Shown: piece after piece, positions 1 through 64,000 of the stretch | Position numbering within the stretch: position 1 is the stretch's first letter | How the letters are laid out: each line of letters opens with the position of its first letter | Assembly: GCA_001917585.1 (NCBI GenBank) | Contig: MNEG01000048.1 | Span: 23,362 to 87,361 of the forward strand | From: Candidatus Rokubacteria bacterium 13_1_40CM_68_15 | GTDB lineage: Bacteria; Methylomirabilota; Methylomirabilia; Rokubacteriales; CSP1-6 | Direction of reading: 5' to 3' | Length of the DNA: 64,000 nucleotides | Translations under genes and position numbers: made by a program | Notes under the pieces: model-generated | Told to the model about the DNA's origin: nothing | Databases searched by the model: none | What the model saw: only the letters and a program-made list of their open reading frames with translations

Positions 1-663
1 GGCATGCGGCGTCGCATCATCGAAGAGTGCCTCATCGACGGTGAGCGCTGGGGGACCGTGTCGCAGGGCGGGATCGGATTCGACCAGATCTTCATCGCGT
101 CGTGCCGGCGCCGCGAGCTCGAGGGCCTGAGCCTGGCCGAGATCGCACGGCAGTCGGGCACCTCTCCCGCGGATTCGCTGATGAACCTGCTGCTCGAGCA
201 GACGTGCACCGTAGGGATGGTGAGCTTCTCGCAGAGCCTCGACAACGTGGCGAAGGTCCTCGCCCATCCCCTGCTCATGATCGGCTCCGACTCCATTCCG
301 CTGTTCGCCGGCGACGGCGACAAGCCGGGCAAGCCGCACCCGCGGACCTACGGGACCTTTCCCCGCGTTCTCGGCGAGTACGCGCGGGACCGCGGCCTGT
401 TCTCGCTGGAGACCGCGGTCCACAAGATGACGGGCATGCCGGCCGCCCGGCTGCGTCTTCCGAAGCGTGGTCTCCTGCGCGAGGGCTTCGCCGCCGACAT
501 CGCCGTCTTCAACCCGGCCACCGTCAGGGACGAGTCGACCTACGCCGACCCGCACCGCTATCCGACGGGGATTTCGTACGTTATCGTCAACGGCGCCGCG
601 GTGGTGGACGGCGGGCGGTTCGCCTCGTCGCGGCCGGGGCGTATCCTCAGGGCGGCTCACTAG
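1..663 (+). CDS. N-acyl-D-amino-acid deacylase (D-aminoacylase) family amidohydrolase, C-terminal part; the 5' end lies outside the window
   Basis: The open frame runs from base 1. The translation (GSDSIPLF...HPRTYGTFPRVLGEY...GLLREGFAADIAVFNP...VIVNG) matches my recollection of the D-aminoacylase C-terminal region. Confidence 0.7.
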   Translation, partial: GMRRRIIEECLIDGERWGTVSQGGIGFDQIFIASCRRRELEGLSLAEIARQSGTSPADSLMNLLLEQTCTVGMVSFSQSLDNVAKVLAHPLLMIGSDSIPLFAGDGDKPGKPHPRTYGTFPRVLGEYARDRGLFSLETAVHKMTGMPAARLRLPKRGLLREGFAADIAVFNPATVRDESTYADPHRYPTGISYVIVNGAAVVDGGRFASSRPGRILRAAH

Positions 664-768
664 AAGGGACGCGCATCGAGGGGCGGCACGGCTTTGCCGG
701 GCCGGCCCGAGCGCTGGGGGTTTGGGGGCCATTTCTGGGCCCCCATGAAATCGATTCAGGAGGTAGCA

Positions 769-2214
769 ATGCCGACCGGACAGATGTTCATCAACGGCAA
801 GTGGCAGGCGCCGCTGACCGGCGAGACCTACGCGCCCATCAACCCCGCCACCGAGGAGGCGCTCACGCCGGTCGCCAAGGGTGACGAGCGCGACATCGAT
901 GTCGCGGTGGCCGCGGCCCGCAAGGCCTTCGACGAGGGCCCGTGGCCTCGCATGAGCCCCCACGAGCGCGGCCGCCTCGTGTGGCGCCTCGGAGACCTCA
1001 TCCAGCAGAACCTCGACGAGATGGCAAAGCTCGAGAGTCTGTGCACGGGCAAGACGCTCTTCGACTCCGGCAAGGTCGAGATTCCGTTCGCGGCCGAGGT
1101 CTTCCGCTATTACGCCGGCTGGGCGACGAAGATCCACGGCGAGACGCTGCAGCTCCGCGAGAACGCCTTCACGTTCACGCTGCGTCAGCCGGTCGGCGTC
1201 GTCGGCGCCATCGTGCCCTGGAACTTCCCGTTCCTGCTGTCGTCGTGGAAGCTCGGGCCGGCGCTGGCCGCCGGCAACACCGTCGTGCTCAAGCCGGCAT
1301 CGCAGACGCCGCTGACCGCGCTCAAGTTCGCCGAGTTGGTTGCCGAGGCGGGATTGCCAGAAGGCGTCGTCAACGTGGTCACGGGGCCCGGTGGCAAGGT
1401 GGGGATGGCGATGGTCCGCGACCCCCGGGTGGACAAGATCGCGTTCACCGGCTCGACCGAAGTCGGCAAGCAGATCATGCGGGAGGCGGCGGGGACGCTG
1501 AAGCGGCTCTCGCTCGAGCTGGGCGGAAAGTCTCCCAACATCGTCTTCGCCGACGCGGACATGGAGGCCGCCATCCGCGGCGCCATGACCGGGATCTTCT
1601 ACAACAAGGGCGAGGTGTGCGCGGCCGGGTCGCGGCTCTTCCTCGAGGAAAAGGTCCACGACGAGTTCATGTCGAAGCTCACCGAGCGCGTGAAGGGCCT
1701 CAAGGTGGGTGATCCCATGGACAAGTCCACGCGGATGGGCCCGGTCGTCTCGCGGCAGCAGATGGACACCGTGCTCTCCTACATCGAGTCGGGCAAGCAG
1801 GAGGGCGCGCGGCTCGTCGCCGGCGGCGGTCGAGCTTCCGTCGGCGGCGGCAAGGGCTACTTCATCGAGCCGACGGTCTTCGACGGCGTGACCAACCGGA
1901 TGAAGATCGCCCGCGAGGAGATCTTCGGCCCGGTCCTGTCCGTGATTCCCTTCAAGTCCGTCGAGGACGGCATCGCCCAGGGCAACGCCACGACCTATGG
2001 GCTGGCGGCGGCGGTGTGGACACGCGACGTCAGCAAGGCGCTCAAGGCGGCGCGCGCCATCCGCGCCGGAACCGTATGGGTGAACGCCTACAACCTCTTC
2101 GACGCCGCGCTGCCGTTCGGTGGCTTCAAGGAATCGGGCTTCGGGCGCGAGATGGGCTCGGCCGGTCTCGATCACTACACGGAGGTGAAGACCGTCTGGG
2201 TGGACCTGAGCTAG
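769..2214 (+). CDS. NAD(P)+-dependent aldehyde dehydrogenase
   Basis: ALDH motifs are present: LELGGKSPNIVF (catalytic Glu) and EVCAAGSRLF (catalytic Cys). I chose the ATG at 769, preceded by caggagg at 757-763, over the upstream ATG at 694. Confidence 0.9.
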   Translation: MPTGQMFINGKWQAPLTGETYAPINPATEEALTPVAKGDERDIDVAVAAARKAFDEGPWPRMSPHERGRLVWRLGDLIQQNLDEMAKLESLCTGKTLFDSGKVEIPFAAEVFRYYAGWATKIHGETLQLRENAFTFTLRQPVGVVGAIVPWNFPFLLSSWKLGPALAAGNTVVLKPASQTPLTALKFAELVAEAGLPEGVVNVVTGPGGKVGMAMVRDPRVDKIAFTGSTEVGKQIMREAAGTLKRLSLELGGKSPNIVFADADMEAAIRGAMTGIFYNKGEVCAAGSRLFLEEKVHDEFMSKLTERVKGLKVGDPMDKSTRMGPVVSRQQMDTVLSYIESGKQEGARLVAGGGRASVGGGKGYFIEPTVFDGVTNRMKIAREEIFGPVLSVIPFKSVEDGIAQGNATTYGLAAAVWTRDVSKALKAARAIRAGTVWVNAYNLFDAALPFGGFKESGFGREMGSAGLDHYTEVKTVWVDLS

Positions 2215-2222
2215 GTCAGCGC

Positions 2223-3089
2223 GTGAGACGCTTCCAGCTCGCTCTCCCGCGCAACATCGACGAGTGCGTGAAGTTTCTCGCCGAGCGAGGACCCGAGACC
2301 AAGGTCATCGCGGGCGGGACCGATCTGCTGCCCCAGATGAAGAACGGGCTCCTCAAGCCGGCCGCGGTGGTCGATCTCTCCGGCGTGGCCGACCTGCGCA
2401 CCCTGCGGCGTCAGGACGGCAGCGGCCTCCGCGTCGGCGCCTCCGTGACGGCGCGCGAGATCGAGCGGGACGCGTACGTCCGCTCGGCGTATCCGGCGCT
2501 CGCCGAGAGCGGCGCGCTGGTCGGGTCGGTTCAGATCCGAAATCTCGCGACCGTGGGCGGCAACCTGTGCAACGCGGCGCCGTCGGCCGACATGGCGCCG
2601 CCGCTCCTGGCTCTCGAGGCCGAAGCCGTCGTCGCCGGTCCCCGCGGTCGCCGCCGGGTTTCTCTGTCCGATTTCTTCACCGGCGTGCGACGCACCGTGC
2701 TGGCGCCCGACGAGCTGCTCGTCGAGCTGATCGTGCCGGCGCTGGGGCCCCGAAGCGGCGGGCAGTACCTGCGCCACACACCACGCCGCGAGCTCGACAT
2801 CGCCGTAGTCGGCGTGGCCTCGCAGATCACGATGTCGGATGGCGTCTGCGCCAAGGCGAGGATCGCGCTCGCCGCCGTGGCGCCGACGCCGATACGGGCG
2901 ACCGCCGCCGAGCAGGCGCTGGAAGGCCGGCCGCTGACGGCCGAGCAGATCGGGCGGGCCGCCACGCTCGCGGTCGAGGCGGCGCGGCCGATCAGCGATC
3001 AGCGCGGCTCGGCCGATTTCCGCCGTCATCTCGTGGCAGTCTTGACCCGCCGTACCCTGACGACGGCGCTCGAACGCGCCGCTCGCTGA
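2223..3089 (+). CDS. Xanthine dehydrogenase/CO dehydrogenase family, FAD-binding medium subunit (CoxM-like)
   Basis: A GTG start at 2223 gives VRRFQLALPRNIDE...VIAGGTDLLPQMK, typical of the molybdopterin dehydrogenase FAD-binding domain. The longer ORF from 2016 overlaps the ALDH gene. Confidence 0.85.
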   Translation: MRRFQLALPRNIDECVKFLAERGPETKVIAGGTDLLPQMKNGLLKPAAVVDLSGVADLRTLRRQDGSGLRVGASVTAREIERDAYVRSAYPALAESGALVGSVQIRNLATVGGNLCNAAPSADMAPPLLALEAEAVVAGPRGRRRVSLSDFFTGVRRTVLAPDELLVELIVPALGPRSGGQYLRHTPRRELDIAVVGVASQITMSDGVCAKARIALAAVAPTPIRATAAEQALEGRPLTAEQIGRAATLAVEAARPISDQRGSADFRRHLVAVLTRRTLTTALERAAR

Positions 3090-3108
3090 GTCTCCTGGAG
3101 GGATTCTC

Positions 3109-3591
3109 GTGGCCAAGCAGGTGCTGAGCTTCACGCTGAACGACAGCGAGACCGACGTGCTCGTCCAGCCCTACGTGACGTTACTGGATGCGCTCCGCGA
3201 GGATCTCGAGCTGACGGGGCCCAAGGAAGGCTGCGGCACCGGCGATTGCGGCGCGTGCACCGTGCATCTCGACGGCAAGCCGGTGGCGAGCTGTCTCGTG
3301 CTGGCTCTCCAGGCCCGGGGCCGCTCCGTGCGCACGATCGAGGGACTGGGCCGCTTCGACGCCCTGCATCCGCTCCAGGACGCCTTCGTGAGGCTCGGCG
3401 TGCCACAGTGCGGGTTCTGCATCCCCGGAGTGCTCATGGCGGCCGCGGCGCTGCTCGCCGAGAATCCGCACCCGAGCGAGGAAGAGATCCGCTACGGGAT
3501 CGCCGGTAATCTCTGCCGCTGCACCGGCTACACGAAGATGCTGGCGGCGATCACCGAGGCCGCGGGCGTCGCGCCCGCCCGGAGGGCTTGA
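3109..3591 (+). CDS. (2Fe-2S)-binding small subunit of the molybdenum hydroxylase (CoxS-like)
   Basis: Cys clusters CGTGDCGACTV, QCGFCIPG and CRCTGY are present. GTG start with ggaggg 8 nt upstream. Confidence 0.9.
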   Translation: MAKQVLSFTLNDSETDVLVQPYVTLLDALREDLELTGPKEGCGTGDCGACTVHLDGKPVASCLVLALQARGRSVRTIEGLGRFDALHPLQDAFVRLGVPQCGFCIPGVLMAAAALLAENPHPSEEEIRYGIAGNLCRCTGYTKMLAAITEAAGVAPARRA

Positions 3592-3595
3592 GTCC

Positions 3596-5926
3596 ATGGC
3601 CACGATGAAGACCACGCGCGACGTGAAGGGCGTCGGGCTCGCCATCCCGCGCCCGGACGGCCCCGAAAAGGTCACCGGCCAGGTCCAGTACGTCGCCGAT
3701 CTGAAGCCGCGCGGCCTGCTGCACGCCAAGCTGTTCCGCAGTCCGCACGCCCACGCGCGCGTCGTCAGCATCGACACGACGCGGGCCCGCGCGCTTCCGG
3801 GAGTGCGCGCGGTGCTCACCGCCGCCGACATCCCCGAGCTGAAGCGCAAGGCGCCAACGCGCGCTCACGCCGTGCTGGCGATCGACCGCGTGGTCTTCGT
3901 GGGGCAACCGATCGCGGCCGTCGCCGCTGACGAGCTGGCGATCGCCGAAGAAGCCCTCGACCTCATCGAGGTTCGGTACGAGGTGCTGCGCGCCGCCGTC
4001 GATCCGCTCGAGTCCATGAAGCCGGGCGCGCCGCCCGTGGCCGACGCAGGAACCGAGGCGGACACCAGCGAAGCGCTCGCCCACGGCAGCGTGGCGGGCG
4101 TGGCGACCGAGGCGAAGCCGTCGAAAGCGGTCAACATCTCCCAGCAGGCGAAGCTGCAGCGTGGCGACGTCGCCAAGGGATTCGCCGAATCCGACGTCGT
4201 GATCGAGAAGACCTATCGCGTGCCGATGGTCCACCAGGGCTACCTCGAGCCGCACGCCGTGCTGGCCCAGTGGGATACCAACGGCCTGCTGACGCTCTGG
4301 GTGAGCACGCAAGGGTCGTTCAACACACGCTCCGAGGTCGCCGACGTGCTGGAGCTGCCGGAGAACCGCATCAAGGTGATCCCGATGGAGTGCGGCGGCG
4401 GCTTCGGCGGCAAGATCCGGGCGCTGTGCGAGCCGATCACGGCGATCCTCGCTCGGGCCACCGGCCGTCCGGTACGTTACGTGATGACGCGGCGGGAGGA
4501 ACTGGAGGCCGGCAATCCGGCCCCCCAGGTCATCATCCGTCTGAAGACGGGCGTCAAGCGGGACGGCACGCTCATGGCCCTGGAGGCCGAGTCGGTCATC
4601 GAGTCTGGCGCGTTCTCCGGGGCGGTGCTCACGGTGAGCGGCGTCTTCCTCGCCAGCCTGTACCTCTGGCCCGCCTTCGAGGTCCGGGGCTTCGAGGTCC
4701 TTACCCACAAGCCGAGCATCGCCGCCTACCGTGCGCCTGTCGCCCCCCACACGATCTTTGCGCTCGACTCGCACATGGAGCAGATCGCCCGCGTCCTGGG
4801 CGTGGACCCCGTCGAGTTCCGGCTCCGCCACCTGCAGCGCGAAGGCAGCCCGATGGCCAACAACCAGCCGTGGCTGAACAACGGCGGCGTGGAGGTGCTG
4901 ACGCGGATCGCCGAGCATCCGTTCTGGAAGCAGCGTGCGGAGTGGAAGGCCAGCGGCGACGCGCGGCGCCTCCGCGGGACCGGGCTCGCGCTGGGTGGGT
5001 GGCTGGGCGGGCTGCAGCCGACCGGCGCCACCGTGCGTCTCAACCCCGACGGGTCACTCAGCGTGCTCACCGGCCAGGTGGACATCGCCGGCACCAACAT
5101 CGCGCTGGCCCAGATCGCCGCGTCCGCCTACGGCATCGACGTCGACAAGGTCCGCATCACCACCGGCGACACCGACGTCGCCCCGGTCACGGGTCTCAGC
5201 GCCGGCAGCAAGACCGTCTACACCGTTGGTGTGGCCGTGATGGAAGCTGCCAAAGACGCGCGCAACCAGACGCTGGAGATCGCCGCCAAGGAGATGGAGG
5301 CCTCGATCCACGACCTCGAGATCGAGAACGAGCGCGTCGTCGTGCGCGGCCTGCCCGATCGTGGGGTCACGCTGGCCCAGATCGGCAAGAAGGGCAACCT
5401 CTACATGTCGAAGGTGCCGCCGGTCCTCGGCGTGAGCCACCCGGCGTTCTCACAGCAGGCGCCGGCGTTCGCGGCCGAGCTGGCGCGGATCGAGGTCGAT
5501 CCCGAGACGGGCGACGTCACGCTCCACGGCTTCGTGGTCGTCCAGGACGTCGGCAAGGCCATCAATCCGCTCGGGGTCGAGGGACAGATGCAAGGCGGCG
5601 CCGTGCAGAGTCTCGGGATGGCGCTGACCGAGGCGCTCACCTACGACGATGCCGGCCGGCTGACGAATCCGAGCCTGCTCGATTACCGCAAGCTGACCGC
5701 TGCCGACCTGCCGAACATCGAGACCATCATCGTGGAGAAGCCGTCGCCGGCCGGCCCGTTCGGCGCGCGCGGCGTCGGCGAGCCACCGATCGTGCCCGCG
5801 CCGGCCGCCATCGCCAACGCGGTCCACGACGCGACCGGCGTGCGGCTCACCGAGCTGCCGCTCACGCCCGAGCGGATCGCCCTGGCCATCGCGGCCCAGC
5901 CGGCGGCACGCCGCCCGGCGAGCTAG
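3596..5926 (+). CDS. Molybdopterin-binding large subunit of a xanthine dehydrogenase/aldehyde oxidase family enzyme
   Basis: 776 aa with an N-terminal a/b-hammerhead-like region (KVTGQVQYVADL...HAKLFRSPHAHARV) and GGGFGGK. It lies immediately after the FAD and FeS subunit genes. Confidence 0.9.
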   Translation: MATMKTTRDVKGVGLAIPRPDGPEKVTGQVQYVADLKPRGLLHAKLFRSPHAHARVVSIDTTRARALPGVRAVLTAADIPELKRKAPTRAHAVLAIDRVVFVGQPIAAVAADELAIAEEALDLIEVRYEVLRAAVDPLESMKPGAPPVADAGTEADTSEALAHGSVAGVATEAKPSKAVNISQQAKLQRGDVAKGFAESDVVIEKTYRVPMVHQGYLEPHAVLAQWDTNGLLTLWVSTQGSFNTRSEVADVLELPENRIKVIPMECGGGFGGKIRALCEPITAILARATGRPVRYVMTRREELEAGNPAPQVIIRLKTGVKRDGTLMALEAESVIESGAFSGAVLTVSGVFLASLYLWPAFEVRGFEVLTHKPSIAAYRAPVAPHTIFALDSHMEQIARVLGVDPVEFRLRHLQREGSPMANNQPWLNNGGVEVLTRIAEHPFWKQRAEWKASGDARRLRGTGLALGGWLGGLQPTGATVRLNPDGSLSVLTGQVDIAGTNIALAQIAASAYGIDVDKVRITTGDTDVAPVTGLSAGSKTVYTVGVAVMEAAKDARNQTLEIAAKEMEASIHDLEIENERVVVRGLPDRGVTLAQIGKKGNLYMSKVPPVLGVSHPAFSQQAPAFAAELARIEVDPETGDVTLHGFVVVQDVGKAINPLGVEGQMQGGAVQSLGMALTEALTYDDAGRLTNPSLLDYRKLTAADLPNIETIIVEKPSPAGPFGARGVGEPPIVPAPAAIANAVHDATGVRLTELPLTPERIALAIAAQPAARRPAS

Positions 5927-5967
5927 CCCCACGGCGAGTCCGCCTGCACAGTACCGGCGCACCTGGA

Positions 5968-5987
5968 ATATGCTTTAATGAGCATAT
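5968..5987. promoter_or_regulatory. AT-rich inverted repeat atatgct-N6-agcatat, a candidate operator 16 nt upstream of the ModE-like gene
   Basis: Read directly from the sequence: aatATATGCTttaatgAGCATATa. It is a conspicuous AT-rich island in GC-rich DNA, located between the Mo-enzyme operon and the molybdate-regulator/transporter genes. Confidence 0.4.
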
Positions 5988-6002
5988 AGACGAGCCTTTC
6001 GC

Positions 6003-6332
6003 ATGAAGCCCAAGCTCAAGGTCTGGGTGACGTTCGGAGCCGACCTCAAGTTCGGAGACGGCCGCGCTCGACTCCTGGAATCCATCGCGCGGCGCGGCTC
6101 GCTTCGAAAGGCGGCCGAAGACTTCGAGATGTCCTATCGCAACGCGTGGGGCTACCTGCGGGACCTGGAAAGCGCCGCGGGGTTCAAGTTCGTGGAGCGG
6201 GCGCCGGGAGGAGGACCGCAGAGTGGGATGCGCCTGACCCGGGCCGGCCAGCGTTTCCTGACCCGCTACTGGAAGTTCCGGAATGGTCTCGATGACGCCA
6301 TGAAGCGGAATTTCGAGCGATCGTTTCGATGA
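6003..6332 (+). CDS. ModE N-terminal-domain-like (LysR-type winged-helix) transcriptional regulator, without Mop/TOBE domains
   Basis: 109 aa. GDGRARLLESIARRGSLRKAAEDFEMSYRNAWGYL resembles the ModE N-terminal HTH. It is coupled by ATGA to the next gene. Confidence 0.65.
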   Translation: MKPKLKVWVTFGADLKFGDGRARLLESIARRGSLRKAAEDFEMSYRNAWGYLRDLESAAGFKFVERAPGGGPQSGMRLTRAGQRFLTRYWKFRNGLDDAMKRNFERSFR

Positions 6333-7180
6333 CGGTGCGCCCGAGGGTGATCGCGCTGATTGCCGCGCTCGTGGTCGGCGCGGTGGCGCCGCTCCCGGGA
6401 CACGCCCAGCGCGCACCGGTCATCCTGGCCACCACGACGAGCACGCAGGACTCCGGACTGCTCGACGTCCTCGTTCCGACGTTCGAGAAGCAGACCGGGT
6501 ACTCGGTGAAGACGATCGCCGTGGGGACGGGCCAGTCGCTGGCGCTGGCGGGGCGCGGAGAAGCCGACGTGGCCCTCTGCCATGCGCCGAGCCTCGAGAA
6601 GAAATACGTCGCCGACGGGAAGCTGCTCAACCGGCGGCTCGTCATGTACAACGACTTCGTCATCGTCGGGCCGGCCGCCGACCCCGCGCAGGTGAAGGGA
6701 ACGACGGCGGCCGCGGCGATGAAGCGCATCGCGGCCAGCGGATCGCCGTTCGTCTCCCGCGGCGACAACTCGGGCACGCATCAGCTGGAGAAGATGCTGT
6801 GGAAGCTCGCGGGCGTCGAGCCGAACGTCGGCTCGTACATCGAGTCCGGCCAGGCAATGGGGGCCACGCTCGGGATCGCCGATGATCGCGACGCCTACAC
6901 TCTCACGGATCGGGCGACCCTGCTCGCGTTTCAAAAGCGCCTCCGCCTGCCCATCCTGGTGGAAGGCGACAAGGCGCTCCTCAACGTTTACTCGGTGCTC
7001 CAGGTGAATCCGGCCAACGGCCCGCGGGTGAACGCCACCGGTGGCAAGGCGTTCGCCGACTTCATGATCGCGCCGGAGACCCAGCGCGTGATCAAGACCT
7101 TCGGCGTGGAGAAGTTCGGCCAGCCGCTGTTCGTCCCGGGCGCCGGGACGAACGAGGCCGAGGTCGGAGAGAAGAAGTAG
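6329..7180 (+). CDS. tupA: Tungstate (TupA-type) ABC transporter substrate-binding protein
   Basis: Signal peptide followed by ILATTTSTQDSGLLDVLVPTFEKQTGY, the TupA-type TTTS...DSGL anion-binding signature as I recall it. Confidence 0.75.
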   Translation: MTVRPRVIALIAALVVGAVAPLPGHAQRAPVILATTTSTQDSGLLDVLVPTFEKQTGYSVKTIAVGTGQSLALAGRGEADVALCHAPSLEKKYVADGKLLNRRLVMYNDFVIVGPAADPAQVKGTTAAAAMKRIAASGSPFVSRGDNSGTHQLEKMLWKLAGVEPNVGSYIESGQAMGATLGIADDRDAYTLTDRATLLAFQKRLRLPILVEGDKALLNVYSVLQVNPANGPRVNATGGKAFADFMIAPETQRVIKTFGVEKFGQPLFVPGAGTNEAEVGEKK

Positions 7181-7875
7181 TGGATCTCGTTCTCGACGGC
7201 GTCCGCCAGGCGCTTGCCCTGCTGGCATCCGGCGATGCCGAGATCCGTGCGGTCCTCTGGCTGTCGTTGCTGGTCTCGAGTACCGCGACGTTCGTGGCAC
7301 TGCTCGTCGGCGTTCCCGCCGGCGTGGTGCTCGCCCTCGGCCGCTTTCCGGGGCGGCGGTTGCTCATCAGCGCGGTGAACGCCGGCATGGGCCTGCCCCC
7401 GGTCGTGGTCGGGCTCTTCGTCTCGATCCTGCTCTGGCGGAGCGGCCCGCTCGGAGCGCTGGAGATCCTCTACACCCCGGCCGCGCTGATCGTGGCTCAG
7501 GCGGTCATCGCCTGGCCGATCGTCACCGGGATCACGCTGGCCGCCGTGCAGAACGTCCCGGAAGCCTTCCGTCTCCAGCTGAAGGCGCTCGGCGCCTCGC
7601 GCACCCAGATAGCCTGGGTCGTGCTCCGGGAGGCGCGCCTGCCGATGCTGGCGGCGATCATGGCGGGCTTCGGCGCCGTCATCTCCGAGATCGGCGCCTC
7701 GCTGATGGTCGGCGGCAACATCAAGGGGCAGACGCGCACGCTGACGACGGCGATGGTCCTGGAAACCGGCAAAGGAAACTTCGACTCCGCCATCGCGCTG
7801 GCGGTCCTGCTGCTCGTGCTGATCTTTCTCGTCAACTGGGGACTCACGAGCGTCCAGCAGCGCCGGACGCCTTGA
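7180..7875 (+). CDS. tupB: Tungstate ABC transporter permease (TupB-type)
   Basis: 231-aa polytopic membrane protein directly after tupA (TAGTG overlap), with an ABC permease EAA-like region (LGASRTQIAWVVLREARLP). Confidence 0.75.
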   Translation: MDLVLDGVRQALALLASGDAEIRAVLWLSLLVSSTATFVALLVGVPAGVVLALGRFPGRRLLISAVNAGMGLPPVVVGLFVSILLWRSGPLGALEILYTPAALIVAQAVIAWPIVTGITLAAVQNVPEAFRLQLKALGASRTQIAWVVLREARLPMLAAIMAGFGAVISEIGASLMVGGNIKGQTRTLTTAMVLETGKGNFDSAIALAVLLLVLIFLVNWGLTSVQQRRTP

Positions 7876-7898
7876 GCACGCGGGGTATACTCGCGGCG

Positions 7899-8654
7899 AT
7901 GCGCCTCCTGGTCGCGCTGGTCGTCACGCTCATGGCGGTCGTCACGACGGCTCGGGCCGCGCCGTCCCCGCTGACGGTGTTCGCGGCCAGCGATCTCGCG
8001 CTGGCCTTCCAGGAGATCGTCCCGCGCTTCGAGAAGGCCACCGGCAGCAGCGTCACGCTGGTCCTGGGGTCGTCGGGGAACTTCGCGCAGCAGATCGAAA
8101 ACGGCGCGCCCGCCGACGTGTTCTTCTCGGCCGACGTCGCCTTCGTCGATCGGCTCGTGCAGCGCGGCTTCATCATCCCGGAGACGCGCGCGATCTATGG
8201 CCAGGGACGCATCGTGCTGGCCGCGGCGAAGTCGGCGGGGCCGAAGCTCACCGATCTCCGTCAGCTCCTTGAGCCGCGCGTCCGGCACGTGAGCATCGCC
8301 AACCCCGTCCATGCACCGTATGGACGAGCCGCGGAGCAGGCCCTGCGCGCCGCCGGGCTCTGGGACTCGGTGAAACCGAAGCTCGTGTACGCCGAGAACA
8401 TCCGCCAGGCGCTGCAATACGTGCAGACCGGCGCTGTCGAGGCGGGCATCGTCGCGCTCGCCATCGCCAGCGTGCCGGAGATCGAGTGGGTGGCCATCGA
8501 CCCGCGCCTCCACGCGCCCCTCAATCAGGCCGCCGGCGTGCTGCGGCGCAGCGGACGGCCGGAGCTCGGTATGGCACTCGTGCAGTTCGTCAATGGGGCG
8601 GAGGGACGGCCGATCATGAAGCGGTTCGGCTTCATGCTGCCGGGCGAGTTCTGA
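7899..8654 (+). CDS. modA: Molybdate ABC transporter substrate-binding protein
   Basis: LTVFAASDLALAFQEI...GSSGNFAQQIENGAPADVFFSAD is ModA-like. I prefer the ATG at 7899, which begins a signal peptide MRLLVALVVTLMAVVTTARA. The TTG at 7872 is the alternative. Confidence 0.85.
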   Translation: MRLLVALVVTLMAVVTTARAAPSPLTVFAASDLALAFQEIVPRFEKATGSSVTLVLGSSGNFAQQIENGAPADVFFSADVAFVDRLVQRGFIIPETRAIYGQGRIVLAAAKSAGPKLTDLRQLLEPRVRHVSIANPVHAPYGRAAEQALRAAGLWDSVKPKLVYAENIRQALQYVQTGAVEAGIVALAIASVPEIEWVAIDPRLHAPLNQAAGVLRRSGRPELGMALVQFVNGAEGRPIMKRFGFMLPGEF

Positions 8655-9310
8655 GCGTCGACCTCTTTCCCCTGTGGCTGTCGCTCCGCGTGTCGGCGGT
8701 CGCGACGGCCGTCACGCTGCTGATCGGCCTGCCCCTGGCGTGGCTGCTGTCTCACCGGCGCTTCCCCGGCCGTGACGTGCTGGAGGCCGTCGTCGTGCTG
8801 CCCCTCATCCTGCCGCCGACGGTGCTCGGCTACTATCTCCTGCTGCTCATCGGGCGCCAGGGCCCGGTCGGCGCCGCGTTGGCCGCCGCCGGTATCGAGA
8901 TCGCATTCACGTGGCGCGCGGCCGTCGTCGCGGCGGCCGTCGGGTCGATTGCGCTGCTGATCAAGGCCGCCCAGGCCGGTTTCGAAGGCGTCGACCGGCG
9001 GCTCGAGCAGGCCGCGCGTACGCTGGGTCGCTCGGAATGGAGCATCTTCTGGAGCGTGACGCTGCCACTCGCGTGGCGCGCGGTGCTCGCCGGTACCGTG
9101 CTCGCATTCTGTCGCGCCATGGGTGAGTTCGGGATCACGCTGATGGTGGCCGGCTCGATCCCGGGCCGCACCCAGACCCTGCCCCTGGCCATCTACGATC
9201 GCGTGCAGGCCAACCAGATGACGGACGCCAACGCGCTCGCGCTCATCGCCGTCGGCGTCGTGGTCGTCCTGATCTTCGGCGTCAGCCGGCTGGCCCGGCT
9301 GAGGTACTGA
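8651..9310 (+). CDS. modB: Molybdate ABC transporter permease; the start codon is uncertain
   Basis: The homologous part begins at DLFPLWLSLRVS..., with the EAA loop LEQAARTLGRSEWSIFWSVTLP. The only in-frame start-like codon near the expected N-terminus is CTG at 8651. The ATG at 8486 would overlap modA by about 170 nt. Confidence 0.75.
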   Translation: MSVDLFPLWLSLRVSAVATAVTLLIGLPLAWLLSHRRFPGRDVLEAVVVLPLILPPTVLGYYLLLLIGRQGPVGAALAAAGIEIAFTWRAAVVAAAVGSIALLIKAAQAGFEGVDRRLEQAARTLGRSEWSIFWSVTLPLAWRAVLAGTVLAFCRAMGEFGITLMVAGSIPGRTQTLPLAIYDRVQANQMTDANALALIAVGVVVVLIFGVSRLARLRY

Positions 9311-9315
9311 CGGGC

Positions 9316-10434
9316 GTGCTGTCTCTGGCGATCGAGAAGCGCCTGCCGGGTTTTGCGCTCGACGTTCGCTGGGAGACCGAGGACAGAGTCGCGGCGCTGT
9401 TCGGACCGTCGGGCGCTGGCAAGACGCTCACGCTCCAGTGCCTGGCCGGGCTGCTCCGGCCCGACCGGGGCCGCATCGTCCTCGACGGGCGCGTGCTCTT
9501 CGACAGCGAGGCCGGGATCGACGTCCCCTCGCGGGAGCGCCGTCTCGGCTACGTCTTCCAGGGGTATGCGCTCTTCCCGCACCTGACCGTGGGCGACAAC
9601 CTCGGCTTCGGACTGCGCGGCCGCTCGCGCGCCGAGCGTGCCCGTCGCGTCGGCGAAGTGATGGAGCGTCTGGAGCTTCAGGGGCTCGATCGTCGTTACC
9701 CGCGCGAGCTGTCGGGCGGCCAGCAGCAACGCGTCGCGCTGGGACGGGCGCTGGCCATCGATCCGGACCTCGTGTTGCTCGACGAGCCGCTTTCTGCGCT
9801 CGACGCGCCGCTGCGCGCGCAGCTCCGCGGCGAGCTGGGGCGGACGCTGCGCGAGTGGGGCAAGGCGACGGTGCTCGTGACCCACGACTTCGCCGAGGCC
9901 TACCGCCTGGGCGATCGCATCGTCGTGTACGACCGCGGCCGCGTCATCCAGTCGGCGCCACGCTCGGAGCTCCTGTGGCAGCCCGCGTCGGAAACCGTGG
10001 CGCGCATCATGGGCATCCGCAACATCCTGCGCGGCACCGTGATCAAGGCGACGCCCGACCGCATCCAGCTCCGGTGGCGTGGCCTCACCCTCGAGGCCGT
10101 CAACTCGCCCACCCGAGCGTATCTGCCGCCGCCCGAGAGTCCGATCGCATTCTTCATTCGCCCCGAATACGTGCGACTGATTCGCAAGGACCGCGGAGCG
10201 CCGGACCCCGGCCATCACATGAATCTGATGTCGGGCCGCGTGGTGGCCGAGGCCGACTTCGGGACCACCGTGGCGCTGACGATCAGGCTCGACGAGCCGG
10301 GCCAGCCGGCGCAAGGCGACTACGACCTCGAGGTGGAGGTGCCACGGCTCGTGTACGAGATCCTCGAGATCGATCGCGATCGGCGCTGGCAACTCTCGAT
10401 CCATCGCGGGTCGATCCAGGTGCTGCCGGCGTGA
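9316..10434 (+). CDS. modC: Molybdate ABC transporter ATP-binding protein with a C-terminal TOBE-type domain
   Basis: Walker A FGPSGAGKT, signature LSGGQQQRVALGRAL, Walker B LVLLDEPLSALD, and a roughly 130-aa C-terminal extension. Confidence 0.85.
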   Translation: MLSLAIEKRLPGFALDVRWETEDRVAALFGPSGAGKTLTLQCLAGLLRPDRGRIVLDGRVLFDSEAGIDVPSRERRLGYVFQGYALFPHLTVGDNLGFGLRGRSRAERARRVGEVMERLELQGLDRRYPRELSGGQQQRVALGRALAIDPDLVLLDEPLSALDAPLRAQLRGELGRTLREWGKATVLVTHDFAEAYRLGDRIVVYDRGRVIQSAPRSELLWQPASETVARIMGIRNILRGTVIKATPDRIQLRWRGLTLEAVNSPTRAYLPPPESPIAFFIRPEYVRLIRKDRGAPDPGHHMNLMSGRVVAEADFGTTVALTIRLDEPGQPAQGDYDLEVEVPRLVYEILEIDRDRRWQLSIHRGSIQVLPA

Positions 10435-11528
10435 CCGGCCCGCCGATCGTCGCGCTCGCCGGCGTCCGGCTCGAGCGCGCACCCGGCTTCGTCCTCGAGG
10501 TGCCAGCGCTCGCGATCGAGGCGGGACAGGTGCTGGCCGTAATCGGGCCCAACGGCAGCGGCAAATCGACCCTGCTGCGGGTGATGGGGCTTCTCGAATC
10601 GCCGGACGAAGGGGAGGTCCGCGTGCACGGCCGCGTCGTGGACGCGGCGACGGCCCTGGCCGAGCGCCGGACGATGGCGACGGTGTTCCAGCAGCCGCTC
10701 CTGGCGGACACGACCGTGACTGCCAACGTCGGGCTCGGGCTGCGCTTCCGTGGCGTTCCCGCCGACGAGCGCCGGACGCGGATCATGCGCTGGCTGGAGC
10801 GATTCGGTGTCGCGCACCTCGCCGGCCGTCAGGCCCGCACGCTGTCGGGCGGCGAAGCCCAGCGCGTCGCGCTGGCGCGCGCCCTCGTGCTGGAACCGAA
10901 GCTGCTCCTGCTCGACGAGCCCTTCGCCGCCCTCGACGAGCCGACCCGGTCGGCCCTCGCCCCCGAGCTGGCCGGGATCCTTGCCGCCGAGCATGTCGCG
11001 ACGGTACTGGTGACGCACGACCGGGCCGAGGCCATGGCGCTCGCCGATCGCGTGGCCGTGTTGCTCGGCGGCCAACTGCGCCAGGTGGGTGACACCACGA
11101 CGGTCTTCCAGTCGCCGGTGGCCGAGGACGTGGCGCGCTTCGTCGGGGTCGAGACGATCGTGTCGGGCCAGGTGGTCGCCATGCAGGCCGGCGTCAGCCT
11201 GGTCGACGTCGCCGGCCGGAAGCTCGAAGTCGCCGCTCTCTCCCGGCCTGGCGAGCGCGTGCGAATCTGCATCCGACCCGAGGACGTCACCCTGGCCCAG
11301 GTGGAGGAGAGCGCGGCGCTGTCGAGCGCGCGTAATCACCTGACGGGCACGGTCGCCCGGATCACGCCGTCGGCGCCCCAGGTGAGGATCGTCGTCGACG
11401 TCGGGTTCCCGCTGGCCGCTGCCGTGACGCGACGCTCTGTCGAAGAGTTGGGACTGGCCGAGGGCCGCGCCGTGACCGCGATCTTCAAGGCCAGCGCGGC
11501 GCATCTGATCCGCACCGGAACGTCGTGA
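10431..11528 (+). CDS. Second ABC ATP-binding protein with a C-terminal TOBE-like domain, presumed partner of TupAB
   Basis: GTG start in a GTGA overlap with the modC stop. Walker A GPNGSGKST, signature LSGGEAQRVALARAL, Walker B LLLLDEPFAALD. Confidence 0.8.
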   Translation: MTGPPIVALAGVRLERAPGFVLEVPALAIEAGQVLAVIGPNGSGKSTLLRVMGLLESPDEGEVRVHGRVVDAATALAERRTMATVFQQPLLADTTVTANVGLGLRFRGVPADERRTRIMRWLERFGVAHLAGRQARTLSGGEAQRVALARALVLEPKLLLLDEPFAALDEPTRSALAPELAGILAAEHVATVLVTHDRAEAMALADRVAVLLGGQLRQVGDTTTVFQSPVAEDVARFVGVETIVSGQVVAMQAGVSLVDVAGRKLEVAALSRPGERVRICIRPEDVTLAQVEESAALSSARNHLTGTVARITPSAPQVRIVVDVGFPLAAAVTRRSVEELGLAEGRAVTAIFKASAAHLIRTGTS

Positions 11529-11535
11529 GGCTTTC

Positions 11536-11565
11536 TTGACACTCGCGCGGCTCCGGCGCTATAAA
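11536..11565 (+). promoter_or_regulatory. Sigma-70-like promoter candidate (TTGACA, 18 nt, TATAAA)
   Basis: ttgaca at 11536-11541 and tataaa at 11560-11565, in the gap after the ABC ATPase gene and about 130 nt upstream of the DUF465 start. Confidence 0.4.
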
Positions 11566-11623
11566 CAGTCACCCGCAACCAGGAACATCGGACGGGGGTT
11601 GGGTATTGACCAAGGCCACCACG

Positions 11624-11660
11624 AAGCCAGCGGCCACCGGGGCGCTGGCTTTGCTTGTTT
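11624..11660 (+). terminator. Intrinsic-terminator-like hairpin (9-bp perfect stem, 10-nt loop) followed by a T-rich tract
   Basis: aagccagcg-gccaccgggg-cgctggctt followed by tgcttgttt. It could terminate the upstream transporter operon or act as an attenuator in the DUF465-moaC leader. Confidence 0.45.
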
Positions 11661-11694
11661 CACACCGGTCCCGCCCACCGCACGGAGGCAATGC

Positions 11695-11916
11695 ATGACC
11701 CAGGAGAGCCTCATCGACCGACTGATGGCCGAGAACGAGGAGTTTCGCCGGCTTCGCGACGAGCATCAGCGTCACGATCGCGAGCTCGAGACACTCAAGG
11801 GGATCTCCCCGCTCTCGGCCGAACAAGAGTGGCGGATCACCGAGCTCAAGAAGCTCAAGCTCATGGCCAAGGACCGCATGGAGAGTATCCTCCGGCACGC
11901 GCGCGTCACGGCCTGA
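11695..11916 (+). CDS. DUF465 (YdcH-like) small protein
   Basis: 73 aa. ENEEFRRLRDEHQRHDRELETL...ELKKLKLMAKDRME matches the DUF465 pattern. ggagg lies 7 nt upstream of the ATG at 11695. Confidence 0.7.
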   Translation: MTQESLIDRLMAENEEFRRLRDEHQRHDRELETLKGISPLSAEQEWRITELKKLKLMAKDRMESILRHARVTA

Positions 11917-11946
11917 CGCCGGACCGGATACCACAGGTCGGTCACG

Positions 11947-12564
11947 ATGCCGCGGCGCGCCGGAACAGCGGGGCGCCGCGGCCTTACTCATCTCTCGCCC
12001 CGCGGCGACGCCCGCATGGTCGACGTCTCCGCCAAGCCCGAGACAGTCCGGGAGGCGGTCGCGTCCGCCATCGTGCGCATGTCGCCGAAGACCCTCGAGA
12101 TCGTCCGCGCCGGCAACGCGCCCAAGGGCGACGTGCTGGGCGTTGCGCGCACCGCCGGCATCCTGGCCGCCAAGCGCACCCATGAGCTGATCCCGCTCTG
12201 CCATCCGCTTCGTCTCACCGGCATCGACGTGACGTTCAGCGACGACAGCCGCCGCGGTGTGCTCACGATCGAGACACGCGTGCGCACGGTGGACAAGACC
12301 GGCGTCGAGATGGAGGCGTTGACGGCGGCCAGCGTCGCCGCGCTCACGATCTACGACATGGTGAAGGCGGTCGAGAAGGGCGTGACGATCGAGCGCGTCG
12401 CGCTCCTCGAGAAGTCCGGGGGGAAGTCGGGCCCTTGGAAGCGGGCTCAGACACCAGCGCCGAGAAGCGTCCGAATCGATCAATCGGGGAGAACAACGGA
12501 GCCACGCGCTCCTCGAGCAGGCCACCCACGACGCAAGTCGGCCTCGCGGACGCCGTTCCAGTGA
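11947..12564 (+). CDS. moaC: Cyclic pyranopterin monophosphate synthase accessory protein MoaC, with an unusual basic C-terminal tail of about 40 aa
   Basis: [14 protein letters not shown]...ELIPLCHPL...[23 protein letters not shown]...[10 protein letters not shown] is canonical MoaC. The frame then continues for about 40 low-complexity residues to the TGA at 12562. Confidence 0.85.
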
Positions 12565-13691
12565 AGACGGCCCTGGTCTACTCCGAGCAGTGGACGCGGT
12601 TCGATTACGGCCCGGAGCATCCGCTGCGCATGGAGCGGCTCGGTCTCACCTGGCGTCTCATGAAGTCCTACGGGCTGACGTCCCTCGCGAGCACCGCGGT
12701 GAAATCGCCGGAGCCCGCCGAAGAAGCCGCGCTGCTCAAGTTCCACACCGAGGAGTACCTGAACGTCCTCAAGGCGGCGAATACCGGCGCCGCGTCGGCG
12801 GCGGTGGTCTGCCATTACGGCCTCGGCCCCGGCGACAACCCCATCTTCCCCGGGCTCTGGGACGCTGCACGGCTGGCCGCCGGTGGCTCGCTGCTGGCCG
12901 CGCGCCTGGTCGCCGGCGGTGAGGTGGCGCGGGCGTTCCACTTCGCCGGCGGCTTGCACCATGCGATGCCGGATCGCGCCTCGGGGTTCTGTTACGTCAA
13001 CGACGCCGTGCTGGCAATCCTTCACCTGCGCGCCAAGGGGCTCCGCGTCGCCTACGTCGATATCGATGCCCATCACGGTGACGGCGTGCAGAACGCGTTC
13101 TACGCCGACCCGAACGTGCTGACCATCTCGACCCACGAGCGCGGCGATCGGCTGTTTCCGGGCACGGGCTTCGTGGAGGAGATGGGCGAGGGAGCGGGCC
13201 GCGGATTCTCGGTGAACCTGCCACTCGACGTGCTCACCGATTCCAGCGTCTACCTGCCGGCGTTCGAGGCGGTGGTGCCGCCGCTGCTCGCCGCCTTCAA
13301 GCCGGAGGTCATCGTCATGCAGCTCGGCATCGATTCACATCGCACCGATCCGCTCACGCACCTCGCCCTCGACGTCCAGGGGTTCTGCCGGGCCGTGACG
13401 CGCGTAGCGTCGCTCGCCCCGCGTATCGTCGCGCTCGGCGGCGGAGGCTACGACATCGGCAACGTGGCGCGGGCGTGGACGGCGGCGTGGGCGGTGATGA
13501 ACGGTGTCGAGCTCGCCGGCGACCTGCCGGCCGACTTCGTCGACTACGCCCGGCGGCTCCGGTTGCGCATGGCATCGCTCTGGGATCCGCCCGCGCTCGT
13601 CGACGACGCCCGACGCGAGCGCGCGCAGGAGTACGTCGACCGGCAGGTGGACGCGGTCCAGCGCCTGATCTTCCCGATCCACGGCCTCTGA
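12561..13691 (+). CDS. Histone deacetylase family protein (AcuC/acetoin utilization-type deacetylase)
   Basis: The GTG start forms a GTGA overlap with the moaC stop. Motifs: [21 protein letters not shown] and [15 protein letters not shown]. Confidence 0.85.
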
Positions 13692-13710
13692 AGAACCGCG
13701 CCCACGAGGC

Positions 13711-15612
13711 TCACGTCCACCGTGCGCGCGGCACGTAGCTCTCGCGCCACGCGTCGAGCATCAGCAGCGCCCACAGGATCTTCCGGTGGTCGCTCTGGCC
13801 GGCCACGTGCTCGGCGACGAGCCTTGTCACCACGGCGGCGTCGAAGAGGCCGACACGCGTCACCCGGTCGGCGGCGAGCCGCGTCTCGAGCACACCGCGG
13901 AGCGGGCCGCGCAGCCATGGTCCGATCGGCACGCCGAACCCTTGCTTACGGCGGTGGAGGATCGACGCCGGCAGGAGGCCGTCGAGCGCCCGCTTGAGGA
14001 TGTACTTCGTGGTCCACCCGCGCAGCTTGAGGTGGGCTGGCATGCGACAGGCCAGCTCGACGAGGTTGTGGTCCAGGAACGGCGCCCGTACCTCGAGCCC
14101 GCACGCCATGCTCGCGCGGTCGACGTTCACGAGATTCTGGTCGGCGAGATAGAACTTGCAGTGCTGGTAGATCAGCCGCTCGATCGGGTCCCGCGTTCTC
14201 GACTCCGCCACCACCCCCGGCAGGTCCTCGTGAGGGTCGAACCGCTCGCACGCCGCTCGGACCGCCGGCGAGAAGAGCCGGGACTGCTCGGACGCCAGGA
14301 GTCCGCCGAGGAGGAGCTGAGTGCGCAGCTCGGCGCCGTGTGGGAGGCCGCGGAAAAACTGCTTGAGCAGGAACTCGGGGCTCCCGTACCGCGCCGACGG
14401 CCGCAGCCGATTCACCGGCCGCGCGGCCACGGCTTGCGCCCATCGAGGCAGGCGCCCGATCCAGCGCGCGCCACGATCAGCCAGGAACGTGGGATATCCG
14501 CAGAAGAGCTCGTCGCCGCCATCCCCGCTGAGCGTCACGGCGACCGAGTGGCGCGCCAGGCGCGACAGCGCGTAGGTGGGGAGGAACGAGCCGTCGACCA
14601 GAGGCTCGTCGAGGAGGCCGCCCACGTCGTCGACGAGGGCGAGCATATCGTGTGGCGAAAATATGGTTTCCTCGTGCTCGGTCCCGCAATGCTGCGCGAC
14701 GAGGCGCGCGTAGGGTCGCTCGTCGAAGCTCGCGTCGGCGAAGCCGATCGCGAACGTCTTGAGGGGCCGTCCGCCCGTCATGCGCGCCGCCAGGGCGACG
14801 ATCGCACCGGAGTCGATTCCACCGCTCAGGAACATGCCCAGGGGGACGTCGCTGATCATCCGCTGCCTGACGGACGTCTCGAGCTGCTGCATCAGCCGGT
14901 CGGCCCATTCGGTTTCGGAGACCGGGCGCTCTGGTCGGAAGTCGAGATCCCAGTAACGGTGGAGGCTCGGCTTCTCTCCGGGCGACACCGTCAGGAGCTG
15001 ACCCGGCAGGAGCTTCTGGACGCCGGCGAAGATCGAGTACGGCGCGGGGACGTACTCGAAGGCCAGGTAGCGCGACAGGCTCTCGAGCGAGAGGACGGTT
15101 GGTACCAAAGGATGGGCGAGAAGGGCCCGCAGCTCGGACCCGAAGACGAAGGTATCGGGCCCAGCGTAATAGTAGAGCGGCTTCTCCCCCATCCGATCGC
15201 GGGCCAGCAGCAGGCGCCGGGCAGACGTGTCCCAGATCGCGAGCGCGAACATGCCATCGAACTGGGCGACGCAGTCGTCGCCATACACCTCGTAGGCGTG
15301 CGCGATGACCTCGGTGTCCGAGCGCGTGCGGAAGCGGTGACCGTGCCGCTCCAGACGCTCGCGCAGGTGAGCGAAGTTGTAAATCTCGCCGTTCTGAATC
15401 ACGCGGACGGAACCATCCTCGTTGGCGAGCGGCTGTTGCCCGGTCTCGAGATCGATGATGCGGAGCCGCCGGGCCCCGAGGGCGACCTGGTCGTCGACGT
15501 AGAAGCCCTCGTCGTCCGGCCCTCGATGGCGTAGCGAGTCCGTCATACGTCGGAGCGGGCCGCGAGCATCCTCGGCCCGTCCGTTCACGAAGAATCCGGC
15601 GATCCCACACAT
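13711..15612 (-). CDS. asnB: Asparagine synthase (glutamine-hydrolysing)
   Basis: N-terminal MCGIAG nucleophile, RGPDDEG, and a SGGIDS PP-loop in the synthetase domain. 633 aa. Confidence 0.9.
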   Translation of the reverse strand: MCGIAGFFVNGRAEDARGPLRRMTDSLRHRGPDDEGFYVDDQVALGARRLRIIDLETGQQPLANEDGSVRVIQNGEIYNFAHLRERLERHGHRFRTRSDTEVIAHAYEVYGDDCVAQFDGMFALAIWDTSARRLLLARDRMGEKPLYYYAGPDTFVFGSELRALLAHPLVPTVLSLESLSRYLAFEYVPAPYSIFAGVQKLLPGQLLTVSPGEKPSLHRYWDLDFRPERPVSETEWADRLMQQLETSVRQRMISDVPLGMFLSGGIDSGAIVALAARMTGGRPLKTFAIGFADASFDERPYARLVAQHCGTEHEETIFSPHDMLALVDDVGGLLDEPLVDGSFLPTYALSRLARHSVAVTLSGDGGDELFCGYPTFLADRGARWIGRLPRWAQAVAARPVNRLRPSARYGSPEFLLKQFFRGLPHGAELRTQLLLGGLLASEQSRLFSPAVRAACERFDPHEDLPGVVAESRTRDPIERLIYQHCKFYLADQNLVNVDRASMACGLEVRAPFLDHNLVELACRMPAHLKLRGWTTKYILKRALDGLLPASILHRRKQGFGVPIGPWLRGPLRGVLETRLAADRVTRVGLFDAAVVTRLVAEHVAGQSDHRKILWALLMLDAWRESYVPRARWT

Positions 15613-15627
15613 CGTCGATTTACGGGT

Positions 15628-17283
15628 TCATCGCGCTGAAGCGCTCTCGTTCCGGCACGGAGGTCCGTCCGCCGGGGTGCCGTTCACATCGGCCAGGACG
15701 TACAGGTCGCCGCGGAAGACTTCCGCGCGCAGGGTGCGCGTGGGCAGGCAAGCGTCGCGGCGACGGATGAACAGCAGCTCGTCCTGCTTCAGCAGCAATG
15801 CGACATGCCGATCTCCGACCAGGCCGCGCAGTGCCTCCACGTTCGGAAGCTCGACCGGCTGCGACGGAAGATAGAACATCAGGCCGGTGGTGAACTTCCG
15901 GTCGAGGTAACCGACCGGCGCGCCGTTCGGCAGCGCCGCGGCGAGACGGGCCGCCACTTCCCTGGTTGGATACGCGCGGTTGACGCCCGGCGTGTACGCG
16001 GCGACCTGCAAGAGCAGCATGACGAGCAGGCTGCCGACGCTCACCGCCATGGCCGCCTCGTTCGCCCGGTGCCGGCGCAGGAGCATCCAGGCGCCGGGCG
16101 CCACCGCGCCGGCAATCGCCGCCATGCCCAGGCCGAGACCGCGGTTGAGGTCCGTCAGGCGCGGCAGGGTGCCGATGGTCATCGGCGAAATGGCGATGAC
16201 GACGCCGCCGACCACGATCACCATCACCCCCACCGCCAGAGGTACGCTCATCCAGCGGCGCTCCCTCGCCGAGCACGTCGCCCAGGCCCACGCGATGAGA
16301 AGCGCGAGTGCCGGGTAGCAGGGCAGGAAGTGCACCGACCGCGGCGACAGGAAGACGCCGAAGATCACGAGAACGAGGCCGGCCCACAGGAGGGGAGTCA
16401 GGAGGAGCCGCCACGATGTCCGCCATCGGCGGCCGAGAATGAGGACGGCGCCGGGTACGAGGAGCGTCCAGGGCAGGAATCCCACTCCGATCGCTTCCGG
16501 CACATAGAGGATGTCGCTGTGACGACGCTCGGTCATCTCGTTGCCGAACACGGCGATGACAGCTTCGAAGTATCTGCCGACATCGGCGTTCCCGCTCGCA
16601 GCCAGTCCGAGCCAGACGACGTGGAGCCCCACGAGAAAGGCGACTGCCAGACCGATGTCCGTGAGCGCGCGTCGGGACCACCGTCCGAGCAGGGTCACGG
16701 CCACCACGACGGCCAGAAGTGGCACCAGCCCGACCGGGCCCTTGGTGAGACAGGCACAGCCGAGAGCGAGACCGAAGACGAGAGCGTGGCGGCGCTTGCC
16801 CTCGTCGAGCCAGCACGCCCCGCTCCAGAACGCGAGCGTCATCCAGAACACGAGCACCATCTCGAGACGGCCCATGCGGGCCCACGCCACGAACATCCAG
16901 CTCGACGCGAGGATGCCAGCGGCCACGAGGCCGATGGCCGGGGTGGCGATCCGGGCGCCGATCGCATAGGTCACGGCGGCGGTGCCGGCAGCGGCCATCA
17001 CGGACGGGAAGCGCAGCGACCATTCGGTCACGGCACGGGGCGAGGACAGCGCCACGAGCCAGTGAAACAGAGGCGGCTTGTGGGCGTACACGCGGCCCCC
17101 GAGATGGGGGATCAGCCAGTGCCCTCGCTCCACGATGTCGCGGGCGACGAGTCCGTCGCGCGCCTCGTCCTTTGTCCACACGTTCTGTCCGCCAAGGTCC
17201 ACCAGCAGGGCGAGCGCGGTGACGACGAGCACCACGAGGGGAACGAGAGCTTCCTTCGCCATCGGTTGCCAGCGCGGGTTCAC
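15628..17283 (-). CDS. GT39/ArnT-like polyprenyl-phosphate-dependent glycosyltransferase (membrane protein)
   Basis: Polytopic 551-aa protein with an N-terminal DEARDGLVARDIVERGHW...HKPPLFHWL loop typical of the ArnT/PMT family. The start could instead be the internal MAKE codon about 21 nt downstream. Confidence 0.7.
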   Translation of the reverse strand: MNPRWQPMAKEALVPLVVLVVTALALLVDLGGQNVWTKDEARDGLVARDIVERGHWLIPHLGGRVYAHKPPLFHWLVALSSPRAVTEWSLRFPSVMAAAGTAAVTYAIGARIATPAIGLVAAGILASSWMFVAWARMGRLEMVLVFWMTLAFWSGACWLDEGKRRHALVFGLALGCACLTKGPVGLVPLLAVVVAVTLLGRWSRRALTDIGLAVAFLVGLHVVWLGLAASGNADVGRYFEAVIAVFGNEMTERRHSDILYVPEAIGVGFLPWTLLVPGAVLILGRRWRTSWRLLLTPLLWAGLVLVIFGVFLSPRSVHFLPCYPALALLIAWAWATCSARERRWMSVPLAVGVMVIVVGGVVIAISPMTIGTLPRLTDLNRGLGLGMAAIAGAVAPGAWMLLRRHRANEAAMAVSVGSLLVMLLLQVAAYTPGVNRAYPTREVAARLAAALPNGAPVGYLDRKFTTGLMFYLPSQPVELPNVEALRGLVGDRHVALLLKQDELLFIRRRDACLPTRTLRAEVFRGDLYVLADVNGTPADGPPCRNESASAR

Positions 17284-17392
17284 GATGGTGCCCTATGCCG
17301 GGGCCCGCGTAGCATGCTCCTTTCCTATACGGCGCGGACGACCACACAGTCAAGGGCGGATGGACCTACGGGAGCAGGCACATCGACGGCGG

Positions 17393-18130
17393 CTATTCGC
17401 TGACGGGGTCGCCCCCCAGGTTCTCGGCAACCTCGTAGCGGAGCAGGCGTGACTTCATCCAGCGGACGACCAGGAGGTCGACCAGCGCCATGAAGACGCG
17501 GTTCATGACGCCGTACTTGGACCGTCCGAAGCGCCGGGGGCGATGTTTCACCGGCATCTCCATGACCCGATAGCCGCGCAGGCGCAGCAGTGTCGGGATG
17601 AAGCGGTGAAAACCGCGGTACAGCGTCAGCCCACGCAGGCACTCACGACGAAACGCCCGGAACGTACAGCCGCTGTCCTCGATGGTCTCGTTGCTCACCC
17701 AGTTCCGGACGCGGTTGGCCACGCGTGAGGACAGGCGCCGGACGAGCGAATCACCGGCCGCACGGTTCACCCGCCAGCCGGTGACGGCGTCCCACCGATC
17801 GAGCTGTGCGAGCAGGCGCGGGATGTCGGCGGGGTCGTTCTGCAGATCCGCATCCATGGTGACGATCGATTGCCCGCGCGCCGCCGCGAAGCCGGCGTCG
17901 GTGGCCGCGCTCTCGCCGGCGTTGGCCTTGAGCCGGACCAGCCGGACGCGGGCATCGCGCTCGCGGAACCCGCGGATGATCTCGGCGCTGCGGTCGTGGC
18001 TGCCGTCGTCGACGAAGACGACCTCGAAGTCGATCCCGAGCCCTTCCAGGACCTGACGGAGCTCCGTCCACAGCGGCTCCAGATTCTCCTCCTCGTTGTA
18101 CACGGGGATGACGACCGAGAGATCGAGCAC
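17393..18130 (-). CDS. Family 2 glycosyltransferase (polyprenol-phosphate sugar synthase type)
   Basis: VIPVYNEEENL, FVDDGSHDRS, MDADLQNDPADIP, and a C-terminal membrane anchor. Confidence 0.85.
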   Translation of the reverse strand: MLDLSVVIPVYNEEENLEPLWTELRQVLEGLGIDFEVVFVDDGSHDRSAEIIRGFRERDARVRLVRLKANAGESAATDAGFAAARGQSIVTMDADLQNDPADIPRLLAQLDRWDAVTGWRVNRAAGDSLVRRLSSRVANRVRNWVSNETIEDSGCTFRAFRRECLRGLTLYRGFHRFIPTLLRLRGYRVMEMPVKHRPRRFGRSKYGVMNRVFMALVDLLVVRWMKSRLLRYEVAENLGGDPVSE

Positions 18131-18152
18131 CGAAGCGTTCGCTCTTCCGCGC

Positions 18153-18782
18153 TCAGTGCGGCTCGCGCAGCAACGCCTGGATGTCCAGGAACGCTTGCCG
18201 CTCGTCGAACAGGCCGAGGTTGTAGATCTCGCGGATCCGGCCCGCGCGATCGATCAGGTAGAGGCGCGCCGGATGGTCGATGTCGCCGTCGGGCAGCCGC
18301 CGCGTCCACTCGTCGTAGCGGGTCAGCACCGGGCCCAGCCGATCACGCTCCGATCGCAGGAAGCGCCAGCCGCGTGGATTCGCCATGAACGCCTGCGCGT
18401 AGCGGGCGAGGACGGCGGCAGAATCGCGCTCGGGATCGACGGTGACCGAGAGCAGCGTCACCGGGCCGGGGAAGAGCTTCGCCTCGGCGAGGCGGCCCTG
18501 AAGCACGGCCATGCGCTGGGTGAGGAGGGGGCACGCAGCCGCGCAGGACGTATAGATGAAGGAGAGCAGCACGACGCTCCCGCGGAGGTCCGACAGCCGC
18601 ACGTCGGCGCCGTTGACGTCGGCCAGCGTGAAGTCGGGAGCCGGCCGGATCACCGCGAGGCTCGGATCGGGCGTCAGTCGCCCGCCCGCTGACGCGGCCG
18701 GCGCCGGCTGGTGGCCGTAGGCGGCGGGAGCCGTGGCGAGGAGCAGCGCCGCGGCCAGGGCACCGAGCCGGCGTCGCCTCAT
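18153..18782 (-). CDS. SCO1/SenC family copper chaperone (thioredoxin fold)
   Basis: Signal/anchor sequence, then LLSFIYTSCAAACPLL (CxxxC) and a downstream His (DIDHPARLYLID). Confidence 0.85.
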   Translation of the reverse strand: MRRRRLGALAAALLLATAPAAYGHQPAPAASAGGRLTPDPSLAVIRPAPDFTLADVNGADVRLSDLRGSVVLLSFIYTSCAAACPLLTQRMAVLQGRLAEAKLFPGPVTLLSVTVDPERDSAAVLARYAQAFMANPRGWRFLRSERDRLGPVLTRYDEWTRRLPDGDIDHPARLYLIDRAGRIREIYNLGLFDERQAFLDIQALLREPH

Positions 18783-18783
18783 G

Positions 18784-19995
18784 TCAGTTCAGCAGCATGT
18801 CGTGCGCGCGCGCCGAGCCACTCGGGAATTTCGTGAAGTCCACGTCGAAGAACGGATCGACCTTGAGCCGGCCATCGGGGCCGATGTGCACGAGACGCAC
18901 CCAGAACTTTTCCGAGTAGTCCATGGTGGACAGCAGCGAGTTGGTCACGTACATGCGCTTGCCGTCGCCGGTGACGTGCATCATGTTCGGCGACACGCCG
19001 GCCACCACCGTGTCGTGGAGTCGGGGCCGATCGGGCGTCGAGACGTCCCAGGCCTGGATCTCGCTCTTCATGAAGCAGGAGACGTAGAGGTAACGGTCGT
19101 CGGGCGACTGGCGGAGATCGGCGGGGAGGCAGCCCTTGCCGAGATCGGCCACCTTCTTCGTGCTGAACTTTCCGTCCTTCCCCTGGCCGAAGAACCAGAT
19201 CGAGTCGCCGAGCGCCGAGTTCGTCCAGCCGTAGGCCCGGCCGGGCTTGACGCTCCAGCGGACCTCGAGCGGCACGGGATCGGTCGTGAGCGTCTGGAGC
19301 ACCTTGCGCTCCTTGAAATCCCAGACGAGCAGCGTGTTCCCGCCGTCCTTCATGTCCCACTGGGACAGCGGCTTCCGGTAGTTCCGCAGCGCCGTGAAGC
19401 TCGACGTGATCATCCGGTTGACGTCCGGCTTCACCGCGACGTCGTACGCGTACGGAGAGTCGACCGGATTTTTGATCACGCGGACGAGCTCGCCGTCGTT
19501 GGTGAACTCGGCCATGCCGCCCGGCGGGTTGCCGTCTGCCGACGACAGGAAGGTCAGGAGCATCCGCCCGGGGAGCGCGTAGTAGGTGTGCGGCCCGTGC
19601 AGACCGGTGACCGCCGAGATGTCATCGATGGTCTTGACGATCGTCGGCCGAGCCGGATCGGCGGCGACGTCGATGATGAAGAGTCGCTTGGACAGGAGGG
19701 CGCCCAGCCAGATCTTGGTGCGGTCGTCACTCCATCCCATGTGGTGAGGCTCGTTGCCCGCCGAGCCGAGGCCGAGCGTGTGCACGACGCGGCCGTACGT
19801 CGGCGAGGCGAGGCTGACGTCGACCACCGCCAGGAAATCATTGTCCCGGCCGTCGGCGTCCACGGCAGAGACGTACAGGAACTTCTCCGGGCCGGCGAGG
19901 CGTTTGACGTACGGCGACAGACAGACCTCGGCGAAGACGGCGCCGGCGGCAACGAGGACCACGAGGACAGCGGCGATGACGATTCGACGTGACAT
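18784..19995 (-). CDS. SBP56 (selenium-binding protein 56 / methanethiol oxidase MtoX-like) family protein, secreted or anchored
   Basis: It aligns along its length with my recollection of human SELENBP1: DFLAVVDV..SPTYGRVVH, EPHHMGWS, LLVWDFKERKVLQTL, DDRYLYVSCF...AWDVSTPDRPRL, DGKRMYVTNSL. Confidence 0.85.
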   Translation of the reverse strand: MSRRIVIAAVLVVLVAAGAVFAEVCLSPYVKRLAGPEKFLYVSAVDADGRDNDFLAVVDVSLASPTYGRVVHTLGLGSAGNEPHHMGWSDDRTKIWLGALLSKRLFIIDVAADPARPTIVKTIDDISAVTGLHGPHTYYALPGRMLLTFLSSADGNPPGGMAEFTNDGELVRVIKNPVDSPYAYDVAVKPDVNRMITSSFTALRNYRKPLSQWDMKDGGNTLLVWDFKERKVLQTLTTDPVPLEVRWSVKPGRAYGWTNSALGDSIWFFGQGKDGKFSTKKVADLGKGCLPADLRQSPDDRYLYVSCFMKSEIQAWDVSTPDRPRLHDTVVAGVSPNMMHVTGDGKRMYVTNSLLSTMDYSEKFWVRLVHIGPDGRLKVDPFFDVDFTKFPSGSARAHDMLLN

Positions 19996-20004
19996 GGCGA
20001 TCTC

Positions 20005-23000
20005 CTAAGAGATACGAGTCCGGTCGTGGAGGTGTCGGACGAACGCGGCGCGGTCGAGCGCCGCGCGCAGCTCGGTGTTCTGCAGCCGGCCGTGGATGCC
20101 CTCGATGACCGCGCGCGCAGCGCCATAGGCGGGCGCGGCCTCCTCGCGGCGGCCGGCGGCGTCGTGCAGCCGGCCGATGGCGGCGTGCGTGCGCCAGAGC
20201 TGGCCAGGATTGCCGACCTGTTGCGCAAGGCCGAGGGCCTGGTCGAGGGCGGCGCGCGCCTCGTCCCATTGCCGCCGGGTGGTGGCGATCTCCCCCTTGA
20301 GGCGCCAGCCCTTGACGAGGTTCTTGCGGGAGTTGGTGCGGGTCGCGATCTCGAGGCACCGATCGGCCCACGCCCGCGCCCGGTCGGGATTCCCGCGCGC
20401 GAGCTCGAGGTCGCCGAGGCTGGCAAAGAGGTGCGTCGAGTATCGCCACTTCATCCAGTCGCTCGTCGCCGGGTCCTTGATCAGACGGTGAACGCCGTCG
20501 AGGGTCTCGGCGGCCAGAGCCAGCTCGCCTCGCGCGATGCACGTGTCGCCGATGTTGATCTCGGCGTTGGCGAGCGTCTCGGGGTCGCCACGCTTGCGGG
20601 CGCCCTCGACGCAGCGGCGGTTGTAGTCGGCGGCGCGCTCGAGGTCGCCGAGCTCGCCCCACAGCCAGCCGAGCACGTTCAGGTCGCGCAGGTACATGAC
20701 TTCTTCGCCGACCTTCTCGCACAACACGAGACCTTCGTGCACGATGGTGTACGCCTCGTCGAAGTCCCCTTTGCCGCCGAGGACGACCGCCGACAGAAAG
20801 AGATTCCAGCAGAGCGGCAGCAGGACGCCGCTGTCGCGAGCGGCCTGGAGCGCAGCGGCGCGGAGAGGCGCCGCCTCGACGAAGTCGCCTTCCCAGTTCT
20901 TGGCGAGCCCCAGGAATCCCAGGGCAAACGCCTCGTGGACCTTGTCGCCCGCTTCCCGGCTCAGCGCGAGCGCGCTGAGGAGCTCCGGGCCGGCCTCCCC
21001 GAGCCGCTCGGTGACCGCGAGCACGAATCCGGTCGTAAAGCGTCCGGCAGCCTCCACGGCCTTGGCCTCGATGGCCTTGCCGATCGCTATCGCCTCGGCG
21101 GACTCGCTGAGCGCACGGTCGAACTCGTGGGCCCACATCGAGGCGAACCCCATCGTGGCGAGCGCCGACGCTTCCTTGACACGATCGCCAGCCCGCCGGG
21201 CCAGCGTCAGCAGATGCTCCGCCTCGGCGCGGGAGGTCACGAAGTCGCTCAGCAAGAAGTAAAGGTTCGCCTTGCTCTCGTGGATCGCCATCAAGGTCTC
21301 GAGGCCCACGGCAGTCCCGAGGTGGCCGGCGGCTTCCTGCGCCTGGTCGTAGAGCGCCACGGCTTCGCGGTTGGCGAAGGCTCGGGTCGCCTTGTCGGCG
21401 GCCTTCAACAGGTATTCGAGCGCGCGCGTCCAGTCCTCGGCCTTGGAGAAGTGGTGGGCGAGCACCTCGTAGTGCTCGGTCAGGCGATCGGCGTACAGCT
21501 CCTCGATGGCCAGCGCGATGATCCGGTGCAGCTCCTTCCGGCGCTGCACGAGCATCGAGTTGTAGGCGACGTCGTGGGTCAGCGCGTGCTTGAACATGTA
21601 GGCCAGCTCGGGGAAGAGGGCCTTTTCATAGATCAGCTCGATGGCCTTCAGCTCGGTCAGGAAGTCCTCGGTCCGCCCGTGCAGGTCGGCGATGCGATCG
21701 AGGAGTCTCCGCGTGAACTCGCGGCCGATGACGGACGCGAGCTGCAGCGTCTTCTTCGGCGCGTCGGCCAGCCGATCGATGCGCGCCATGATGACGTCCT
21801 GGATCGTGTCGGGGATGACGATCTCGTCGAGATGTCGGGTCAGGACATAGCGAGCGCCGTCCCGACGGATGACGCTCACCTCCTGCAGCGACTTCACGAC
21901 CTCTTCGACGAAGAACGGATTGCCTTCGGCCTTCCGGACGATCAGATGCTTGAGATCCTCGGGCAGGCTGTCGGTGTTGAGCATGGCCTGGGCCATGGCC
22001 ACGCTGGCCTCGCCAGGCAGGGTGTTGAGCGCGATCCGGGTGTGATACGACCGGTCGCCGAACGGATGCGTGTACCCGGTGCGATAGGTCAGGATGTGGA
22101 GGATCCGACTCGTCGGGATGATGTCGGCGGCATAGAGCAGGCTTTCCTCGGTGGCCTTGTCCATCCAGTGGACGTCCTCGTGCACCAGGATCTGCGGCCG
22201 GATCTCGGCGGCGCGCACGAGCAGTCGCCGCAGGGCGTCGAAGACTCCGGCTCGGCGTAGTTGGGCGTCCATCTCGACGACGGTCTGGTCGCCGACGTCC
22301 ACCGAGAGCAGGTAACGCAGATACGGCAAGATGGGGCGAAGGTCTTCGCCCAGGAGCAGGACGGCCCGCTCGACCTTCTTGATGATCGTGCCCTCGGCGT
22401 CTCCTTCCTCGAGACGGAAGGTGCGCTTGAGCATGTCGATGACGGGATGGAAGGCGATCGAGCGGCCGAACGAGATGCACCGCCCTTCGAGCCAGGTGGC
22501 TTGCTCGTCCACCTGCCGCCGGAACTCGTAGAGCAGCCGGGACTTGCCGATCCCGGGCTCCCCCACGATGAAGACGACCTGACCATGGCCGGCCTTGGCC
22601 TTGTCGAACGCGTCGAACAGCAGCCGGAGCTCGCGCTCGCGTGCGATGTACGGTGTCAGCCCGCGCTCGGCCTCGACGTCCAGACGCGTGCGGCCCTCGC
22701 GGGTCGCGATCACTTCCCATGCCTTCAGCGGCTCCGACTTTCCCTTGAGGGTCAGCGGCGCGAGCTCACGCGTGTAGAAGTAGGCCTCCACCAGCCGGTA
22801 CGTCCCGTCCGAGACGACGATGCGTCCGCGATCGGCCGCTTGCTGCAGTCGCGCCGCCACGTTCGTCGTGTCGCCGACGGCCGTGTAGTCCATGCGGAGG
22901 TCGGTGCCGATGGAGCCGACGACCACCAGCCCCGTGTTCAGGCCCTGCCGCACCTGGAAGCTCATCCATCGCTTGCGCTGCAGCTCCTCCTGATAGTCGT

Positions 23001-23517
23001 CGAGGGCCTTGCGGATCCCGAGCGCGGCGTGCACGGCGCGCTGAGCGTGGTCCTCGTGAGCGATCGGCGCGCCGAAGAGCGCCATGATCCCGTCGCCGAG
23101 GAACTGATTGACGGTGCCCTCGTAACGATGGACCTCGCCGAGCATGAGCTCGAAGGCGCGCGTCATCAAACGGTGGACGTCCTCGGGATCGAGACCCTCG
23201 GACATGGAGGTGAAGCCCGACACGTCCACGAAGAGCACGGTGACCTGTTTCCGCTCGCCTTCTAGCGCGCTGCGCGACGTGAGGATCTTCTCGGCCAGAT
23301 GCTTGGGCGTGTAGGCGGCCGGCGCGGGGGGCGCGGAGGTGACCGCGGGTGCGGACGCCGGCGTTCCGGCGAGGTCGGCGCCGCACGCGTCACAGAACCG
23401 GCTGCCAGGCTCCTGCGCGGCATTGCACCGGGGGCACAGGGCGGACAGACCCGCCCCGCATTGGCGGCAGAACTGCGCGCCCGGTCGGTTCTGGGTCTGG
23501 CACCGCGAGCATTGCAT
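20005..23517 (-). CDS. Multidomain signalling protein: double zinc ribbon, class III adenylate/guanylate cyclase, AAA/STAND-type NTPase, and a TPR-like helical array
   Basis: N-terminus CSRCQTQN..FCRQCG..CPRCNAAQ..FCDACG. Cyclase core VTVLFVDVSGFTSMSE...GDGIMALFGAP. Walker A GEPGIGKS. Long helical-repeat C-terminus. 1170 aa. Confidence 0.85.
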   Translation of the reverse strand: MQCSRCQTQNRPGAQFCRQCGAGLSALCPRCNAAQEPGSRFCDACGADLAGTPASAPAVTSAPPAPAAYTPKHLAEKILTSRSALEGERKQVTVLFVDVSGFTSMSEGLDPEDVHRLMTRAFELMLGEVHRYEGTVNQFLGDGIMALFGAPIAHEDHAQRAVHAALGIRKALDDYQEELQRKRWMSFQVRQGLNTGLVVVGSIGTDLRMDYTAVGDTTNVAARLQQAADRGRIVVSDGTYRLVEAYFYTRELAPLTLKGKSEPLKAWEVIATREGRTRLDVEAERGLTPYIARERELRLLFDAFDKAKAGHGQVVFIVGEPGIGKSRLLYEFRRQVDEQATWLEGRCISFGRSIAFHPVIDMLKRTFRLEEGDAEGTIIKKVERAVLLLGEDLRPILPYLRYLLSVDVGDQTVVEMDAQLRRAGVFDALRRLLVRAAEIRPQILVHEDVHWMDKATEESLLYAADIIPTSRILHILTYRTGYTHPFGDRSYHTRIALNTLPGEASVAMAQAMLNTDSLPEDLKHLIVRKAEGNPFFVEEVVKSLQEVSVIRRDGARYVLTRHLDEIVIPDTIQDVIMARIDRLADAPKKTLQLASVIGREFTRRLLDRIADLHGRTEDFLTELKAIELIYEKALFPELAYMFKHALTHDVAYNSMLVQRRKELHRIIALAIEELYADRLTEHYEVLAHHFSKAEDWTRALEYLLKAADKATRAFANREAVALYDQAQEAAGHLGTAVGLETLMAIHESKANLYFLLSDFVTSRAEAEHLLTLARRAGDRVKEASALATMGFASMWAHEFDRALSESAEAIAIGKAIEAKAVEAAGRFTTGFVLAVTERLGEAGPELLSALALSREAGDKVHEAFALGFLGLAKNWEGDFVEAAPLRAAALQAARDSGVLLPLCWNLFLSAVVLGGKGDFDEAYTIVHEGLVLCEKVGEEVMYLRDLNVLGWLWGELGDLERAADYNRRCVEGARKRGDPETLANAEINIGDTCIARGELALAAETLDGVHRLIKDPATSDWMKWRYSTHLFASLGDLELARGNPDRARAWADRCLEIATRTNSRKNLVKGWRLKGEIATTRRQWDEARAALDQALGLAQQVGNPGQLWRTHAAIGRLHDAAGRREEAAPAYGAARAVIEGIHGRLQNTELRAALDRAAFVRHLHDRTRIS

Positions 23518-23614
23518 TGGCAGACCGTCCGCGGCGGCCGGCGGACGTGTGGGCCGACTCTACCACAGCGCCCGCCGCGTTGGTCGCTCCTACTCCGCGT
23601 GCTAGAGTGGCGTA

Positions 23615-24259
23615 TTGCATGAGCCGGAGGCCGGTGACGTGCGAGGAGTGCTGATCACGTTCGAGGGCGTCGAGGGGTCGGGAAAGTCCACCCAGATGGC
23701 TCGACTGCAGCGCTCGCTCAAGCGTCAGGGCTATCGCGTCGAGCAGACCGCCGAGCCCGACGGCACCGCGCTCGGCCAGGCCGTCCGCCGTCTCTTCGAG
23801 CAGCCGCGCATCCATCCCACGCCGCTGGGCGAGGTCTTCCTCTTCATGGCGGCTCGCCAGCAGCACGTCACCGAGAAGATTCGCCCGTGGCTCCGGCGTG
23901 GGCGCGTCGTCCTCTGCGATCGCTATACCGACGCCACGCTCGCCTACCAGGGTTACGGCCGCGGGGTGGATCACGACCTCGTTCGCGAGCTGAATCTCCG
24001 GGCGACCGGTGGCGTGCTTCCCGATCTCACGTTGCTCTTCGATCTGGCGCCGGCGGCCGGCTTGCGGCGTATTCGCGGTCGCCGGTACGACCACTTCGAG
24101 CGCGAGACGCTCGCGTTCCACCGCCGTGTCCGACGTGGCTACCTCGAGATCCTGCGCGCCGAACCCAAGCGCGTGCGCCTCATCGCCGCGGCGCGCCCGG
24201 TCGAGGCCGTCGCCGGCGACGTCGCCACTGTGGTCGAGGAGTTCCTGCGTGGCGCTTGA
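23615..24259 (+). CDS. tmk: Thymidylate kinase
   Basis: ITFEGVEGSGKSTQ P-loop and DRYTDATLAYQG. The start may be the GTG at 23639 rather than the ATG at 23615. Confidence 0.9.
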   Translation: MHEPEAGDVRGVLITFEGVEGSGKSTQMARLQRSLKRQGYRVEQTAEPDGTALGQAVRRLFEQPRIHPTPLGEVFLFMAARQQHVTEKIRPWLRRGRVVLCDRYTDATLAYQGYGRGVDHDLVRELNLRATGGVLPDLTLLFDLAPAAGLRRIRGRRYDHFERETLAFHRRVRRGYLEILRAEPKRVRLIAAARPVEAVAGDVATVVEEFLRGA

Positions 24260-25088
24260 GACGATCGAAGATCAGCCGCGCGTGGTCGAACTGCTGCGCC
24301 GGGCCCTCGCCGCCGATCGCGTGGCCCATGCCTATGCCTTCATCGGCCCCGCCGGCAGCGGCCGGACGACGACGGCGCTCGCCTTCGCCCAGGCGCTGTG
24401 CGGGATGGCTCGCTCCGGCTCTCACCCCGACATCCATCTGATCGCTCCCACGCCACCCGAGAGCAATCCCAAAGGCCCGAAGGCGATCCGGATCGGCGCC
24501 ATCCGTGAGCTCGAGCGCCAGGCGTCGCTCCGCCCGGCGCTGGCGCAGCACAAGGTATTCATTCTCGACGACGCCGATCGCATGACGGGCGAGGCTCCCC
24601 AGGCGTTCCTCAAGACGCTGGAGGAGCCGCCGGCGCGGACCGTGCTGATCCTCGTGCTCGAGCGTCCGCGCGCGGTGCCGGCCACGGTGCTGTCGCGCTG
24701 CCAGATCGTGCGCTTTGCCCCCCGCCGCGACCAGCGGGCCACGACCGAGCGTGACGAGGCGCTCGACATCCTGGCTGACGTCCGGGCCAAGGGCGTGGAA
24801 GCGCTGTTCCGGCGGGCGGGAACGTTCGATCGCGACCGTGAGCGCGCCGAGCGCGTCGTGGACGCCTACTGGTGGCTCTGCCGCGATCTGGTGCTGGCCA
24901 AGTGCGGCGCCGCCCACCTCACGGGTGACGCCGACGCCAGTGTGCGGGAAGCCGAGGGGTGGTCGTGGGATGATCTGTGGCGGGGGCTCCAAACCTGCCG
25001 CGAGGCGCGCGAGGCGCTGGCCGTGAACGTCACGCCCCGGCTCACGCTCGAGGTGCTGCTGAGCCGGTTGGCGCTGCGTGTGAATTGA
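24249..25088 (+). CDS. holB: DNA polymerase III delta-prime subunit
   Basis: GTG at 24249. AHAYAFIGPAGSGRTTTALAFAQALC, FILDDADRMTGEAPQAFLKTLEEPP, SRCQIVRF. Confidence 0.85.
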   Translation: MALETIEDQPRVVELLRRALAADRVAHAYAFIGPAGSGRTTTALAFAQALCGMARSGSHPDIHLIAPTPPESNPKGPKAIRIGAIRELERQASLRPALAQHKVFILDDADRMTGEAPQAFLKTLEEPPARTVLILVLERPRAVPATVLSRCQIVRFAPRRDQRATTERDEALDILADVRAKGVEALFRRAGTFDRDRERAERVVDAYWWLCRDLVLAKCGAAHLTGDADASVREAEGWSWDDLWRGLQTCREAREALAVNVTPRLTLEVLLSRLALRVN

Positions 25089-25098
25089 GGAGAGAGCC

Positions 25099-25968
25099 AT
25101 GAGCGATCCCGAGACCGCCGCCGTCGAGTATCTCGTCGGGGTGCGTCTACGCGAGGTGGCCAAGGCCGAGGACTACCTGGCCGCCGAGGATCTCGAGCTG
25201 CACGTCGGCGACCTCGTGATGGTGAGCACGGAGGGCGGCCAGACGGTGGGTGAGGTGCGGCGTCCCCGGCGGCCGCTGCCGGACTTCAAGCGCGACCGCC
25301 CGTTTCAGCGCGTCCAGCGTCCGGCGACCGAGGCAGAAGGCCACGAGTGGCGCGAGCGCCGGGAGCGTGAGAAGCGCGCCATCGTCACCTGCCAGCACAA
25401 GGCGCGCGACCATCGGCTCGCCATCAAGGTGGTGGACGTGGAATTCACGCCGGGCGCTCGGCGCACCACCGTGTACTTCAACGCCGAGGAGCGCGTGGAC
25501 TTCCGCGAGCTCGTGCGCGACCTCGCCCGCGAGTTCCGCGCCCGCGTCGAGATGCGCCAGATCGGCGCCCGCGACGTCACCAAGGTCATGGACGGCATCG
25601 GCCCGTGCGGGCGCCAGCTGTGTTGCTCGTCGTACCTGCGCAAGTTCGAGCCGATCTCGGTGAAGATGGCGAAGACCCAGGACATGCCGCTCACCGACAA
25701 TCGCCTGCTCGGAAACTGTGGCCGGCTCAAGTGTTGCCTGCTCTACGAGTTCTCGCTCTACGAGGAGCTCCGGGCGCGGCTGCCCCGGGTCAACACGCCG
25801 TGTCAGGCCAGCTGCGGGGGCGGCGGCTGCATGAACGGCAAGATCCGCTCGCTGCGCGTGCTCAAGCAGAGCGTGATCGTGGGCTTCCCCGACGGCACCG
25901 AGGCCGAGGTGCCGATCGATCAGGTGACGTGGGAGGGGCGGGCGCACATCCAGGCCCAGCTCAAATGA
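25099..25968 (+). CDS. PSP1-domain protein (RicT/YaaT-like)
   Basis: PSP1 C-terminal domain pattern with Cys-rich CGRQLCCSSYL...GRLKCCLLYE. It sits in the conserved position after holB. Confidence 0.8.
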   Translation: MSDPETAAVEYLVGVRLREVAKAEDYLAAEDLELHVGDLVMVSTEGGQTVGEVRRPRRPLPDFKRDRPFQRVQRPATEAEGHEWRERREREKRAIVTCQHKARDHRLAIKVVDVEFTPGARRTTVYFNAEERVDFRELVRDLAREFRARVEMRQIGARDVTKVMDGIGPCGRQLCCSSYLRKFEPISVKMAKTQDMPLTDNRLLGNCGRLKCCLLYEFSLYEELRARLPRVNTPCQASCGGGGCMNGKIRSLRVLKQSVIVGFPDGTEAEVPIDQVTWEGRAHIQAQLK

Positions 25969-26018
25969 TCGTCGCGAGGCCCGCCTGCCCGGTTCGAGCT
26001 GCAGGTGGCCTGCCCTAG

Positions 26019-28517
26019 GTGCGCGTGGCCCCGTCGGACCGCGTCTTCTATCTGACCACCCCGATCTACTACGTGAATGCGACGCCCCACCTGGGGCACG
26101 CCTACACGACGATCGTCGCCGACGCCATGGCCCGGTATCACCGGCTGGCCGGCCACGACGTGCGCTTCCTGACCGGCACCGACGAGCACGGCGACAAGAT
26201 CGCCCAGGCCGCGGCCAAGGCCGGCGTCCAGCCCCAGGCCTACACCGACCGCATCTCGGCCGCGTTCCGCCAGACGTGGCAGCGGCTCGGCATCAGCAAC
26301 GACGACTTCATCCGCACCACCGAGGAGCGGCACAAGACGATCGTGCAGCAGATTCTCCAGGCGCTCTGGGACGCCGGCGAGATCTACCTTGGCAAGTACG
26401 GCGGCCACTACTGCTTCGGCTGCGAGCGGTTCTACACCGAGAAGGAGATCGTCGACGGCAAGTGCCCCGATCACCAGACGCCGCTGACCTGGATCGAAGA
26501 GGAGAACTACTTCTTCAAGATGTCGAAGTACCAGGGCTGGCTGATCGACTACATCAACGCGCATCCCGACCTCATCCGACCCGAGCGCTATCGCAACGAG
26601 ATCCTGGGATTCCTGCGCGACCCGTTGCAGGACCTCTCCATCAGCCGGCCCCGCACGCGGCTCGAGTGGGGGATCCCGCTGCCGTTCGACGACAGGTACG
26701 TCACCTACGTGTGGTTCGACGCGCTCATCAATTACGTGTCGGCGCTCGGCAAGCCGGGCGGGGAGACGTTCAAGCGCTACTGGCCGCACGTCGAGCACCT
26801 CATCGGCAAGGACATCCTCAAGCCTCACGCCATCTACTGGCCGTGCATGCTCAAGGCGGTCGGCCTCGACGTCTTCCGCCATCTCGACGTCCACGGCTAC
26901 TGGAACATCGGTGGCGGCAAGATGTCCAAGTCCATCGGCAACGTGGTGGAGGCGCTGGCCCTGACCGACAAGTACGGCCACGACTACTGCTTCGGCTGCG
27001 AGCGGTTCTACACCGAGAAGGAGATCGTCGACGGCAAGTGCCCCGATCACCAGACGCCGCTGACCTGGATCGAAGAGGAGAACTACTTCTTCAAGATGTC
27101 GAAGTACCAGGGCTGGCTGATCGACTACATCAACGCGCATCCCGACCTCATCCGACCCGAGCGCTATCGCAACGAGATCCTGGGATTCCTGCGCGACCCG
27201 TTGCAGGACCTCTCCATCAGCCGGCCCCGCACGCGGCTCGAGTGGGGGATCCCGCTGCCGTTCGACGACAGGTACGTCACCTACGTGTGGTTCGACGCGC
27301 TCATCAATTACGTGTCGGCGCTCGGCAAGCCGGGCGGGGAGACGTTCAAGCGCTACTGGCCGCACGTCGAGCACCTCATCGGCAAGGACATCCTCAAGCC
27401 TCACGCCATCTACTGGCCGTGCATGCTCAAGGCGGTCGGCCTCGACGTCTTCCGCCATCTCGACGTCCACGGCTACTGGAACATCGGTGGCGGCAAGATG
27501 TCCAAGTCCATCGGCAACGTGGTGGAGGCGCTGGCCCTGACCGACAAGTACGGCCACGACGCCTTCCGCTACTTCCTCATGCGCGAGATGACGTTCGGCC
27601 TCGACGCTGACTTCTCGGAGGAGGCGCTCGTCGGCCGGCTGAACGCCGACCTCGCGAACGACCTCGGCAACCTCGTCTCGCGAGCGACGACGCTGCTGGC
27701 CAGGGCCGAGCCGACCGAGGATCCACAAAAGGCCTTCGTCCCAGCCGACCAGGAGGTCCGGGCTACGGCGGACGAAGCGCGCCACCGCGTCGAGCTGGCG
27801 ATGGAACAGTTCGCGTTGCACCGGGCGCTCGAGGCCATCTGGGAGTTCATCGGCTCGGTAAATCGGTACATCGACACCACCCAGCCCTGGGCCCTCGCGA
27901 AGGATCCGGCCAAGGCTTCCGAGCTCAATCGTGTGCTCGCGACGCTGGCCGACTCGCTGCGCTTCCTCGGCGTCATCCTCGCGCCGTTCCTTCCCGACGC
28001 AGCAGCCAAGATCCGGCGCGCGATCGGCGACGACCGTGAGCCTTCGCTGGCCAATGCGGTGGTGGGAAGAATCAACACGATCCCGCGCGTCGAGCGCCTG
28101 TCCGGACTTTTCCCCCGGGTCGAGGACAAGGCGCGGCCCGAGCGTCCGGCCGGCGCAGCCGAGGCCGGCGTGGCGTCGCAGGCCGCGACGTCGGGACGCG
28201 TCACCATCGACGAGTTCGGGAAGCTCGACTTCCGGGTGGCCGAGGTCATCGCGGCCGAACCCGTCCCCAAATCCCAAAAACTCCTGAAGCTCACGGTCTC
28301 GCTGGGGGATTCCCAGCGGACGCTGGTCGCCGGCATTGCCGAGCACTACACGCCGGCGGATCTCGTCGGCAAGAAGGTCGTGATCGTCGCCAACCTCGAG
28401 GCGGCCAAGCTCATGGGCATCGAGTCCCAGGGCATGGTGCTGGCGGGCTCGGCCGGCGATCGGCTGGCCGTCGTCACGCCGGACCGGGACCTGCCACCGG
28501 GCGCCCGGGTGAAATGA
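26019..28517 (+). CDS. metG: Methionine--tRNA ligase with a C-terminal tRNA-binding (Trbp111/EMAP-like) domain, carrying an internal 192-aa exact tandem duplication
   Basis: HLGHAYTT (HIGH motif), KMSKS present twice, Zn-knuckle CFGCERF...CPDHQ present twice, C-terminal FGKLDFRVAEVI. 832 aa as written; it would be 640 aa without the duplication. Confidence 0.9.
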   Translation: MRVAPSDRVFYLTTPIYYVNATPHLGHAYTTIVADAMARYHRLAGHDVRFLTGTDEHGDKIAQAAAKAGVQPQAYTDRISAAFRQTWQRLGISNDDFIRTTEERHKTIVQQILQALWDAGEIYLGKYGGHYCFGCERFYTEKEIVDGKCPDHQTPLTWIEEENYFFKMSKYQGWLIDYINAHPDLIRPERYRNEILGFLRDPLQDLSISRPRTRLEWGIPLPFDDRYVTYVWFDALINYVSALGKPGGETFKRYWPHVEHLIGKDILKPHAIYWPCMLKAVGLDVFRHLDVHGYWNIGGGKMSKSIGNVVEALALTDKYGHDYCFGCERFYTEKEIVDGKCPDHQTPLTWIEEENYFFKMSKYQGWLIDYINAHPDLIRPERYRNEILGFLRDPLQDLSISRPRTRLEWGIPLPFDDRYVTYVWFDALINYVSALGKPGGETFKRYWPHVEHLIGKDILKPHAIYWPCMLKAVGLDVFRHLDVHGYWNIGGGKMSKSIGNVVEALALTDKYGHDAFRYFLMREMTFGLDADFSEEALVGRLNADLANDLGNLVSRATTLLARAEPTEDPQKAFVPADQEVRATADEARHRVELAMEQFALHRALEAIWEFIGSVNRYIDTTQPWALAKDPAKASELNRVLATLADSLRFLGVILAPFLPDAAAKIRRAIGDDREPSLANAVVGRINTIPRVERLSGLFPRVEDKARPERPAGAAEAGVASQAATSGRVTIDEFGKLDFRVAEVIAAEPVPKSQKLLKLTVSLGDSQRTLVAGIAEHYTPADLVGKKVVIVANLEAAKLMGIESQGMVLAGSAGDRLAVVTPDRDLPPGARVK
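26407..27558 (+). repeat. Perfect head-to-tail tandem duplication of 576 bp (copy 1 at 26407-26982, copy 2 at 26983-27558), in frame inside metG
   Basis: Base-by-base reading shows the two copies are identical. Identity extends 2 nt further, to 27560. A ggccac motif occurs just upstream of copy 1 and again at the 3' end of both copies. Confidence 0.95.
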
Positions 28518-28750
28518 ATCGCGAGTACGTCGACGTCATCCTGGAGGTCGCCGCCCGCGACGCGTCCATCGCCCGCGCCCTCCGCGAGATCTGCGCGCTC
28601 GACGCCGCCGTGCGGTCGACCGCGCTCGACCTGATCAGCGCGCAGCTCGGCGGTCACGCGCTGGCCAAGGACCTGCGCGAGTGCGTGACGGCGCTGCGCC
28701 GGGACGACGTCGCCCGGCGGATCGCCGAGGCCCTGGCGTCGACGGGGTGA
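28514..28750 (+). CDS. Hypothetical small protein (78 aa)
   Basis: ATGA overlap with the metG stop and GTGA overlap with the next gene. Helical-looking sequence; no family recognised. Confidence 0.5.
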   Translation: MNREYVDVILEVAARDASIARALREICALDAAVRSTALDLISAQLGGHALAKDLRECVTALRRDDVARRIAEALASTG

Positions 28751-29736
28751 GCGAGCTCGCACCGTTCGTCCGCCGGTGGGGCATCTCGTTCGCGTCCCTC
28801 GTCGGCGGGCTCCTCACGCTGTTCGTGTTCCGCCGCGAATTGAGCCACGTCCGCTGGGTCGTGGGCTACGTCCTGCTCCTGTGGCTGCTCTTCGCGTTGA
28901 TCACCCAGGTCCGGCGAACGCTTGAGAGCTCGGAGAAGCGCGCGGCGCGCCTGTTGGTCACCGGCGTCGACTACACGATCCAGTCGCTCTACCACGGCAT
29001 CCTCCTCTTCCTGCTGCCCGCGTACTGGGCGAGCACGACGCTCACGTCGCGCAACGTGATGTTCTTCGCGGTGCTGGCCGGCCTCGCCCTGCTGGCCACG
29101 TTCGATCCGTGGTTCCGCGCGATCGTGCATCCGCGGCCGTGGGCGGGCGGCGTCTTCTTCTTCGTGTGTGTCTTCGGCGCGCTCGACGTGGCGCTCCCGC
29201 TCGTCGGCTTTCCGCCGCGCTACGCGCTCATGGTGAGCGCGTGGGCGGGCGTCATCGCGCTCGTGCCGGCGCTGTGCCTGGCCTGGCGGTGGCCGTGGCG
29301 CTGGAGCGTCGGGGTCAGCGCGCTTGCCGCGTTCATGGTCGCCTGGCTCGCGTACGCGGGGCGAGCCTGGCTGCCGCCCGTGCCGCTGAGCCTCGCCAGT
29401 CACGTGCTGGCCTGGAACGTCGGCACCATCGAGTCTCTCGAGCCGGTGACGCGGGCGATCAAGGCCGCCGACCTTCGAGCGCGCGGGCTGGTCGCCTACA
29501 CGGCGGTGTACGCGCCTGCCGGTCTCAAGCAGGGGATCCGGCACGTGTGGCAGCGTGAGGGAGAAGTGATCGACGACGTGAGCCTCTCGCCGGTGCATGG
29601 GGGACGCCGCGAGGGCTTTCGCACGTTCTCGCGCAAGACGGCGTTCCCCGAGAACGTCATCGGCCGCTGGTCAGTCGACGTGGTGACCGACTCGGGACAG
29701 CTCATCGGCCGCTTCCGGTTCCGCGTGATCCCGTGA
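28747..29736 (+). CDS. Membrane protein with a C-terminal soluble beta-rich domain (DUF2914-like by recollection)
   Basis: GTG start at 28747. About 7 hydrophobic segments, then GLVAYTAVYAP...RHVWQREGEVID...GRWSVDVVTDSGQLIGRFRFRV. Confidence 0.6.
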   Translation: MSELAPFVRRWGISFASLVGGLLTLFVFRRELSHVRWVVGYVLLLWLLFALITQVRRTLESSEKRAARLLVTGVDYTIQSLYHGILLFLLPAYWASTTLTSRNVMFFAVLAGLALLATFDPWFRAIVHPRPWAGGVFFFVCVFGALDVALPLVGFPPRYALMVSAWAGVIALVPALCLAWRWPWRWSVGVSALAAFMVAWLAYAGRAWLPPVPLSLASHVLAWNVGTIESLEPVTRAIKAADLRARGLVAYTAVYAPAGLKQGIRHVWQREGEVIDDVSLSPVHGGRREGFRTFSRKTAFPENVIGRWSVDVVTDSGQLIGRFRFRVIP

Positions 29737-30512
29737 GCGCCCCCGAGCTCTTCGACACTCACGCGCATCTGCACTTCCCCGAGTTCACCCGTGACCTGGC
29801 CGACGTCCTCGCCCGGGCTCGCGCGGCCGGTGTGAGCCGGATGGTGACGATCGGGACCGACGTGGCCACTTCGCAGGCGGCCATCGAGCTCGCGGGCCGC
29901 GAGGCCGACGTGTGGGCGGCGGTCGGAATCCATCCTCACGATGCCGCCGAGGCGGATGACGCGGCGTTCGCCGAGATCGCGCGGCTGGCGCGGGAGCCGC
30001 GGGTCGTCGCCGTCGGCGAGATCGGCCTCGATTTCTTCCGCAACCTGTCGCCCCGAGAGGCCCAGGAGCGCGTGTTCCGGCGCCTCCTCGCGCTCGGCCG
30101 TGAAGTCGGCAAGCCCGTCCTGATCCACTGCCGCGAGGCCCACGAGGACGTGCTCCGCCTGCTCGGTGAAGGACGCGTGGGCGAGATCGGCGGGATCATG
30201 CACTGCTTCTCGGGCGACGCCGCCATCGCCCGCCGGTGCCTGGACCTCGGCCTCTTGATCTCGCTGGCGGGACCGGTGACCTACCCGAACGCCCGCACGC
30301 TTCCCGACGTCGCGCGTCTCGTGCCCGCCGACCGCCTGGTGATCGAGACCGACTGCCCGTTCTTACCGCCTCAAGGCCATCGCGGCCAGCGCAACGAGCC
30401 CGCCTACCTGGCGCTGACGGCGGCCCGCGTGGCCGAGCTGCGCGGCGAGGCGCTCGAGTTGCTCGCCGCGCGGCTGAGCGACAACGCGCGGCGGCTCTTC
30501 AAGATCCCGTGA
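29733..30512 (+). CDS. TatD family metal-dependent hydrolase
   Basis: LFDTHAHL, GEIGLDF, IHCREA, ETDCPFLPP. Usual position downstream of metG. Confidence 0.9.
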   Translation: MSAPELFDTHAHLHFPEFTRDLADVLARARAAGVSRMVTIGTDVATSQAAIELAGREADVWAAVGIHPHDAAEADDAAFAEIARLAREPRVVAVGEIGLDFFRNLSPREAQERVFRRLLALGREVGKPVLIHCREAHEDVLRLLGEGRVGEIGGIMHCFSGDAAIARRCLDLGLLISLAGPVTYPNARTLPDVARLVPADRLVIETDCPFLPPQGHRGQRNEPAYLALTAARVAELRGEALELLAARLSDNARRLFKIP

Positions 30513-31447
30513 CGCTGCGCGATCTCGGCTTTTACTTGCGCGGCCGACTCAACAGCGGGCTCGGCCGCGTGCTGAACTCCGGGCGCGCGCCGGCGACGCC
30601 GCTGGCCCCACCCGTTCCGCTCGACGAGATCCTGCGTGGCGGCAACGGTCCGCTGGCCCTGGCCCGGCTGCTCGAGTCGCGCGCCAACGACGAGCGCGAG
30701 CGCGCGGTGGCCTGGTATCTCGAGCGCCGCGGCGTGCCGTTCACGCGGAGCCGGTTCGAGACGTTCGAGGGGCGCGGCGAGAACTTCACCGTGGACGTCG
30801 GCTCGGGCGATCGCGTCCTCGTGCTGATCGGCCACCACGACGCGGTGCCGGGCAGTCCCGGCGCCAACGACAACGCCGCCGCCGTCGGCATCCTGCTGCA
30901 TCTGCTGGAGCGGATCGCGGGCGACGTGCCGCCCCGCCTCCGCGTCCGCTTCCTCTTCACGGCCGCCGAGGAGCTCGGCTATCTCGGCGCGCGCGAGTAC
31001 GTCAAGCGCGAGCGGCTTCACGGGATCATCGGCGTCCTGAGCCTCGAGCTGTGCGGAATCGGCGATGCCCTCGCCGTGTGGGACACGCCCGAAGCGGGCG
31101 CGCCGGGATTCTTGACGTCGGTGGCGGGAGCGCTCGACACGCTCGGCCTTCGCCGCGACGCGGGCTATCATTTCGTCGGCCGCATTCCGGTCTTCGGCAG
31201 CGATCATCGCGCGTTCGCGGCCGCCGGCATCCCGGCCTATGGGTTCACCATCGTGCCATTCGCCGAGGCGGACGCGCTGCGCCAGTTCGTGTTCAGCCCG
31301 GTGCGGAGTGTGCTGCGCGCGATGGTGCGACGCCCGGTCCCCTTCGACACCTATCACACGCCCCGCGACGCGCTCGCCACGCTTCAGCCGGCGGCGCTCG
31401 AGGGCGTCGCGCGGGCGCTCACCGCCGTGATCGCGGGGCTCGGCTGA
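30509..31447 (+). CDS. M28 family metallopeptidase
   Basis: GTGA-coupled GTG start. LIGHHDAVPGSPGANDNAAAVGILLHL, TAAEELGYLGAREY, GSDHRAF. Confidence 0.8.
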   Translation: MTLRDLGFYLRGRLNSGLGRVLNSGRAPATPLAPPVPLDEILRGGNGPLALARLLESRANDERERAVAWYLERRGVPFTRSRFETFEGRGENFTVDVGSGDRVLVLIGHHDAVPGSPGANDNAAAVGILLHLLERIAGDVPPRLRVRFLFTAAEELGYLGAREYVKRERLHGIIGVLSLELCGIGDALAVWDTPEAGAPGFLTSVAGALDTLGLRRDAGYHFVGRIPVFGSDHRAFAAAGIPAYGFTIVPFAEADALRQFVFSPVRSVLRAMVRRPVPFDTYHTPRDALATLQPAALEGVARALTAVIAGLG

Positions 31448-31450
31448 GCG

Positions 31451-32035
31451 TCAGGCGACCGACGCGCTCCGCCGGAACAGCGCGATCGCCTGGTCGCTCC
31501 CGAGAATCTCGGCGCGGTGGTAGCGCTGCATGTACGCCAGCGCGTACTCGTGGGCGGCGCCGTCGGGCGAGGAGACGCCGTCCGAGATCACGCAGATCTC
31601 GTAGTTGAGGTAGAAGGCGTCGATGACGGTGTGCTGCACGCAGGCCTCGGTCCACGCTCCGGTGACGTAGAGCCGCTTGACGTCGAGCTCGCGGAGCACG
31701 GCATCGAGCCGGGTTCCGCTGAATCCGCTGTAGTGCTTCTTCGCGATCTGGTAGTCACCGGGCCTGGGCGCGAGCTCGTCGACCACGTCGGCATCCGGCG
31801 TGCCGATCACGCAGTGGGGACCCCAGATCTTGAAGTGCTTGTCGTGGCCCACCTCTTCGGGGAGGAAGTTGTCCTTCACGAAGACGATGGTCAGGCCCGC
31901 CTCGCGCCCGGCATCGATGACCCGTCGAACGGTGCCGAACAGCCGTCTGGCGTCGAGCGGATCGGGAAGGGTGGGGTCGTTCTTGAAGAACCCCTTGAGG
32001 AGATCGATGACGAGAATCGCGCTACGCGGAGGCAT
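31451..32035 (-). CDS. Isochorismatase family cysteine hydrolase
   Basis: LVIDLLKGF..., LYVTGAWTEACVQHT (catalytic Cys region). 194 aa. Confidence 0.85.
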   Translation of the reverse strand: MPPRSAILVIDLLKGFFKNDPTLPDPLDARRLFGTVRRVIDAGREAGLTIVFVKDNFLPEEVGHDKHFKIWGPHCVIGTPDADVVDELAPRPGDYQIAKKHYSGFSGTRLDAVLRELDVKRLYVTGAWTEACVQHTVIDAFYLNYEICVISDGVSSPDGAAHEYALAYMQRYHRAEILGSDQAIALFRRSASVA

Positions 32036-32297
32036 GGCGAGCGAGAAGGCGACGGCTACGGGCCGCGTCCGCCTCGGGCACGAGGATCTTGACCTCGCCC
32101 TGGGCGCCCACGGTGAAGGGATGGACGGAGTGAGCGATGCGCGAGCGCAGCACGGTCGGAATGCCCTCGCTCTCGAAGAGTCCCTTCACCACGATCGCCT
32201 CGGCCTGATCGCAGCGGTGCACCTCGGTGAGCGCGCGCTCGTCGGGCGGCGCGGGCTTCGTCGGAAACGGGATCACTTTGCCGCGTTTGGCCATCAC
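32022..32297 (-). CDS. DUF2007-like small protein (putative signal-transducing, PII-like fold)
   Basis: 91 aa. AEAIVVKGLFESEGIPTVLRS...ILVPEADAARSRRLL resembles the DUF2007 pattern. Confidence 0.55.
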   Translation of the reverse strand: MMAKRGKVIPFPTKPAPPDERALTEVHRCDQAEAIVVKGLFESEGIPTVLRSRIAHSVHPFTVGAQGEVKILVPEADAARSRRLLARHASA

Positions 32298-32323
32298 TGG
32301 GCACCCAGTATAATGCCGGCGCG

Positions 32324-33085
32324 ATGATCGTGACGGTCGGCGTCGTCGGCGACTTCGATCCCGGATTCCGTGCCCATCGCGCGACGGACGCGGCCCTCGG
32401 TCACGCGGCCCACGCGTTGTCCATCGCCGTCGACGTGCGCTGGTTGCCCACCGCGGCGCTGACGGCCGCGGACGCGGCGCCGACCCTCGAGCGCTGCGAC
32501 GGCCTGTGGATCGCGCCGGGCAGCCCGTATCAAAGCCTCGACGGAGCGCTGCGCGCCATCCGATTCGCGCGTGAACGGGATTGGCCCCTCGTGGCTACCT
32601 GAGGGGGCTTCCAACATGCTCTGTTAGAGTATGCGCGCAACGTCGCCGGGCTCCCGAACGCCCACCACGCCGAGTACGGTGGCGAGGCCGCGTCGGCGCT
32701 CATCGCGCCGATTGCGTGCGCCGTCACCGGCCGCGCTCCCGGCGCCGCCGCGCTGTCCGGCCCCCGGATGAAGGTCAGCGTGGTGGCCGGCACGCGCGCC
32801 GCCACGATCTACGGGCACCACGTGATCGAGGAGGAGTTCTTCTGCAACTACGGACTGAATCCTGAGTACCAGCAGCGCCTGGTGGCGGGCGGGCTCTCGC
32901 TGACCGGTTTCGATGAGCGCGGCGAGGTGCGGATGGCTGAGCTGCGCGATCGGCGCTTCTATCTGGCCACGCTGTTCCTTCCCCAGCTCGCCTCGACCGA
33001 GTCCAGCCCTCATCCGGTGGTCGTCGCGTTCGTCCGAGCGTCGGCGGCGTTCGCCGCGTCGCGTCCCGTCGCCTCGCTGACGTGA
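32324..33085 (+). CDS. CTP-synthase-C-terminal-domain-like (class I amidotransferase fold) protein with an in-frame TGA at 32600-32602 in place of the nucleophile Cys. Candidate selenoprotein; the alternative is a pseudogene.
   Basis: The ORFs at 32324-32602 and 32768-33085 are in the same frame, with no other stop between them. The joined translation reads ...RFARERDWPLVAT[TGA]GGFQHALLEYARNVAG...FYLATLFLPQLASTESSPHPVVVAFVRAS. It parallels E. coli PyrG ...PYFGICLGMQVALI.YAR.VA...[28 protein letters not shown]. Confidence 0.65.
32615..32633 (+). promoter_or_regulatory. Candidate bacterial SECIS hairpin (8-bp stem with one G-U pair, GUU loop), 12 nt downstream of the TGA at 32600
   Basis: catgctct-gtt-agagtatg. 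It is built from the codons CAT GCT CTG TTA GAG TAT, which look rare for this GC-rich sequence. Confidence 0.55.
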
Positions 33086-35373
33086 CCGCGCCCGCCGGCC
33101 GCTACATCGGGGCTCCGCTCAAGCGCGTGGAGGACCGCGCGCTCATGACCGGCGGTGGCCGCTACGTCGACGACATCGCCGTGCCGGGCGTGCTTCACGT
33201 GCACTTCGTGCGCAGCCCGCACGGCCACGCGCGCATCGTGCGCCTCGACGCCAGCGCGGCGCGCCGCGCCGCCGGTGTCGTGGCGGTCGTGACGGCCGGC
33301 GACATCAAGCATCTCGGCCAGCCGTCGGTGAATGCGTTTTTCCCCGACATGAAGATCGCGCCTTTTCCACTCCTGGCTGGCGACGCCGTGCGCTTCGTCG
33401 GCGAGCCGATGCTCGCCATCGTGGCCGAGACCCTGCCCGCCGCCCGCGATGCCGCCGATCTGGTCGAGATCGAGTACGAGCCGCTGGCCGCGGTGGTGGA
33501 CGCCGAGAGCGCGCAGGCGGCGACGGCTCCGATCGTCCACGAGAGCCTCGGGACCAATCGGGCTCTCGCCGCGGCCTGGCGCGCGGGCGACGCCGCCACG
33601 GCCTTCGCCTCGGCGCCGCACGTCGTCCGCGTCAGTGTCGACCAGACGCGCGTCGCCGCCGTCACGATGGAGCCGCGCGGATGTCTCGCCCGGTACGACA
33701 CCGCCGCCGAGGAGCTGACGGTGTGGCTCACGACCCAGGTACCGTTCCGGGCCCGCGGGGAGATCGCCGCGGTCATCGGCTTCGGGGAGCACCGGATTCG
33801 CGTCATCGCTCCGGACATCGGCGGCGGATTCGGCGCGAAGGGCACGACGTATCGCGACGAGATCCTCGTGGCGTGGCTGGCTGTCTTCCTGCGCCGCCCG
33901 GTGAAGTGGATCTCCACCCGGACCGAAGATCTCATGACGACGCAGCACGGCCGTGGCGCGCGCGCCCACGGGGAGCTGGCCGTGAATGGCGAGGGGAAGA
34001 TCACCGGGTTGCGCGCGCGCATCGCGGTCGCGCTCGGCTCCCAGCTCGTCGTCAACGGCGCCGGGCCGGTGCGCAATCACGGCCGGACGATGCCGGGCGC
34101 CTACGTGGTGCCCGCGGTCGACATCCAGGCGACCGCCGCATACACCACAACGATGTCCACCGGGCCGTATCGCGGGGCCGGCCGCCCGGAGGGCATCTTC
34201 GTGATGGAGCGCCTGATGGACGAGGCCGCTCACGCGCTCGGCCTGGATCCTGCCGACATTCGCCGACGCAACCTCGTGCCCGCCGACGCGTTTCCGTATC
34301 GGACGTCGACGGGGCAGGTCTACGACTCCGGTAATTACAAGGACGCGTTCGAGCAGGCCCTCACGCTGGCCGAGTACGGTCGCCGGCGCGCCGAGCAGGC
34401 GGAGGCCCGCAAGCGTGGCGACATCGTGGGTGTCGGTCTCGCCGCGTACGTCGAGCCGTCGGCGCTCGGCTGGGAATCCGGCAGTGTGCGCATCGAGCGC
34501 ACTGGTGTCGTCACCGTCGTCACGGGCTCGAGCGCTCATGGTCAGGGCCATGAGACGACGTGGGCCCAGATCGCGGCCGACATCCTCGGCGTGCCCCCCG
34601 AGCACATCCGCGTCCGCCACGGCGACACGCAGGCGGCGCCCCAGGGCGTCGGCACGTTCGGCAGCCGCTCCACCGCGCTCGGCGGCAGCGCGGTGTATCG
34701 CGCGGCCGGTGAGGTCCGGGAAAAAGGCCGGCGTCTGGCCGCCACACTCCTCGAGGCGGCTCCGGCCGACGTGATGCCGGTCGCCGGCGGCTGGGAAGTC
34801 CGCGGCGTCCCCGGCCGTCGCGCGACGTGGGCGCAGGTGGCCGATCTCGCCTATCGCGGCACCGGCTTGCCGCGCGGTGAGGCGCCTGGACTCGACGCCA
34901 CCGTGTTCTTCAACGCCGAGGGCGAGGTGTGGTCGTTCGGAACGTGCGTCGCGACCGTCACGATCGATCGCGACACGGGCCGCGTGACGCTCACGCGCTG
35001 TGTCTGGGTGGACGACGCCGGCACCATCATCAATCCGCTGCTGGCCGAAGCGCAGCTGCACGGCGGCTACGCCCAGGGCGCCGGGCAGGCGCTCATCGAA
35101 GGCGTCTTCTACGATGCCGGCGGCCAGCTCCTGACGGCGACGCTCATGGACTACGCGGCTCCGCGCGCCGACGATTTTCCGGAGCCGGTGCTCGGTGAGA
35201 TGCACACGCCGTCGCCCAACAATCCGCTCGGCGTCAAGGGCCTGGGCGAGGCGGGCTGCATCGCGCTGCCGCCGGCGATCGTGAACGCCGTGGTCGATGC
35301 CCTCCGCCCGTGGGGATGCACGCACGTCGACATGCCGCTCACCTCCGAGAAGGTCTGGCGCATTCTCCACTGA
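33082..35373 (+). CDS. Xanthine dehydrogenase/CODH family molybdopterin-binding large subunit (CoxL-like, AYRGAGR-type loop), without adjacent FAD or FeS subunit genes
   Basis: GTG start in a GTGA overlap with the preceding gene. GAPLKRVEDRALMTGGGRYVDD, HFVRSPHGHARI, GGGFGAKG, STGPYRGAGRPEG. Confidence 0.9.
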   Translation: MTAPAGRYIGAPLKRVEDRALMTGGGRYVDDIAVPGVLHVHFVRSPHGHARIVRLDASAARRAAGVVAVVTAGDIKHLGQPSVNAFFPDMKIAPFPLLAGDAVRFVGEPMLAIVAETLPAARDAADLVEIEYEPLAAVVDAESAQAATAPIVHESLGTNRALAAAWRAGDAATAFASAPHVVRVSVDQTRVAAVTMEPRGCLARYDTAAEELTVWLTTQVPFRARGEIAAVIGFGEHRIRVIAPDIGGGFGAKGTTYRDEILVAWLAVFLRRPVKWISTRTEDLMTTQHGRGARAHGELAVNGEGKITGLRARIAVALGSQLVVNGAGPVRNHGRTMPGAYVVPAVDIQATAAYTTTMSTGPYRGAGRPEGIFVMERLMDEAAHALGLDPADIRRRNLVPADAFPYRTSTGQVYDSGNYKDAFEQALTLAEYGRRRAEQAEARKRGDIVGVGLAAYVEPSALGWESGSVRIERTGVVTVVTGSSAHGQGHETTWAQIAADILGVPPEHIRVRHGDTQAAPQGVGTFGSRSTALGGSAVYRAAGEVREKGRRLAATLLEAAPADVMPVAGGWEVRGVPGRRATWAQVADLAYRGTGLPRGEAPGLDATVFFNAEGEVWSFGTCVATVTIDRDTGRVTLTRCVWVDDAGTIINPLLAEAQLHGGYAQGAGQALIEGVFYDAGGQLLTATLMDYAAPRADDFPEPVLGEMHTPSPNNPLGVKGLGEAGCIALPPAIVNAVVDALRPWGCTHVDMPLTSEKVWRILH

Positions 35374-35543
35374 CCGCTCGGCGGTACAATCGCCGGCGGA
35401 GGCGTATTCCATGGCGGACATCGCGATCGGCCGGCTCCTCGCGCGCTTCCCGCGTGTGCGTCGCGCCGGATCGCCGGTACGCGAGCGCCGCGCCCGTTTT
35501 CGCGCCCTCCTCTCGTTTCCCGTCGCCGTCTGAGGATTTTCTC

Positions 35544-36452
35544 GTGACGGCCGGCATCGTCCTGGCCTGCCCCTGCGGCGAGGTCTACGAGTTGAAGCCC
35601 GAATTTGCCGGCCGCCTGCTCGAGTGCCCGGTCTGCAACCGGCATCTGCGCGCGGGCATGCCGCCGGGGACACCGCGTCGGGCGATGCCGGATCTCGAGC
35701 CGGCGTTCGATCGCGATGTGTTCCTGCTTCGCGAGCGTGTCCTCTCGATCTCGTCGAAGTACGAGGTCTGGTCCGGGGACGGCCGGCCGATCCTCTACGT
35801 CGAGCGCCCGACCTATCTCCTGCGAACGGTGCTGGCGTACCTCCTGGCCGCGATCGCCGCGTCCTTGGTGATGGCGTGGACGGGCGAGGTCGTGGCCGCC
35901 AGCGGCGCCACGCTCGGGGCTCTGGCCGCGCTGCTCGGGTACGGGCTCGCGCTGGCGACGTTCATCGTCGTCTCGATGTCGGCCCGGCCGTTGCGTCACG
36001 TGACCGTCTTCCGCGACGACTCGCGCCGTGAAGTCCTCCTCCGCGTCTGGCAGGATCAACGGGTGGCCGTCCTCGCCCGGACCTACACGGTGGTGACGGC
36101 CAGCGGCCTCACGCTCGCCCGGCTGCGCAAGGAATACATCCACAACGTCTTTCGCAAGCGCTGGTACGTGGAGACGCCGGCCGGCCAGCGCACCGCGATG
36201 GCCATCGAGGACTCGATCGTGCTGTCGCTGCTGCGACGCGTCCTCGGGTCGCTGTTCGGTCTCCTGCGGACGAACTTCATCCTCGTCCGTCTCGACGCCG
36301 GGTCGGCCGGCATCGTCTTCGGTGAGTTCAACCGGAAGTTCACCATCCTCGACCGGTACGTCCTCGACCTCACCGGCGATCCCGAGCAGATCCTGGACCG
36401 GCGCGTCGGGCTCGCCCTCGGCGTGATGCTCGACACCGGCGAGGGCCGCTGA
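35544..36452 (+). CDS. Membrane protein with an N-terminal zinc-ribbon-like CPCG...CPVC motif and scramblase/LURP-one-like (tubby-fold) segments
   Basis: GTG at 35544. LACPCGEVYELK...LECPVCNRHL. SISSKYEVWSGDGRPILYVERP. Two hydrophobic helices. C-terminus FNRKFTILDRYVLDL...DRRVGLALGVMLD. Confidence 0.5.
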   Translation: MTAGIVLACPCGEVYELKPEFAGRLLECPVCNRHLRAGMPPGTPRRAMPDLEPAFDRDVFLLRERVLSISSKYEVWSGDGRPILYVERPTYLLRTVLAYLLAAIAASLVMAWTGEVVAASGATLGALAALLGYGLALATFIVVSMSARPLRHVTVFRDDSRREVLLRVWQDQRVAVLARTYTVVTASGLTLARLRKEYIHNVFRKRWYVETPAGQRTAMAIEDSIVLSLLRRVLGSLFGLLRTNFILVRLDAGSAGIVFGEFNRKFTILDRYVLDLTGDPEQILDRRVGLALGVMLDTGEGR

Positions 36453-36507
36453 CGGGGAGGGTTGGATCACGCACGACGTCGAGCGCCCGCTCCGCATCAC
36501 CTCCGAC

Positions 36508-37209
36508 ATGCTGCTCTCACGCCGCGTGGACTTCGAGCGCCGGATGCGCCGCCTGCCGCGGGTCACCACGGGGCTCATCGCAGTGCTGATGTTCGTCTTC
36601 AGCGTCGAGGTCGCGTTCGACGCTCTCGACACCGACCACGGCATCATCACCATGGGCGCCCTCTTCAGGCCGGCCGTGGCCGCCGGCGAGTACTGGCGCC
36701 TGCTGAGCGCGACGTTCCTGCACGGCAGCTTCGATCACCTGGTCGGCAACGCCGTCGCGCTCTTCATCCTGGGCATGGTGTGCGAGCACGCGTTCGGCCG
36801 GCGGCAATTCGTCGTGCTCTACGTCGCGAGCGCCGTGGCCGGGTCGCTGCTCAGTCTGCTGTGGAGTCCCGGCCCGTCGGTCGGCGCCTCCGGCGCCATC
36901 TTCGGCCTGCAGGGCGCGGCCATCGCGCTGTTCCGCCGCCACCGCGATCGGCTCCTCGTGCGCGACCGCCGCATCGGCGTGGTGCTGATCGTCTGGGCCA
37001 TCTACACGGTGCTCGGCGGATTGACCACGCCCTACATCGACAATGGCGCCCACATCGGGGGTCTGTCCGGGGGCTGGCTCGTCGGCCGGCGACTGCACCC
37101 ACTGGTGCTGGAGCCGATGCCGCTCGAGCGTGCCCGGGTCCTCCGACGGTGGCTGTGGATCGTCTGGATCGTGCTCGCCTACACGGCGATCGGCTGGCTG
37201 TTCAGATAG
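36508..37209 (+). CDS. Rhomboid family intramembrane serine protease
   Basis: FLHGSFDHLVGN, the catalytic GASGAIFG and HIGGLSGG. Confidence 0.9.
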   Translation: MLLSRRVDFERRMRRLPRVTTGLIAVLMFVFSVEVAFDALDTDHGIITMGALFRPAVAAGEYWRLLSATFLHGSFDHLVGNAVALFILGMVCEHAFGRRQFVVLYVASAVAGSLLSLLWSPGPSVGASGAIFGLQGAAIALFRRHRDRLLVRDRRIGVVLIVWAIYTVLGGLTTPYIDNGAHIGGLSGGWLVGRRLHPLVLEPMPLERARVLRRWLWIVWIVLAYTAIGWLFR

Positions 37210-38146
37210 CGGCCAGGTCTCGCGCGGCCGGAATGTTCGGGAGCGACGTCGCGGCGCGCGCGCCCCGAGCGATCGCGCGGGCGACGGCGTCGGCGGCGAG
37301 GACACCGAGGCGGGTGAGATCGAAGGCCGTCTCCCCCACGGACAGCACGAACAGCGAGTCGCCGTCGAACGCCGTATGCGGTGGCGAGAGCGCACGGCCG
37401 AAGCCGACCATCGCCAGCGAGGCCACCCTCGTCGCCTCCACCTTCATGAGACGCGCGTTGGTCGCCACCACGCCGATGGTGGTGTGGCTTGGACCTCCGA
37501 AGCGTCCCGCGCCGGCCGCGATGGCGCGCGCCGAGTCGATGAGGCGGCGGCTGCCCGGCGCCTCCCGCGTTCCCGCGATCAAGGCCCCCGTTTCGGGATC
37601 ACGCACGTCGCCGACGGCGTTGACCGCCATCAGCGCCGTCACGACGACGTCACCGGCGTCGGCGGTGGCGATGCCGACGCCTCCCCGCATCGCGCAGGCG
37701 ATCCCGTTGACCTTGCCGACGGTCGCGCCGGTGCCGGCGCCCACGCTGCCCTCGGCCACGGGGCCCGCGGCCGCGCTCTTCGCCGCGTCGTACCCCATCT
37801 CGCGCGTCGGGCGAGCGTGAGGGTCACCGACGTTGAGGTCGAACAGGAACGCGCCAGGGACGTGGGGGACGACGGCCGCGCCCACGCGGAACCCGACGCC
37901 GCGCTCCTCGAGCCAGCGCATCACGCCGTAGACCGCCTCCTCGCCGAAGCGGCTGCCGCCACCGAGCACGATGCCGTTCACCGTGCCCACGAGGTGTCCT
38001 GAGTCGAGGTGGTCGAGCCCGACGACGTCGTTGGCGCCGCCGCGCAGTGCGATGCCGGCCACGGCCGGCGCGTCGCTGAGCACGACCGTGACGCCGGTGA
38101 GTCCGACGGGGTCGGTCGCGTGGCCGACGCGGATGCCCGCAATCAT
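37202..38146 (-). CDS. P1 (DmpA/S58) family aminopeptidase
   Basis: IRVGHATDPVGLTGVTVVL...GGANDVVGLD...GAGTGATVGK...NTTIGVVATNA pattern. Confidence 0.8.
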   Translation of the reverse strand: MIAGIRVGHATDPVGLTGVTVVLSDAPAVAGIALRGGANDVVGLDHLDSGHLVGTVNGIVLGGGSRFGEEAVYGVMRWLEERGVGFRVGAAVVPHVPGAFLFDLNVGDPHARPTREMGYDAAKSAAAGPVAEGSVGAGTGATVGKVNGIACAMRGGVGIATADAGDVVVTALMAVNAVGDVRDPETGALIAGTREAPGSRRLIDSARAIAAGAGRFGGPSHTTIGVVATNARLMKVEATRVASLAMVGFGRALSPPHTAFDGDSLFVLSVGETAFDLTRLGVLAADAVARAIARGARAATSLPNIPAARDLAAI

Positions 38147-39318
38147 TGGAGCGGCCGCCGCGAGCCCGGATCGCTCCGTGGGCGGCCTGTTCCAGGCACG
38201 TTGGGCCGTCGCGTCGCATCCGCCGCCGAGAGCCGGCCGAGCGCGACCTCGCCCGCCACCTCGAGCGCCCGTGCGGCCAGCTGGCGGGCGAACGGGTGGC
38301 GGTGCACGCTGCGGCTGTCGTCGGCGAGCGCGGCCGCGGCGGCGCCGGCGAGCGCAGCATGCTCGCCGCGGCCGGTTGCATCGAAGACCAGCGCCATCTC
38401 GGCGAGCCGGCGCGTCCAGCGATCGCGCGCGTCCGGGGTCAGCTCTCGCTCGACGACGCGAGTGATCAGCGCCTCCTGCCGCTCGCCCTTGATCTGGTCG
38501 GAGACGACCAGCCGGCTCTCACGTGCCTGCAGCATCTCGAGGGCGTCGGGCTGGACGCGCTCGGGCTCGAGGAACCATCCGGTCAGCTCGGGCAGATGCA
38601 GCAGCTCGGCAGAGCGCTCGACGAGCGCGGGGTCCGCCGGCGCCAGCGCAGGCAGCCCGGCCGCTGCCACGTCGTCGAAGAGCGGACGCCAGCGCTCGAA
38701 GGCGGCCGGCGGCGACGTCGCCGCTCGACGATGACGGGCGAGCGCCTCGGCGACGAAACCCGCCGCCCGCTCGGGATCGGTCTCGACCCATGGCAGTTTC
38801 TGCGACGCGGCCAGCTCGGCGAGCTCACGCTCGAGGCGCTTCCTGGTGATGTCGCCACCGGCCACGTCGAGGATGCCGATCTCGTCGTTGAGGATCAGCG
38901 AGCAGAGACGAAGCGTGCCGAACGCGCCCTCGAAGAGGATCCAGGACGCGCGGGACCCGGTGCCGTCGATGCCGGAGAGCCAGGCTCGAATGGGCCGCGC
39001 GTTGCCCCGCGTGACGAGTGGACGAGCCGCCGGAGCGGTGGGCGTGACCGTCACGCCTCGCTGGGCGAGGCGATAGATGACGCGCCGGGCGGGCCGGCGG
39101 AGCGCGCGAGTCGTGTGGTCGGCGAGCGCGGAGAGGAGGGGAAGCGCGGCCGCACCGTGCTCACGGGCGAAGGTCCACAGGGTCTCTTCGAGGCGGGCCG
39201 GCGGCGCCGCCGCGAGTACGGTGACCTCGGTGGCGCCGGGCAGCACCTTCGTCGCCAGCCAGTGATCGAGGAGGCGCCGGCAGGCGGCGTCGGCCGCCGG
39301 CTCGGACGCCGGCGTCAT
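38143..39318 (-). CDS. Hypothetical protein (391 aa), no family recognised
   Basis: Long ORF coupled by ATGA overlaps to both neighbours. Helical, Ala/Arg/Leu-rich. Confidence 0.6.
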   Translation of the reverse strand: MTPASEPAADAACRRLLDHWLATKVLPGATEVTVLAAAPPARLEETLWTFAREHGAAALPLLSALADHTTRALRRPARRVIYRLAQRGVTVTPTAPAARPLVTRGNARPIRAWLSGIDGTGSRASWILFEGAFGTLRLCSLILNDEIGILDVAGGDITRKRLERELAELAASQKLPWVETDPERAAGFVAEALARHRRAATSPPAAFERWRPLFDDVAAAGLPALAPADPALVERSAELLHLPELTGWFLEPERVQPDALEMLQARESRLVVSDQIKGERQEALITRVVERELTPDARDRWTRRLAEMALVFDATGRGEHAALAGAAAAALADDSRSVHRHPFARQLAARALEVAGEVALGRLSAADATRRPNVPGTGRPRSDPGSRRPLQ

Positions 39319-39824
39319 TCGAAGGCGAGGCCGAAGAAGCGGTGACCGGCGCCGTCGCGGAAGTGGACTCGACGCGTGTAGTCCAGCGCGCTGGCGAAGC
39401 TCTCGAAGTGCTCGGCCAGCCGCCGGTACGGCGCCGCCCGCTGGGTGGCGCGCGCATGCTCGGAGACGAAGTGGTAGGCGCGCTTGCCCTGCGCGACGTA
39501 GAAGGCGTGACTGGCCAGGCGCTCGACCCGCTCGCGGAAGACGCCCGTCATGAACATGGTGTAGTCGCCGATATGGCGACGAACCGACACTTCGTGCTCC
39601 GGCTGGAACGTCGGCGTGTCTTCCTGCCAGGCCGACTGGACCTCGAGGAGCATGTCGACGACGGTCTCCAGCCGCGGCAGCGCGACGCCGGCGGGAAAGA
39701 GGTTCTCGGTGCGAGCGAAGCGCGTGAGGAGGTCGGCGAGGTACGTTGCCGCCGGCTCGTCCGCGATGGCGAGGTCGTTGAACGACGCCCGAACCGCTTG
39801 GTCGAAGAAGCGTCGCAGCTCCAC
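39315..39824 (-). CDS. Hypothetical protein (169 aa), no family recognised
   Basis: Non-low-complexity, protein-like sequence (FRERVERLASHAFYVAQGKRAYHFVSEH...). ATGA overlap with the downstream gene. Confidence 0.6.
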   Translation of the reverse strand: MELRRFFDQAVRASFNDLAIADEPAATYLADLLTRFARTENLFPAGVALPRLETVVDMLLEVQSAWQEDTPTFQPEHEVSVRRHIGDYTMFMTGVFRERVERLASHAFYVAQGKRAYHFVSEHARATQRAAPYRRLAEHFESFASALDYTRRVHFRDGAGHRFFGLAFE

Positions 39825-39897
39825 GAGTATCCTCCCTCGTCCGCTGAAGCTTCTCCGTCGATCATAGCAGATCGCGTGCGCGACGCCGCCGACCGGT

Positions 39898-40227
39898 TTG
39901 CTAGAATCACGGGCCGTGGCCGCCGAGCCTCGTCGAACGACTCCCTGGCTGATCGTCGTCGCCGCGGTCCTGCTGGCAGGACTTCTGGCTTACACCGTCT
40001 TTGCCGGCTGGGTTCCGACCAAGCAGCGGATGACACGTCTCGAGGCGGAGATGAAGGACGTCTACGCGCGGGAAGCGGCGCTGCAGACGAGGCTGGCCCA
40101 GCAGGAGCAACGGTCGACGATGCGCGAGCAGCAGCTCAATGCGCTGCGCAGCGAGCGCGACGAGCTCGCCCGCCGCGTCGAAGACCTCGAGCGGGAGCTG
40201 GCCGCCGCCCGCGCTCGCCGCCGTTAA
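39898..40227 (+). CDS. Membrane-anchored coiled-coil protein (109 aa)
   Basis: One TM helix (WLIVVAAVLLAGLLAYTVFAGW) followed by a heptad-like region rich in E, R, Q and L. The start is TTG at 39898 or GTG at 39916. Confidence 0.55.
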   Translation: MLESRAVAAEPRRTTPWLIVVAAVLLAGLLAYTVFAGWVPTKQRMTRLEAEMKDVYAREAALQTRLAQQEQRSTMREQQLNALRSERDELARRVEDLERELAAARARRR

Positions 40228-40898
40228 GCTCCCAGTCCCAACAGCCGGGGCAAGCGCCGGCCGAAGACCTCGGCGGCGACCTTGAACGTCTCGACCACGG
40301 TTGCCGCGGCGCCGTCGGCGCGCGTCGCGTTCCACCACCGACCCAGATGCTCTTCCGACCGGAAGAAGTTGATCGTGTGTCAGAGGCCGGCGCAGGCCTT
40401 CGCCCGGATGTCCTCGCGCTTGGCCAGCCACACCATCGCCGGCGTCGGCTCGAGCGGCCCGTCGGGGGCGATGCGCAGCACGAGTGGTTCGCCGCAGTCG
40501 TGGCAGCGGGAGTGGATCGTGAGCGTCTCGCCCATGAGCGTGGCGGCGCCAAGGGCATCGAACGCGCAGCAGGCATACCGGGGGCGTCCATCGGCAGGCT
40601 CGAGACGGAACGCGTTCATCCTGGCGCTGAACGGATAGGCGAGGACGATGGCGCCGGCCTCGACCAGCACCAGATCGAACTCGTCCAGCTCCGCGACGGC
40701 GGCGGCGACCTCGGTGGGCTCGTGATCCGGCAGCAACCCGGCCACGGGAAGCGCGCCTTCGCCAGCGGCCAGGCGACGAATGATCGCACCGAGGACGCGC
40801 CGAGCAACCGGACCGATGGCCTCACGCTCCGTCCACCTGGCCTGGAACGCGGCATCCATCAGCTCCTCGGCGAGCTTGACGGCGTAGCCTGACGCCAC
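40224..40898 (-). CDS. MerB-like organomercurial (alkylmercury) lyase family protein with an in-frame TGA at 40380-40382 aligned to catalytic Cys159 of MerB. Candidate selenoprotein; the alternative is a truncated gene or pseudogene.
   Basis: The listed ORF 40380-40898 ends ...KACAGL[TGA]. The same frame continues HTINFFRSEEHLGRWWNATRADGAAATVVETFKVAAEVFGRRLPRLLGLGA to a TAA at 40224. RYACCAFDALG matches MerB YAWCALDTL (Cys96/Asp99). [TGA]HTINFF matches CCHVHFF, gapless on the FF pair. Confidence 0.65.
40350..40367 (-). promoter_or_regulatory. Candidate bacterial SECIS hairpin (7-bp stem, GGUC loop), 12 nt downstream of the TGA at 40380-40382
   Basis: The minus strand reads uga-cacacgaucaac-UUCUUCC-GGUC-GGAAGAG. 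As I recall, GGUC is also the apical loop of the E. coli fdhF SECIS. Confidence 0.55.
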
Positions 40899-40918
40899 GC
40901 CGCGGAGGATAGCTCAGT

Positions 40919-41323
40919 TCAGGCGGCGCGGCGCACGGTCTCGCGGGCGCGCGCTGCGGTGCTCGACAGCGTTTCCTGCACGCGCTGACCCGCCTGCTCG
41001 GCCGTGGCGTGCACGCGGTCCACAGCCTGGCTCAGCGCGCGGACGTTGGCACCCATCAGCCGGAACGTGCGCTGAGCCGTGTCCACACCTTCGAGCAGCA
41101 CTGTCTGATACCAGCGCAGGGGATCGCTGACGAGCTCCGGCCACATGGCGTGCCAGCGCAGCATCGCGTCTTGATGCTCGCGCAGAGCGTCGAGCGATGA
41201 GCGCTGCAGGTCGGCCAGGAGCCCGCTCGTCTCCTTGACCGCTGCGATCGAAAGCTCGGTGAGATCGCCGAGCAGCCGGCGGTTGGCGTCGGCCCACAGC
41301 TCACTCTGTTCTTGTTCGGCCAT
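40919..41323 (-). CDS. Hypothetical helical protein (134 aa)
   Basis: Protein-like helical sequence; no family recognised with confidence (vaguely phasin-like). Confidence 0.5.
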   Translation of the reverse strand: MAEQEQSELWADANRRLLGDLTELSIAAVKETSGLLADLQRSSLDALREHQDAMLRWHAMWPELVSDPLRWYQTVLLEGVDTAQRTFRLMGANVRALSQAVDRVHATAEQAGQRVQETLSSTAARARETVRRAA

Positions 41324-41335
41324 GCTGACTTCCTC

Positions 41336-41551
41336 CTACGCCGCCTCGTCACCGCGGTGGCGGCGCTCGACGACGCTGATTCGGACTTTTCCCTCACGGG
41401 CGAGGATGGCCACCAGAGAACCGGCAGCGTCCTCGGAGATGTGGAGTCGCCGGGCGATCGTCTGAAGCGAGGTCGTGCCGCTGTCGCCCTCCAGGCTCTC
41501 GAGGAAATCGCGCTCGATGTCGGCCCACCAGTCGTCCGTCGGTCTAGACAT
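41336..41551 (-). CDS. Small winged-helix-like protein (71 aa)
   Basis: TSLQTIARRLHISEDAAGSLVAILAREGKVRI looks like an HTH or winged helix. It overlaps the upstream gene by 8 nt. Confidence 0.5.
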   Translation of the reverse strand: MSRPTDDWWADIERDFLESLEGDSGTTSLQTIARRLHISEDAAGSLVAILAREGKVRISVVERRHRGDEAA

Positions 41552-41831
41552 CGCCGCGCACCGTTTCGCCGTCGATGTCGAGGAACACGAGCGGAGTCTC
41601 CGCCCTCACCCAGATCGCCGACGCGACCGCGCCCGTCTTGCTGTTGAGCCCTTGCCAGACGCCTCCGGCGGGGGCGCGATCATGGCCGCAGCGTGCGATC
41701 TCGCGCTTGTACTCCTCGAACCCGTCGTGGGCGAGCGCGCTCACCACATCGTCGAGCTCGGCAACCCACGCGCGTTGCTCCCCGGACCATCGCATCGTTC
41801 CGTTCTCTCGAAGTTCGGTCAACCGCTCCAT
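41544..41831 (-). CDS. Hypothetical small protein (95 aa)
   Basis: I prefer the internal ATG at 41831 (MERLTELRENG...), because the 49 residues upstream look non-coding (Ser, Arg and Ala rich). Confidence 0.45.
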   Translation of the reverse strand: MERLTELRENGTMRWSGEQRAWVAELDDVVSALAHDGFEEYKREIARCGHDRAPAGGVWQGLNSKTGAVASAIWVRAETPLVFLDIDGETVRGDV

Positions 41832-42096
41832 GCTTTCCACGGCGAGCCTCCGATCGTGACAACACGCCCCTGACGATGGTGTTCTCGCCGCCGCGGTGAA
41901 GAACAAAGGATGGCGTGCAAGCGAAAGGCCAGAGCGTTGCAACGCGTGGTCTGACGTCAAGCCGAGCTTCGTTGCCACGCCAGTTGCGTCCTCGCCATGT
42001 CCGGCGCAGCCGCGTCCCGACCGTGGCGCGGTGAAATTTGTAGAGACCGCGTGATCAAGTTGTAGAACGCGCTGTGGATAACCCGCGCTACGTCAC

Positions 42097-42112
42097 TGGC
42101 ACTTGCGTTGCA
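42097..42112 (+). promoter_or_regulatory. Sigma-54 (-24/-12) promoter, TGGCAC-N5-TTGCA
   Basis: An exact match to the consensus, tggcac ttgcg ttgca, about 36 nt upstream of the ATG at 42148. It is preceded by two TTGTAGA direct repeats at 42038 and 42060. Confidence 0.6.
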
Positions 42113-42147
42113 GCCCTGGCACGCTCGCACTCATCACGGAGGTGTCC

Positions 42148-42402
42148 ATGGATGGCCGTCGTCTGATCGAATCGCTCGTCCCGGAAATCGCGCCGAACGC
42201 GAGCGTCGTCGGGGTCGAGGAGCGCGAGCAGCATTACACCGTCACGATCGCGGGAACGACAGGGGTGCTGGCCGGCTGCGAAGTGCCACGTCACGCCGTC
42301 GATGCCGCGGAGCACGCGGGTGACGCGCGCGACCGTCTCATCGCCGTGCTCAAGCGCTGCGCCGACGACGTGGTCGCTGAAATTCCCGACGGCCGGGGCT
42401 AG
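42148..42402 (+). CDS. Hypothetical small protein (84 aa) downstream of the sigma-54 promoter
   Basis: The ATG at 42148 is preceded by ggagg. No family recognised. Confidence 0.5.
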   Translation: MDGRRLIESLVPEIAPNASVVGVEEREQHYTVTIAGTTGVLAGCEVPRHAVDAAEHAGDARDRLIAVLKRCADDVVAEIPDGRG

Positions 42403-42534
42403 CTCGGATAGCGTCGCCCAGTCACGACTCAGATCGCGTACGAAAGTAACCGCGAGTGAGTTTGCGTCGGGGCACGGGCGTGGCGAAGCCCGGGTGCCCG
42501 TGCCCACTTCAGAAATCGCGTCCAGACGATCAGG

Positions 42535-43611
42535 TCAGGCCAGGGCCTCCAGCAGGCGCACGTTCGCCGCGTGATCCCCCACGGCGATCCGCAAGTGCTC
42601 GGGAAAGCCGACCGCCGCGCCATCGCGCACGATGATCCCGGCGCGCAGGAGGCGCTGGAGCACGGCGCTCGCCTTGGGCACCTGCACCAGGAGAAAGTTC
42701 GCCTGCGACGGCGGAAACCCAAACCCGCGGCGGGACAGCTCGCGGGACAGAAACTCGCGCTCGCGGATCACGACGTCGCGGGTGCGATCCCAGTGGACGC
42801 GGTCCTCGAGCGCGGCGATCGCCGCGACCTGACCGAGGCGATTGACGTTGTAGGGCGCGCGCACGCGGTTGAGCCGCTCGGCGACGTCAGCCGTGGCGAC
42901 CGTGTAGCCCACACGCAGGCCGGCGAGCCCGGCGATCTTCGAGAAGGTTCGCAGCAAGATGAGGCGGGGATAGTGGGCCAGCAGGGCGATGCCGTCGGGA
43001 TACTCGGGATCCTCGCAGAAGTCGCAATAGGCCTCGTCGAGGATGATCAACGGTGCGTCGTTGCCGAGCGCGTCGAGGAAGGCGGTGAGTGGCGCCCGGC
43101 GGATGATCGTGCCGGCCGGGTTGTGCGGCGAGCACAGCACGACGGCCTTCGTCCTCGCCGTCAGTCGGCGGACCATGTCGTCCAGATCGGTCTCGTACTT
43201 CGCGAGCGGGCTGGGTACCGCCTGGGCGCCCATGAGCTCGACGACCGTCGTGTAGGGCTCGAAGGACGGCTGGGGGATGATCACCTCGTCCTCCGGCTCC
43301 AGGGCCGCCCAGCCGATGATGGCAAGCAACTCGTCAGCGCCGTTGCCGACGACGATCTGGGCCGGGGCGACGCCGAGTCGCGCGCCCAGTGCCTCGCGCA
43401 GGGTGGTCGAGCCCCCGTCGGGGTAGAGGTGGACGCGGGAGGCTTCCCGCACGATCGCCTCGACGACGTGGGGCGATGGACCGAGCGGGCTCTCATTGGC
43501 GGACAGGCGGACGAGGTCGCGCCGTCCGAGATCGGAGGCCAGCGCCTCCAGGGGCCGCCCCGGGTCATAGGGCGCAATTCGATCAACGACGGGACGCCAG
43601 ATTCGCCGCAT
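42535..43611 (-). CDS. hisC: Histidinol-phosphate aminotransferase
   Basis: LSANESPLGPSP, NPAGT, the LRTFSKIAGLAGLRVGY PLP-lysine motif. 358 aa from the ATG at 43611. The listed 1243-aa ORF upstream of this is an antisense shadow of glnD. Confidence 0.9.
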   Translation of the reverse strand: MRRIWRPVVDRIAPYDPGRPLEALASDLGRRDLVRLSANESPLGPSPHVVEAIVREASRVHLYPDGGSTTLREALGARLGVAPAQIVVGNGADELLAIIGWAALEPEDEVIIPQPSFEPYTTVVELMGAQAVPSPLAKYETDLDDMVRRLTARTKAVVLCSPHNPAGTIIRRAPLTAFLDALGNDAPLIILDEAYCDFCEDPEYPDGIALLAHYPRLILLRTFSKIAGLAGLRVGYTVATADVAERLNRVRAPYNVNRLGQVAAIAALEDRVHWDRTRDVVIREREFLSRELSRRGFGFPPSQANFLLVQVPKASAVLQRLLRAGIIVRDGAAVGFPEHLRIAVGDHAANVRLLEALA

Positions 43612-43680
43612 CTTGGCATTGTAATAAGTCCGCGTCCGATTTGACAGTATTCGCCGCGGATTGCTACGCTCTGCTTCGTC

Positions 43681-46353
43681 ATGTCGCCCGAGCTGTATCG
43701 CCGGGCCCGGCGCGCCGAGGCCAAGGCCGAGCGTGCGGACGACCGGCGGCGACTCCGGCTCGACTTCCTCCGTGCTGCCCTCGCCGAGGGGCTCGACTCT
43801 GTGAAGGTCATGCACGCCGGCGGCGCCTCCGGTCAGGAGTGCGTGCAGGCCCATGCCCGTGTGGTGGACGACCTTGTGCAGTCGCTGACGAAGCTCATTA
43901 CGACCGACACCGACGGTCTGGCGGCGGCGCCGCTCGTGGTCGTCGCGCTCGGCGGCTATGGCCGAGGCGAGCTCCATCCGTCGTCGGACATCGACCTCAT
44001 GGTGATCCACGACCGTGAGCTGTCCCCGTATGTCCAGCGGGTGACCCAGGAGCTGCTCTACACGTTGTGGGACCTCGGATTGCAGATCGGTCACAGCCTG
44101 CGCTCGCTGCCGGACTGTGTCGCGATCGCCCGGACCGATCTGGCCAGCCGCACCTCCATGCAGGCCGCCAGGTTCCTGGCCGGCGACCGTCGGTTGTTCG
44201 CCAAGTTCCGCCGTGTGCTCGAGGAGAACGTCTACCACCGGGACTTCGAGCAATTCCTGGCCGCGACCCTGGCCGAGCGCGATCAGCGCTACCGCAAGTA
44301 CGGCGCGTCGCCCTACATCGGCGAGCCGAACATCAAGGAATCGGCGGGCGGCCTGCGCGACATGCACACGGCGATGTGGCTGGCCGCCGCCAAGTTCGGC
44401 ACGCGCACGCTGCGGGAGCTCAGCGAGAAAGGGCTGATCACGCCGCGCGAGCAGGCGCACACGGACGCGGCCCTGACGTTCCTGTGGCGTGTCCGCAACG
44501 AGCTGCATTTTCTGGCCGGCCACAAGAACGACGTGCTCGGCCGGGACGTGCAGCCGGCCATCGCGCGGAACTTCGGCTACGAGGGTGACGAGCGGAGCCT
44601 CGACGTCGAGCGCTTCATGCGCGAGTACTACCTGCACGCGCGCGCCATCCATCGGGTCTCGAGGCGGCTCATCGCACGCTGCCAGGAGACGGTCACGGTG
44701 CGCGGAGCCGCCGAGCGGCGCAACCGCCACCAGGCCCTGGCCGACGGTCTGGTCTTCATCGATGGCCGCCTCCACCTCGCCGACCGCGACAGCGCCGTGT
44801 TCGCCACCGATCCGACGCGGCTCATGAAGGTGTTCTGGCATCTCCATCGACTCGGTTGCGAGCTTTCCCTCGAGCTGGAGCGCGCGGTGGAGGACTCGCT
44901 CGACCTGATCGACGACGGCTTCCGACGCTCGCCGGTCGTGCGGGAGCTCTTTCTCGACATCTGCCGGACGTGGGGGCGGGTGGCGGTGACCCTCTCCGAG
45001 ATGCACGAGCTCGGCGTGCTCGGGCGCTATCTGCCCGAGTTCGGCGCGCTGACCTGCCTGGTGCAGTACGACGTCTACCACAAGTTCTCGGCCGATCAGC
45101 ACTCGCTGCTGGCCGTCGAGCACATGGAGGCGCTGGCGCCGGGACAGTCGGCGGAGTCCGAGGGCGCCGCGCAGGTCTTCAGCGAGGTCGAGAAGCCCGA
45201 GCTGCTGATGCTCGGCATGCTGTTGCACGACATCGGTAAGGCGAAGGGCCACGGCCACGTCAAGAAGGGCATCCCGCTCATCCAGGCACTCTGCGCGCGC
45301 CTCGACCTGCCGGTCGCCGACGCGGCCGTCGTCGAGTTCCTGGTCGCCCATCACCTCACGATGTCCCACGTCGCCCAGCGTCGTGACATCGACGATCCGA
45401 AGACGATCGCCGACTTCGCCGCCGCCGCCAGCGATCCCCAGCGCCTCCGGATGCTCTACCTGCTGACGTGGGCGGACATGCGCGCGGTCGGGCCGGGCGT
45501 GCTCACGCCGTGGCAGGCGGTGATCCTGCACGAGCTCTACGCGCGCACGATGGCCCGCGTGACGGGAGGCCGCCAGGAGCGCCCGAACCGCGCCCAGCTG
45601 GCCGAGCGCGTGGTGCCGCTCGTCAAGCACGACGTGTCCGTGCAGGCGGTGAAGGGCCACCTGGCCATGATGTCTGAGCGCTATCTGGCGACGACGAGCG
45701 CGCAGCGCATCGCGGAACACCTGCGCCTGCTCCAGCGCCTCGAGGAGGCGCCGGTGGCGACCGAGCTGTTTCACCACCCCGATCTCGGCTCCTCGGACCT
45801 GGTCGTCGTCACCCGAGATCTGCCCGGTCTCTTCTCGCTGATCGCCGGCACGCTGGCCGCCCACGGGGTGAACATCATGTCGGCCCAGATTTCCACGCGC
45901 GGTGACGGCATCGCCATCGACACCTTCCAGGTGAACGATCCGACCGGGGAGACGATCACGTCGCCGGCCCACTGGCGGCGCACGCTGGCCGCGCTGCGCT
46001 CCGTGTTGACCGGTGAGGAGAGCGTGGACGCCCTGCTCGAGCGGCGCCGCGCCGCCGGCCGGCTGCCGACCGTGGTACCGGAGCCGCCCAGGATCGGGAT
46101 CGACAACACGCTGAGCGACGCCTTCACCGTCGTGGAAGTGAAGTGCCCGGACCGTCTCGGACTGCTCTATCTCATCACGCGCACGCTGTCGGCGTGCGGC
46201 CTCGACATCGGCAGCGCACGCATCGCGACCGAGATCGATCAGGCGTACGACACGTTCTACGTCCACGACGGCCAGGGCCGCCGCGTCGAGGATCCGGATG
46301 CCCTCGAGCGCTTGCGACAGGCGCTCGAGCAGGCGCTGGTGCAGCCCCTGTGA
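43681..46353 (+). CDS. glnD: [Protein-PII] uridylyltransferase/uridylyl-removing enzyme
   Basis: Nucleotidyltransferase domain GGYGRGELHPSSDIDL, HD domain LLHDIGK, and two C-terminal ACT-like domains. 890 aa. Confidence 0.9.
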   Translation: MSPELYRRARRAEAKAERADDRRRLRLDFLRAALAEGLDSVKVMHAGGASGQECVQAHARVVDDLVQSLTKLITTDTDGLAAAPLVVVALGGYGRGELHPSSDIDLMVIHDRELSPYVQRVTQELLYTLWDLGLQIGHSLRSLPDCVAIARTDLASRTSMQAARFLAGDRRLFAKFRRVLEENVYHRDFEQFLAATLAERDQRYRKYGASPYIGEPNIKESAGGLRDMHTAMWLAAAKFGTRTLRELSEKGLITPREQAHTDAALTFLWRVRNELHFLAGHKNDVLGRDVQPAIARNFGYEGDERSLDVERFMREYYLHARAIHRVSRRLIARCQETVTVRGAAERRNRHQALADGLVFIDGRLHLADRDSAVFATDPTRLMKVFWHLHRLGCELSLELERAVEDSLDLIDDGFRRSPVVRELFLDICRTWGRVAVTLSEMHELGVLGRYLPEFGALTCLVQYDVYHKFSADQHSLLAVEHMEALAPGQSAESEGAAQVFSEVEKPELLMLGMLLHDIGKAKGHGHVKKGIPLIQALCARLDLPVADAAVVEFLVAHHLTMSHVAQRRDIDDPKTIADFAAAASDPQRLRMLYLLTWADMRAVGPGVLTPWQAVILHELYARTMARVTGGRQERPNRAQLAERVVPLVKHDVSVQAVKGHLAMMSERYLATTSAQRIAEHLRLLQRLEEAPVATELFHHPDLGSSDLVVVTRDLPGLFSLIAGTLAAHGVNIMSAQISTRGDGIAIDTFQVNDPTGETITSPAHWRRTLAALRSVLTGEESVDALLERRRAAGRLPTVVPEPPRIGIDNTLSDAFTVVEVKCPDRLGLLYLITRTLSACGLDIGSARIATEIDQAYDTFYVHDGQGRRVEDPDALERLRQALEQALVQPL

Positions 46354-46372
46354 TCCCGAGGTACGCTCGATC

Positions 46373-49048
46373 GTGCTGAGTCGCTACCGGGATAGTCTCC
46401 GCGGCTGGACGGCTCCGATCGGCTACGCGCTGTTCCGCCTGCATCTCCGTCCCAATCACCTCACGCTGGCGGGCCTCGGCGTGAGCCTGCTGGCGGCCTC
46501 GGCGTTCGTCGCCGGGCGGACCCGCAGCGCCGGCCTGCTCCTGATCCTGGCCGGCCTGTTCGACTTCTTCGACGGATCGCTGGCCCGCGCCTCGGGTCAG
46601 GTCACGCCGTTCGGCGCCTTCCTGGACTCGGTGATCGACCGGTACTCGGACCTCGTCGTGCTGCTCGGCATCGTCGTGCTCTTCGCCCGTACCCCGCACG
46701 CGCGCGGCGCCATCCTCGCCATGGCCGCCCTGGTCGGCAGCGTGATGGTCAGCTACACGAAGGCGCGCGCGGAGTCGATCGGCATCGAGTGTCGCGTCGG
46801 GATGATGGAGCGGCCCGAGCGATTGATCTGCCTCATCGCCGGCGCGCTCCTGGACCTCCTCGAGCCGGCGCTGTGGGTGCTCGCGATCCTCGCCAACATC
46901 ACGGCGCTGCAGCGCATCGCGTTCACGCGACGGGCGATGCGCGACGCTGCGCTCCTGTCGCTGGTCGCGCTCGCGCTCATCCCGATGGCGGCCCTGGCGG
47001 GGCAACGGTCACCGCGAGCGTCGACCCACCGATCGTCGGCGCCACCGCCGATCCAGAGCGGAGCGCGTGCCGTCACGCCCGACATCGAGCGAGTGTGGGC
47101 GGAGGCAATCGTCCAGTACCAGCAGGGGAATACCGATCCGGTGGTCCGCGAGTTCGCGAGCGACGCGGCGCGGACGAGCCCGATCGCCGATTACCTCGGC
47201 TTCGTCCTCGCCGACGGCCTCGCCCGCGAGGGGGATCTGACTGCCGCCCGTGCGGTCGTCATCGCGATCGTGGACCGCCATGCCGACAGCCTCCTCGCAC
47301 CCGAGGCGCTGCTGGAGGCGGCGACGCTGGCGGCGCGCGCCGGCGACGACGAAGGCGCGCAGATCGCGCTCAAGCGGCTGATCGCGTCCTATCCCGATTC
47401 ACCGAGCTTGCCGGAGGCGCTCTACCTGCTCGGGCAGACGGGCGAGGCGCGGGGCCAGCGCGATGCGGCGGCGAGCGCGTACCGCGAGCTTCGTATCCTC
47501 GCGCCGACGACAGGCTGGGCCGACGGAGCCGAGGATCGTCTGGCGGCGCTGGCCGCGGCCGGCATCGCGATACCACCGTTGTCGACGACGCAGCGTCTCG
47601 ATCGGGCCGAGCGCCTCCTCAAGGGCGGCGTACCGAAGACGGCGTCCGACGAGGCCCAGCGGATCGCCGACGAGGCGGGCGATCCCGGCGTCGTCGTGCG
47701 CGCGCTGCGCATCGTCGCCGACTCCTCGGCACGTCTCGGGCGCTACGAGATAGCGGCGCGAACGCTCACGGTGGTCGCCGATCGAGTGGCCCCCGAGCGG
47801 CGCCCGGCCATCAGGCTCGAGCAGGCGCGACTGCTCCGGCGCGCCGGCCAGCGGGCGAAGGCGCTGGCCGTGCTGACGCAGGTGGAGGGCGCGCCGACGG
47901 AATCCGAGGCCGCCGAGGCCGGCTACCTCAAGGGCGAGACGCTCGAGGACATGGACCGCCACGTCGAGGCAGCGGCCACATACCGCGCGCTCGCCAGCCG
48001 CTACCCCACGCGCAACGTCGCCGGCCTGGCGCTGTGGCGCCTGGGTTGGATCGCGTATCTGCGTGGCGATCTTCCCGGCGCCGAGCAGGCGTGGGTCCGC
48101 GTCGGGGAGATTCCCGGCGGTCGTGCGCTTCGCGTACCGGCCCTCTACTGGGCCGGCCGCATTCGCGAGCAGACGACCGGCCTCGCCTCCGCCGAGCCGA
48201 CGTATCGCCGCGTGCTCGCCGAAGCACCGCGCTCGTACTACGGTGTCCTCGCGGCGAGCCGCGTCGCCGTCGACGGAGCGTCGGGGCCGGGTGCCGGTGA
48301 GCCGGCCATCCGGCTCCCCGCCGATCCCCGCGAGGCCGTCGTCGACGATCCCGGCTTCGTGCGCGTGGAGCTGTTGCGGCGCATCGGCCTCGTCGAGTTC
48401 GCGCTGCGTGAGCTGGGAGACGTCGTGCTGGCCTCGGTCCGGGATCCCGTCCGCCTCTACGGCGCGTCGGGCGCCTACGTCCGGGACGAGCGTTACCACC
48501 TCGCGCTGAGGATCCTCCGTCGGCACTTCACCGACGTGGCCACCGCCGGTCATCCGACATTGCCGCGCGCCTTCTGGGAGATGCTCTATCCCTTCGGCTG
48601 GCGCTCGGACGTCGCCGACGTCGCGCAACGGGCCGGGATCGATCCTTTCCTGGTGGCTGCGGTGATCCGCGAGGAGTCGAGCTATTACCCGAGGGCACAG
48701 TCCCGGGCCGGGGCCCGCGGGCTCATGCAGCTCATGCCGGGCACGGCCGGGCCGATGGCTCGCCATCGCGGGCTCGTGTTCAGCGACGAGCTGCTCGAGG
48801 ACCCGCGAGCCAATCTCGAGCTGGGCACCGCGTTTCTCGCCGGGCTGATGAAAGAGTTCCGCGATCCGCGGCTGGCGCTCGCCGCCTACAACGCCGGCGA
48901 CAACCGGCTGCGGCAATGGTGGAAGGCGCGGAAGACGAGTGACATGGAGGCGTTCGTCGAGCAGATCCCATTCGACGAGACGAAGCTCTACGTGAAGCGC
49001 GTCATGCTTGCCTGGTACGAGTACCGCCGGCTCTACGGCGCGCCGTAA
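46373..49048 (+). CDS. Single open frame that joins a CDP-alcohol phosphatidyltransferase domain (to about 46930) to a TPR-rich soluble lytic murein transglycosylase (SLT domain)
   Basis: N-terminal part: DFFDGSLAR...DSVIDRYSD, the D(x)2DG(x)2AR...D(x)3D motif. C-terminal part: AVIREESSYYP...GLMQLMP...AAYNAG. There is no stop between the two parts. An internal ATG at 46937 begins a signal-peptide-like MRDAALLSLVALALIPMAALAG. Confidence 0.7.
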   Translation: MLSRYRDSLRGWTAPIGYALFRLHLRPNHLTLAGLGVSLLAASAFVAGRTRSAGLLLILAGLFDFFDGSLARASGQVTPFGAFLDSVIDRYSDLVVLLGIVVLFARTPHARGAILAMAALVGSVMVSYTKARAESIGIECRVGMMERPERLICLIAGALLDLLEPALWVLAILANITALQRIAFTRRAMRDAALLSLVALALIPMAALAGQRSPRASTHRSSAPPPIQSGARAVTPDIERVWAEAIVQYQQGNTDPVVREFASDAARTSPIADYLGFVLADGLAREGDLTAARAVVIAIVDRHADSLLAPEALLEAATLAARAGDDEGAQIALKRLIASYPDSPSLPEALYLLGQTGEARGQRDAAASAYRELRILAPTTGWADGAEDRLAALAAAGIAIPPLSTTQRLDRAERLLKGGVPKTASDEAQRIADEAGDPGVVVRALRIVADSSARLGRYEIAARTLTVVADRVAPERRPAIRLEQARLLRRAGQRAKALAVLTQVEGAPTESEAAEAGYLKGETLEDMDRHVEAAATYRALASRYPTRNVAGLALWRLGWIAYLRGDLPGAEQAWVRVGEIPGGRALRVPALYWAGRIREQTTGLASAEPTYRRVLAEAPRSYYGVLAASRVAVDGASGPGAGEPAIRLPADPREAVVDDPGFVRVELLRRIGLVEFALRELGDVVLASVRDPVRLYGASGAYVRDERYHLALRILRRHFTDVATAGHPTLPRAFWEMLYPFGWRSDVADVAQRAGIDPFLVAAVIREESSYYPRAQSRAGARGLMQLMPGTAGPMARHRGLVFSDELLEDPRANLELGTAFLAGLMKEFRDPRLALAAYNAGDNRLRQWWKARKTSDMEAFVEQIPFDETKLYVKRVMLAWYEYRRLYGAP

Positions 49049-49095
49049 CCCCGCGCCGCCGCGTCACCTGGCGTCCTTCAGTTCGTTACGAATTG

Positions 49096-49214
49096 TCGGG
49101 TGGCGGGTTTCCCTCCGGAGACCCGTGTCTCAGGGGGTTGAGGGAACCTGAGGCAAGAAGACGGCGACGGCGTGATGTGGATTGCGTGGTCTCCGAGGGG
49201 AACCCGCCACCCGA
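49096..49214. repeat. Long imperfect inverted repeat (27-bp stem with one bulge, about 64-nt interior containing a second hairpin) in a convergent intergenic region
   Basis: tcgggtggcgggtttccctccggagacc at 49096-49123 pairs with ggtctccgaggggaacccgccacccga at 49188-49214. Inner stem: ctcagg at 49129-49134 with cctgag at 49147-49152. Confidence 0.8.
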
Positions 49215-49244
49215 TAAGGCGCCGACAGCTGAAAGGCGCGCAGG

Positions 49245-49928
49245 TCAGCGCTGGGGCGGAGTGTTCTTGGCGAGACCCTTTGGCTCGGCTTCGAGGGGTT
49301 CGAGAGCGGCAAGCCGATCCTCGAGATCGGGCTCGATCGCCAGCAACGGTGTGCCCTCGGGCGGGCCGTTGAGCGAGGCCGCGGCCTTCAACGCGGCGGC
49401 AAGCGTGCGGCGCGGCGCTTCGTGTCCCATCGCGCGCAAGATCTCGATGGTCCTGAGGTCGGCGTCGAGTGACTGATCCCGCGTGAAGGCACGAACGATG
49501 ACCGGGTTCACGAGGAAGTCCATCAGTCCCAGGCCCGGCACGACGAACCCGATCACGGTGAAGCCACCGGAGACGCCCAGCGACAGGGCGCGCCGCTTGC
49601 CGGCGTGCCCGAGCACCTCGTGGGCCACCTCGTGCGCAACGAAGGCGTCCACGTGCTCCGGGATCTGGGCGGCGAGGCCTTCCGAGAAGTAGAAGACGCC
49701 TTCCTCGTGCGTGACGGCAGCCACCTTCGAGGTCTGGATCATCGCGAACGAGTAGCGGGCGGGGTCGTCGCCGGCGGCAACGGCCGCGCGGTAGAGCGTT
49801 TCCGAGAGGCGCTTCGTATGGGGACCGGTCGCCTCCGGGTAGTACGCGCGCTCGGGAATGGGTGTGGGCAGCACGGCGCATGCGCTCGTAGCCAGGAGCA
49901 CGACGCCGAGGAGGACGACCCAACGCAT
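49245..49928 (-). CDS. M48-like zinc metalloprotease lipoprotein
   Basis: Start chosen at MRWVVLLGVVLLATSAC (lipobox). HEXXH motif in FVAHEVAHEVLGH. Confidence 0.65.
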   Translation of the reverse strand: MRWVVLLGVVLLATSACAVLPTPIPERAYYPEATGPHTKRLSETLYRAAVAAGDDPARYSFAMIQTSKVAAVTHEEGVFYFSEGLAAQIPEHVDAFVAHEVAHEVLGHAGKRRALSLGVSGGFTVIGFVVPGLGLMDFLVNPVIVRAFTRDQSLDADLRTIEILRAMGHEAPRRTLAAALKAAASLNGPPEGTPLLAIEPDLEDRLAALEPLEAEPKGLAKNTPPQR

Positions 49929-50026
49929 TCCAGCGATGCTACCCAATTGCCGCCCGCACATCCGTCGGAAAAAGGACGACAGCACCGCTGGGGTCGGCTC
50001 CGAGCGCCACTACCACGGGTAGGAGA

Positions 50027-51217
50027 TTAGTGCCCGCTGACCTCCTTGTAGCTGCCCGCGGTAAGGAACCAGCCGGTCGGAACCTTCCCGGCGCCGTTGG
50101 CATTGGCGCAGTTGAAGGACACCGTCGCGTCGGTCTGCGAGCCGTTGCTGGCGTTGAGGTTCTGGGCGATGACGAGGCCGTTGACGGGGGTGCTGCCACC
50201 GTTCGACGTCACGTCATTGACCACGTAGAGCAGACCCCGGATCGCCCCACTGGCGTTGATGCCAATGACATTTCCCATCACGATGATCCAGCCGTGAAAG
50301 TCCCCCATCGAGAACGGCGTGCCCTGAAAGTCGACGTTCGCGTAGTCGTCAGGATTGCTGGCCGCGGGAGGGTTGCCGCTGATCGTGTCGACGAAGACGA
50401 TGCCGTTCCTCGTGATCGGGTTCGAGGCGTTGAACGTCGCGGCCCCTGTCCAGCTCGCCCCGCCGGCGGGCGGTGAGCCCGGACCGATGTAGGTGCCGCT
50501 GGTCCTGGCCATCTGTTTGAGCACGGCCAGGTGATGAGCGCCGAGCGTGAAGGCATCGAAGTCCGACGTCGGGGCATTGATCACGACGTCTGTCGTCTCG
50601 TTCCCGGTGTCGTTGCCGTCCGTCGCCCCCCAGATCGACGCGGCGTCCAGCGTCATGGTGGTGCCCGCGGTGTACGCCCCGTACTTCCGGCCGCACGAGG
50701 TGTCGCCTCGGGCGTCGATGGTGGAGCTGCCTTTGACCTCGAGATCGCCCTTCACGCAGAGGGCGCAGGGCGCATCGAGACCGAAGTTCGGGAACCGCAT
50801 CAGGGTGGCGGTGATCTTCCGATGGGCGCTCCCCGTGGACGTGTTGCTCGGCGTCGAGCCGACCGCCTCGATCTTGGCCTCACTCATCGAGACGCCCGTG
50901 ATCTTCAGCGTGAAACCGCCTGCGCCGATCGTGATGTAGGTACCACCATCGTAGGGCGGGCCCGCCACGACACCATTCGAGGGCGGACCGATGCCCCCGC
51001 TCACGCCAGACCCGGCGGTCAGGGCCCAGACGGCGCGCTCCACTGCGCTCTCGGCCAGCGCCCGCGCGACGGCGCCCCGGTACTGATTGGCGGCGATCAC
51101 CGGCTCGCTCTGGGCGAGGACGGCGAAGGCAATCATGAGCCCGGAGAGGATGACCAGCGCGATCAACGTCAGTGGCATCGCGACACCGACCTCATCCCGC
51201 AATCTCGCGCCTGTCAT
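50027..51217 (-). CDS. PilX-N-terminal-domain-like protein (type IV pilus minor-pilin-like anchor) with a large Gly, Thr, Asn and Ala-rich extracellular region
   Basis: N-terminus ...MPLTLIALVILSGLMIAFAVLAQSEPVIAANQYRGAVARALAESAVERAVWAL resembles the PilX N-terminal domain. The rest looks beta-helix or adhesin-like. Confidence 0.5.
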   Translation of the reverse strand: MTGARLRDEVGVAMPLTLIALVILSGLMIAFAVLAQSEPVIAANQYRGAVARALAESAVERAVWALTAGSGVSGGIGPPSNGVVAGPPYDGGTYITIGAGGFTLKITGVSMSEAKIEAVGSTPSNTSTGSAHRKITATLMRFPNFGLDAPCALCVKGDLEVKGSSTIDARGDTSCGRKYGAYTAGTTMTLDAASIWGATDGNDTGNETTDVVINAPTSDFDAFTLGAHHLAVLKQMARTSGTYIGPGSPPAGGASWTGAATFNASNPITRNGIVFVDTISGNPPAASNPDDYANVDFQGTPFSMGDFHGWIIVMGNVIGINASGAIRGLLYVVNDVTSNGGSTPVNGLVIAQNLNASNGSQTDATVSFNCANANGAGKVPTGWFLTAGSYKEVSGH

Positions 51218-51309
51218 CGCCCGGCACTCTAACGGCCCGCGCGATGGCTTTCAATGCCCAGCTTTGAAGACACTCGCCAGGGACGAGCGTCGGGAGCACA
51301 ATACGGGCC

Positions 51310-51684
51310 GTGTTCAAACCGCTTGGCCTCGATCACGTGGTGCTCCGGGTATCGGATCAGGCGCGCTCGCAGCGCTTTTACGTCGAGATGCTGGGATGCA
51401 CCGTCGACCATGTCAACGAGCGGTTATCGCTGATCCATCTTCGCTTCGGCGGTCACATGATCGATCTGGTGCCGGCCTCGGTGGGCACGCCGACCTCCGG
51501 CGGTGTCGATCATGTATGCCTGTCAATCGACTGCAATGATCTGGCGGGTGTCGCCAGGGAGCTCAAAGCGCGGGGGGTGACGGTGGAGGGCGAGGTTGCC
51601 GACCGGCGCGGGGCCTATGGTCGGGGCCCGTCGATCTACATCCGCGATCCGGACGGCTACAAAATCGAGCTGAAGCCGCGCTGA
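51310..51684 (+). CDS. VOC (glyoxalase/bleomycin resistance/dioxygenase) family protein
   Basis: LDHVVLRVSDQARSQRFYVEMLG...DHVCLSI...DPDGYKIEL. GTG start. Confidence 0.8.
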   Translation: MFKPLGLDHVVLRVSDQARSQRFYVEMLGCTVDHVNERLSLIHLRFGGHMIDLVPASVGTPTSGGVDHVCLSIDCNDLAGVARELKARGVTVEGEVADRRGAYGRGPSIYIRDPDGYKIELKPR

Positions 51685-51688
51685 CGGG

Positions 51689-51985
51689 CTAGTACGCCCA
51701 GTGCCCGGGTACCCAGACCCAGGCGTATCCATTCCATACCCACTGGCTCGGGTACCACGCCGGCTGAATCACCGGCGTCCCCACGCTACCCGGGGCGACT
51801 GCCACACCTCCGGGCCCTGGGACGACGACCGTCGTATGCCGGTGCTGGTGTCCCCAGGATGCCCACGGGTCCCGGTAGGTAGGGAAGACGCTGGGCTGTC
51901 CGACGAGCTGACCTGCCGAGGCGGGGCCGATCGCGACACCGACCATCACCGTGATCCCCAGAGCCAGCAGCAGCAGCCGTTTCAT
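51689..51985 (-). CDS. Small secreted Trp/Tyr-rich protein (YXWGXW-repeat-like C-terminus)
   Basis: Signal peptide MKRLLLLALGITVMVGVAIGPASA. C-terminus WYPSQWVWNGYAWVWVPGHWAY. gggagg lies upstream of the ATG at 51985. Confidence 0.6.
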   Translation of the reverse strand: MKRLLLLALGITVMVGVAIGPASAGQLVGQPSVFPTYRDPWASWGHQHRHTTVVVPGPGGVAVAPGSVGTPVIQPAWYPSQWVWNGYAWVWVPGHWAY

Positions 51986-52063
51986 ATAGAATGCCTCCCT
52001 GCCACATGTGACGTGACCGGTCCCGTGACCATTCACGTAGAGCGTGTTCCTGGGAGGACGGCG

Positions 52064-53596
52064 ATGGAGGAGATATCGGTTCCCGCGATGACTCTCTCGC
52101 GCCCGCCGATCGACGGTGCAGCGCGAGCTCCCCGAGACCTGCGGGCCTGGGTCGACGCCGTCGAGCGGATCGGCCAGCTGCGTCGGATCACCGAAGAGGT
52201 CAGCCGCAACGAGGAGATGGGCGCCATCACCTATATGGCCCATCAGGAGATCAACGCCCCAGCGCTGCTCTTCGAGAACATCAAGGACACGCCTCGCGGC
52301 TTTCGCGCCCTCTGGAACCCCCTCGGTTCCAGCGTCGACCGCTTCGCCGTCGCCATCGGGGAACCGGTGGGGCTTGGAGTGATGGAGCTCGTTCGCCGGT
52401 GCAAGACCAAGCTCATGAGCCCGATCCCACCCGTCCTCGTCGAGAGCGAGGGCGCGCCCGTGAACGAGAACCATCTCTATGACGACAAGGTGGATGTGCG
52501 CGGCTTCCCGGCCGCCCGCCACTGGGCCGGTGACGGTGGTGAGTACATCGGGACCTGCGACGCGATCATCACGCGCGATCCCGATGGCGGATGGCTCAAC
52601 GTTGGAACGTACCGTCAGATGGTCCAGGGCAAGAATCAGGTTGGCCTGTACCTCTCGCCCGGGAAGGACGCTCGGCTGCACATCGAGCGCTACTGGAGCC
52701 GGAACGAGCCCTGCGAGGTGGTCTGCTGCTGGGGCATCGACCCCGCACTCTTCATCGCGGCGTCCCAGACGTTTCCCAAGACAGTGTCCGAGCTCGACTA
52801 CGTCGGCGGCCTCAAAGGCGCGCCGGTGGAGATGGTGAAGGCGGAGCGCACGAGCCTGCTGTATCCGGCGCACGTCGAGATCGCCGTCGAAGGCGTGATC
52901 GCGCCGAACTCGCAGAAGCTCGAAGGACCGTTCGGCGAGTTCACGGGCTATTACGGGCGGCCGGAAGACCTCGCGTTCCTGGTCGACGTCAAGGCCGTTC
53001 ACCATCGCGACGATCCGATTCTCACCCATGCGCTCATGGCGGACTATCCGGCCAACGAGTGTGCGCTGCTCTACTCGGTGGCTCGGTCGGCGAGGATCTG
53101 GAACGACCTCGAACGCCTCGGAGTGCCCGGGATCAAGGGCGTCTACGCGCATCCTGCCGCCGCCGGCGGCTTCGCCATGACGGTCGTGTCGCTCGAGCAG
53201 CGCTACGCCGGCCACGCGTCCCAGGCCCTCGCGCTCACGGCGCAGTGCCCGGGCGGCGCCTACTTCTCGAAGTGGATCGTCGCAGTGGACGAGGACGTGG
53301 ATCCGTCGAACACCAACCAGGTGATCTGGGCGATGTCCACGCGCTGCAACCCAATCGAGGACATCGACATCCTTCGCCAGACGTGGTCGACCTGGCTCGA
53401 TCCGACGCAGAACCCACCCGAGGAGCGGCCGTACGGCTCGAAGGCGCTCATCAACGCGTGCATGGAGCACCGTTACATCAAGCAGTTCTCGAAGCGCACC
53501 AAGATCCGCCGGTCCGTGTACGAGAGCGTCGCCGCCCGCTGGGCGCAGCTCGGCTTCAAGGGCCGGCCGCCGGCGCTCTGGGCGCTGGAAGACTGA
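52064..53596 (+). CDS. UbiD family (prFMN-dependent) decarboxylase/carboxylase, paralog 1
   Basis: The ATG at 52064 is preceded by gggagg. 510 aa. DLRAWVDAVERIGQLRRITEEV...NAPALLFENIK, followed by the UbiD core. Confidence 0.85.
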   Translation: MEEISVPAMTLSRPPIDGAARAPRDLRAWVDAVERIGQLRRITEEVSRNEEMGAITYMAHQEINAPALLFENIKDTPRGFRALWNPLGSSVDRFAVAIGEPVGLGVMELVRRCKTKLMSPIPPVLVESEGAPVNENHLYDDKVDVRGFPAARHWAGDGGEYIGTCDAIITRDPDGGWLNVGTYRQMVQGKNQVGLYLSPGKDARLHIERYWSRNEPCEVVCCWGIDPALFIAASQTFPKTVSELDYVGGLKGAPVEMVKAERTSLLYPAHVEIAVEGVIAPNSQKLEGPFGEFTGYYGRPEDLAFLVDVKAVHHRDDPILTHALMADYPANECALLYSVARSARIWNDLERLGVPGIKGVYAHPAAAGGFAMTVVSLEQRYAGHASQALALTAQCPGGAYFSKWIVAVDEDVDPSNTNQVIWAMSTRCNPIEDIDILRQTWSTWLDPTQNPPEERPYGSKALINACMEHRYIKQFSKRTKIRRSVYESVAARWAQLGFKGRPPALWALED

Positions 53597-53600
53597 CGCG

Positions 53601-55133
53601 ATGGAGGAGATGAGCGTCCACGTCGGAGCGCCCACCGGCTCCGAGGCCGTGAGCCCGGGACAGGCGCCCCGCGATCTGCGCGCGTGGATCGATGCGGTCG
53701 AGCGGATCGGCCAGCTTATGCGCGTGCGCGAAGAGGTCAGCCGCAACGAGGAGATGGGCGCGATCACGTACATGGCCCATCAGGAGATCAACGCCCCCAC
53801 GCTGCTCTTCGAGAACATCAAGGAGTCACCGCGGGGCCATCGCGCCCTCTGGAATCCGATCGGCTCGAGCGTGGACCGCTTCGCGGTCGCCATCGGTGAG
53901 CCGCCTGGTCTCGGTGTGATGGAGCTGGTCCGGAGGTGCAAGAGCAAATTCTCGCTGGCGATCCCACCCGTGATCGTGGACGGTGAGGGCCAGCCCGCCA
54001 ACGAGAACCACCTCCGGGACGACAAGGTGGACATCCGTGACTTCCCCGCCGCGCGCCACTGGGCGCGCGATGGTGGCGAGTACATAGGGACCTGCGACGC
54101 CATCATCACCCGCGATCCCGACGGCGGCTGGCTCAACGTTGGGACCTATCGCCAGATGGTCCAGGCCAAAAATCAGGTCGGGCTCTATCTCTCACCGGGC
54201 AAGGACGCGCGGCTCCACATCGAACGGTACTGGAGCCGGGGTGAGGCGTGCGAGGTCGTGATGTGCTGGGGCATCGATCCCGCGCTCTTCATCGTCGCCT
54301 GTCAGACGTTTCCCAAGACCGTCTCGGAGCTGGACTTTGCCGGGGGCTTGATGGGACGTCCCGTGGAGCTCGTGAAGGGCGAGGTGACGAGCCTCGTCTA
54401 TCCGGCCCGCGCGGAGATCGTGGCCGAAGGGACCATCCCGCCCGACTCGCAGAAGCTCGAGGGGCCGTTCGGCGAGTTCACCGGATACTACGGCCGCCCG
54501 GAAGACCTGGCGTTCCTCGTTCACGTGAAGGCCGTCCACCATCGCGACAACCCGATCCTCACCCACGCGTTGATGGCGGACTATCCCGCCAACGAGAACT
54601 CCACGCTCTTTTCCATCGCGCGGTCGGCGCGGATCTGGAACGACCTCGACCGGCTCGGTGTGCCCGGGCTCCGGGGCGTCTATTCGCATCCCGCGGCGGC
54701 GGGCGGCTGGGGCATGACCGTGATCTCGCTCGAGCAGCGCTACGCCGGCCACGCCCCCCAGGCGCTCGCGCTCGCCGCCCAGTGCCCGGGGGGCGCGTAC
54801 TACGCGAAGTGGATCATCGCCGTGGACGAGGATGTCGATCCTTCGAACATCAACCAGGTGATCTGGGCGATGTCCACGCGCTGCAATCCGGTCGAGGACA
54901 TCGACTTCCTGCGCGCGACGTGGTCGACGTGGCTCGATCCGACCCAGAACCCGCCCGAGGAGCGGCCCTACGGATCCAAGGCGCTGATCAACGCCTGCAT
55001 GGAGCACCGCTACCTCAAGCAGTTCTCGAGGCGCACGAAGATCCGCCGGTCCGTGTACGAGAACGTTGCCGCGCGCTGGGCGCAACTCGGCTTCACGGGC
55101 CAGCCGCCAGCGTTGTGGGCACTTGACGATTGA
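53601..55133 (+). CDS. UbiD family (prFMN-dependent) decarboxylase/carboxylase, paralog 2
   Basis: 510 aa. It is collinear with paralog 1 and identical at most positions by eye, and starts 4 nt after paralog 1 stops. Confidence 0.85.
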   Translation: MEEMSVHVGAPTGSEAVSPGQAPRDLRAWIDAVERIGQLMRVREEVSRNEEMGAITYMAHQEINAPTLLFENIKESPRGHRALWNPIGSSVDRFAVAIGEPPGLGVMELVRRCKSKFSLAIPPVIVDGEGQPANENHLRDDKVDIRDFPAARHWARDGGEYIGTCDAIITRDPDGGWLNVGTYRQMVQAKNQVGLYLSPGKDARLHIERYWSRGEACEVVMCWGIDPALFIVACQTFPKTVSELDFAGGLMGRPVELVKGEVTSLVYPARAEIVAEGTIPPDSQKLEGPFGEFTGYYGRPEDLAFLVHVKAVHHRDNPILTHALMADYPANENSTLFSIARSARIWNDLDRLGVPGLRGVYSHPAAAGGWGMTVISLEQRYAGHAPQALALAAQCPGGAYYAKWIIAVDEDVDPSNINQVIWAMSTRCNPVEDIDFLRATWSTWLDPTQNPPEERPYGSKALINACMEHRYLKQFSRRTKIRRSVYENVAARWAQLGFTGQPPALWALDD

Positions 55134-55137
55134 GGCA

Positions 55138-55218
55138 GTCGCGCGCACCGCGAACGAGGGGGTTTGGGGCGGGATCGGGCTGGGTCGCGCGCACCGTGAA
55201 CGAGGGGGGTTTGGGGGG
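55138..55218 (+). repeat. Two direct repeats of about 32-35 nt (gtcgcgcgcaccg[c/t]gaacgagggggtttgggg), 46 nt apart, G-tract rich
   Basis: Copy 1 at 55138-55169, copy 2 at 55184-55218. The second copy runs into a hairpin: tttgggggg at 55210-55218 pairs with ccccccaaa at 55232-55240. Confidence 0.8.
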
Positions 55219-55256
55219 AAGCGGGACGGGTCCCCCCAAATGATGAGGAGACGCCG

Positions 55257-56270
55257 ATGATTGTGCTCCGCGCACTGGCCGCGCTGGTCGGGCTGCTCGC
55301 CGCCACGACGGCTCACGCGCAGCTGCCGAAGCAGGTGACGCTCGCAACCAATCCGCCGGGGACGACCTACTACTCAGTCGCCAGCGGACTCGCGAAGGTC
55401 ATCTCGGCTCACGCCGGCTACCAGATGGTCGTCCAGCCCTACACCGGGACGAGCACCATGTTGCCGCTGCTGAACACCGGCGAGGTCGACTTCGGCCTGG
55501 TCAACGCGGTCGACATGGGCCTCGCCTATCGCGGGCCGTCGTTGAAGATCGGCGGCCGCAATCCGTTCCCTCACGCGCCCAACCTGCGCCTGGTCATGCG
55601 CGGCTCGCCGCTCCTTGTCGGCCTTCTCGTGAAGAAGGATTCCCCGATCAAGACGGTCCACGACGTCAAGGGTAAGCGCTTGACCGGTGAGTATCCCGCT
55701 CACCTGGCCGTCTGGTACAACATGTTCGGTCATCTGGCCAGCGCCGGCCTCACCTGGAACGACGTCAAGGTCGTCCCCGTCCCCGCCGTCAACGATGGCG
55801 TGGACGCGTTGATGCAGGGACGGGCCGACGCCACCGAGCACGCGCTCAACTCGGCCAAGACGAAAGAGGCCGACGCATCCGTCGGCGTGCGCTTCGTCTC
55901 CATCGACTGCTCGCCCGAGGGCGAGAAACGGCTGCGTACGGCGGTGCCCGGCTACTACCCGCGCTGGGTGAAGAAGGGCGAGGGTACCGGCGTGGTCGAG
56001 GACACTTGCTTCATCGCCTACGACAGCCACCTGGCGGCCGGCAAGAGCCTGCCCGACGCCGTCGTCGAGGTCGCGCTGAAGGCCCTCTGGGAGCACGAGG
56101 GTGAGCTTGCGCCGGTCCACCCGATGCTGAAAGAGTGGACGCGCGAGCGCGGGGTGGGCAGCGACGTGACCATCCCGTACCACCCGGCGGCTGTGCGCTT
56201 CTTCAAGGAGCGCGGGCTCTGGAAGCCGGAGATGGAGCAGGCCCAGCAGCGCCTGCTCGGCGGAAGGTGA
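55257..56270 (+). CDS. TAXI-family TRAP transporter solute-binding protein
   Basis: Signal peptide followed by VTLATNPPGTTYYSVASGLAKVI... It is followed by a fused TRAP permease gene. Confidence 0.8.
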   Translation: MIVLRALAALVGLLAATTAHAQLPKQVTLATNPPGTTYYSVASGLAKVISAHAGYQMVVQPYTGTSTMLPLLNTGEVDFGLVNAVDMGLAYRGPSLKIGGRNPFPHAPNLRLVMRGSPLLVGLLVKKDSPIKTVHDVKGKRLTGEYPAHLAVWYNMFGHLASAGLTWNDVKVVPVPAVNDGVDALMQGRADATEHALNSAKTKEADASVGVRFVSIDCSPEGEKRLRTAVPGYYPRWVKKGEGTGVVEDTCFIAYDSHLAAGKSLPDAVVEVALKALWEHEGELAPVHPMLKEWTRERGVGSDVTIPYHPAAVRFFKERGLWKPEMEQAQQRLLGGR

Positions 56271-56277
56271 TTCCGGC

Positions 56278-58191
56278 GTGACCGAGATCATCGCCCGCTT
56301 CCGTCAGCTCGACGGCACGGCGCGCGTCGTCGAGCGGTTCTTGCTGATCTCCCTCGCGGTCGTCGGGGGATTGTGGGCGACCCAGGTTCACCATTACCTG
56401 CCCTTCGCGTTCTTCAACGAGCAGTACCTCGGCCTCTTCCTCGGGCTCGGGCTGGCGCCCGTGTTCGTGTGCGTGCGGGTCGGCGGCGGGGCGTCGCTCG
56501 ACCGCGTGCCCTGGTACGACTGGCTCCTCGCCGCCGGCGCGATCGTGGTCGGCGGCTACGTGGCGGTCCTCTATCCGACCATCGCCTACACGCTCGGCAT
56601 CGTGACCTGGGACAAGCTGCTCCTGGGTGTGCTGGCGGTCGTGCTCGTGCTGGAAGGGGTCCGCCGGCTGGCCGGCTGGGCCCTCATGTGGATCGCGCTG
56701 GCGTGCGTGCTCTACGCGAAGTTCGCATGGCTGCTGCCCGGTGTGTTCTACGCGAAGGGCTCGAGCTGGCAGCGCATCGCCGTCTACCTCTACCTCGACA
56801 GCAACGGCATCTTCGGCGTGCCGCTGGCGGTGACCGCGTCGATCGTGGTCGCCTACATCTTCTTCGGTCAGGCGCTCTATGCCGTGGGCGGCGACAAGTT
56901 CCTCACCGACGTGGCGATGTGGGCCATGGGCTCCTACCGGGGTGGCCCCGCCAAGATGGCCGTCGTCTCGTCGAGCCTCTACGGCACCGTCTCGGGGAGC
57001 GCGGTGGCCAACGTCGTCGTGGACGGCGCCATCACGATCCCCATGATGAAGCGCGCGGGCTATCCATCGCATCTGGCCGCCGCCATCGAGGCCGTGTCGT
57101 CGAACGGCGGCCAGATCATGCCGCCGGTCATGGGCGCGGCCGCGTTCCTCATCGCCGAATACCTGGCGATTCCCTACGGTCAGGTCGCGCTGGCCGCCGC
57201 GATCCCGGCGGGTCTGTACTACCTCGCGCTGTTCGTTCAGGTGGATCTGGAGGCGGCCAAGCTCGGCCTGGCCGGATTGCCGCGCGAGCAGCTGCCGAAG
57301 ATCCGTCCGGTGCTTCGCCGGGGCTGGGTGTTCCTGGCGCCACTGGCCGTCCTGGTGTGGACGCTGATCCTCTCGAACTGGGAAGCCGGTCAGGCGGGCA
57401 TGCTCGCCGTGGCCGTCACCTTCGGCGTGGGCGCGCTGCAGAAGGAGACGCGCCCGACCTGGCGCAGCATCGTCGAGACGCTCGAGGGTACCGGGCGGAC
57501 GATGCTCGACCTCGTGGCCATCACCACCCTGGCCGGCGTCGTCATCGGCTCGCTCCAGCTCTCGGGGTTCACGTCGAAGCTCCCGCTCCTCCTCGTGAGC
57601 ATGGCGGGCGGGAACATCGTGTTGCTGCTCATCTTGACCGCGATCGTGAGCATCATCCTTGGCATGTCGCTACCGACGACCGTCGTGAAATCACGAAGCT
57701 CATCGATCTTTTCAAGTGGGTGCTGCGTGAAGAAGAGAATTGGAATTCTGTTGCTCGAGTTCTTGCGAGTTCTTCTCCTCGACGGGATGCGGCTGGGGAT
57801 CGTTGCCTACATCGTGCCGTTCGTCTTCGTGTTCCATCCACCACTGATCTTCATGGGCAGCTTCGCTCAGATCACGGTGGCGGTCGTGACCGCCTCCATC
57901 GGCGTGATCCTGCTCGGCGTCGGGTGTGCCGGCTATCTGTTCCGGCCGCTCAGCTGGTTCCGCCGTACGTGGGCGTGGGTGGCCGGGCTCCTGCTCTTCA
58001 TGCCGCCGCTGTCAGTGCTGCCGTTCGCCAAGAGCATGGCACTCTCGGAGGCGGTGGGGGAAGTTCTCATCGACGTGCTCGGCCTCGCGCTCGGGTTGGC
58101 GCTGGTCCTCGTCGAGCGCAGTGCGACCGCGACGCAACGAACGGGCGTGACGGAGCCCGACGCACCTCGACCAGCCCACCCACGGGCCTAA
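56278..58191 (+). CDS. TRAP transporter fused permease (DctQ/DctM-like, TAXI type), with an atypical low-GC internal patch
   Basis: 637-aa polytopic protein, ...SGSAVANVVVDGAITIPMMKRAGY...AVSSNGGQIMPPVMGAAAF... Residues encoded by about 57680-57780 do not resemble the family. Confidence 0.8.
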   Translation: MTEIIARFRQLDGTARVVERFLLISLAVVGGLWATQVHHYLPFAFFNEQYLGLFLGLGLAPVFVCVRVGGGASLDRVPWYDWLLAAGAIVVGGYVAVLYPTIAYTLGIVTWDKLLLGVLAVVLVLEGVRRLAGWALMWIALACVLYAKFAWLLPGVFYAKGSSWQRIAVYLYLDSNGIFGVPLAVTASIVVAYIFFGQALYAVGGDKFLTDVAMWAMGSYRGGPAKMAVVSSSLYGTVSGSAVANVVVDGAITIPMMKRAGYPSHLAAAIEAVSSNGGQIMPPVMGAAAFLIAEYLAIPYGQVALAAAIPAGLYYLALFVQVDLEAAKLGLAGLPREQLPKIRPVLRRGWVFLAPLAVLVWTLILSNWEAGQAGMLAVAVTFGVGALQKETRPTWRSIVETLEGTGRTMLDLVAITTLAGVVIGSLQLSGFTSKLPLLLVSMAGGNIVLLLILTAIVSIILGMSLPTTVVKSRSSSIFSSGCCVKKRIGILLLEFLRVLLLDGMRLGIVAYIVPFVFVFHPPLIFMGSFAQITVAVVTASIGVILLGVGCAGYLFRPLSWFRRTWAWVAGLLLFMPPLSVLPFAKSMALSEAVGEVLIDVLGLALGLALVLVERSATATQRTGVTEPDAPRPAHPRA

Positions 58192-58355
58192 AATGATCGA
58201 TCGGCACGACGAACGCAGCCACCCTGCCCGGAACATGATCAATCGGCAAGACGTACGCAGCCACCCAGCACCTCGAACAGGCCACCCACGGGCCTAAAAT
58301 GATCGATCGACACGACGAACGCAGCCACGCCGCACCTCGAACAGGCCACCCACGG
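58161..58355 (+). repeat. Tandem segmental repeats that span the permease stop codon and the downstream spacer (about 62-nt unit, present twice plus two partial copies)
   Basis: 58161-58222 and 58267-58328 match at nearly every position. Partial copies lie at 58231-58263 and 58331-58355. The repeat includes gcacctcga.cag.ccacccacgggcctaa, which is the last 9 codons plus the stop of the permease. Confidence 0.85.
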
Positions 58356-58381
58356 TTCATACCTATCTCGCGCTCCGATTC

Positions 58382-59404
58382 ATGAAGATCGACGTCTTCC
58401 CTCACATCATGCCGCGCAAGTTCTTCGACCGGATGCTGGCGGTCGCGCCGCCCGGCCTGACGCTCCAGAAGCGAATGAGCGGTATCCCGGTCCTCGTGGA
58501 CGTCGAGCAGCGCTTCCGGATCATGGATCGCTACGACGGTTACGTGCAGGTGCTCACGCTGGCCAATCCTCCGCTGGAGGTCATCGGTGGGCCCGACGTG
58601 ACGCCCGATCTCGCGCGCCTGGCCAACGACGAGATGGCCGCGCTGGTCGCCAAGCATACCGACCGGTTCCCGGGCTTCGTCGCGTCGCTACCCATGAACA
58701 ATCCGGAGGCCGCGCTGAAGGAGATCGACCGGGCCATCGACGGGCTGGGGGCGACGGGCGTGCAGATGTTCAGTAACGTCAATCGGCGTCCGCTGGACCT
58801 GCCGGAGTTCCAGCCGCTGTTCGACCGGATGGCCGAGCGGCGGCTACCGATCTGGCTCCATCCGGCCAGGCCGGCCGTCGCCGACTACGTGGGAGAGCCG
58901 CGCTCGAAGTTCGATCTCTGGTGGGCGTTCGGCTGGCCGTATGAGACGTCGGTGGCCATGGGCCGGCTCGTCTTCTCGGGCATCTTCGACCGCCACCCCG
59001 ACCTCGTGATCATCACCCATCACATGGGCGCGATGATTCCGTTCTGCGCGGGACGAGTCGGAGGCGGCCTCGACCAGCTCGGCACGCGCAGCGACGACGT
59101 CGAGGACGGTGCCGCCCTCGGCCGACTGCGCAAGCGGCCCATCGACTACTTCCGGATGTTCTACGGAGACACCGCGCTCTTCGGCGCCTGGCACGCGATG
59201 GAGTCGGGGCTGGCGTTCTTCGGGGCCGATCACATCCTGTTCGGGACCGACATGCCATTCGATCCTGAACGCGGGCCGGGATTCGTCCGCGACACGATCG
59301 CCGCGATGGAGCGCATGCGCGCGACCGCCCAGGACAAGGCGATCATCTACGAGGGCAACGCCCGCCGGCTGCTCAAGCTTCGGCTGCCCGGCGCGAGCCG
59401 CTAG
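58382..59404 (+). CDS. Amidohydrolase_2 family protein (ACMSD/LigW-type metal-dependent decarboxylase/hydrolase)
   Basis: MKIDVFPHIMP..., WLHP..., HHMGAMIPF, FGTDMPF, characteristic of the ACMSD-like subfamily as I recall it. Confidence 0.8.
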   Translation: MKIDVFPHIMPRKFFDRMLAVAPPGLTLQKRMSGIPVLVDVEQRFRIMDRYDGYVQVLTLANPPLEVIGGPDVTPDLARLANDEMAALVAKHTDRFPGFVASLPMNNPEAALKEIDRAIDGLGATGVQMFSNVNRRPLDLPEFQPLFDRMAERRLPIWLHPARPAVADYVGEPRSKFDLWWAFGWPYETSVAMGRLVFSGIFDRHPDLVIITHHMGAMIPFCAGRVGGGLDQLGTRSDDVEDGAALGRLRKRPIDYFRMFYGDTALFGAWHAMESGLAFFGADHILFGTDMPFDPERGPGFVRDTIAAMERMRATAQDKAIIYEGNARRLLKLRLPGASR

Positions 59405-59766
59405 CTCGCGGCGCGCTGTCCCGGCCGTTCCGTCTGCATCGCGTCCTCGACGCTGGCGCCGGGAAAGAGTCGCGCGACGCCCCGCTCGACCGCATGGACT
59501 ACGCGGGCGCGCTCGGCGTCCGAGGGCATCACACCCGAGAGCGCGACGTTCGTCACGCCGTCGACATCGACCGACACCTCGGGGACGAAGACGAGGCCGG
59601 CCAGGGCCGGGTCGCGCCGCAGCTCGGCGACCAGCCGCCGCTGCAGGTGCTCGGCACGATCGCGCCAGAGGCGCCGGCGCTCGAGGTAGCGCACGCCGAT
59701 GGCGACCACGACACCGGTGATGACGACGAGCGCGACGCCTAGCATGATCAGCCCTCCGTTCGACAT
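59401..59766 (-). CDS. Hypothetical membrane-anchored protein (121 aa)
   Basis: N-terminal TM helix LIMLGVALVVITGVVVAIGV followed by a soluble domain. It converges on the amidohydrolase gene with a 4-nt overlap. Confidence 0.5.
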   Translation of the reverse strand: MSNGGLIMLGVALVVITGVVVAIGVRYLERRRLWRDRAEHLQRRLVAELRRDPALAGLVFVPEVSVDVDGVTNVALSGVMPSDAERARVVHAVERGVARLFPGASVEDAMQTERPGQRAAS

Positions 59767-59870
59767 GATACTCGCGATTTTGTTGCGGGCAACGGTGCTG
59801 GCGATTCCCCGTCAGGGACGATTTCACGCCTGTCTCCCGCCGGGGTCACGCCGGTCAGAGGAGGCTCATC

Positions 59871-60056
59871 ATGAACGCGACATCTGTCACGCTGACATCG
59901 GCGGTGCGACGCGCCTGGGACAGCCTGAAGCGCCGGCGAGGCGATGCCCTCGAGGTGTGGGTCACACCGTATCACACGCGCCGGGCGGACGAGGACCCCC
60001 GCACGATCGAGCGGGAGCTTCGGAGCCGCCAGGCGCAGTGGCGGCTGCGATGCTGA
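59871..60056 (+). CDS. Hypothetical small basic protein (61 aa)
   Basis: Strong gaggagg 7 nt upstream of the ATG. No family recognised. Confidence 0.4.
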   Translation: MNATSVTLTSAVRRAWDSLKRRRGDALEVWVTPYHTRRADEDPRTIERELRSRQAQWRLRC

Positions 60057-60069
60057 GAGGGCGAACGTC

Positions 60070-61791
60070 CTATGTGCGCTCCACGATGTACAGGTGCGAG
60101 AGCATGTCGACGTACGCGTTGCCTTCGATGACCATCTCGCCCTGCCGATTCTTCTCGATCCCGCGCACCCACGGCTTGGCTGCCCCGTAGCGCACGAACC
60201 ACGCGACGGGGACGTACCCCACGTCGGTCTGGAGGATCTCCTCCGCGCGCGCGTAGTGCTGGAGCCGCCTGGCCTGATCGCGCGTGTCACGCCCGGCCTC
60301 GAGCTCGCGATCGAACGCGTCGTTCACCCACGCCTGCCGTCGGCCTGTCGTCTTCTTCCCGTAGAAGGTGTCGAAGTACTCGTTGTGGGGGTCGGGGTAG
60401 TCCATGAACCAGCTGATCCAGATGAGCTGCAGATCCTGCTTCCACACCCGCTCGAGGAAGACGCGCGGCTCCAGCACCTCGAGCTCGGTACGCATGCCAA
60501 GATGCTCGAGCAGGACCGCTTGCACGGCCTCGGCCAGGGGCTTGGAGCCCAGGGCTTGCTCACGCATCGACAGCGTGATCTTCGGCCAGTTCCGCCCGCG
60601 CTCGTAGGACGTGCCCTTGAGCTGTTCCATCGCCAGCTTGGGATCGAAGCGCTGGATCGCCTTGATGCGGGGATCGTCGAGCGCGCCGGGAACGCCCGGC
60701 GGGATCATGGCGTGCGCGGGAATGGCGAAGCCCTGCGCGACCTTCACGACGTTGTCCCGGTCGATGGCGTGAGCCACCGCGCGCCGGACCTTGATGTTGT
60801 CGAACGGGGGCTTGGTCACCTGGGGAAGCAGGTACCAGGTGCCGGGGAACGGATAGCGGAAGACCTCCCGGCCGGTCTTCGGACTCGACTGCAGTCGCTT
60901 GAGGTCGCCGACCTGGAGCGACGTCATGTCGATCTCGTTGTTCTCGTACGGAAGCGCGCCGGCGGCGTTGGGAATGATCGGGATCACGACCTTGTCGAGG
61001 AGGACGTCCTTGACGCCGAAGAAGTGGCGGTTCTTCCGCAGCACCATCGTGCGATGGTGCTCCCAGCTCTCCAGCACGAACGGGCCATTGCCGACGATGT
61101 TGGCGGCCTCCGTCCACTTGTCGCCGTGCTTCTCGATCGAAGCCCGGTGCCCGGGCAGCGCGGCCAGATAGGCGGACAGCACGGGGAAGTAGGCGCGCGG
61201 CCCTTCCAGCGTCACCTCGAGCGTCCAATCGCCCTTCGCCCGCACGCCGACCTGATTGCGGTCGGCGAGCTGCTTCTTGTTGAAGGCCTCGGCGTTCTTG
61301 ATGTCGTAGAGGAACGCGGCGTAGGGAGCGGCCGTCGCGGGATCGAGCTGGCGCTTCAAGGACCACTCGAAGTCGTGAGCCGAGCACGGCGTGCCGTCGG
61401 ACCAGCGTGAGTCCTTTCGGATGGCGAAGGTCCAGACCGAGGCCTCCTTGTTGGAGGTGACCTTCTCGGCGACGTAGGGCACCGCCTCGAGCTCGGCGTT
61501 GAACTTCATGAGCCCGGCGAAGAGGGCGGGCACGCCGAGGCAGTAGAGGTCCTTGTTGTAGTCGTGACTCGACGGGTCTTTCTGGTACCAGCCGCCGCCA
61601 CCGTAGCGGAAGACCTGCTCCTTGGCCAGCCGCTCGCCCGGGGCCGGCCGCGGAGACGCCGAGGCTCGCCGCGCGTCGAAGCCGACGGCTCCGAGCGCGA
61701 CCACGCCCGCCGCCACGCGCATGAACTCGCGGCGGCCGACGCCGAGGACGGCCAGCCTCCGCTCGAGCAGATCGAGCTGCTCCATCGACAC
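60070..61791 (-). CDS. ABC transporter substrate-binding protein, family 5 (peptide/nickel/opine type), with a Tat-type signal
   Basis: N-terminal RREFMRVAAGVVALGAV twin-arginine signal. 573 aa with a typical SBP_bac_5 layout. Confidence 0.85.
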   Translation of the reverse strand: MSMEQLDLLERRLAVLGVGRREFMRVAAGVVALGAVGFDARRASASPRPAPGERLAKEQVFRYGGGGWYQKDPSSHDYNKDLYCLGVPALFAGLMKFNAELEAVPYVAEKVTSNKEASVWTFAIRKDSRWSDGTPCSAHDFEWSLKRQLDPATAAPYAAFLYDIKNAEAFNKKQLADRNQVGVRAKGDWTLEVTLEGPRAYFPVLSAYLAALPGHRASIEKHGDKWTEAANIVGNGPFVLESWEHHRTMVLRKNRHFFGVKDVLLDKVVIPIIPNAAGALPYENNEIDMTSLQVGDLKRLQSSPKTGREVFRYPFPGTWYLLPQVTKPPFDNIKVRRAVAHAIDRDNVVKVAQGFAIPAHAMIPPGVPGALDDPRIKAIQRFDPKLAMEQLKGTSYERGRNWPKITLSMREQALGSKPLAEAVQAVLLEHLGMRTELEVLEPRVFLERVWKQDLQLIWISWFMDYPDPHNEYFDTFYGKKTTGRRQAWVNDAFDRELEAGRDTRDQARRLQHYARAEEILQTDVGYVPVAWFVRYGAAKPWVRGIEKNRQGEMVIEGNAYVDMLSHLYIVERT

Positions 61792-61810
61792 ACTCCTCTC
61801 GCTGGCGCGG

Positions 61811-62695
61811 CTACTGCAATTTCGGATCGAGCGCGTCGCGGACGCCGTCGCCCAGGAAGGTGAACGACAGCATCGTAACCGCGATGGCGATGGACGGGAA
61901 GACGCAGAGGTGCCAGTACGAGCGCAGGTACTGCTGGCCTTCGCCCACCATCTGACCCCAGGAGGGCGTGGGCGGGTTGATGCCGACCCCGATGAACGAC
62001 AGCGCCGCCTCCGTGAAGATGGCCTCCGGGATGCCGAATGTGACGGCGACGACGATCGGCGTGAGCGCGTTGGGCACGATGTGGCGAGCCAGCACGCGTC
62101 CGCCGCCGGCCCCCAGCGCGCGGGCAGCGTCGGCGAACTCCTTCTCCTTGAGCGCGAGCACCTGGGCCCGCGTCTGACGGGCGATCCCGACCCAGCCGGT
62201 GACGCCGATGGCGATGAAGATGTTGGCCAGGCCGGCGCCCAGCATCGACATGACGAGGATCACGAAGAGGAGGCGGGGGAACGCGTACATCACGTCGACG
62301 ATGCGCGTGAGCGCGAGATCGGTCCGGCCGCCGAGGTAGCCGGAGAGCGCGCCGATGGGCACGCCGAGGAGGACGATGATGACCTGGGCGCCGAGGCCGA
62401 CCAGCATCGAGATGCGCGCGCCATAGATGATCCGGGAGAGCACGTCGCGGCCGAGCTGATCGGTCCCGAGCGGATAATCGCGCGATGGCCCTTCGTTGAG
62501 CCGGCCGAAGTTCGTCTTGGTGTAGGCGTAGGGGGCCAGCACGTTGGCGAAGATCGCGACCACGCAGAGCGCGATCACCACCAGTCCGCCGGCCACCGCG
62601 AGCTTGTTGCGAAGTAATCGCCGGAGCGCGTCGCGCGCCAGCGAGCCCGCCCGCGCCCTAGTATCTGATTCGAGGGTCAAGGAAACCGTAGACAA
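61811..62695 (-). CDS. ABC transporter permease (DppC/OppC type)
   Basis: Polytopic, with GTDQLGRDVLSRIIYGARIS and the EAA loop FADAARALGAGGGRVLARHIVPN. Confidence 0.85.
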   Translation of the reverse strand: MSTVSLTLESDTRARAGSLARDALRRLLRNKLAVAGGLVVIALCVVAIFANVLAPYAYTKTNFGRLNEGPSRDYPLGTDQLGRDVLSRIIYGARISMLVGLGAQVIIVLLGVPIGALSGYLGGRTDLALTRIVDVMYAFPRLLFVILVMSMLGAGLANIFIAIGVTGWVGIARQTRAQVLALKEKEFADAARALGAGGGRVLARHIVPNALTPIVVAVTFGIPEAIFTEAALSFIGVGINPPTPSWGQMVGEGQQYLRSYWHLCVFPSIAIAVTMLSFTFLGDGVRDALDPKLQ

Positions 62696-63584
62696 GGTCC
62701 ACCGCGAGGTTCATGACGGCCAGGAACGCGCCGTAGGTGAGGACGACGGCCATGATCATCGGGTAATCGCGCCCCGTCATCGACAGCACGAAGAAGCGGC
62801 CGAGCCCGGGCACGCGGAAGATCGACTCCACGAAGAACGACCCGGTGCCGATGGCGGCGAACATGGGCCCCAGCACGGTGACCACCGGGATCAGCGCGTT
62901 CTTGAGCACGTGCTTGAAGATCACCGGCGCCTCGCTCAAGCCCTTGGCCCGCGCGGTGAGCGTGAAGTCCGAGCGAATGACGTCGAGCACGGCCGCGCGC
63001 GTGAAGCGGGCGACGATGCCGAGGGGGCCGAGGGCCAGCGTCAACGTCGGCAGCACCCACGCGCGCGGCGACTCCCAGCCGCCGGTGGGGAAGAGCGGCA
63101 CCATCAGCGAGAAGAGAATGATCATGAAGACGGCCAGGACGAAGTTGGGCACGGCCACGCCCGCCGTGGCGACGCTGACCGAGACGTAATCCCAGGTGCG
63201 GTTCTGATGGACCGCGGCCACGACGCCGAGGGCAAGGCCGCCGGCGACGGCGACAGCCATGGCCATCGCTCCCAGCATGAGCGACACGGGCAGCGCCTCG
63301 CCGATGATTTCCGCCACCGTGCGCGAGCGATAGACGAACGAGGTGCCGAAGTCCCCCTGCACCGCCTTTCCGACGAAGATCGCGAACTGCTCCCACAGCG
63401 GCCGGTCGAGGCCGTACCGCGCGGCGAGATTGCGCTGGGCCTCGGGCGTGAGCGGATTGGCGCCTTCGGCGATGGGGTCGAGCGGGCTCCCCGGCGTGGC
63501 GTGCATCACCAGGAATGTCACGAGTGCCATGGCCAGCAGCGTGGGCACCAGCCACAAGATCCGGCGTGTGGCGTAGATCAGCAC
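62658..63584 (-). CDS. ABC transporter permease (DppB/OppB type)
   Basis: MLIYATRRILWLVPTLLAMALVTF..., with DFTLTARAKGLSEAPVIFKHVLKNAL. Confidence 0.85.
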   Translation of the reverse strand: MLIYATRRILWLVPTLLAMALVTFLVMHATPGSPLDPIAEGANPLTPEAQRNLAARYGLDRPLWEQFAIFVGKAVQGDFGTSFVYRSRTVAEIIGEALPVSLMLGAMAMAVAVAGGLALGVVAAVHQNRTWDYVSVSVATAGVAVPNFVLAVFMIILFSLMVPLFPTGGWESPRAWVLPTLTLALGPLGIVARFTRAAVLDVIRSDFTLTARAKGLSEAPVIFKHVLKNALIPVVTVLGPMFAAIGTGSFFVESIFRVPGLGRFFVLSMTGRDYPMIMAVVLTYGAFLAVMNLAVDLVYGFLDPRIRY

Positions 63585-63745
63585 CTTCGTCCTTTATACC
63601 CCGCACGGCTTGTTCAGCGGGAATTTAGCAGTGGCAGTCGGCAAAACACGGCAGACCACGGCAGGACGGGCGACAGGACGCAACAGGTCGTCGGTTCATC
63701 ATGCTGCTCATGGGAAGAGCCTTGCCGGCTCCGACGCCCTCGGCT

Positions 63746-64000
63746 ATGTTCGAGCCTACGAACAAAGGGGCCTCGACCCGCCTAGTGTATTGTGAAGACG
63801 GAGCTGTCACAAAAGCCCTGCGCGCGCTACAACGGGAAGGGACGATCACCCTGGTGGCCTTTCCGTACGAGAACCGCAACCGACGAATCAAGGAGCGCGC
63901 CCAACCGTCGCGGATCACGATGGATGCGAAGTTCATCACCTGGGCGGATACCGCTATCCGCTTCTCAGACCGCGAGTCGGATATGTTTGAGCGCATTCAG
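63746..64000 (+). CDS. Hypothetical protein, N-terminal fragment running off the window end
   Basis: This frame is not in the ORF track because no stop is reached. My translation from the ATG at 63746: MFEPTNKGASTRLVYCEDGAVTKALRALQREGTITLVAFPYENRNRRIKERAQPSRITMDAKFITWADTAIRFSDRESDMFERIQ. It looks more protein-like than the listed antisense ORF 63625-63996. Confidence 0.35.
   Translation, partial: MFEPTNKGASTRLVYCEDGAVTKALRALQREGTITLVAFPYENRNRRIKERAQPSRITMDAKFITWADTAIRFSDRESDMFERIQ

What the first reader, a model, noticed from the sequence alone, without database searches (positions are those of the whole stretch)
32324..33085. Amidotransferase-fold protein with UGA at the nucleophile cysteine position, followed by a SECIS-like hairpin: candidate selenoprotein
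- **Seen in sequence:** ORFs 32324-32602 and 32768-33085 share one frame, and the only stop between them is the TGA at 32600-32602.
- **Homology, from my memory of E. coli PyrG:** both halves are collinear with the C-terminal glutamine amidotransferase domain of CTP synthase.
- **Nucleophile position:** the TGA sits exactly where PyrG has Cys379. The window reads PLVAT-[TGA]-GGFQHALLEYARNVAG; PyrG reads PYFGI-C-LGMQVALI.YAR.VA.
- **Rest of the triad:** the block carrying the PyrG triad His/Glu (QFHPEF) reads LFLPQL here. The protein would therefore not be a canonical glutaminase, and a Sec or Cys residue may serve another (redox or transfer) role.
- **Hairpin:** 12 nt after the TGA is an 8-bp hairpin, catgctct/agagtatg, with a GUU loop.
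- **Codon usage in the hairpin:** it is encoded with codons that look rare in this GC-rich DNA (CAA CAT GCT CTG TTA GAG TAT). This argues for selection on RNA structure rather than for decay.
- **Geometry:** a loop starting with G, about 20 nt from the UGA, matches published bacterial SECIS descriptions.
- **Novelty caveat:** I have an unverified recollection that a 'CTP synthase C-terminal region-related (seleno)protein' family name exists in NCBI annotation. If it does, this is a new member rather than a new family.
Basis: partly seen in the sequence, partly recalled or inferred. Interest (0 to 1): 0.85.

Follow-up and report, generated by a model that had tools for sequence, protein, structure and literature searches.

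The report
Known amidotransferase-like selenoprotein, new Rokubacteria member
This gene really does appear to use an in-frame UGA plus a conserved RNA hairpin to insert selenocysteine at the active-site nucleophile of a small CTP-synthase-like protein, but the family and its selenoprotein form are already catalogued, so this is a new member rather than a discovery.

Summary
One frame (32324-33085, +) is interrupted only by TGA at 32600-32602, followed 12 nt later by an 8-bp hairpin with a GUU loop.

[quoted passage not shown] The Sec form was published in 2025 (deep-Sep) and is tabulated in a 2026 review.

**Evidence for recoding**
- Of 81 relatives found by protein patterns, 71 have TGC/TGT and 9 have TGA at this column.
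- All TGA copies keep the hairpin (97.5% of cells paired; core MFE -9.7 vs -2.7 kcal/mol in Cys forms).
- dN/dS is 0.2-0.5 downstream of the TGA.
- The hairpin uses codons almost unused in this 69%-GC DNA (TTA: 0 of 14,912).
- A second gene in the window (MerB-like, 40224-40898, minus strand) also has UGA at a Cys column plus a hairpin. So the organism, a Rokubacteria relative, probably decodes Sec.

**Limits**
- No selA, selB, selD or tRNA-Sec gene lies in the window.
- The whole family lacks the glutaminase triad His and Glu but has two invariant extra cysteines. Its chemistry is unknown.

**Verdict:** a correct call and a new member of a known kind, of modest interest.

The parts
32324..33085 (+). 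Complete recoded coding sequence: 253 codons plus a TGA stop. It encodes a stand-alone CTP-synthase-C-terminal-like (class I glutamine amidotransferase fold) selenoprotein of family NF004836.
   Evidence: - Single frame with one internal TGA.
- NF004836: 288 bits against a cutoff of 260, covering profile positions 2-227 of 228.
- 37% identical (E = 9e-55) to the published D. ganghwensis Sec protein.
- AlphaFold pLDDT 90.8; Foldseek TM 0.83-0.86 to CTPS glutaminase domains.
- dN/dS 0.2-0.5 on both sides of the TGA.
32600..32602 (+). In-frame UGA read as selenocysteine (residue 93), at the nucleophile-elbow Cys position in the motif T-U-G-G-F-Q.
   Evidence: - Aligned to the catalytic Cys of solved CTP synthases.
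- The same column is TGC in 52, TGT in 19 and TGA in 10 of the fetched loci plus the window.
- It is Cys in 116 of 121 database family proteins, and 3 more show 'W', i.e. TGA mistranslated.
32615..32633 (+). Bacterial SECIS-type hairpin: stem 32615-32622 / 32626-32633 (8 bp), apical loop GUU at 32623-32625. It begins 12 nt after the UGA, with 20 nt from the UGA to the loop.
   Evidence: - -8.5 kcal/mol, z = -2.68; meets the four bSECIS criteria quoted.
- 97.5% of cells paired across 10 UGA orthologs, with U-A<->C-G and G.U<->A-U changes.
- Mean core MFE -9.7 kcal/mol in Sec forms vs -2.7 in 71 Cys forms, p = 3e-6.
- Built from codons nearly unused in this genome.
33082..35373 (+). Downstream xanthine-dehydrogenase/CoxL-family molybdopterin-binding large subunit. 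Its GTG start overlaps the selenoprotein's TGA stop (GTGA). This is context only.
   Evidence: - NF041018: 675 bits, below its cutoff of 790, plus other XDH-family models.
- The adjacency is kept in the close relatives L001 and L002 but in none of the other 79 family loci.
- It does not recur among the 47 larger Sec loci.

Best explanation
Window 32324-33085 (+) is one gene, not two.

**How recoding works (inferred from the established bacterial mechanism).** When the ribosome reaches UGA at 32600-32602, the hairpin at 32615-32633 (8-bp stem, GUU loop, 20 nt downstream) acts as a bacterial SECIS element. It recruits SelB-GTP-Sec-tRNA(Sec), so selenocysteine is inserted instead of terminating. 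Shown here: the UGA and the hairpin are co-conserved, and the downstream sequence is under purifying selection. Inferred: SelB binding and Sec, rather than another residue, at position 93.

**What is made.** The product is a 253-residue stand-alone protein with the fold of the CTP synthase glutaminase domain. It belongs to NCBIfam family NF004836. Sec93 sits at the nucleophile elbow, in the motif T-U-G-G-F-Q.

**What the protein probably does (inference, low confidence, about 0.3).**
- The whole family has lost the triad His (here Leu219) and Glu (here Gln221). It has also altered the oxyanion loop (PGSPY) and the PyrG 'RHRYE' strand (here FCNYG).
- It keeps Q97 in all 121 family proteins examined and an acidic residue at position 117 (Glu in 101, Asp in 20). 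From my memory of PyrG structures, these correspond to residues that hold the amino-acid end of glutamine.
- It has two invariant family-specific cysteines, C132 and C174.
- My reading is that it is not a classical Cys-His-Glu glutaminase. More likely it uses the Sec/Cys nucleophile for thiol/selenol-based redox or group-transfer chemistry on an amino-acid-like substrate, possibly with C174 or C132 as partner thiols.

**Host.** The host is a Rokubacteria (Candidatus Rokuibacteriota) relative. A second UGA-at-Cys gene in the same window supports the idea that this organism decodes Sec.
For: - **Family membership.** NF004836 at 288 bits against a cutoff of 260. The family is listed as a selenoprotein with motif GxUxG in a 2026 review. 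It was first reported by deep-Sep in D. ganghwensis, and that protein is 37% identical to this one, with Sec at the same column.
- **Cys/Sec pairing.** 52 TGC, 19 TGT and 10 TGA at the column in loci found by protein patterns independent of the hairpin.
- **Hairpin meets the bSECIS criteria**.
- **Hairpin is conserved only with UGA.** 97.5% of cells paired, one compensatory pair (UA:7, CG:3) and a G.U/A-U alternation (5:5), against 11-62% paired when partners are slid. Sec vs Cys core MFE is -9.7 vs -2.7 kcal/mol, p = 3e-6. The rival MFE fold is only 81.7% paired, with 5 of 12 pairs often broken.
- **RNA-level selection.** TTA is used 0 times in 14,912 codons elsewhere in the window; P(codon choice | peptide) is about 2.5e-8.
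- **Read-through.** All 10 UGA orthologs keep 148-163 open codons after the UGA. The first in-frame start varies from +13 to +55. dN/dS is 0.2-0.5 in the segment that can only be translated by read-through.
- **UGA is not reassigned.** 20 of 33 window genes, including this one, end in TGA.
- **Organism probably decodes Sec.** The MerB-like gene at 40224-40898 (-) has TGA at a column that is Cys in full-length homologs and in MerB2 (PDB 5c17). It has a 7-bp GGUC-loop hairpin 19 nt downstream (-7.8 kcal/mol). Both features are invariant in two relatives of about 80% identity.
- **Lineage.** The window is syntenic at about 90% amino-acid identity with a Rokuibacteriota MAG that also has the TGA. 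Sec use is reported in Methylomirabilota, Acidobacteriota and Chloroflexota. GTDB places Rokubacteria in Methylomirabilota; that placement is my own knowledge.
- **Widespread Sec form.** At least 120 metagenome stretches match the UGA+hairpin pattern, and all 73 distinct ones examined encode T-UGA-GGFQH.
- **Function inference.** The triad columns are V/Q/L and Q in 121 family proteins. C132, C174, Q97 and R203 are invariant in 121 of 121.
Against: - **Sec machinery not seen.** No selA, selB or selD was found among about 45 window ORFs scanned, and there is no tRNA gene at all in the window or in nine Sec loci. This is uninformative for 64 kb of a multi-megabase genome.
- **No Rfam family matched**.
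- **Wider fold is unexceptional.** The 71-nt context has z = -0.75 and prefers a different MFE structure.
- **Covariation is thin.** Only one pair shows true compensatory change in the 10 independent orthologs. In the pattern-selected metagenome set that pair is U-A in 71 and a C.A mismatch in 2, with no C-G.
- **Some Cys forms also fold.** A few form a hairpin at this spot (GCGCUC-AUC-GAGUGC, down to -11 kcal/mol), though without a G-initial loop.
- **Residue identity is unproven.** Nothing here shows that the inserted residue is Sec rather than Cys.
- **Function is weakly grounded.** Gene neighbourhoods are not conserved. The proximity of C132 and C174 to Sec93 could not be measured, because model coordinates are not exposed. 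No experimental literature on the family was found.
Confidence: 0.87

Rival explanations
1. The UGA is recoded, but to cysteine rather than selenocysteine. A non-canonical tRNA (selC*, also called tRNA-ReC) charged with Cys would be delivered by SelB to the same SECIS hairpin.
For: - Such tRNAs and UGA-to-Cys recoding in the presence of a SECIS are described in the literature cited (Vargas-Rodriguez et al. 2018, as quoted there).
- Nothing in the sequence distinguishes Sec from Cys insertion.
- Cys is the residue at this column in most family members.
Against: - No tRNA of any kind is in the window, so there is no positive evidence for it.
- Keeping a costly UGA+SECIS only to insert Cys, when TGC or TGT would do, is unparsimonious as the main purpose across 130 loci from several phyla.
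- The family is curated and published as a selenoprotein.
Confidence: 0.05
2. The gene is broken or split. The TGA is a genuine stop, from a nonsense mutation or pseudogene. Alternatively, the two ORFs (92 aa and 105 aa, as public gene callers annotate them) are made as separate polypeptides.
For: - Automatic gene calls on two identical public contigs split it into 92-aa and 105-aa products.
- Long open frames arise easily by chance in 69%-GC DNA.
Against: - TGA at this exact column recurs in 130 loci from contigs of 39-68% GC.
- 148-163 codons stay open downstream, even in a 49%-GC genome.
- dN/dS is 0.2-0.5 in the 55 codons that have no start codon in this window, and the first downstream start is not conserved (+13 to +55).
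- Those codons encode the family's most conserved motif (GGFQ...EYARN).
- A split would cut the nucleophile elbow in two.
Confidence: 0.03
3. The TGA is a sequencing or assembly error for TGC or TGT in this window.
For: A single-base difference (A vs C or T) separates the Sec and Cys codons. Read data are not available here.
Against: - The identical region occurs in two independent ENA assemblies.
- Relatives at about 80% identity (L001, L002) have the same TGA together with the same hairpin.
- The hairpin's rare codons would be inexplicable if the codon were Cys.
Confidence: 0.01
4. Rival on function. The protein is still a glutamine-hydrolysing amidotransferase, either a glutaminase subunit for an unidentified synthase partner or a free glutaminase. 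The low pKa and high nucleophilicity of Sec or Cys, plus some other base, would compensate for the missing His and Glu.
For: - The fold and nucleophile elbow are those of the PyrG glutaminase domain.
- Q97 is invariant and position 117 is always acidic (E 101, D 20). From my memory of PyrG structures, these match glutamine-binding residues.
- JGI and NCBI annotate homologs as CTP synthase or glutamine amidotransferase.
Against: - The triad His and Glu are absent in all 121 family proteins examined.
- The oxyanion loop (PGGFG to PGSPY) and the RHRYE strand are changed.
- No synthase partner is conserved next to the gene in 47 Sec loci or about 80 genome loci.
- Two invariant extra cysteines have no role in the classical mechanism.
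- PyrG equivalog models score far below their cutoffs (126 vs 308 and 463 bits).
Confidence: 0.2

Closest known systems
[quoted passage not shown] Its Sec form was reported as 'glutamine amidotransferase (COG0504, PyrG)' in Desulfosediminicola ganghwensis IMCC35004 (Xiao & Zhang 2025, deep-Sep, PMC12013277) and tabulated in Zhang et al. 2026 (PMC13188914).
   Same: - Scores above the curated cutoff over the full model.
- Sec is at the same column in the same motif: G/A-T-U-G/S-G-F-Q-H-A-L-[LV]-E-Y-A.
- Same family signatures: TLFxPQL, C132, C174 and PHP.
   Different: - Only 37% identical to the published example, and from a different phylum: a Rokubacteria relative rather than Desulfobacterota.
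- In this lineage the gene is translationally coupled to an XDH-family Mo-binding subunit.
- The papers held in the library give no function, and I found no published statement that the triad His and Glu are missing family-wide.
Glutaminase (class I amidotransferase) domain of CTP synthase PyrG, for example PDB 3NVA, 1VCO, 1S1M and 2V4U
   Same: - Same fold (TM 0.83-0.86).
- Collinear over about 240 residues (E = 1e-25).
- Nucleophile elbow at the same position.
- The conserved Gln of the C-x-G-x-Q motif and an acidic residue after it are retained.
   Different: - Stand-alone, with no synthetase domain.
- Nucleophile is Sec.
- Triad His is replaced by Leu (V/Q/L in the family) and Glu by Gln.
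- The PGGFG oxyanion loop is PGSPY, and RHRYE is FCNYG.
- Two extra invariant cysteines are present.
- Fails the PyrG equivalog cutoffs.
Bacterial SECIS elements, as in the consensus model of Zhang & Gladyshev summarised in PMC13188914 (prototype: E. coli fdhF)
   Same: - Lies in the coding sequence immediately 3' of the UGA.
- Small apical loop starting with G followed by U or G.
- 20 nt from the UGA to the loop, an 8-bp stem and MFE of -8.5 kcal/mol, so all four criteria are met.
   Different: - A very short, simple hairpin with a 3-nt loop and no bulged U.
- Its primary sequence (CAYRCUCU-GKU-AGAGURUG) is almost invariant across phyla and across contigs of 39-69% GC. Bacterial SECIS elements of one family usually drift in sequence.
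- SelB binding is untested.

Membership tests
[quoted passage not shown] | Whole-protein HMM score at or above the curated cutoff (260 bits), with near full-length coverage | tested here: met
   288 bits, E = 3.6e-86. Protein residues 4-240 match profile positions 2-227 of 228, with TGA read as Cys.
[quoted passage not shown] | Sec or Cys at the nucleophile column of the published GxUxG / T-[C/U]-G-G-F-Q motif | tested here: met
   - The window reads A-T-UGA-G-G-F-Q.
- The column is C in 116, TGA-derived W in 3 and U in 2 of 121 proteins.
- At the DNA level it is TGC 52, TGT 19 and TGA 10.
- The published Sec member aligns at the same column.
[quoted passage not shown] | Family-specific signature residues, as derived here: TLFxPQ in place of PyrG's HPE block, and invariant C132, C174 and R203 | tested here: met
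   All are present in the window protein. F218, P220, C132, C174 and R203 are invariant in 121 of 121 family proteins.
Bacterial SECIS element (consensus model quoted in PMC13188914) | Apical loop of 3-9 nt on an upper stem of 4-16 bp | tested here: met
   3-nt loop (GUU) on an 8-bp stem.
Bacterial SECIS element (consensus model quoted in PMC13188914) | G in one of the first two loop positions, usually followed by G or U | tested here: met
   The loop is GUU here. It is GUU or GGU in the other orthologs, and GGUCG in L028.
Bacterial SECIS element (consensus model quoted in PMC13188914) | 16-37 nt between the UGA and the apical loop | tested here: met
   20 nt (32603-32622).
Bacterial SECIS element (consensus model quoted in PMC13188914) | Minimum free energy of -7.5 kcal/mol or lower | tested here: met
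   -8.5 kcal/mol for the hairpin alone.
Bacterial SECIS element (consensus model quoted in PMC13188914) | Structure conserved in UGA-containing orthologs and not required in Cys orthologs | tested here: met
   - 97.5% of cells paired in 10 UGA orthologs, with one compensatory pair.
- Core MFE -9.7 vs -2.7 kcal/mol in Sec vs Cys forms, p = 3e-6.
Bacterial SECIS element (consensus model quoted in PMC13188914) | Binds SelB and directs Sec insertion | not testable with these tools
   This needs a binding or reporter assay, or selenium labelling.
Sec-decoding organism | selA, selB, selC (tRNA-Sec) and selD present in the genome | tested here: inconclusive
   None was found in the 64-kb window: about 45 ORFs were scanned against NCBIfam and ARAGORN found no tRNA. 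The rest of the genome is not available. Sec use is reported in the wider phylum.
Sec-decoding organism | At least one other selenoprotein gene (UGA at a Cys column plus a SECIS) in the same genome | tested here: met
   The MerB-like gene at 40224-40898 (-) has TGA at a Cys column, a GGUC-loop hairpin 19 nt downstream, and homology that continues past the TGA. These features are conserved in relatives.
Class I (triad) glutamine amidotransferase / PyrG glutaminase domain | Fold and nucleophile elbow | tested here: met
   Pfam PF00117 at 26.9 bits against a cutoff of 22.8. Foldseek TM 0.83-0.86 to CTPS glutaminase domains. The nucleophile column is aligned.
Class I (triad) glutamine amidotransferase / PyrG glutaminase domain | Catalytic His and Glu of the Cys-His-Glu triad (H-P-E block) | tested here: not met
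   PyrG 'aHPEf' aligns to 'fLPQl' here. Across 121 family proteins the His column is V 60, Q 49, L 12, and the Glu column is Q 118, S 2, P 1.
Class I (triad) glutamine amidotransferase / PyrG glutaminase domain | PyrG equivalog HMM cutoffs (NF003792: 308 bits; TIGR00337: 462.75 bits) | tested here: not met
   126.6 and 125.9 bits, matching the C-terminal domain only.

The most novel reading that the evidence does not exclude
The NF004836 family is not a glutaminase at all. It would be a previously unrecognised thiol/selenol enzyme built on the amidotransferase fold. Its catalytic Sec or Cys at the nucleophile elbow would work with two invariant, family-specific cysteines (C132, C174) instead of the His-Glu pair, for example in a selenenylsulfide/disulfide redox cycle or a sulfur/selenium or acyl transfer on an amino-acid-like substrate. 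The Sec form, with its almost sequence-invariant SECIS, would be ancestral and repeatedly lost to Cys.
Probability: 0.3. Interest if true: 0.55.

Novelty: new member of a known kind. Interest (0 to 1): 0.3.

Why it matters
**For annotation.** Public gene callers split this gene into two hypothetical ORFs of 92 and 105 aa. In some pipelines the UGA is translated as Trp. Recognising the gene as one selenoprotein corrects the annotation for a widespread soil gene: at least 120 metagenome stretches matched the pattern.

**For biology.**
- It adds a Rokubacteria relative to the hosts of this selenoprotein.
- Together with the MerB-like gene, it indicates that these abundant, uncultured soil bacteria use selenocysteine.
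- The more interesting open point is biochemical. The family keeps the amidotransferase nucleophile, as Cys or Sec, but has no catalytic His or Glu and has two invariant extra cysteines, so its reaction is unknown. A Sec/Cys pair usually marks a redox-active or catalytic residue, which makes the family a tractable target for finding new chemistry on an old fold.

None of this changes the fact that the family and its Sec form are already catalogued.

Tried and rejected
- **Rfam gathering scan of the whole window:** no hits. This is uninformative, because no Rfam family matched.
- **Thermodynamics of the wider context:** z-scores of -0.75, 0.04 and -0.26. Stability alone does not single out the site. 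The alternative MFE fold that includes the UGA was tested on the orthologs and rejected: 81.7% paired, 5 of 12 pairs frequently broken, covariation no better than shuffles.
- **Sec machinery:** no tRNA in the window or in nine Sec loci. No selA, selB or selD among about 45 ORFs.
- **Functional link to the overlapping Mo-hydroxylase gene:** rejected as a general clue. The adjacency exists only in the window, L001 and L002. A MOSC-domain neighbour in L047 is a single case.
- **Conserved neighbourhood:** none was found. Nine Sec genome loci have unrelated neighbours. Among 47 larger Sec loci, the only recurrent neighbour is a short-chain dehydrogenase, in 7. MsrA/MsrB-like neighbours in the Terriglobia Cys loci reflect shallow synteny.
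- **Single origin of the Sec forms:** rejected. In a neighbour-joining tree with the SECIS-encoded peptide masked, the Terriglobia Sec forms sit next to Terriglobia Cys forms.
- **Covariation from the metagenome scan:** the hits were selected by the hairpin pattern itself, so they cannot be used for conservation. The one free pair gave U-A 71 and C.A 2.
- **Other in-frame TGA candidates:** a GC3-based scan found no convincing hit besides 32600. It missed the MerB-like gene because that gene's downstream part is only 51 codons.
- **Literature:** no paper on the family's function. The Cell Reports paper on a Methylomirabilota MAG with 63 predicted selenoprotein genes is not held.
- **Distances between Sec93, C132 and C174:** these could not be measured, because model coordinates are not exposed.
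Full report
**1. The observation**

- On the + strand, one reading frame runs from ATG 32324 to TGA 33083-33085. Its only internal stop is TGA at 32600-32602.
- No ATG, GTG or TTG lies in frame for 55 codons after that TGA.
- Twelve nucleotides after the TGA, CAUGCUCU (32615-32622) pairs with AGAGUAUG (32626-32633) around a GUU loop.
- Folded alone, this hairpin gives -8.5 kcal/mol, z = -2.68.
- In wider context the fold is not exceptional (z = -0.75), and the MFE structure is a different one that includes the UGA. Stability alone would not be convincing.

- The window is 69% GC, and only 11.8% of codons end in A or T.
- TTA is used 0 times in 14,912 codons of 33 other genes. GCT is 5.9% of Ala codons and CAA 9.4% of Gln codons.
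- Only 0.14% of 7-codon windows contain five or more A/T-ending codons.
- The probability of this codon choice, given the peptide, is about 2.5e-8.

**2. What the protein is**

[quoted passage not shown] The score is 288 bits against a curated cutoff of 260, covering nearly the whole model.
- The PyrG models match only their C-terminal domain and fall far below their cutoffs.
- Pfam GATase is just above its threshold.
- An AlphaFold model built on 23 sequences is confident (pLDDT 90.8, pTM 0.90). Its best PDB matches are all CTP synthase glutaminase domains (TM 0.83-0.86).
- Sequence alignment to solved CTP synthases puts the TGA on the catalytic Cys ('gi-C-fgfq'). It aligns PyrG's 'a-H-P-E-f' with 'f-L-P-Q-l'.

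The selenoprotein form is also published. It was predicted in Desulfosediminicola ganghwensis by deep-Sep, with TGA- and Cys-containing homologs noted. It is listed with motif GxUxG under NF004836 in a 2026 review. The window protein is 37% identical to that published protein (E = 9e-55), with Sec at the same column.

**3. Is the UGA really read through?**

A scan of one genome per species, using protein patterns that do not include the hairpin, returned 80 loci. With one metagenome contig and the window, the nucleophile codon is TGC in 52, TGT in 19 and TGA in 10.

The TGA copies come from MAGs labelled Rokuibacteriota, Terriglobia/Acidobacteriota, Chloroflexota/Dehalococcoidia and "Clostridia". 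All ten carry a hairpin at the same place, with consensus CAYRCUCU-GKU-AGAGURUG. L028 uses a shifted register and a GGUCG loop.

Evidence that the hairpin is the conserved structure:
- On the 10-sequence alignment, 97.5% of cells pair. One pair shows compensatory change (U-A in 7, C-G in 3) and another alternates A-U and G.U (5 and 5).
- Sliding the partners drops pairing to 11-62%.
- The competing MFE fold is only 81.7% paired, with 5 of its 12 pairs broken in 4-6 sequences.
- The 27-nt core folds at a mean of -9.7 kcal/mol in Sec forms, against -2.7 in the 71 Cys forms (Mann-Whitney p = 3e-6).

Evidence that the downstream part is translated:
- All ten TGA orthologs keep 148-163 open codons after the TGA, including one from a 49%-GC contig.
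- The first possible restart codon is not conserved (+13 to +55).
- dN/dS is 0.2-0.5 in the N-terminal part, in the stretch between the TGA and the first start, and in the rest.

UGA is not reassigned in this genome. It is the commonest stop (20 of 33 genes) and also terminates this gene.

All 73 distinct sequences examined encode T-UGA-GGFQH, on contigs of 39-68% GC. These hits were selected by the pattern, so they show prevalence, not independent conservation. The one free pair was U-A in 71 and C.A in 2.

**4. Does the organism decode Sec?**

The window contains no tRNA. No selA, selB or selD was found among about 45 ORFs scanned. That says little for 64 kb of a larger genome.

The window is syntenic with a Rokuibacteriota MAG contig (L002, QHTB01000143). 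Neighbouring proteins are about 90% identical and the selenoprotein 80%, so the source is a Rokubacteria relative.

Independent support came from an unplanned observation. A MerB-like gene on the minus strand (start 40898) has an in-frame TGA at 40380-40382, followed by 51 more open codons to a TAA at 40224-40226.
- Read-through lengthens the MerB match from residues 33-169 (42.8 bits) to 33-216 (62.5 bits).
- The TGA aligns to a Cys in the MerB2 crystal-structure sequence and in four full-length homologs ('RACTSI-C-LTLNFFRSEEHL'). Eight homolog clusters are called as ending exactly there.
- A 7-bp hairpin with a GGUC loop lies 19 nt downstream (-7.8 kcal/mol).
- In two relatives of about 80% identity, the TGA, the hairpin and the downstream frame are intact.

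Two UGA-at-Cys genes with SECIS-type hairpins in one 64-kb window make Sec decoding by this organism likely.

The literature reports Sec-containing enzymes and frequent selABCD in Methylomirabilota, Acidobacteriota and Chloroflexota MAGs. It also reports a Methylomirabilota MAG with 63 predicted selenoprotein genes. That GTDB places Rokubacteria in Methylomirabilota is my own knowledge.

**5. How it most likely works**

The recoding step follows the standard bacterial mechanism. SelB carrying Sec-tRNA(Sec) binds the hairpin as the ribosome reaches the UGA. This is inferred from the anatomy and the comparative data, not shown directly.

The enzymatic function is unknown. Across 121 family proteins:
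- the PyrG His column is V, Q or L, and never His;
- the Glu column is Q in 118;
- the nucleophile is never replaced by an ordinary residue;
- C132, C174, Q97 and R203 are invariant.

C174 replaces a His of PyrG's 'RHRHRYE' strand, and C132 ends a strand following the conserved acidic residue. From my memory of PyrG structures, both regions line the glutamine pocket.

I therefore favour, at about 0.3, a non-glutaminase role in which the Sec/Cys nucleophile does redox or group-transfer chemistry, possibly with these cysteines. About 0.2 goes to a still-glutaminase reading.

Context gives little help:
- The overlapping Mo-hydroxylase gene is lineage-specific.
- Neighbours of the Sec loci are unrelated.
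- One homolog is fused to an F420H2-dependent reductase-family domain.
- The Terriglobia Cys loci have MsrA/MsrB-like neighbours.

These are weak hints towards redox, nothing more.

**6. Evolution**

With the SECIS-encoded peptide masked, the Sec forms are not monophyletic. The Terriglobia Sec forms are closest to Terriglobia Cys forms, yet they carry essentially the same hairpin sequence as the Rokubacteria and Chloroflexota copies. A few Cys forms retain a hairpin-like palindrome without a G-initial loop. The simplest reading is an old Sec form that has repeatedly converted to Cys. This is an inference.

**7. Rivals**
- UGA-to-Cys recoding by a selC*-type tRNA cannot be excluded from sequence, but it has no positive support.
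- A pseudogene, a split gene or a sequencing error are each contradicted by the conservation data.

**8. Verdict**

This is a new member, from a Rokubacteria relative, of an already named and published selenoprotein family. Interest is modest. It rests mainly on the family's unexplained chemistry and the unusually invariant SECIS, with the second selenoprotein gene in the window as a useful by-product.

Noticed in passing
window 40224-40898 (-); TGA at 40380-40382; hairpin 40350-40367: Second selenoprotein candidate: a MerB-like (PF03243) gene with an in-frame TGA at a column that is Cys in MerB2 (PDB 5c17) and in full-length homologs. After the TGA there are 51 more conserved codons. A 7-bp hairpin with a GGUC loop lies 19 nt downstream (-7.8 kcal/mol). 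The TGA and hairpin are invariant in two relatives of about 80% identity (L204, L205). The gene scores below the cutoffs of MerB (62.5 vs 193 bits) and of the known selenoprotein family SaoL (49.5 vs 140 bits), so it may be a distinct MerB-like subfamily.
   Followed up: yes
proteins P0072, P0080, P0102 (JGI metagenome gene calls): These family members have 'W' at the nucleophile column, followed by GGFQHAL[LVI]EYARNV. They are almost certainly Sec forms whose TGA was translated as Trp by a gene caller using an alternative code. They are annotated 'CTP synthase (UTP-ammonia lyase)'.
   Followed up: partly
L082 2133-2411 and 2577-2894; L083 (ENA assemblies ERZ27285562 and ERZ27285634): Two public contigs carry the window's Mo-subunit protein exactly and have the same gene layout around it. 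Their automatic gene calls split the selenoprotein gene into unannotated 92-aa and 105-aa ORFs with no Pfam hit.
   Followed up: partly
L042, L079, L081, L054, L024, L077 (Cys-form loci), at the position equivalent to window 32611-32637: Some Cys-containing orthologs still form a stable hairpin at the SECIS position (for example GCGCUC-AUC-GAGUGC, -8 to -11 kcal/mol), but the loop does not start with G. These may be relics of a former Sec form, or a by-product of the A-L-I-E-C-A peptide.
   Followed up: no
NJ tree of 82 family proteins (loci L001-L081, the window and D. ganghwensis): Sec forms are scattered among Cys forms rather than forming one clade. Even so, they share a nearly identical hairpin sequence across phyla and across 39-69% GC.
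   Followed up: partly
window 18784-19995 (-): A 403-aa protein resembling methanethiol oxidase MtoX, the SELENBP1 ('selenium-binding protein') family. It scores 307 bits, below the cutoff of 650. No link to selenium metabolism in this organism was tested.
   Followed up: no
window 3596-5926 (+) and 33082-35373 (+); also 6329-7180 (+) and 9316-10434 (+): There are two xanthine-dehydrogenase/CoxL-family molybdopterin-binding large subunits. No 2Fe-2S or FAD subunit was identified among the neighbouring ORFs I scanned. A TupA-like tungstate-binding protein and a molybdate/tungstate-type ABC ATPase are also present.
   Followed up: no
window 51701-53596 (+), 53601-55133 (+), 55257-56270 (+), 56278-58191 (+): Two tandem UbiD-family decarboxylase paralogs, the first with an N-terminal extension of about 140 aa. 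They are followed by a TAXI-type TRAP solute-binding protein and a fused TRAP permease, which looks like an aromatic-acid uptake and decarboxylation cluster.
   Followed up: no
protein P0088 (413 aa, JGI): A family member fused at its C-terminus to a PF04075 domain (F420H2-dependent quinone/nitroreductase family). This is the only fusion among the top 120 hits and a weak hint of a redox context.
   Followed up: no
Terriglobia Cys-form loci (e.g. L044 at +1240..+1914 and L057 at +925..+1539, relative to the nucleophile codon): Two ORF clusters recur downstream of the family gene, in 27 and 26 loci. By motif recognition only (not scanned against any family library), they look like methionine sulfoxide reductases MsrA (GCFWG motif) and MsrB. 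The loci are mostly closely related Acidobacteria, so this is shallow synteny.
   Followed up: no
window 26019-28517 (+): The methionine-tRNA ligase is 832 aa, against a 648-position model (NF008900), and matches that model in two stretches. This suggests an insertion of about 180 residues in the N-terminal half.
   Followed up: no
window 20005-23517 (-): A 1170-aa protein with partial similarity to TOMM-system kinase/cyclase fusion proteins and TPR regulators (340 bits, below the cutoff of 706).
   Followed up: no
window 11914 (+): Another in-frame TGA flanked by high-GC3 sequence on both sides ('[20 protein letters not shown]'), flagged by the GC3 scan. The upstream ORF 11536-11916 has no family match. 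It is probably a gene end followed by chance open frame.
   Followed up: no

Follow-up and report, generated by a model that had tools for sequence, protein, structure and literature searches.

The window analyzed here, i.e., the whole stretch of 64 kb, carries two genes that are each interrupted by an in-frame TGA. The first is a glutamine-amidotransferase-like gene of the NF004836 family on the forward strand (32324 to 33085; 253 codons), with the in-frame TGA at codon 93 (32600-32602) and a terminal TGA stop (33083-33085) overlapped by the GTG with which the following gene starts. The second is a MerB-like gene of the alkylmercury-lyase family on the reverse strand (40224 to 40898; 224 codons), which starts with GTG at 40898, ends with TAA at 40224-40226 and has the in-frame TGA at codon 173 (40380 to 40382). 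Each in-frame TGA is followed by a 12-nt spacer and a small hairpin, and these two codons (sites 1 and 2, respectively) are interpreted below as putative selenocysteine codons.

The site-1 gene scored 288 bits against NCBIfam NF004836 (cutoff 260) and also showed a Pfam GATase match. Alignment to CTP synthase structures placed the TGA on the catalytic cysteine of the motif GIC(L/F)G(M/L/F)Q, and full-length cysteine-containing homologues, which share 43-56% identity with the site-1 protein, carry their catalytic cysteine opposite the TGA. TGA was found at this codon in 117 distinct metagenome sequences, with protein conservation upstream as well as downstream of it. As judged from these alignments, the product is very probably an NF004836-family glutamine-amidotransferase-like protein in which selenocysteine, as residue 93, replaces the nucleophile cysteine. 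This selenoprotein family is already catalogued and is annotated as such by NCBI. A glutamine amidotransferase (COG0504) has been reported as a new selenoprotein using deep-Sep (Xiao & Zhang 2025, PMC12013277); the window gene shares with it a GxUxG-type motif (T-U-G-G), with U at the nucleophile cysteine, and nothing essential differs, the published example being from Desulfosediminicola (Desulfobacterota) and the window gene from a Rokubacteria-like soil bacterium. Cysteine and selenocysteine forms of the site-1 family alike lack the catalytic-triad His and Glu, with LPQ standing opposite HPE. The sequence-only reading had overlooked that the family was already named as a selenoprotein family.

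The site-2 protein matched Pfam MerB with 77.5 bits (cutoff 27), and hhalign gave a probability of 97.9% against MerB. HMMER alignment to MerB and MerB2 structures placed the TGA opposite MerB Cys159; C111 and D114, which correspond to MerB C96 and D99, are invariant. Both in-frame TGAs thus align with the catalytic cysteine of cysteine-containing homologues, as had been proposed from the window. Among 69 related genome loci, 53 carry TGA at the MerB-like codon (36-83% protein identity), nearly all of them in metagenome-assembled Rokubacteria/Methylomirabilota genomes, and the cysteine forms carry TGC or TGT. The TGA is followed in frame by the motif x-T-[L/I]-N-F-F-R-S-E-[E/D]. In all likelihood, going by these homologies, the product is a MerB-like lyase in which selenocysteine replaces the metal-binding Cys159.

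A sequencing or assembly error, or a genome-wide reassignment of UGA, has negligible probability as an explanation of the in-frame TGAs, and nothing was found in its favour. Ten independent contigs, assembled from separate soil samples in ENA and JGI and sharing 97.4-100% identity with the window, all keep the TGA (six metagenome contigs at site 1 and four at site 2), which rules out a base-call or assembly error as the source of these codons. Reassignment is ruled out as well. TGA is the commonest true stop in the window (it ends 22 of the 34 genes that have both family support and a readable stop codon), and the genetic code is therefore not reassigned; the ATGA and GTGA overlaps on which the claim of TGA as an ordinary stop had been based were found at all seven positions listed for them.

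It could also be argued that both TGAs are true stops and that the genes are pseudogenes or truncated or split genes, with the downstream frame either untranslated or separately translated. Automatic gene callers do break up the two reading frames (into 92 + 105 aa at site 1 and 172 aa at site 2), and translation of the downstream part of the site-1 gene could resume at an ATG (32768). However, the stop would have to sit exactly on the catalytic cysteine column in both genes, and in all of the 53 MerB-like and 117 amidotransferase-like sequences the codon is TGA, with no instance of TAA or TAG. Moreover, the in-frame protein directly after the TGA is strongly conserved, including the 55 codons that precede the ATG at 32768 in the site-1 gene, and the truncated products would be without essential parts of the fold. 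Termination at these codons is thus very unlikely.

The layout downstream of the two TGAs is shared, as had been described: a 12-nt spacer, a 7-8-bp stem and an apical loop that begins with G and contains U, and both occurrences were located exactly. At site 1, the spacer GGGGGCUUCCAA (32603-32614, forward strand; codons GGFQ) leads into a SECIS-like hairpin (32615 to 32633), in which CAUGCUCU (32615-22) pairs with AGAGUAUG (32626-33) in an 8-bp stem, including one G-U pair, around the loop GUU (32623-25). At site 2, the spacer CACACGAUCAAC (40368 to 40379, reverse strand; codons HTIN) is followed by a SECIS-like hairpin (40350 to 40367) that encodes FFRSEE, with a 7-bp stem formed by UUCUUCC (40367-61) and GGAAGAG (40356-50) and the loop GGUC (40357-40360). 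The 23-nt hairpins have fold energies of -8.5 kcal/mol at site 1 (z = -3.4 vs shuffles) and -7.8 kcal/mol at site 2 (z = -2.0), and 51-nt stretches at the two sites are of unexceptional stability for DNA of 70% G+C (z = +0.2 and -1.1, respectively).

Selection on both hairpins acts at the RNA level. At site 1, the 8-bp hairpin type with loop GGU or GUU is dominant, occurring in approximately 70 of the 117 TGA-form relatives (about 60%), with other hairpin shapes in the remaining 40% or so. Among these relatives 82.6% of cells are paired, as compared to 14-61% with the partner strand shifted out of register, and three stem pairs show compensatory changes, with 22 cells altered on both sides. 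The hairpin was absent from three cysteine forms of the gene. The codons that form the window hairpin are ones seldom used in this genome: TTA accounts for 0.1% of Leu codons, GCT for 5.6% of Ala codons, TAT for 19% of Tyr codons and CAT for 25% of His codons, which gives a joint codon-usage probability of approximately 7e-7.

For site 2, nucleotide comparison of the window and 52 TGA loci (53 sequences) showed that the 13-mer TTCTTCCGGTCGG is present in 53/53 selenocysteine-type MerB-like sequences; the 17-mer TTCTTCCGGTCGGAAGA is present in 48/53 of them vs 0/5 cysteine forms (Fisher p = 5.5e-5). The hairpin Arg and Ser are encoded by CGG and TCG in all 53 sequences, and the Glu by GAA in 49 of them, even though these codons represent only 28%, 43% and 14% of the window's Arg, Ser and Glu codons, respectively; the Arg codon that flanks the hairpin varies freely (CGG, CGC, CGA, AGG). 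Since the MerB-like stem never varies, there is no covariation. In addition, the codons for the peptide FF-RS-EE are complementary to one another (UUY vs GAR) and part of the site-2 hairpin therefore comes free. In the cysteine forms the hairpin positions are relaxed or the hairpin is lost, and some of these forms are also able to form it.

The sequence-only reading would have been weakened if the same geometry were equally frequent after random TGAs, and it proved to be rare. A stem of 7 bp or more that starts exactly 12 nt downstream and encloses a 3-4-nt loop beginning with G follows 3 of the 1475 TGA triplets on both strands of the window (0.2%), site 2 among them; with the stem start relaxed to 10-14 nt and the loop to 3-5 nt, 19 of the 1475 were found (1.3%). 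Site 1 registers only under the looser rule because the stem was fixed at 7 bp in the scan, so that its start was read as 13. Nowhere else in the window does a TGA have both such a hairpin and genuine coding sequence before and after it. Neither hairpin was matched by any Rfam family; both agree with the Zhang-Gladyshev consensus bacterial SECIS model on all four of its criteria (PMC13188914, section 5).

Comparison with the E. coli fdhF SECIS, on which the earlier claim of agreement with known elements relied, showed a close overall likeness. In both cases the hairpin lies inside the coding sequence directly 3' of the selenocysteine UGA and has a small loop that contains U and begins with G, and the fdhF loop GGUC is identical to that of the MerB-like gene. 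The claim does not hold in detail. In 5419 of 5426 E. coli genomes, the fdhF UGA is followed by 11 nt and then by GGUUGCA-GGUC-UGCACC, so that the stem-loop starts after 11 nt rather than the 12 nt found at both window sites; the fdhF loop starts 18 nt after the UGA, as compared to 19 and 20 nt for the window hairpins. Furthermore, the window stems are perfect, without the bulged U17 on which E. coli SelB depends (PMC8659212), and site 1, unlike fdhF, has a 3-nt GUU loop; SelB binding of the window hairpins is what we infer.

Under the established bacterial pathway, SelB would bind each hairpin, starting 12 nt past the UGA, through its apical loop (G first, containing U, 19-20 nt after the UGA) and would bring selenocysteyl-tRNA(Sec) to the ribosomal A site at the UGA, so that selenocysteine would be inserted instead of termination by release factor 2. 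The two layouts would match because the two mRNAs have to suit one and the same SelB and an identical ribosome spacing. Selenium-free leaky read-through by a near-cognate tRNA (e.g., for Trp), with the hairpin as stimulus, could be proposed instead, given that stimulation by downstream structures occurs in some systems. This seems highly improbable, as the homologues carry Cys and not Trp at the catalytic position, a G-first loop at a fixed distance is the pattern of SelB-type elements (PMC13188914; PMC8659212), and the site-1 family already has its NCBI selenoprotein annotation.

A less improbable, though still unlikely, alternative is that the UGAs are decoded as cysteine through the same SECIS/SelB route by a non-canonical tRNA(Cys), tRNA-ReC/SelC*, whose anticodon is UCA. 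Some bacteria do possess such tRNAs, which operate together with SelB and a SECIS located downstream (Vargas-Rodriguez et al. 2018, per PMC13582414), and all sequence features at both sites would look identical. However, the same machinery plus an additional, rarer tRNA would be needed, and, UXXU-type genomes aside, only ~2% of Sec-type genomes were found to have tRNA-ReC (PMC13582414). In addition, a change from TGC to TGA would be useless if the product stayed the same, yet TGA is fixed in >50 lineages while cysteine forms persist. The residue is thus presumably selenocysteine, and both TGAs are most likely selenocysteine codons with ordinary SECIS-directed insertion; the cysteine alignments, the independent assemblies, the conserved TGA, downstream frame and hairpins, and the SECIS model all support the site-specific insertion originally claimed. 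The host, most likely a soil bacterium of the Candidatus Rokubacteria (Methylomirabilota), would be expected to carry tRNA-Sec, SelA and SelD in addition to SelB. The 64-kb window and 1.24 Mb of related loci contain none of the tRNA-Sec, selA, selB and selD genes, a result that is neutral as regards their presence in the host. An earlier report described Sec-type enzymes in genomes of Methylomirabilota (PMC13582414).

A selenoprotein branch of the MerB superfamily, SaoL (NF040728), is known from the SAO locus (Haft & Gwadz 2023, bioRxiv 10.1101/2022.07.06.499078) and had been overlooked in the sequence-only reading. SaoL and the window protein share the MerB superfamily (PF03243), a selenocysteine at the position of MerB Cys159, ~50 residues before the C-terminus, and the equivalents of Cys96 and Asp99; database entries of both are usually truncated. 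The MerB-like selenocysteine clade is related to SaoL, yet it fails the SaoL model (49.5 bits for the window protein vs a cutoff of 140), has the motif L-U-H/T in the window protein vs C-U in SaoL, and lacks the nine-gene SAO neighbourhood around the window gene. Also, SaoL hosts are exclusively anaerobes, whereas hosts of the MerB-like clade are soil and groundwater Rokubacteria. The clade, almost certainly a selenium branch within the MerB family of mercury-carbon lyases, is hitherto uncatalogued as judged from one 2026 catalogue, in which it does not appear.

MerB itself (organomercurial lyase, EC 4.99.1.2; 3F0P, 5C17) has the same fold family and catalytic positions (C96, D99 and C159) as the window protein, which differs in the selenocysteine that would replace Cys159 and in scoring below the NCBIfam MerB cutoffs (62.5 vs 193 and 51.9 vs 200). 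For both enzymes we infer the substrates; that of the MerB-like selenoprotein is probably an organomercury or related organometal compound. There are no mer genes in the window and no conserved neighbourhood across the MerB-like selenocysteine clade. Cysteine-type relatives that are 45-50% identical to the MerB-like protein directly follow merA, and two of the selenocysteine-type loci (L032 and L046) have merA-like neighbours, with a merE-like neighbour in L046 as well.

The sequence-only reading had described, in two genes, an in-frame TGA, a 12-nt spacer and a hairpin, and this layout was confirmed in both. Site 1 is the TGA at 32600-32602 (+ strand) in an amidotransferase-like gene (gene 1), with an ORF that starts at 32324 and ends in a TGA stop at 33083-33085. 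Site 2 is the TGA at 40382-40380 (- strand) in a MerB-like gene (gene 2), with a GTG start at 40898 and a TAA stop at 40226-40224. With selenocysteine (Sec, U) at the TGA, the peptides across the sites read PLVAT-U-GGFQHALLEYAR for gene 1 and ACAGL-U-HTINFFR for gene 2. Beginning 12 nt after the TGA, the site 1 hairpin is CAUGCUCU-GUU-AGAGUAUG (8 bp, loop of 3 nt, + strand) and the site 2 hairpin is UUCUUCC-GGUC-GGAAGAG (7 bp, loop of 4 nt, - strand). RNAfold gave the hairpin as the dominant local structure at both sites (-8.5 and -7.8 kcal/mol over 23 nt for sites 1 and 2, respectively), with a stability above that of dinucleotide shuffles (z = -3.4 and -2.0); the free energies of 51-nt stretches (-14.2 and -16.6 kcal/mol) are unexceptional for such GC-rich DNA (the G+C content of the window is approximately 70%). 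The two hairpins share a common geometry and almost no sequence, and the same spacing in two unrelated genes would be expected if both are constrained by a single SelB and a single ribosome geometry.

Such hairpins could have been equally frequent after random TGA triplets, an outcome that would have spoken against recoding, and this was not the case. Among the 1475 TGA triplets on both strands of the window, only 3 (0.2%) were followed by a stem of at least 7 bp exactly 12 nt downstream with a 3-4-nt loop beginning with G, compared to 0.1% of arbitrary positions; a looser rule was matched after 19 TGAs (1.3%) versus 0.7% of arbitrary positions. Site 2 is one of the three strict matches, while site 1 registers under the looser rule only, because the stem in the scan was fixed at 7 bp and the site 1 stem has 8 bp. 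A window scan also yielded 265 in-frame TGAs flanked on either side by 40 or more open codons, and only sites 1 and 2 combined a hairpin with open, coding-like sequence on both sides. The other candidates were rejected as antisense shadows or ordinary gene junctions, and other hairpin-bearing TGAs (e.g., 41645 and 62041) lie in non-coding frames.

Base-call errors at the two sites were ruled out, in agreement with the earlier argument that two such sites make sequencing error less likely, since the TGAs are retained in ten independent contigs that derive from different soil metagenomes (ENA and JGI) and match the window with 97.4-100% identity (6 of 6 contigs at site 1 and 4 of 4 at site 2). 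A C-to-U change that converts a C-G pair to U-G was found in the stem of one of these ten contigs, L010 (ENA ERZ27315225). This contig is 97% identical to window positions 40348-41825 as far as the 3' arm of the hairpin, beyond which it encodes a diverged but homologous C-terminal domain; the switch may represent a recombination junction at the invariant hairpin. Reassignment of TGA was also rejected, as TGA is the main stop codon of the window, terminating 22 of the 34 family-supported genes with a readable stop. These include the seven ATGA or GTGA overlaps from which TGA had already been judged an ordinary stop.

Gene 1 belongs to the family described by NF004836 (288 bits against a curated cutoff of 260; protein residues 4-240, model positions 2-227 of 228). 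Its TGA aligns with the nucleophile Cys of CTP synthase structures (motif GIC(L/F)G(M/L/F)Q) and with a Cys that is almost invariant among 24 full-length homologues of 43-56% identity. Metagenome contigs were searched with a pattern that required TGA, so that TGA forms only are counted, and at least 120 matches were returned; at least 117 distinct TGA-form sequences were obtained, in all of which the protein is conserved on both sides of the TGA. A hairpin of the window type, with an 8-9-bp stem 11-12 nt after the UGA and a GGU or GUU loop, was present in at least about 70 of the 117 sequences listed. Among the matches listed, most of the remaining TGA forms carry 6-7-bp hairpins shifted by 2 nt with an unchanged loop start, 20 TGA forms have an imperfect hairpin, and most have loops with G first (GGU, GUU, GGUCG and others). 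Across 96 distinct 39-nt sequences from the matches listed, 82.6% of cells were paired in the 8-bp structure, as compared to 14-61% when the 3' arm was slid, and three stem pairs showed changes on both sides (22 cells). The hairpin was missing in three Cys forms. In the window, the gene 1 hairpin is spelled with avoided codons, namely TTA (0.1% of Leu), GCT (5.6% of Ala), TAT (19% of Tyr) and CAT (25% of His), with a joint probability of approximately 7e-7. The gene 1 neighborhood of the window was shared by none of the loci (0 of 120 among the matches listed).

The gene 1 family was reported as a selenoprotein in 2025, when deep-Sep identified it in a genome of the Desulfobacterota (PMC12013277), and also has an entry in a 2026 selenoprotein catalogue (PMC13188914); it is an already named selenoprotein family at NCBI. 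In both Cys and Sec forms of this NF004836-like family, two residues of the class-I amidotransferase triad, His and Glu, are missing, with TLF[L/V/Q]PQ opposite the xxHPE of CTP synthase, and two further Cys residues (C132 and C174) are invariant. Since the triad His and Glu are missing, the alignments suggest that this family may not be a glutaminase.

For gene 2, the TGA was found to be conserved in a large set of relatives. A protein search identified homologues 43-85% identical to gene 2, all of which end exactly at the recoded codon, as well as four full-length homologues with Cys. When one genome per species was scanned, 69 loci were obtained, almost all of them in MAGs of Candidatus Rokubacteria, Rokuibacteriota or Methylomirabilota, and 53 of these have TGA at the recoded codon followed in frame by x-T-[L/I]-N-F-F-R-S-E-[E/D]. 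The closest relative (L011, isolate AR17) is 83% identical and has nine neighboring genes in common with the window; no conserved neighborhood was found across the related loci beyond it. This relationship makes a Rokubacteria soil bacterium the most likely source of the window. Some Rokubacteria MAGs carry two MerB-like copies (L034/L036, L054/L058 and L031/L069); in one of them, GB_HAYS_MAG_00007, the codon is TGA in one copy (L031) and TGC in the other (L069), in which most of the hairpin is nevertheless kept. Sec-type genes with the invariant hairpin were also binned in MAGs of Candidatus Nitrosocosmicus (L028), Myxococcales (L049) and Vicinamibacterales (L057), and these contigs are probably either mis-binned Rokubacteria contigs or transfers.

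At the nucleotide level, the window and 52 loci provided 53 Sec-type sequences, in which the hairpin bases are fixed, including at synonymous positions, and the GGUC loop is invariant; TTCTTCCGGTCGG is present in 53 of 53. The hairpin Arg is always CGG (28% of Arg codons in the window), the hairpin Ser is always TCG (43% of Ser codons) and the first hairpin Glu is GAA in 49 of 53 sequences (14% of Glu codons), and an Arg codon six positions downstream shows free variation (CGG, CGC, CGA and AGG). In the five readable Cys forms, the hairpin is lost (L012) or synonymous sites have varied (TTT, CGT, GAG, GGA), and a 17-mer kept by 48 of the 53 Sec forms is found in 0 of the 5 Cys forms (Fisher p = 5.5e-5). 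The gene 2 stem showed no covariation across the Sec-type sequences. Within the peptide FF-RS-EE, the Phe codons (UUY) are complementary to the Glu codons (GAR), so that six of the seven stem pairs come free. Selection on this hairpin at the RNA level is therefore suggested by the fixed synonymous sites and not by compensatory change. The hairpin is also possible in Cys-type relatives (L203-L205 and L069), with CGG, TCG and GAA fixed in Sec forms only. Because UUY and GAR are complementary, the gene 2 SECIS may have been recruited from a pre-existing hairpin encoded by FF-RS-EE; if true, this would represent an unusually clear case of a Cys codon becoming a Sec codon.

Gene 2 matches the Pfam MerB family (PF03243) with 77.5 bits, compared to a gathering score of 27, over all 126 model positions. 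The recoded residue, U173, aligns with Cys159 of MerB in HMMER alignments against MerB and MerB2 structures and by hhalign (97.9% probability), and the invariant residues C111 and D114 lie opposite MerB Cys96 and Asp99. A plain MAFFT alignment placed C169 opposite MerB C159, and was set aside in favor of U173, on which HMMER and hhalign agree, also with MerB2. Together with the CTP synthase alignment of gene 1, the Cys159 alignment bears out the proposal that both TGAs fall on catalytic-Cys columns. Gene 2 scores below the NCBIfam equivalog cutoffs for MerB (62.5 versus 193 bits and 51.9 versus 200 bits).

The only entry under MerB-like in the 2026 catalogue is SaoL (PMC13188914), a known selenoprotein branch of the MerB superfamily. 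The Sec of SaoL lies in a CU motif and aligns with Cys159, and SaoL is encoded in a nine-gene locus and is found in anaerobes only (bioRxiv 10.1101/2022.07.06.499078). Gene 2 differs from SaoL in several respects. It scores 49.5 bits against the SaoL model (NF040728; curated cutoff of 140), over residues 62-144 only, and has A-G-L-U-H where SaoL has a C-U dipeptide; the residue before U in the gene 2 clade is L in 49 of 53 sequences and F, T or H in the others. While SaoL lies in a conserved nine-gene SAO neighborhood, gene 2 does not, and its neighbors have either no Pfam family or an unrelated one (Y4lR_C, Peptidase_S58, Rhomboid). Finally, hosts of the gene 2 clade are soil and groundwater Rokubacteria, in contrast to the exclusively anaerobic hosts of SaoL. 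The low score, the L-U motif, the missing SAO neighborhood and the soil Rokubacteria hosts indicate that gene 2 is not SaoL.

No mer genes were found in the window or at most Sec-type loci. Two Cys-type relatives (L203 and L204), 45-50% identical to gene 2, are located directly after merA, with merE also present in L204 (mer regions at 3-251 in L203 and 275-4944 in L204). Two Sec-type loci, L032 (7258-8562) and L046 (2980-4326), have merA-like neighbors, and a merE-like gene is also found near the L046 gene (312-521). The L204 contig, with merA directly before the Cys-type gene plus merE, appears transposon-like. As merA or merA-like genes adjoin both Cys-type and Sec-type relatives, an organomercurial lyase role for gene 2 is plausible from this genomic context. 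Mercury is bound far more tightly by selenium than by sulfur. Sec at a metal-binding position therefore raises the question of how the product leaves, or of whether mercury is the real substrate.

Published selenoprotein criteria (Haft & Gwadz; Zhang and co-workers) ask for TGA at a conserved Cys, for at least ten examples that always have TGA, with similarity through the site, and for selA, selB, selC (tRNA-Sec) and selD in the genome. Both genes have TGA at a conserved Cys, and the examples number 53 genome loci for gene 2 and at least 117 metagenome sequences for gene 1, where the search required TGA. Both hairpins also agree in all four respects with the bacterial SECIS consensus (Zhang & Gladyshev 2005, in PMC13188914 section 5), which has an apical loop of 3-9 nt above a 4-16-bp upper stem, G at loop position 1 or 2 (in most cases with G or U next), a distance of 16-37 nt between UGA and loop, and a minimum free energy of at most -7.5 kcal/mol. 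The UGA and the loop are separated by 20 nt in gene 1 and by 19 nt in gene 2, and the loop begins with G at both sites (GUU and GGUC). No SECIS match was found in Rfam for either hairpin at gathering or permissive thresholds.

The similarity to the minimal E. coli SECIS that had been proposed from the sequence holds for the loop G and U, but does not extend to the bulged U or the exact spacing. In the fdhF SECIS of E. coli, the SelB determinants are G23 and U24 of the loop and a bulged U17 in the 5' arm (PMC8659212). The fdhF element (UGA, 11 nt, GGUUGCA-GGUC-UGCACC) was found in this form in 5419 of 5426 E. coli genomes. Its loop is identical to the GGUC loop of site 2 and lies one nucleotide nearer the UGA, and the loop G and U are common to fdhF and both sites; the spacer is 11 nt in fdhF versus 12 nt at sites 1 and 2, where the stems are perfect and, unlike the fdhF-type minimal SECIS, lack the bulged U.

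The simplest reading of both UGAs is standard bacterial SECIS-directed Sec insertion, where SelB with selenocysteyl-tRNA(Sec) would bind the apical loop of the hairpin, and Sec would then be delivered to the A site, where the UGA is read. Site-specific Sec insertion, as originally suggested, is supported by the Cys alignments, the conservation of the TGAs, the hairpins, the SECIS criteria and the use of TGA as a stop elsewhere. No tRNA-Sec was found by ARAGORN in the window, which contains no tRNA gene of any kind, or in 205 loci. Searches for selA, selB and selD were negative in the window and in 1.24 Mb of related loci, which represent parts of genomes only (tblastn with E. coli proteins), and among about 40 window ORFs (Pfam). 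Nothing specific tying Rokubacteria to selenocysteine machinery was found in the literature, and Sec-type hydrogenases have been reported in Methylomirabilota genomes (PMC13582414). Cys can also be inserted at UGA through SelB and a SECIS, by a tRNA(Cys) whose anticodon is UCA (PMC13582414), and both UGAs would then be read as Cys; we regard this as very improbable here. With Sec as the preferred assignment, Rokubacteria would be added to the lineages evidently dependent on selenium.

The recoding mechanism is textbook knowledge and the gene 1 family is already known, so that most of the original observation is a correct rediscovery; the MerB-like clade is the only part with some novelty. The chances seem to us evenly balanced that gene 2 represents an uncatalogued Sec clade, distinct from SaoL and fixed in the TGA form across more than 50 species-level soil and groundwater genomes of Rokubacteria/Methylomirabilota, with Sec in place of the mercury-binding Cys159 of an organometal lyase and a recruited SECIS. 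The clade is apparently a second, unlisted Sec branch of the mercury-carbon lyase family, and is widespread in an abundant, uncultured soil phylum. The results also have value for annotation, as both genes are mis-called in the metagenome collections searched: public gene calls cut both in two or truncate them, and the gene 2 call is a 172-aa stump in every Sec-type match.

Other features of the window include a SCO1/SenC gene that adjoins a gene of the SBP56 family (56-kDa selenium-binding protein / methanethiol oxidase) at 18153-20004 (- strand), a pair that is possibly another selenium or sulfur link. At 5982-7180 (+ strand), a 116-codon ORF whose sole domain is a LysR-type HTH ends in an ATGA overlap with a PBP_like_2 ORF, which looks like a split LysR-like layout; a GC-rich hairpin comes after the TGA of the HTH ORF, but the gene downstream uses a different frame. 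A tandem pair of UbiD-family decarboxylase genes, whose open frames overlap, is located at 51674-55133 (+ strand), with a TRAP-type transporter and an amidohydrolase next downstream.

Follow-up and report, generated by a model that had tools for sequence, protein, structure and literature searches.

MerB, the organomercurial lyase of plasmid R831b, breaks carbon-mercury bonds with an active site that includes Cys96, Asp99 and Cys159. A MerB-like selenoprotein, SaoL, has been described in which selenocysteine (Sec) aligns to Cys159 (Haft & Gwadz, bioRxiv 10.1101/2022.07.06.499078). SaoL (NCBIfam NF040728), an organometallic lyase related to MerB, is encoded in the SAO (selenocysteine-assisted organometallic) locus and is also listed in reviews; BSepDB and the deep-Sep papers make no mention of MerB. 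A MerB-type selenoprotein with Sec at this position is thus already known. The gene discussed here is not SaoL. It lies in a 64-kb stretch of DNA, the whole of which is called the window below. A preliminary description of the locus proposed a MerB with Sec in place of Cys; all of its sequence-level statements are correct, while the idea itself is less novel than it appeared, SaoL being a precedent. We put at roughly 85% the probability that the gene encodes a full-length, 224-residue MerB-family enzyme of Candidatus Rokuibacteriota (Methylomirabilota) with an in-frame UGA decoded as Sec. The evidence for this reading and the alternatives to it are discussed below.

The gene and its reading frame

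A minus-strand ORF, 40380-40898, begins with GTG at 40898 and runs for 172 aa to ...AKACAGL, where it meets a TGA (40382..40380). Past this TGA the same frame remains open for 51 codons (HTINFFRSEEHLGRWW...LGLGA) and closes at a TAA (40226..40224). The read-through gene therefore has 172 + 1 + 51 = 224 codons, as originally proposed from the sequence and frame, and its product has 224 aa (Table 1). Ordinary gene callers overlook the 51-codon C-terminal region; database entries P0001-P0009 have 172 aa each, i.e., they are annotated as ending at the UGA. The product of the related locus L001 aligns with residues 1-222 of the window protein, spanning the TGA, with 84% identity. The gene is real, and it is widespread in soil and groundwater Rokubacteria.

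Table 1. Positions of the predicted features of the MerB-like gene in the window
Feature	Position	Strand	Basis or equivalent
MerB-like selenoprotein gene (predicted), complete	40224..40898	minus	reading frame, Pfam match, L001 match
First catalytic block, C110-C111-A-F-D114	40557..40571	minus	C111 = MerB Cys96, D114 = MerB Asp99
C132-H-D-C135 motif	40494..40505	minus	C132 = MerB Cys117 (structural signature residue)
In-frame UGA, predicted Sec codon, residue 173	40380..40382	minus	equivalent of R831b MerB catalytic Cys159
C-terminal 51 codons past the UGA (HTINFFRSEEHLGRWW...AAEVFGRRLPRLLGLGA)	40227..40379	minus	MerB C-terminal helix-strand-helix region
Predicted bacterial SECIS hairpin	40350..40367	minus	encoded by the F-F-R-S-E-E codons

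Membership in the MerB family

The read-through product covers the Pfam MerB profile PF03243 completely (positions 1-126 of 126, 77.5 bits, E = 1.2e-21, with a cut-off of 27 bits). This end-to-end match needs the TGA to be read through, the truncated ORF alone reaching only positions 1-77 of 126 with 45 bits. The 51 downstream residues by themselves match the C-terminal part of the profile (positions 87-126, E = 0.0087), and so resemble MerB C-termini. Sequence search matches the window sequence to MerB and MerB2 of the PDB. The AlphaFold model of P0011, a Cys form that is 52% identical to the window protein and serves as its proxy, has a pLDDT of 88 and a pTM of 0.87. Its sole significant structural matches (E <= 1e-3) are again MerB and MerB2, with TM scores of 0.63-0.79, and the region equivalent to the post-UGA residues is well ordered in it. 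The Pfam match, the alignment to PDB MerB and the structural matches of the proxy bear out the initial assignment to the MerB family. The window protein stays far below the NCBIfam MerB equivalog cut-offs NF009710 (62.5 vs. 193 bits) and NF033555 (51.9 vs. 200 bits); 13 clade members compared with NCBIfam MerB, with a best E-value of 7.3e-23, also fall well under them.

Alignment to the PDB MerB sequence (1s6l/3f0p) places RYACCAFDALG on LYAWCALDTL, which holds Cys96 and Asp99, and places [TGA]-HTINFF without gaps on C159-C160-HVHFF. Both pairings had been suggested in the preliminary description, and the second sets the UGA on catalytic Cys159, a column at which full-length relatives carry Cys. 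C111 and D114 are invariant across the clade, and so is C132; the additional C135 is present in at least 90% of the members and hardly varies in subclades a and b. The Sec forms alone have a further vicinal Cys, C110, the sequence being ACCA in 51 of 55 of them and AVCA in all Cys forms. Judged by the MerB signature residues listed in PMC8261052, the window protein does not carry the literal Cys159: the column is a UGA, i.e., a predicted Sec, which is chemically analogous.

The UGA column among relatives

When Cys and UGA are tabulated at the Cys159 column, as the preliminary description had proposed, nine of 69 related species-level genome loci prove to have a Cys codon and 56 to have TGA. 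The loci with TGA come nearly all from Candidatus Rokuibacteriota/Methylomirabilota and represent more than 50 species. Four more full-length Cys forms are found in the protein database (P0011, P0012, P0016 and P0018; ...ACTSIC-LTLNFFRSEEHL). The motif around the Sec column is L-U-H in the window protein and [LF]-U-[HTLR] in the clade. The presence of TGA in 56 independent assemblies argues against TGC or TGT as the true codon, and the continuation of full-length relatives past the column argues against a family that normally ends here. A profile built from exact sequences, which covered the 175 positions preceding the Sec column, was run against 1.8 billion representatives. Thirty-six close matches reached the profile end, and 30 of these stopped within two residues of the Sec column.

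The codons past the UGA evolve as coding sequence. For the closer sequence pairs, with Jukes-Cantor correction, dN/dS is 0.46 downstream of the TGA and 0.42 upstream (179 pairs), and the window and L001 differ in the downstream region by nine synonymous changes and one nonsynonymous change. On these comparisons, the post-UGA codons are a genuine MerB C-terminus under purifying selection.

The UGA might still be a true stop, the gene being either a pseudogene or a gene for a 172-residue protein with a relic of a frame downstream. This is how gene callers annotate P0001-P0009, and genes in this genome end in UGA more often than in any other stop codon; moreover, Sec machinery is not seen in the 64-kb window. 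A relic would not be expected to keep TGA in 56 loci of different species with a frame of about 50 codons intact behind it, nor would that frame be expected to encode the MerB C-terminus with a dN/dS like that of the enzyme core. The 172-residue product would also lack the last helix-strand-helix region of the fold, and of the two catalytic residues that bind metal it would have only one. The comparative sequence data effectively refute a true stop, which we regard as extremely improbable. Reassignment of UGA throughout the genome was rejected as well, since TGA terminates most of the window ORFs (about 25 of the 43 supported by GC3) and most family members. The codon otherwise serves as an ordinary stop.

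The predicted SECIS hairpin

The classic SECIS element is that of E. coli fdhF, in which the apical loop is also GGUC and lies at a nearly equal distance from the UGA. In the window gene a hairpin starts 12 nt past the TGA and consists of TTCTTCC (40367-40361), the loop GGTC (40360-40357) and GGAAGAG (40356-40350). Its 7-bp stem, UUCUUCC/GGAAGAG, has six Watson-Crick pairs and a terminal U.G. Published bSECIS criteria comprise a loop of 3-9 nt, a stem of 4-16 bp, a G in the first two loop positions, a distance of 16-37 nt from the UGA and an MFE of -7.5 or below. The window hairpin falls within the four criteria, with a GGUC loop of 4 nt, a stem of 7 bp, a spacing of 19 nt and a borderline MFE of -7.5 to -7.8 kcal/mol, right at the published threshold. 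Among 53 unique homologous sequences, the MFE fold contains the hairpin in 52, with a 4-nt loop in 50, and 97% of cells pair.

The peptide that the hairpin encodes, FFRSEE, is conserved as protein, and NFFRSEEH is found in Cys forms too. The UGA could therefore be read through by way of another signal, or by near-cognate read-through, with the GGUC hairpin a by-product of the peptide NFFRSEE. Three more observations are in keeping with a by-product. The MFE is at the threshold, one Cys form (L074) retains the GGUC hairpin, and the stem is without compensatory covariation: there are no double-sided changes, only one-sided ones (U-A to U-G in six sequences and U-G to U-A in seven). Covariation is absent because the stem is invariant, and the structural support consists of conservation. 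The single-sequence fold of the 71-nt neighbourhood is no better than that of shuffled sequence (z = -0.56); it is the comparative data that make the hairpin significant. For a lower stem of the SECIS no claim is made, as individual folds pair variably there and RNAalifold retains the upper stem only.

Given the conservation of the peptide, synonymous sites served as the test of the hairpin, which withstood it. Arg and Ser, with six codons each, are encoded in the Sec forms by CGG in 55 of 55 cases and by TCG in 53 of 53; both Phe positions use TTC in 55 of 55, and Glu uses the rarer GAA in 49 of 55. The same amino acids vary in codon at other conserved columns, where Arg is CGG in 23 cases, CGC in 23 and CGA in six, and Glu is GAG in 37 of 49. 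Over exactly the hairpin codons, dS, obtained with the same choice of pairs and the same correction, drops about 4.7-fold, to 0.118 from 0.55 in the flanks. The Cys forms with the same peptide vary at these codons, with CGC TCC in L071, TTT..CGT in L072 and GAG GAG in L070; in L002 and L003 the peptide itself is altered. Together with a position and loop that satisfy the published bSECIS model, these findings make a by-product of the peptide very improbable. They support the view, argued here from sequence comparison, that the hairpin and its GGUC loop have the behaviour expected of a SECIS and are under RNA-level constraint. The hairpin had been recognised at the outset, and its SECIS-like character follows from the published criteria and from its invariance at synonymous sites.

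Evidence for selenocysteine use in the lineage

To judge from UGA codons at known Sec positions in neighbour genes, the lineage uses Sec. In 11 related loci the gene directly downstream encodes a U-x-x-C glutaredoxin in which UGA stands for the first Cys of the active site, and the neighbours in related loci also include an oxidoreductase with C-x-x-x-x-U. The literature on Methylomirabilota reports Sec-type hydrogenases and one MAG with 63 predicted selenoprotein genes. No selA, selB, selC or selD was found in the 64-kb window or in 60 related loci. ARAGORN finds no tRNA in the window and no tRNA-Sec in the 60 related loci, a result that is uninformative at the 64-kb scale, and an Rfam scan of the window gives no RNA family match.

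The SECIS and SelB could also serve to insert Cys, by means of SelC*/tRNA-ReC, or a mixture of Cys and Sec, which would give an ordinary Cys159 MerB-like enzyme. tRNA-ReC reads UGA as Cys given a downstream SECIS and is found in some Sec-type genomes (PMC13582414), and the sequence and comparative signals fit insertion of either Sec or Cys. Outside UXXU-type genomes, however, tRNA-ReC is uncommon, occurring in about 2.3% of other Sec-type genomes (PMC13582414). Recoding to Cys would leave unexplained the maintenance of UGA and a costly SECIS in more than 50 species when UGC is one base away, as the Cys forms show. Several other classic Sec positions also carry UGA in these genomes. We consider recoding to Cys improbable, and decoding of the UGA as Sec is the reading adopted in what follows.

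A second candidate selenoprotein is present in the 64-kb window. Two minus-strand ORFs of the same frame that are separated by TGA, 15628-17292 and 13711-15627, were considered as another and rejected: 15628-17292 ends at a real stop, and the ORF after it starts with its own MCGIAGF. By eye, the product of 15628-17292 is a membrane protein resembling a glycosyltransferase, and that of 13711-15627 resembles asparagine synthase.

Genomic context and the link to mercury

The window gene is surrounded by genes for hypothetical proteins, an S58 peptidase, a rhomboid protease and a class I/II aminotransferase. No mer gene, glutaredoxin gene or other functionally suggestive neighbour is present in its neighbourhood within the 64-kb window. 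An 890-aa ORF nearby, 43681-46353 (plus strand), looks GlnD-like by eye. The early remark that this is a MerB-fold gene outside a mer operon is correct in that no mer genes are near, but a merB gene so placed is nothing out of the ordinary: of the genomes with merB, more than 50% have no merA (PMC8261052). A link between the clade and mercury resistance is provided by one relative, the Cys form P0016, which directly follows a merA-like gene and has merT and merE in the same locus.

Neighbours in the window and the related loci include genes for hypothetical proteins, S58 peptidase, LigD, a solute-binding protein (SBP), rhodanese, a sigma factor and glutaredoxin; in L004-L019 the upstream neighbour is LigD and the downstream one a solute-binding protein. 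The adjacency of the Sec glutaredoxin points to a shared selenol/thiol relay. This neighbour is absent at the window gene and at L001. For the subclade of the window gene, a conserved operon partner was sought and none was found, the synteny between the window and L001 consisting of unrelated genes.

Proposed mechanism

The hairpin, with its 7-bp stem and its GGUC loop 19 nt past the UGA, would act as a bacterial SECIS inside the coding sequence. It would recruit SelB with Sec-tRNA(Sec) as the UGA enters the A site, allowing the last 51 codons to be translated. The active site would then be formed by Cys111, Asp114 and Sec173, the counterparts of Cys96, Asp99 and Cys159. By analogy to MerB, the thiolate and selenolate pair may coordinate the metal in an organomercurial or other organometallic compound, and the Asp may protonate the leaving carbon, upon which the carbon-metal bond would be broken. 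The selenolate, which is ionised at neutral pH and binds Hg more strongly, could speed up substrate capture. The bound metal might then be stripped by thiol or selenol partners, candidates for which are Cys110 and, in sister clades, the adjacent U-x-x-C glutaredoxin.

The odds that the physiological substrate is an organomercurial are about even. A broader proposal is that Rokuibacteriota/Methylomirabilota, which abound in soils and aquifers, hold a large unrecognised clade of selenium-dependent organomercurial or organometal lyases, with at least three subclades and with paralogues in some genomes. Sec would have been gained at Cys159 independently of SaoL, a selenol relay of Sec-glutaredoxin and Sec-oxidoreductase would hand off the metal, and, with the genes truncated by gene callers and Cys159 demanded by merB surveys, this demethylation capacity would be missed by all current environmental mercury-cycling inventories. 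We offer this proposal tentatively, as one more likely to be wrong than right.

Implications

A working Sec-MerB would take selenium-assisted carbon-metal chemistry beyond the SAO system, which is restricted to anaerobes, into a dominant phylum of soil and groundwater and into a clade with a Cys-form member in a mer operon. The genes of the clade are systematically mis-annotated as 172-aa fragments, and signature-based merB surveys, which demand Cys159, leave the Sec forms out; in one survey of this kind, just a single Rokubacteria genome had a MerB homologue. The methylmercury-degrading potential of soils and aquifers may for these reasons be underestimated. What selenium contributes to substrate capture and product release in MerB could be tested with the natural Sec/Cys pairs at Cys159 and with the extra Cys at position 95 that co-varies with them. 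An invariant SECIS that doubles as a conserved peptide motif would be a clean model of dual coding constraints.

Comparison with known systems

Canonical MerB (plasmid R831b; PDB 3F0P/1S6L; EC 4.99.1.2) shares its fold with the window protein, as seen through the P0011 model, and is similar in length (212 vs. 224 aa). Its Cys96, Asp99 and Cys117 are kept as C111, D114 and C132. The identity is only about 25%, and the window protein has the extra Cys residues C110, C135 and C169. Where MerB has Cys159 and Cys160, the predicted Sec is followed here by His or Thr, and the window gene, unlike that of canonical MerB, lies outside a mer operon.

The hairpin resembles the consensus bSECIS model (bSECISearch) in being an intra-ORF stem-loop just after the UGA with a small loop that starts with G; the model has G followed by G or U, as in the GGUC of the window. 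It differs in having a short stem that is paired throughout, without a bulged U or a conserved lower stem, and in being unusually invariant family-wide and overlapping the peptide motif NFFRSEE. The Sec glutaredoxin-like proteins (U-x-x-C) are not MerB-like homologues but neighbours in the 11 loci mentioned above.

SaoL, like the window protein, is a member of Pfam MerB and is routinely truncated in databases, and in both groups rare members carry Cys in place of Sec. Against a SaoL cut-off of 140 bits the window protein scores 49.5, the match being between residues 62-144 and profile positions 47-130 of 159; all 13 clade members examined fall far short of the cut-off. SaoL has a C-U dipeptide at the metal site, whereas the motif here is L-U-H/T, with a vicinal Cys-Cys at the Cys96 position instead. 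The nine-gene SAO neighbourhood (SaoB/P/E/C etc.) has no counterpart around the window gene or the related loci. The hosts differ as well: SaoL belongs to strictly anaerobic Firmicutes, spirochaetes and deltaproteobacteria, and the window clade to Rokuibacteriota/Methylomirabilota of soil and groundwater.

An In-Frame UGA at the Catalytic Cysteine of a MerB-Like Gene

The window gene encodes a MerB-family protein predicted to be a selenoprotein, with selenocysteine (Sec173) at the position of Cys159 (R831b numbering) and a well-supported SECIS element. A full-length match to Pfam MerB (PF03243, 1-126/126, 77.5 bits, E 1.2e-21) requires read-through of the TGA; the match of the truncated ORF spans positions 1-77, and the 51 post-TGA residues alone match positions 87-126 (E 0.0087). 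The alignment with solved MerB structures pairs RYACCAFDALG with the Cys96/Asp99 block and, without gaps, the TGA with Cys159. The ORF, TGA, 51-codon extension and hairpin of the preliminary description agree with the sequence, and its placement of the UGA at catalytic Cys159 and its reading of the downstream residues as a MerB C-terminus are borne out by the alignment and by the separate Pfam match. Selenoproteins are classically recognised by such a correspondence of UGA with a catalytic, metal-binding cysteine. A convergent ORF of 109 aa, with one predicted transmembrane segment and a coiled coil, abuts the TAA of the gene with essentially zero intergenic spacer.

Coordinates of features in the window and in related loci (L numbers)
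Feature	Position	Strand	Detail
MerB-like ORF up to TGA	40898 to 40383	-	GTG start, 172 residues, end AKACAGL
In-frame TGA	40382-40380	-	directly after AKACAGL
Downstream open frame	to TAA 40226-40224	-	51 codons, frame open
Hairpin	40367-40350	-	UUCUUCC-GGUC-GGAAGAG, 12 nt after TGA
Vicinal Cys-Cys	40566-40571	-	ACCA[FI]D
Convergent ORF	39898-40227	+	109 aa
Split ORF pair	13711-17292	-	single TGA between ORFs
Second coding-like in-frame TGA	32324-33085, TGA 32600-32602	+	...ERDWPLVAT-U-GGFQHALLEYARNVAGL
U-x-x-C glutaredoxins	L022:6674-6910, L036:2663-2899, L021:2552-2791, L020:1885-2124, L074:832-1077	+	
Pyridine-nucleotide disulfide oxidoreductase	L022 ~7270-8592, L036 ~3010-4347	+	Pyr_redox_2 + dimerisation domain
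Hairpin of a Cys form	L074:596-650	+	UUUUUCC-GGUC-GGAAGAA
Locus of Cys form P0016	L072:10-6612	+	

Relatives and Probable Decoding of the UGA

A scan of species-representative genomes gave 69 related loci, nearly all of them in MAGs of Candidatus Rokuibacteriota/Methylomirabilota. The nearest, L001 (MAG AR17), shares 84% identity over residues 1-222, a stretch of similarity that crosses the TGA. TGA occupies the exact Cys159 column in 56 of the 69 loci (Sec forms), followed by about 50 conserved codons (x[TLR][LI]NFFRSE[ED]H ... AF.LG..IFG.LL); nine have a Cys codon there (Cys forms) and four are partial or frameshifted. Four more full-length Cys forms are in the protein database (P0011, P0012, P0016, and P0018; ...AC[TS]S[ILV]-C-[LT]T[LI]NFFRSEEHL), where a dozen relatives are called as truncated entries. 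Among 1.8 billion cluster representatives, 30 of 36 close matches reaching the profile end terminate at most 2 residues from the Sec column. The Sec forms fall into at least three subclades: KAC..L-U-HT (that of the window gene), ..SL-U-TT, and GDRLSGFL-U-TR, which lacks the CxxC motif.

Several MAGs have two Sec-MerB-like copies on different contigs (L024 and L026 of MFD02242.bin.2.34; L044 and L048 of MFD02242.bin.2.73; L021 and the frameshifted L059), as paralogues or through strain co-assembly. Some TGA-bearing members (L018, DASRWT010000029.1; L039; L047) come from MAGs assigned to Candidatus Nitrosocosmicus (an archaeon), Myxococcales and Vicinamibacterales; these labels, the archaeal one above all, suggest bin contamination more than a genuine occurrence in these groups.

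A sequencing error or recent nonsense mutation is ruled out, as neither could arise again and again in 56 independent assemblies. Reassignment of UGA throughout the genome is likewise ruled out, since about 25 of 43 GC3-supported window ORFs, and most family members, end in TGA. Selection rules out a relic downstream frame: in 179 pairs of moderate divergence, dN/dS is 0.42 before the UGA and 0.46 after it. Between the window gene and L001, the post-UGA region has nine synonymous differences and one nonsynonymous difference. We put the probability that Sec-type recoding yields the full-length enzyme at roughly 85%. Elsewhere in the window, two same-frame, high-GC3 ORFs split by a single TGA mimic a selenoprotein gene but are actually two genes; the first, for a membrane protein that is glycosyltransferase-like by eye, ends at a true stop, and the second, asparagine-synthase-like by eye, has its own start (MCGIAGF).

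The Hairpin as a Probable SECIS Element

The consensus for bacterial SECIS elements calls for a 4-16-bp upper stem, a 3-9-nt apical loop in which position 1 or 2 is G, with G or U usually coming next, a UGA-to-loop distance of 16-37 nt, and an MFE <= -7.5 kcal/mol (PMC13188914, PMC10778597). With its GGUC loop, 7-bp stem, 19-nt spacing and MFE of -7.5 to -7.8 kcal/mol, the window hairpin falls within all of these published limits, for MFE only just. Because the hairpin is encoded by a conserved peptide, FFRSEE, the test was run on synonymous sites, in 55 Sec-form genes. The hairpin Arg is CGG in 55/55 (elsewhere in the same genes: CGG 23, CGC 23, CGA 6; and CGC 25, CGG 11, among others), Ser is TCG in 53/53, and both Phe are TTC in 55/55 (TTC share 89-96% in three further columns of conserved Phe). 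Asn in the hairpin region is AAC in 53/55, the first hairpin Glu is GAA in 49/55 (elsewhere in the same genes, GAG in 37/49), and Leu preceding the UGA is CTC in 51/52 (top codon 46-71% at other Leu columns). Across the seven hairpin codons dS is 0.118, versus 0.55 in the flanks. Of 53 unique homologous sequences, 52 form the hairpin in their minimum-energy fold, 50 with a 4-nt loop and two with a 7-nt loop. No compensatory covariation was found in the stem among the homologues, because the stem is invariant, and a single-sequence fold of the hairpin neighbourhood was no better than shuffled controls.

The same codons vary in Cys forms with the same peptide (L071, CGC TCC GAG GAG; L072, TTT TTC CGT TCG GAA GAA; L070, GAG GAG), and in two Cys forms the peptide itself is altered (FFQSQE, LFRSSE). 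L074, a Cys form with TGT at the Sec column, retains a perfect hairpin and has a U-x-x-C glutaredoxin downstream; its hairpin may be a fossil SECIS left after a recent Sec-to-Cys switch. The earlier proposal that the GGUC-loop hairpin is a SECIS gains support from the consensus and from the invariance of synonymous sites in the Sec forms, and that of a Sec-containing MerB from the UGA/Cys column, the downstream selection and the SECIS.

Probable Selenocysteine Use in the Lineage

Indirect evidence that the lineage uses Sec is good. Neither a tRNA nor an Rfam match was found in the 64-kb window, nor a tRNA-Sec in 60 related loci. Directly downstream of the MerB-like gene, 11 related loci have a glutaredoxin of 65-80 aa with a U-x-x-C active site, in which UGA replaces the first active-site Cys (YTQPGUGACQAEKEF and YWSTAUQSCHAAKEF are examples); gene calling had cut the glutaredoxin to 65 aa, with its start just past the active site. 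Two genes past Sec-MerB, L022 and L036 encode an oxidoreductase with the redox motif GTCLG[RT]GUIPKK (C-x-x-x-x-U), which lacks the HMA domain and C-terminal Cys pair and is therefore not a canonical MerA. Within the window, the product of 32324-33085, with its TGA taken as Cys, matches class-I GATase (PF00117) across the TGA (E 4.4e-6), at what we take to be the nucleophile Cys site of class-I glutamine amidotransferases; a hairpin, CAUGCUCU-GUU-AGAGUAUG, begins 15 nt downstream. This is probably the first candidate selenoprotein of the preliminary description. For Methylomirabilota, Sec-type [NiFeSe] hydrogenases have been reported (PMC13582414), as has one MAG with 63 predicted selenoprotein genes (PMC13188914).

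Possible Function

MerB signature residues include Cys96, Asp99, Cys117, and Cys159 (PMC8261052), to which C111, D114, C132 and Sec correspond in the window protein. For the AlphaFold model of a 52%-identical Cys form (P0011; pLDDT 88), the only PDB structures that match are MerB and MerB2. The gene for the Cys form P0016 lies directly downstream of a merA-like gene (553 aa; HMA, Pyr_redox_2 and dimerisation domains). An AhpC/redoxin gene, merT and merE belong to the same locus, and Mu-type and IS21 transposition genes follow; the locus looks like a mobile mer operon and links the clade to mercury resistance. The window protein scores far under the NCBI MerB cut-offs, and its locus has no informative neighbours. 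We give the window enzyme an even chance of being an organomercurial lyase.

By analogy with MerB, its Cys111 and Sec173 would bind an organomercurial and Asp114 would protonate the leaving carbon. Computational work indicates that MerB turnover is limited by removal of the active-site cysteines from Hg(II) (PMC4525700). A selenolate would be expected to capture substrate more quickly and to hold Hg more tightly than a thiolate, and for this reason an extra vicinal Cys and the neighbouring Sec-glutaredoxin deserve attention as possible devices for Hg hand-off. The vicinal Cys-Cys at the Cys96 position is present in 51/55 Sec forms and in no Cys form (all AVCAID). Canonical MerB has its vicinal pair at 159-160, whereas the Sec forms have it at Cys96; the extra Cys may be an auxiliary or resolving thiol that has changed place and co-evolved with Sec.

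Comparison with SaoL

A merB survey that demanded Cys159 recovered a MerB homologue in just one Rokubacteria genome (PMC8261052), consistent with these genes having been overlooked. No description of the Rokubacterial clade was found in the literature examined, which did not include one groundwater-MAG selenoproteome study. A MerB-like selenoprotein, SaoL of the SAO locus, has already been described, also in reviews; its CU motif lies some 50 residues short of the C-terminus, and its Sec, too, lines up with Cys159 (Haft & Gwadz, bioRxiv 10.1101/2022.07.06.499078; NF040728). The Rokubacterial clade shares this Sec position but lacks the CU dipeptide and the SAO locus and differs in hosts and habitats, and the window protein scores 49.5 bits against the SaoL profile, whose cut-off is 140. 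The clade thus works like SaoL in its Sec position without being a member, and the predicted Rokubacterial Sec-MerB is a new clade of an already known kind of selenoprotein.
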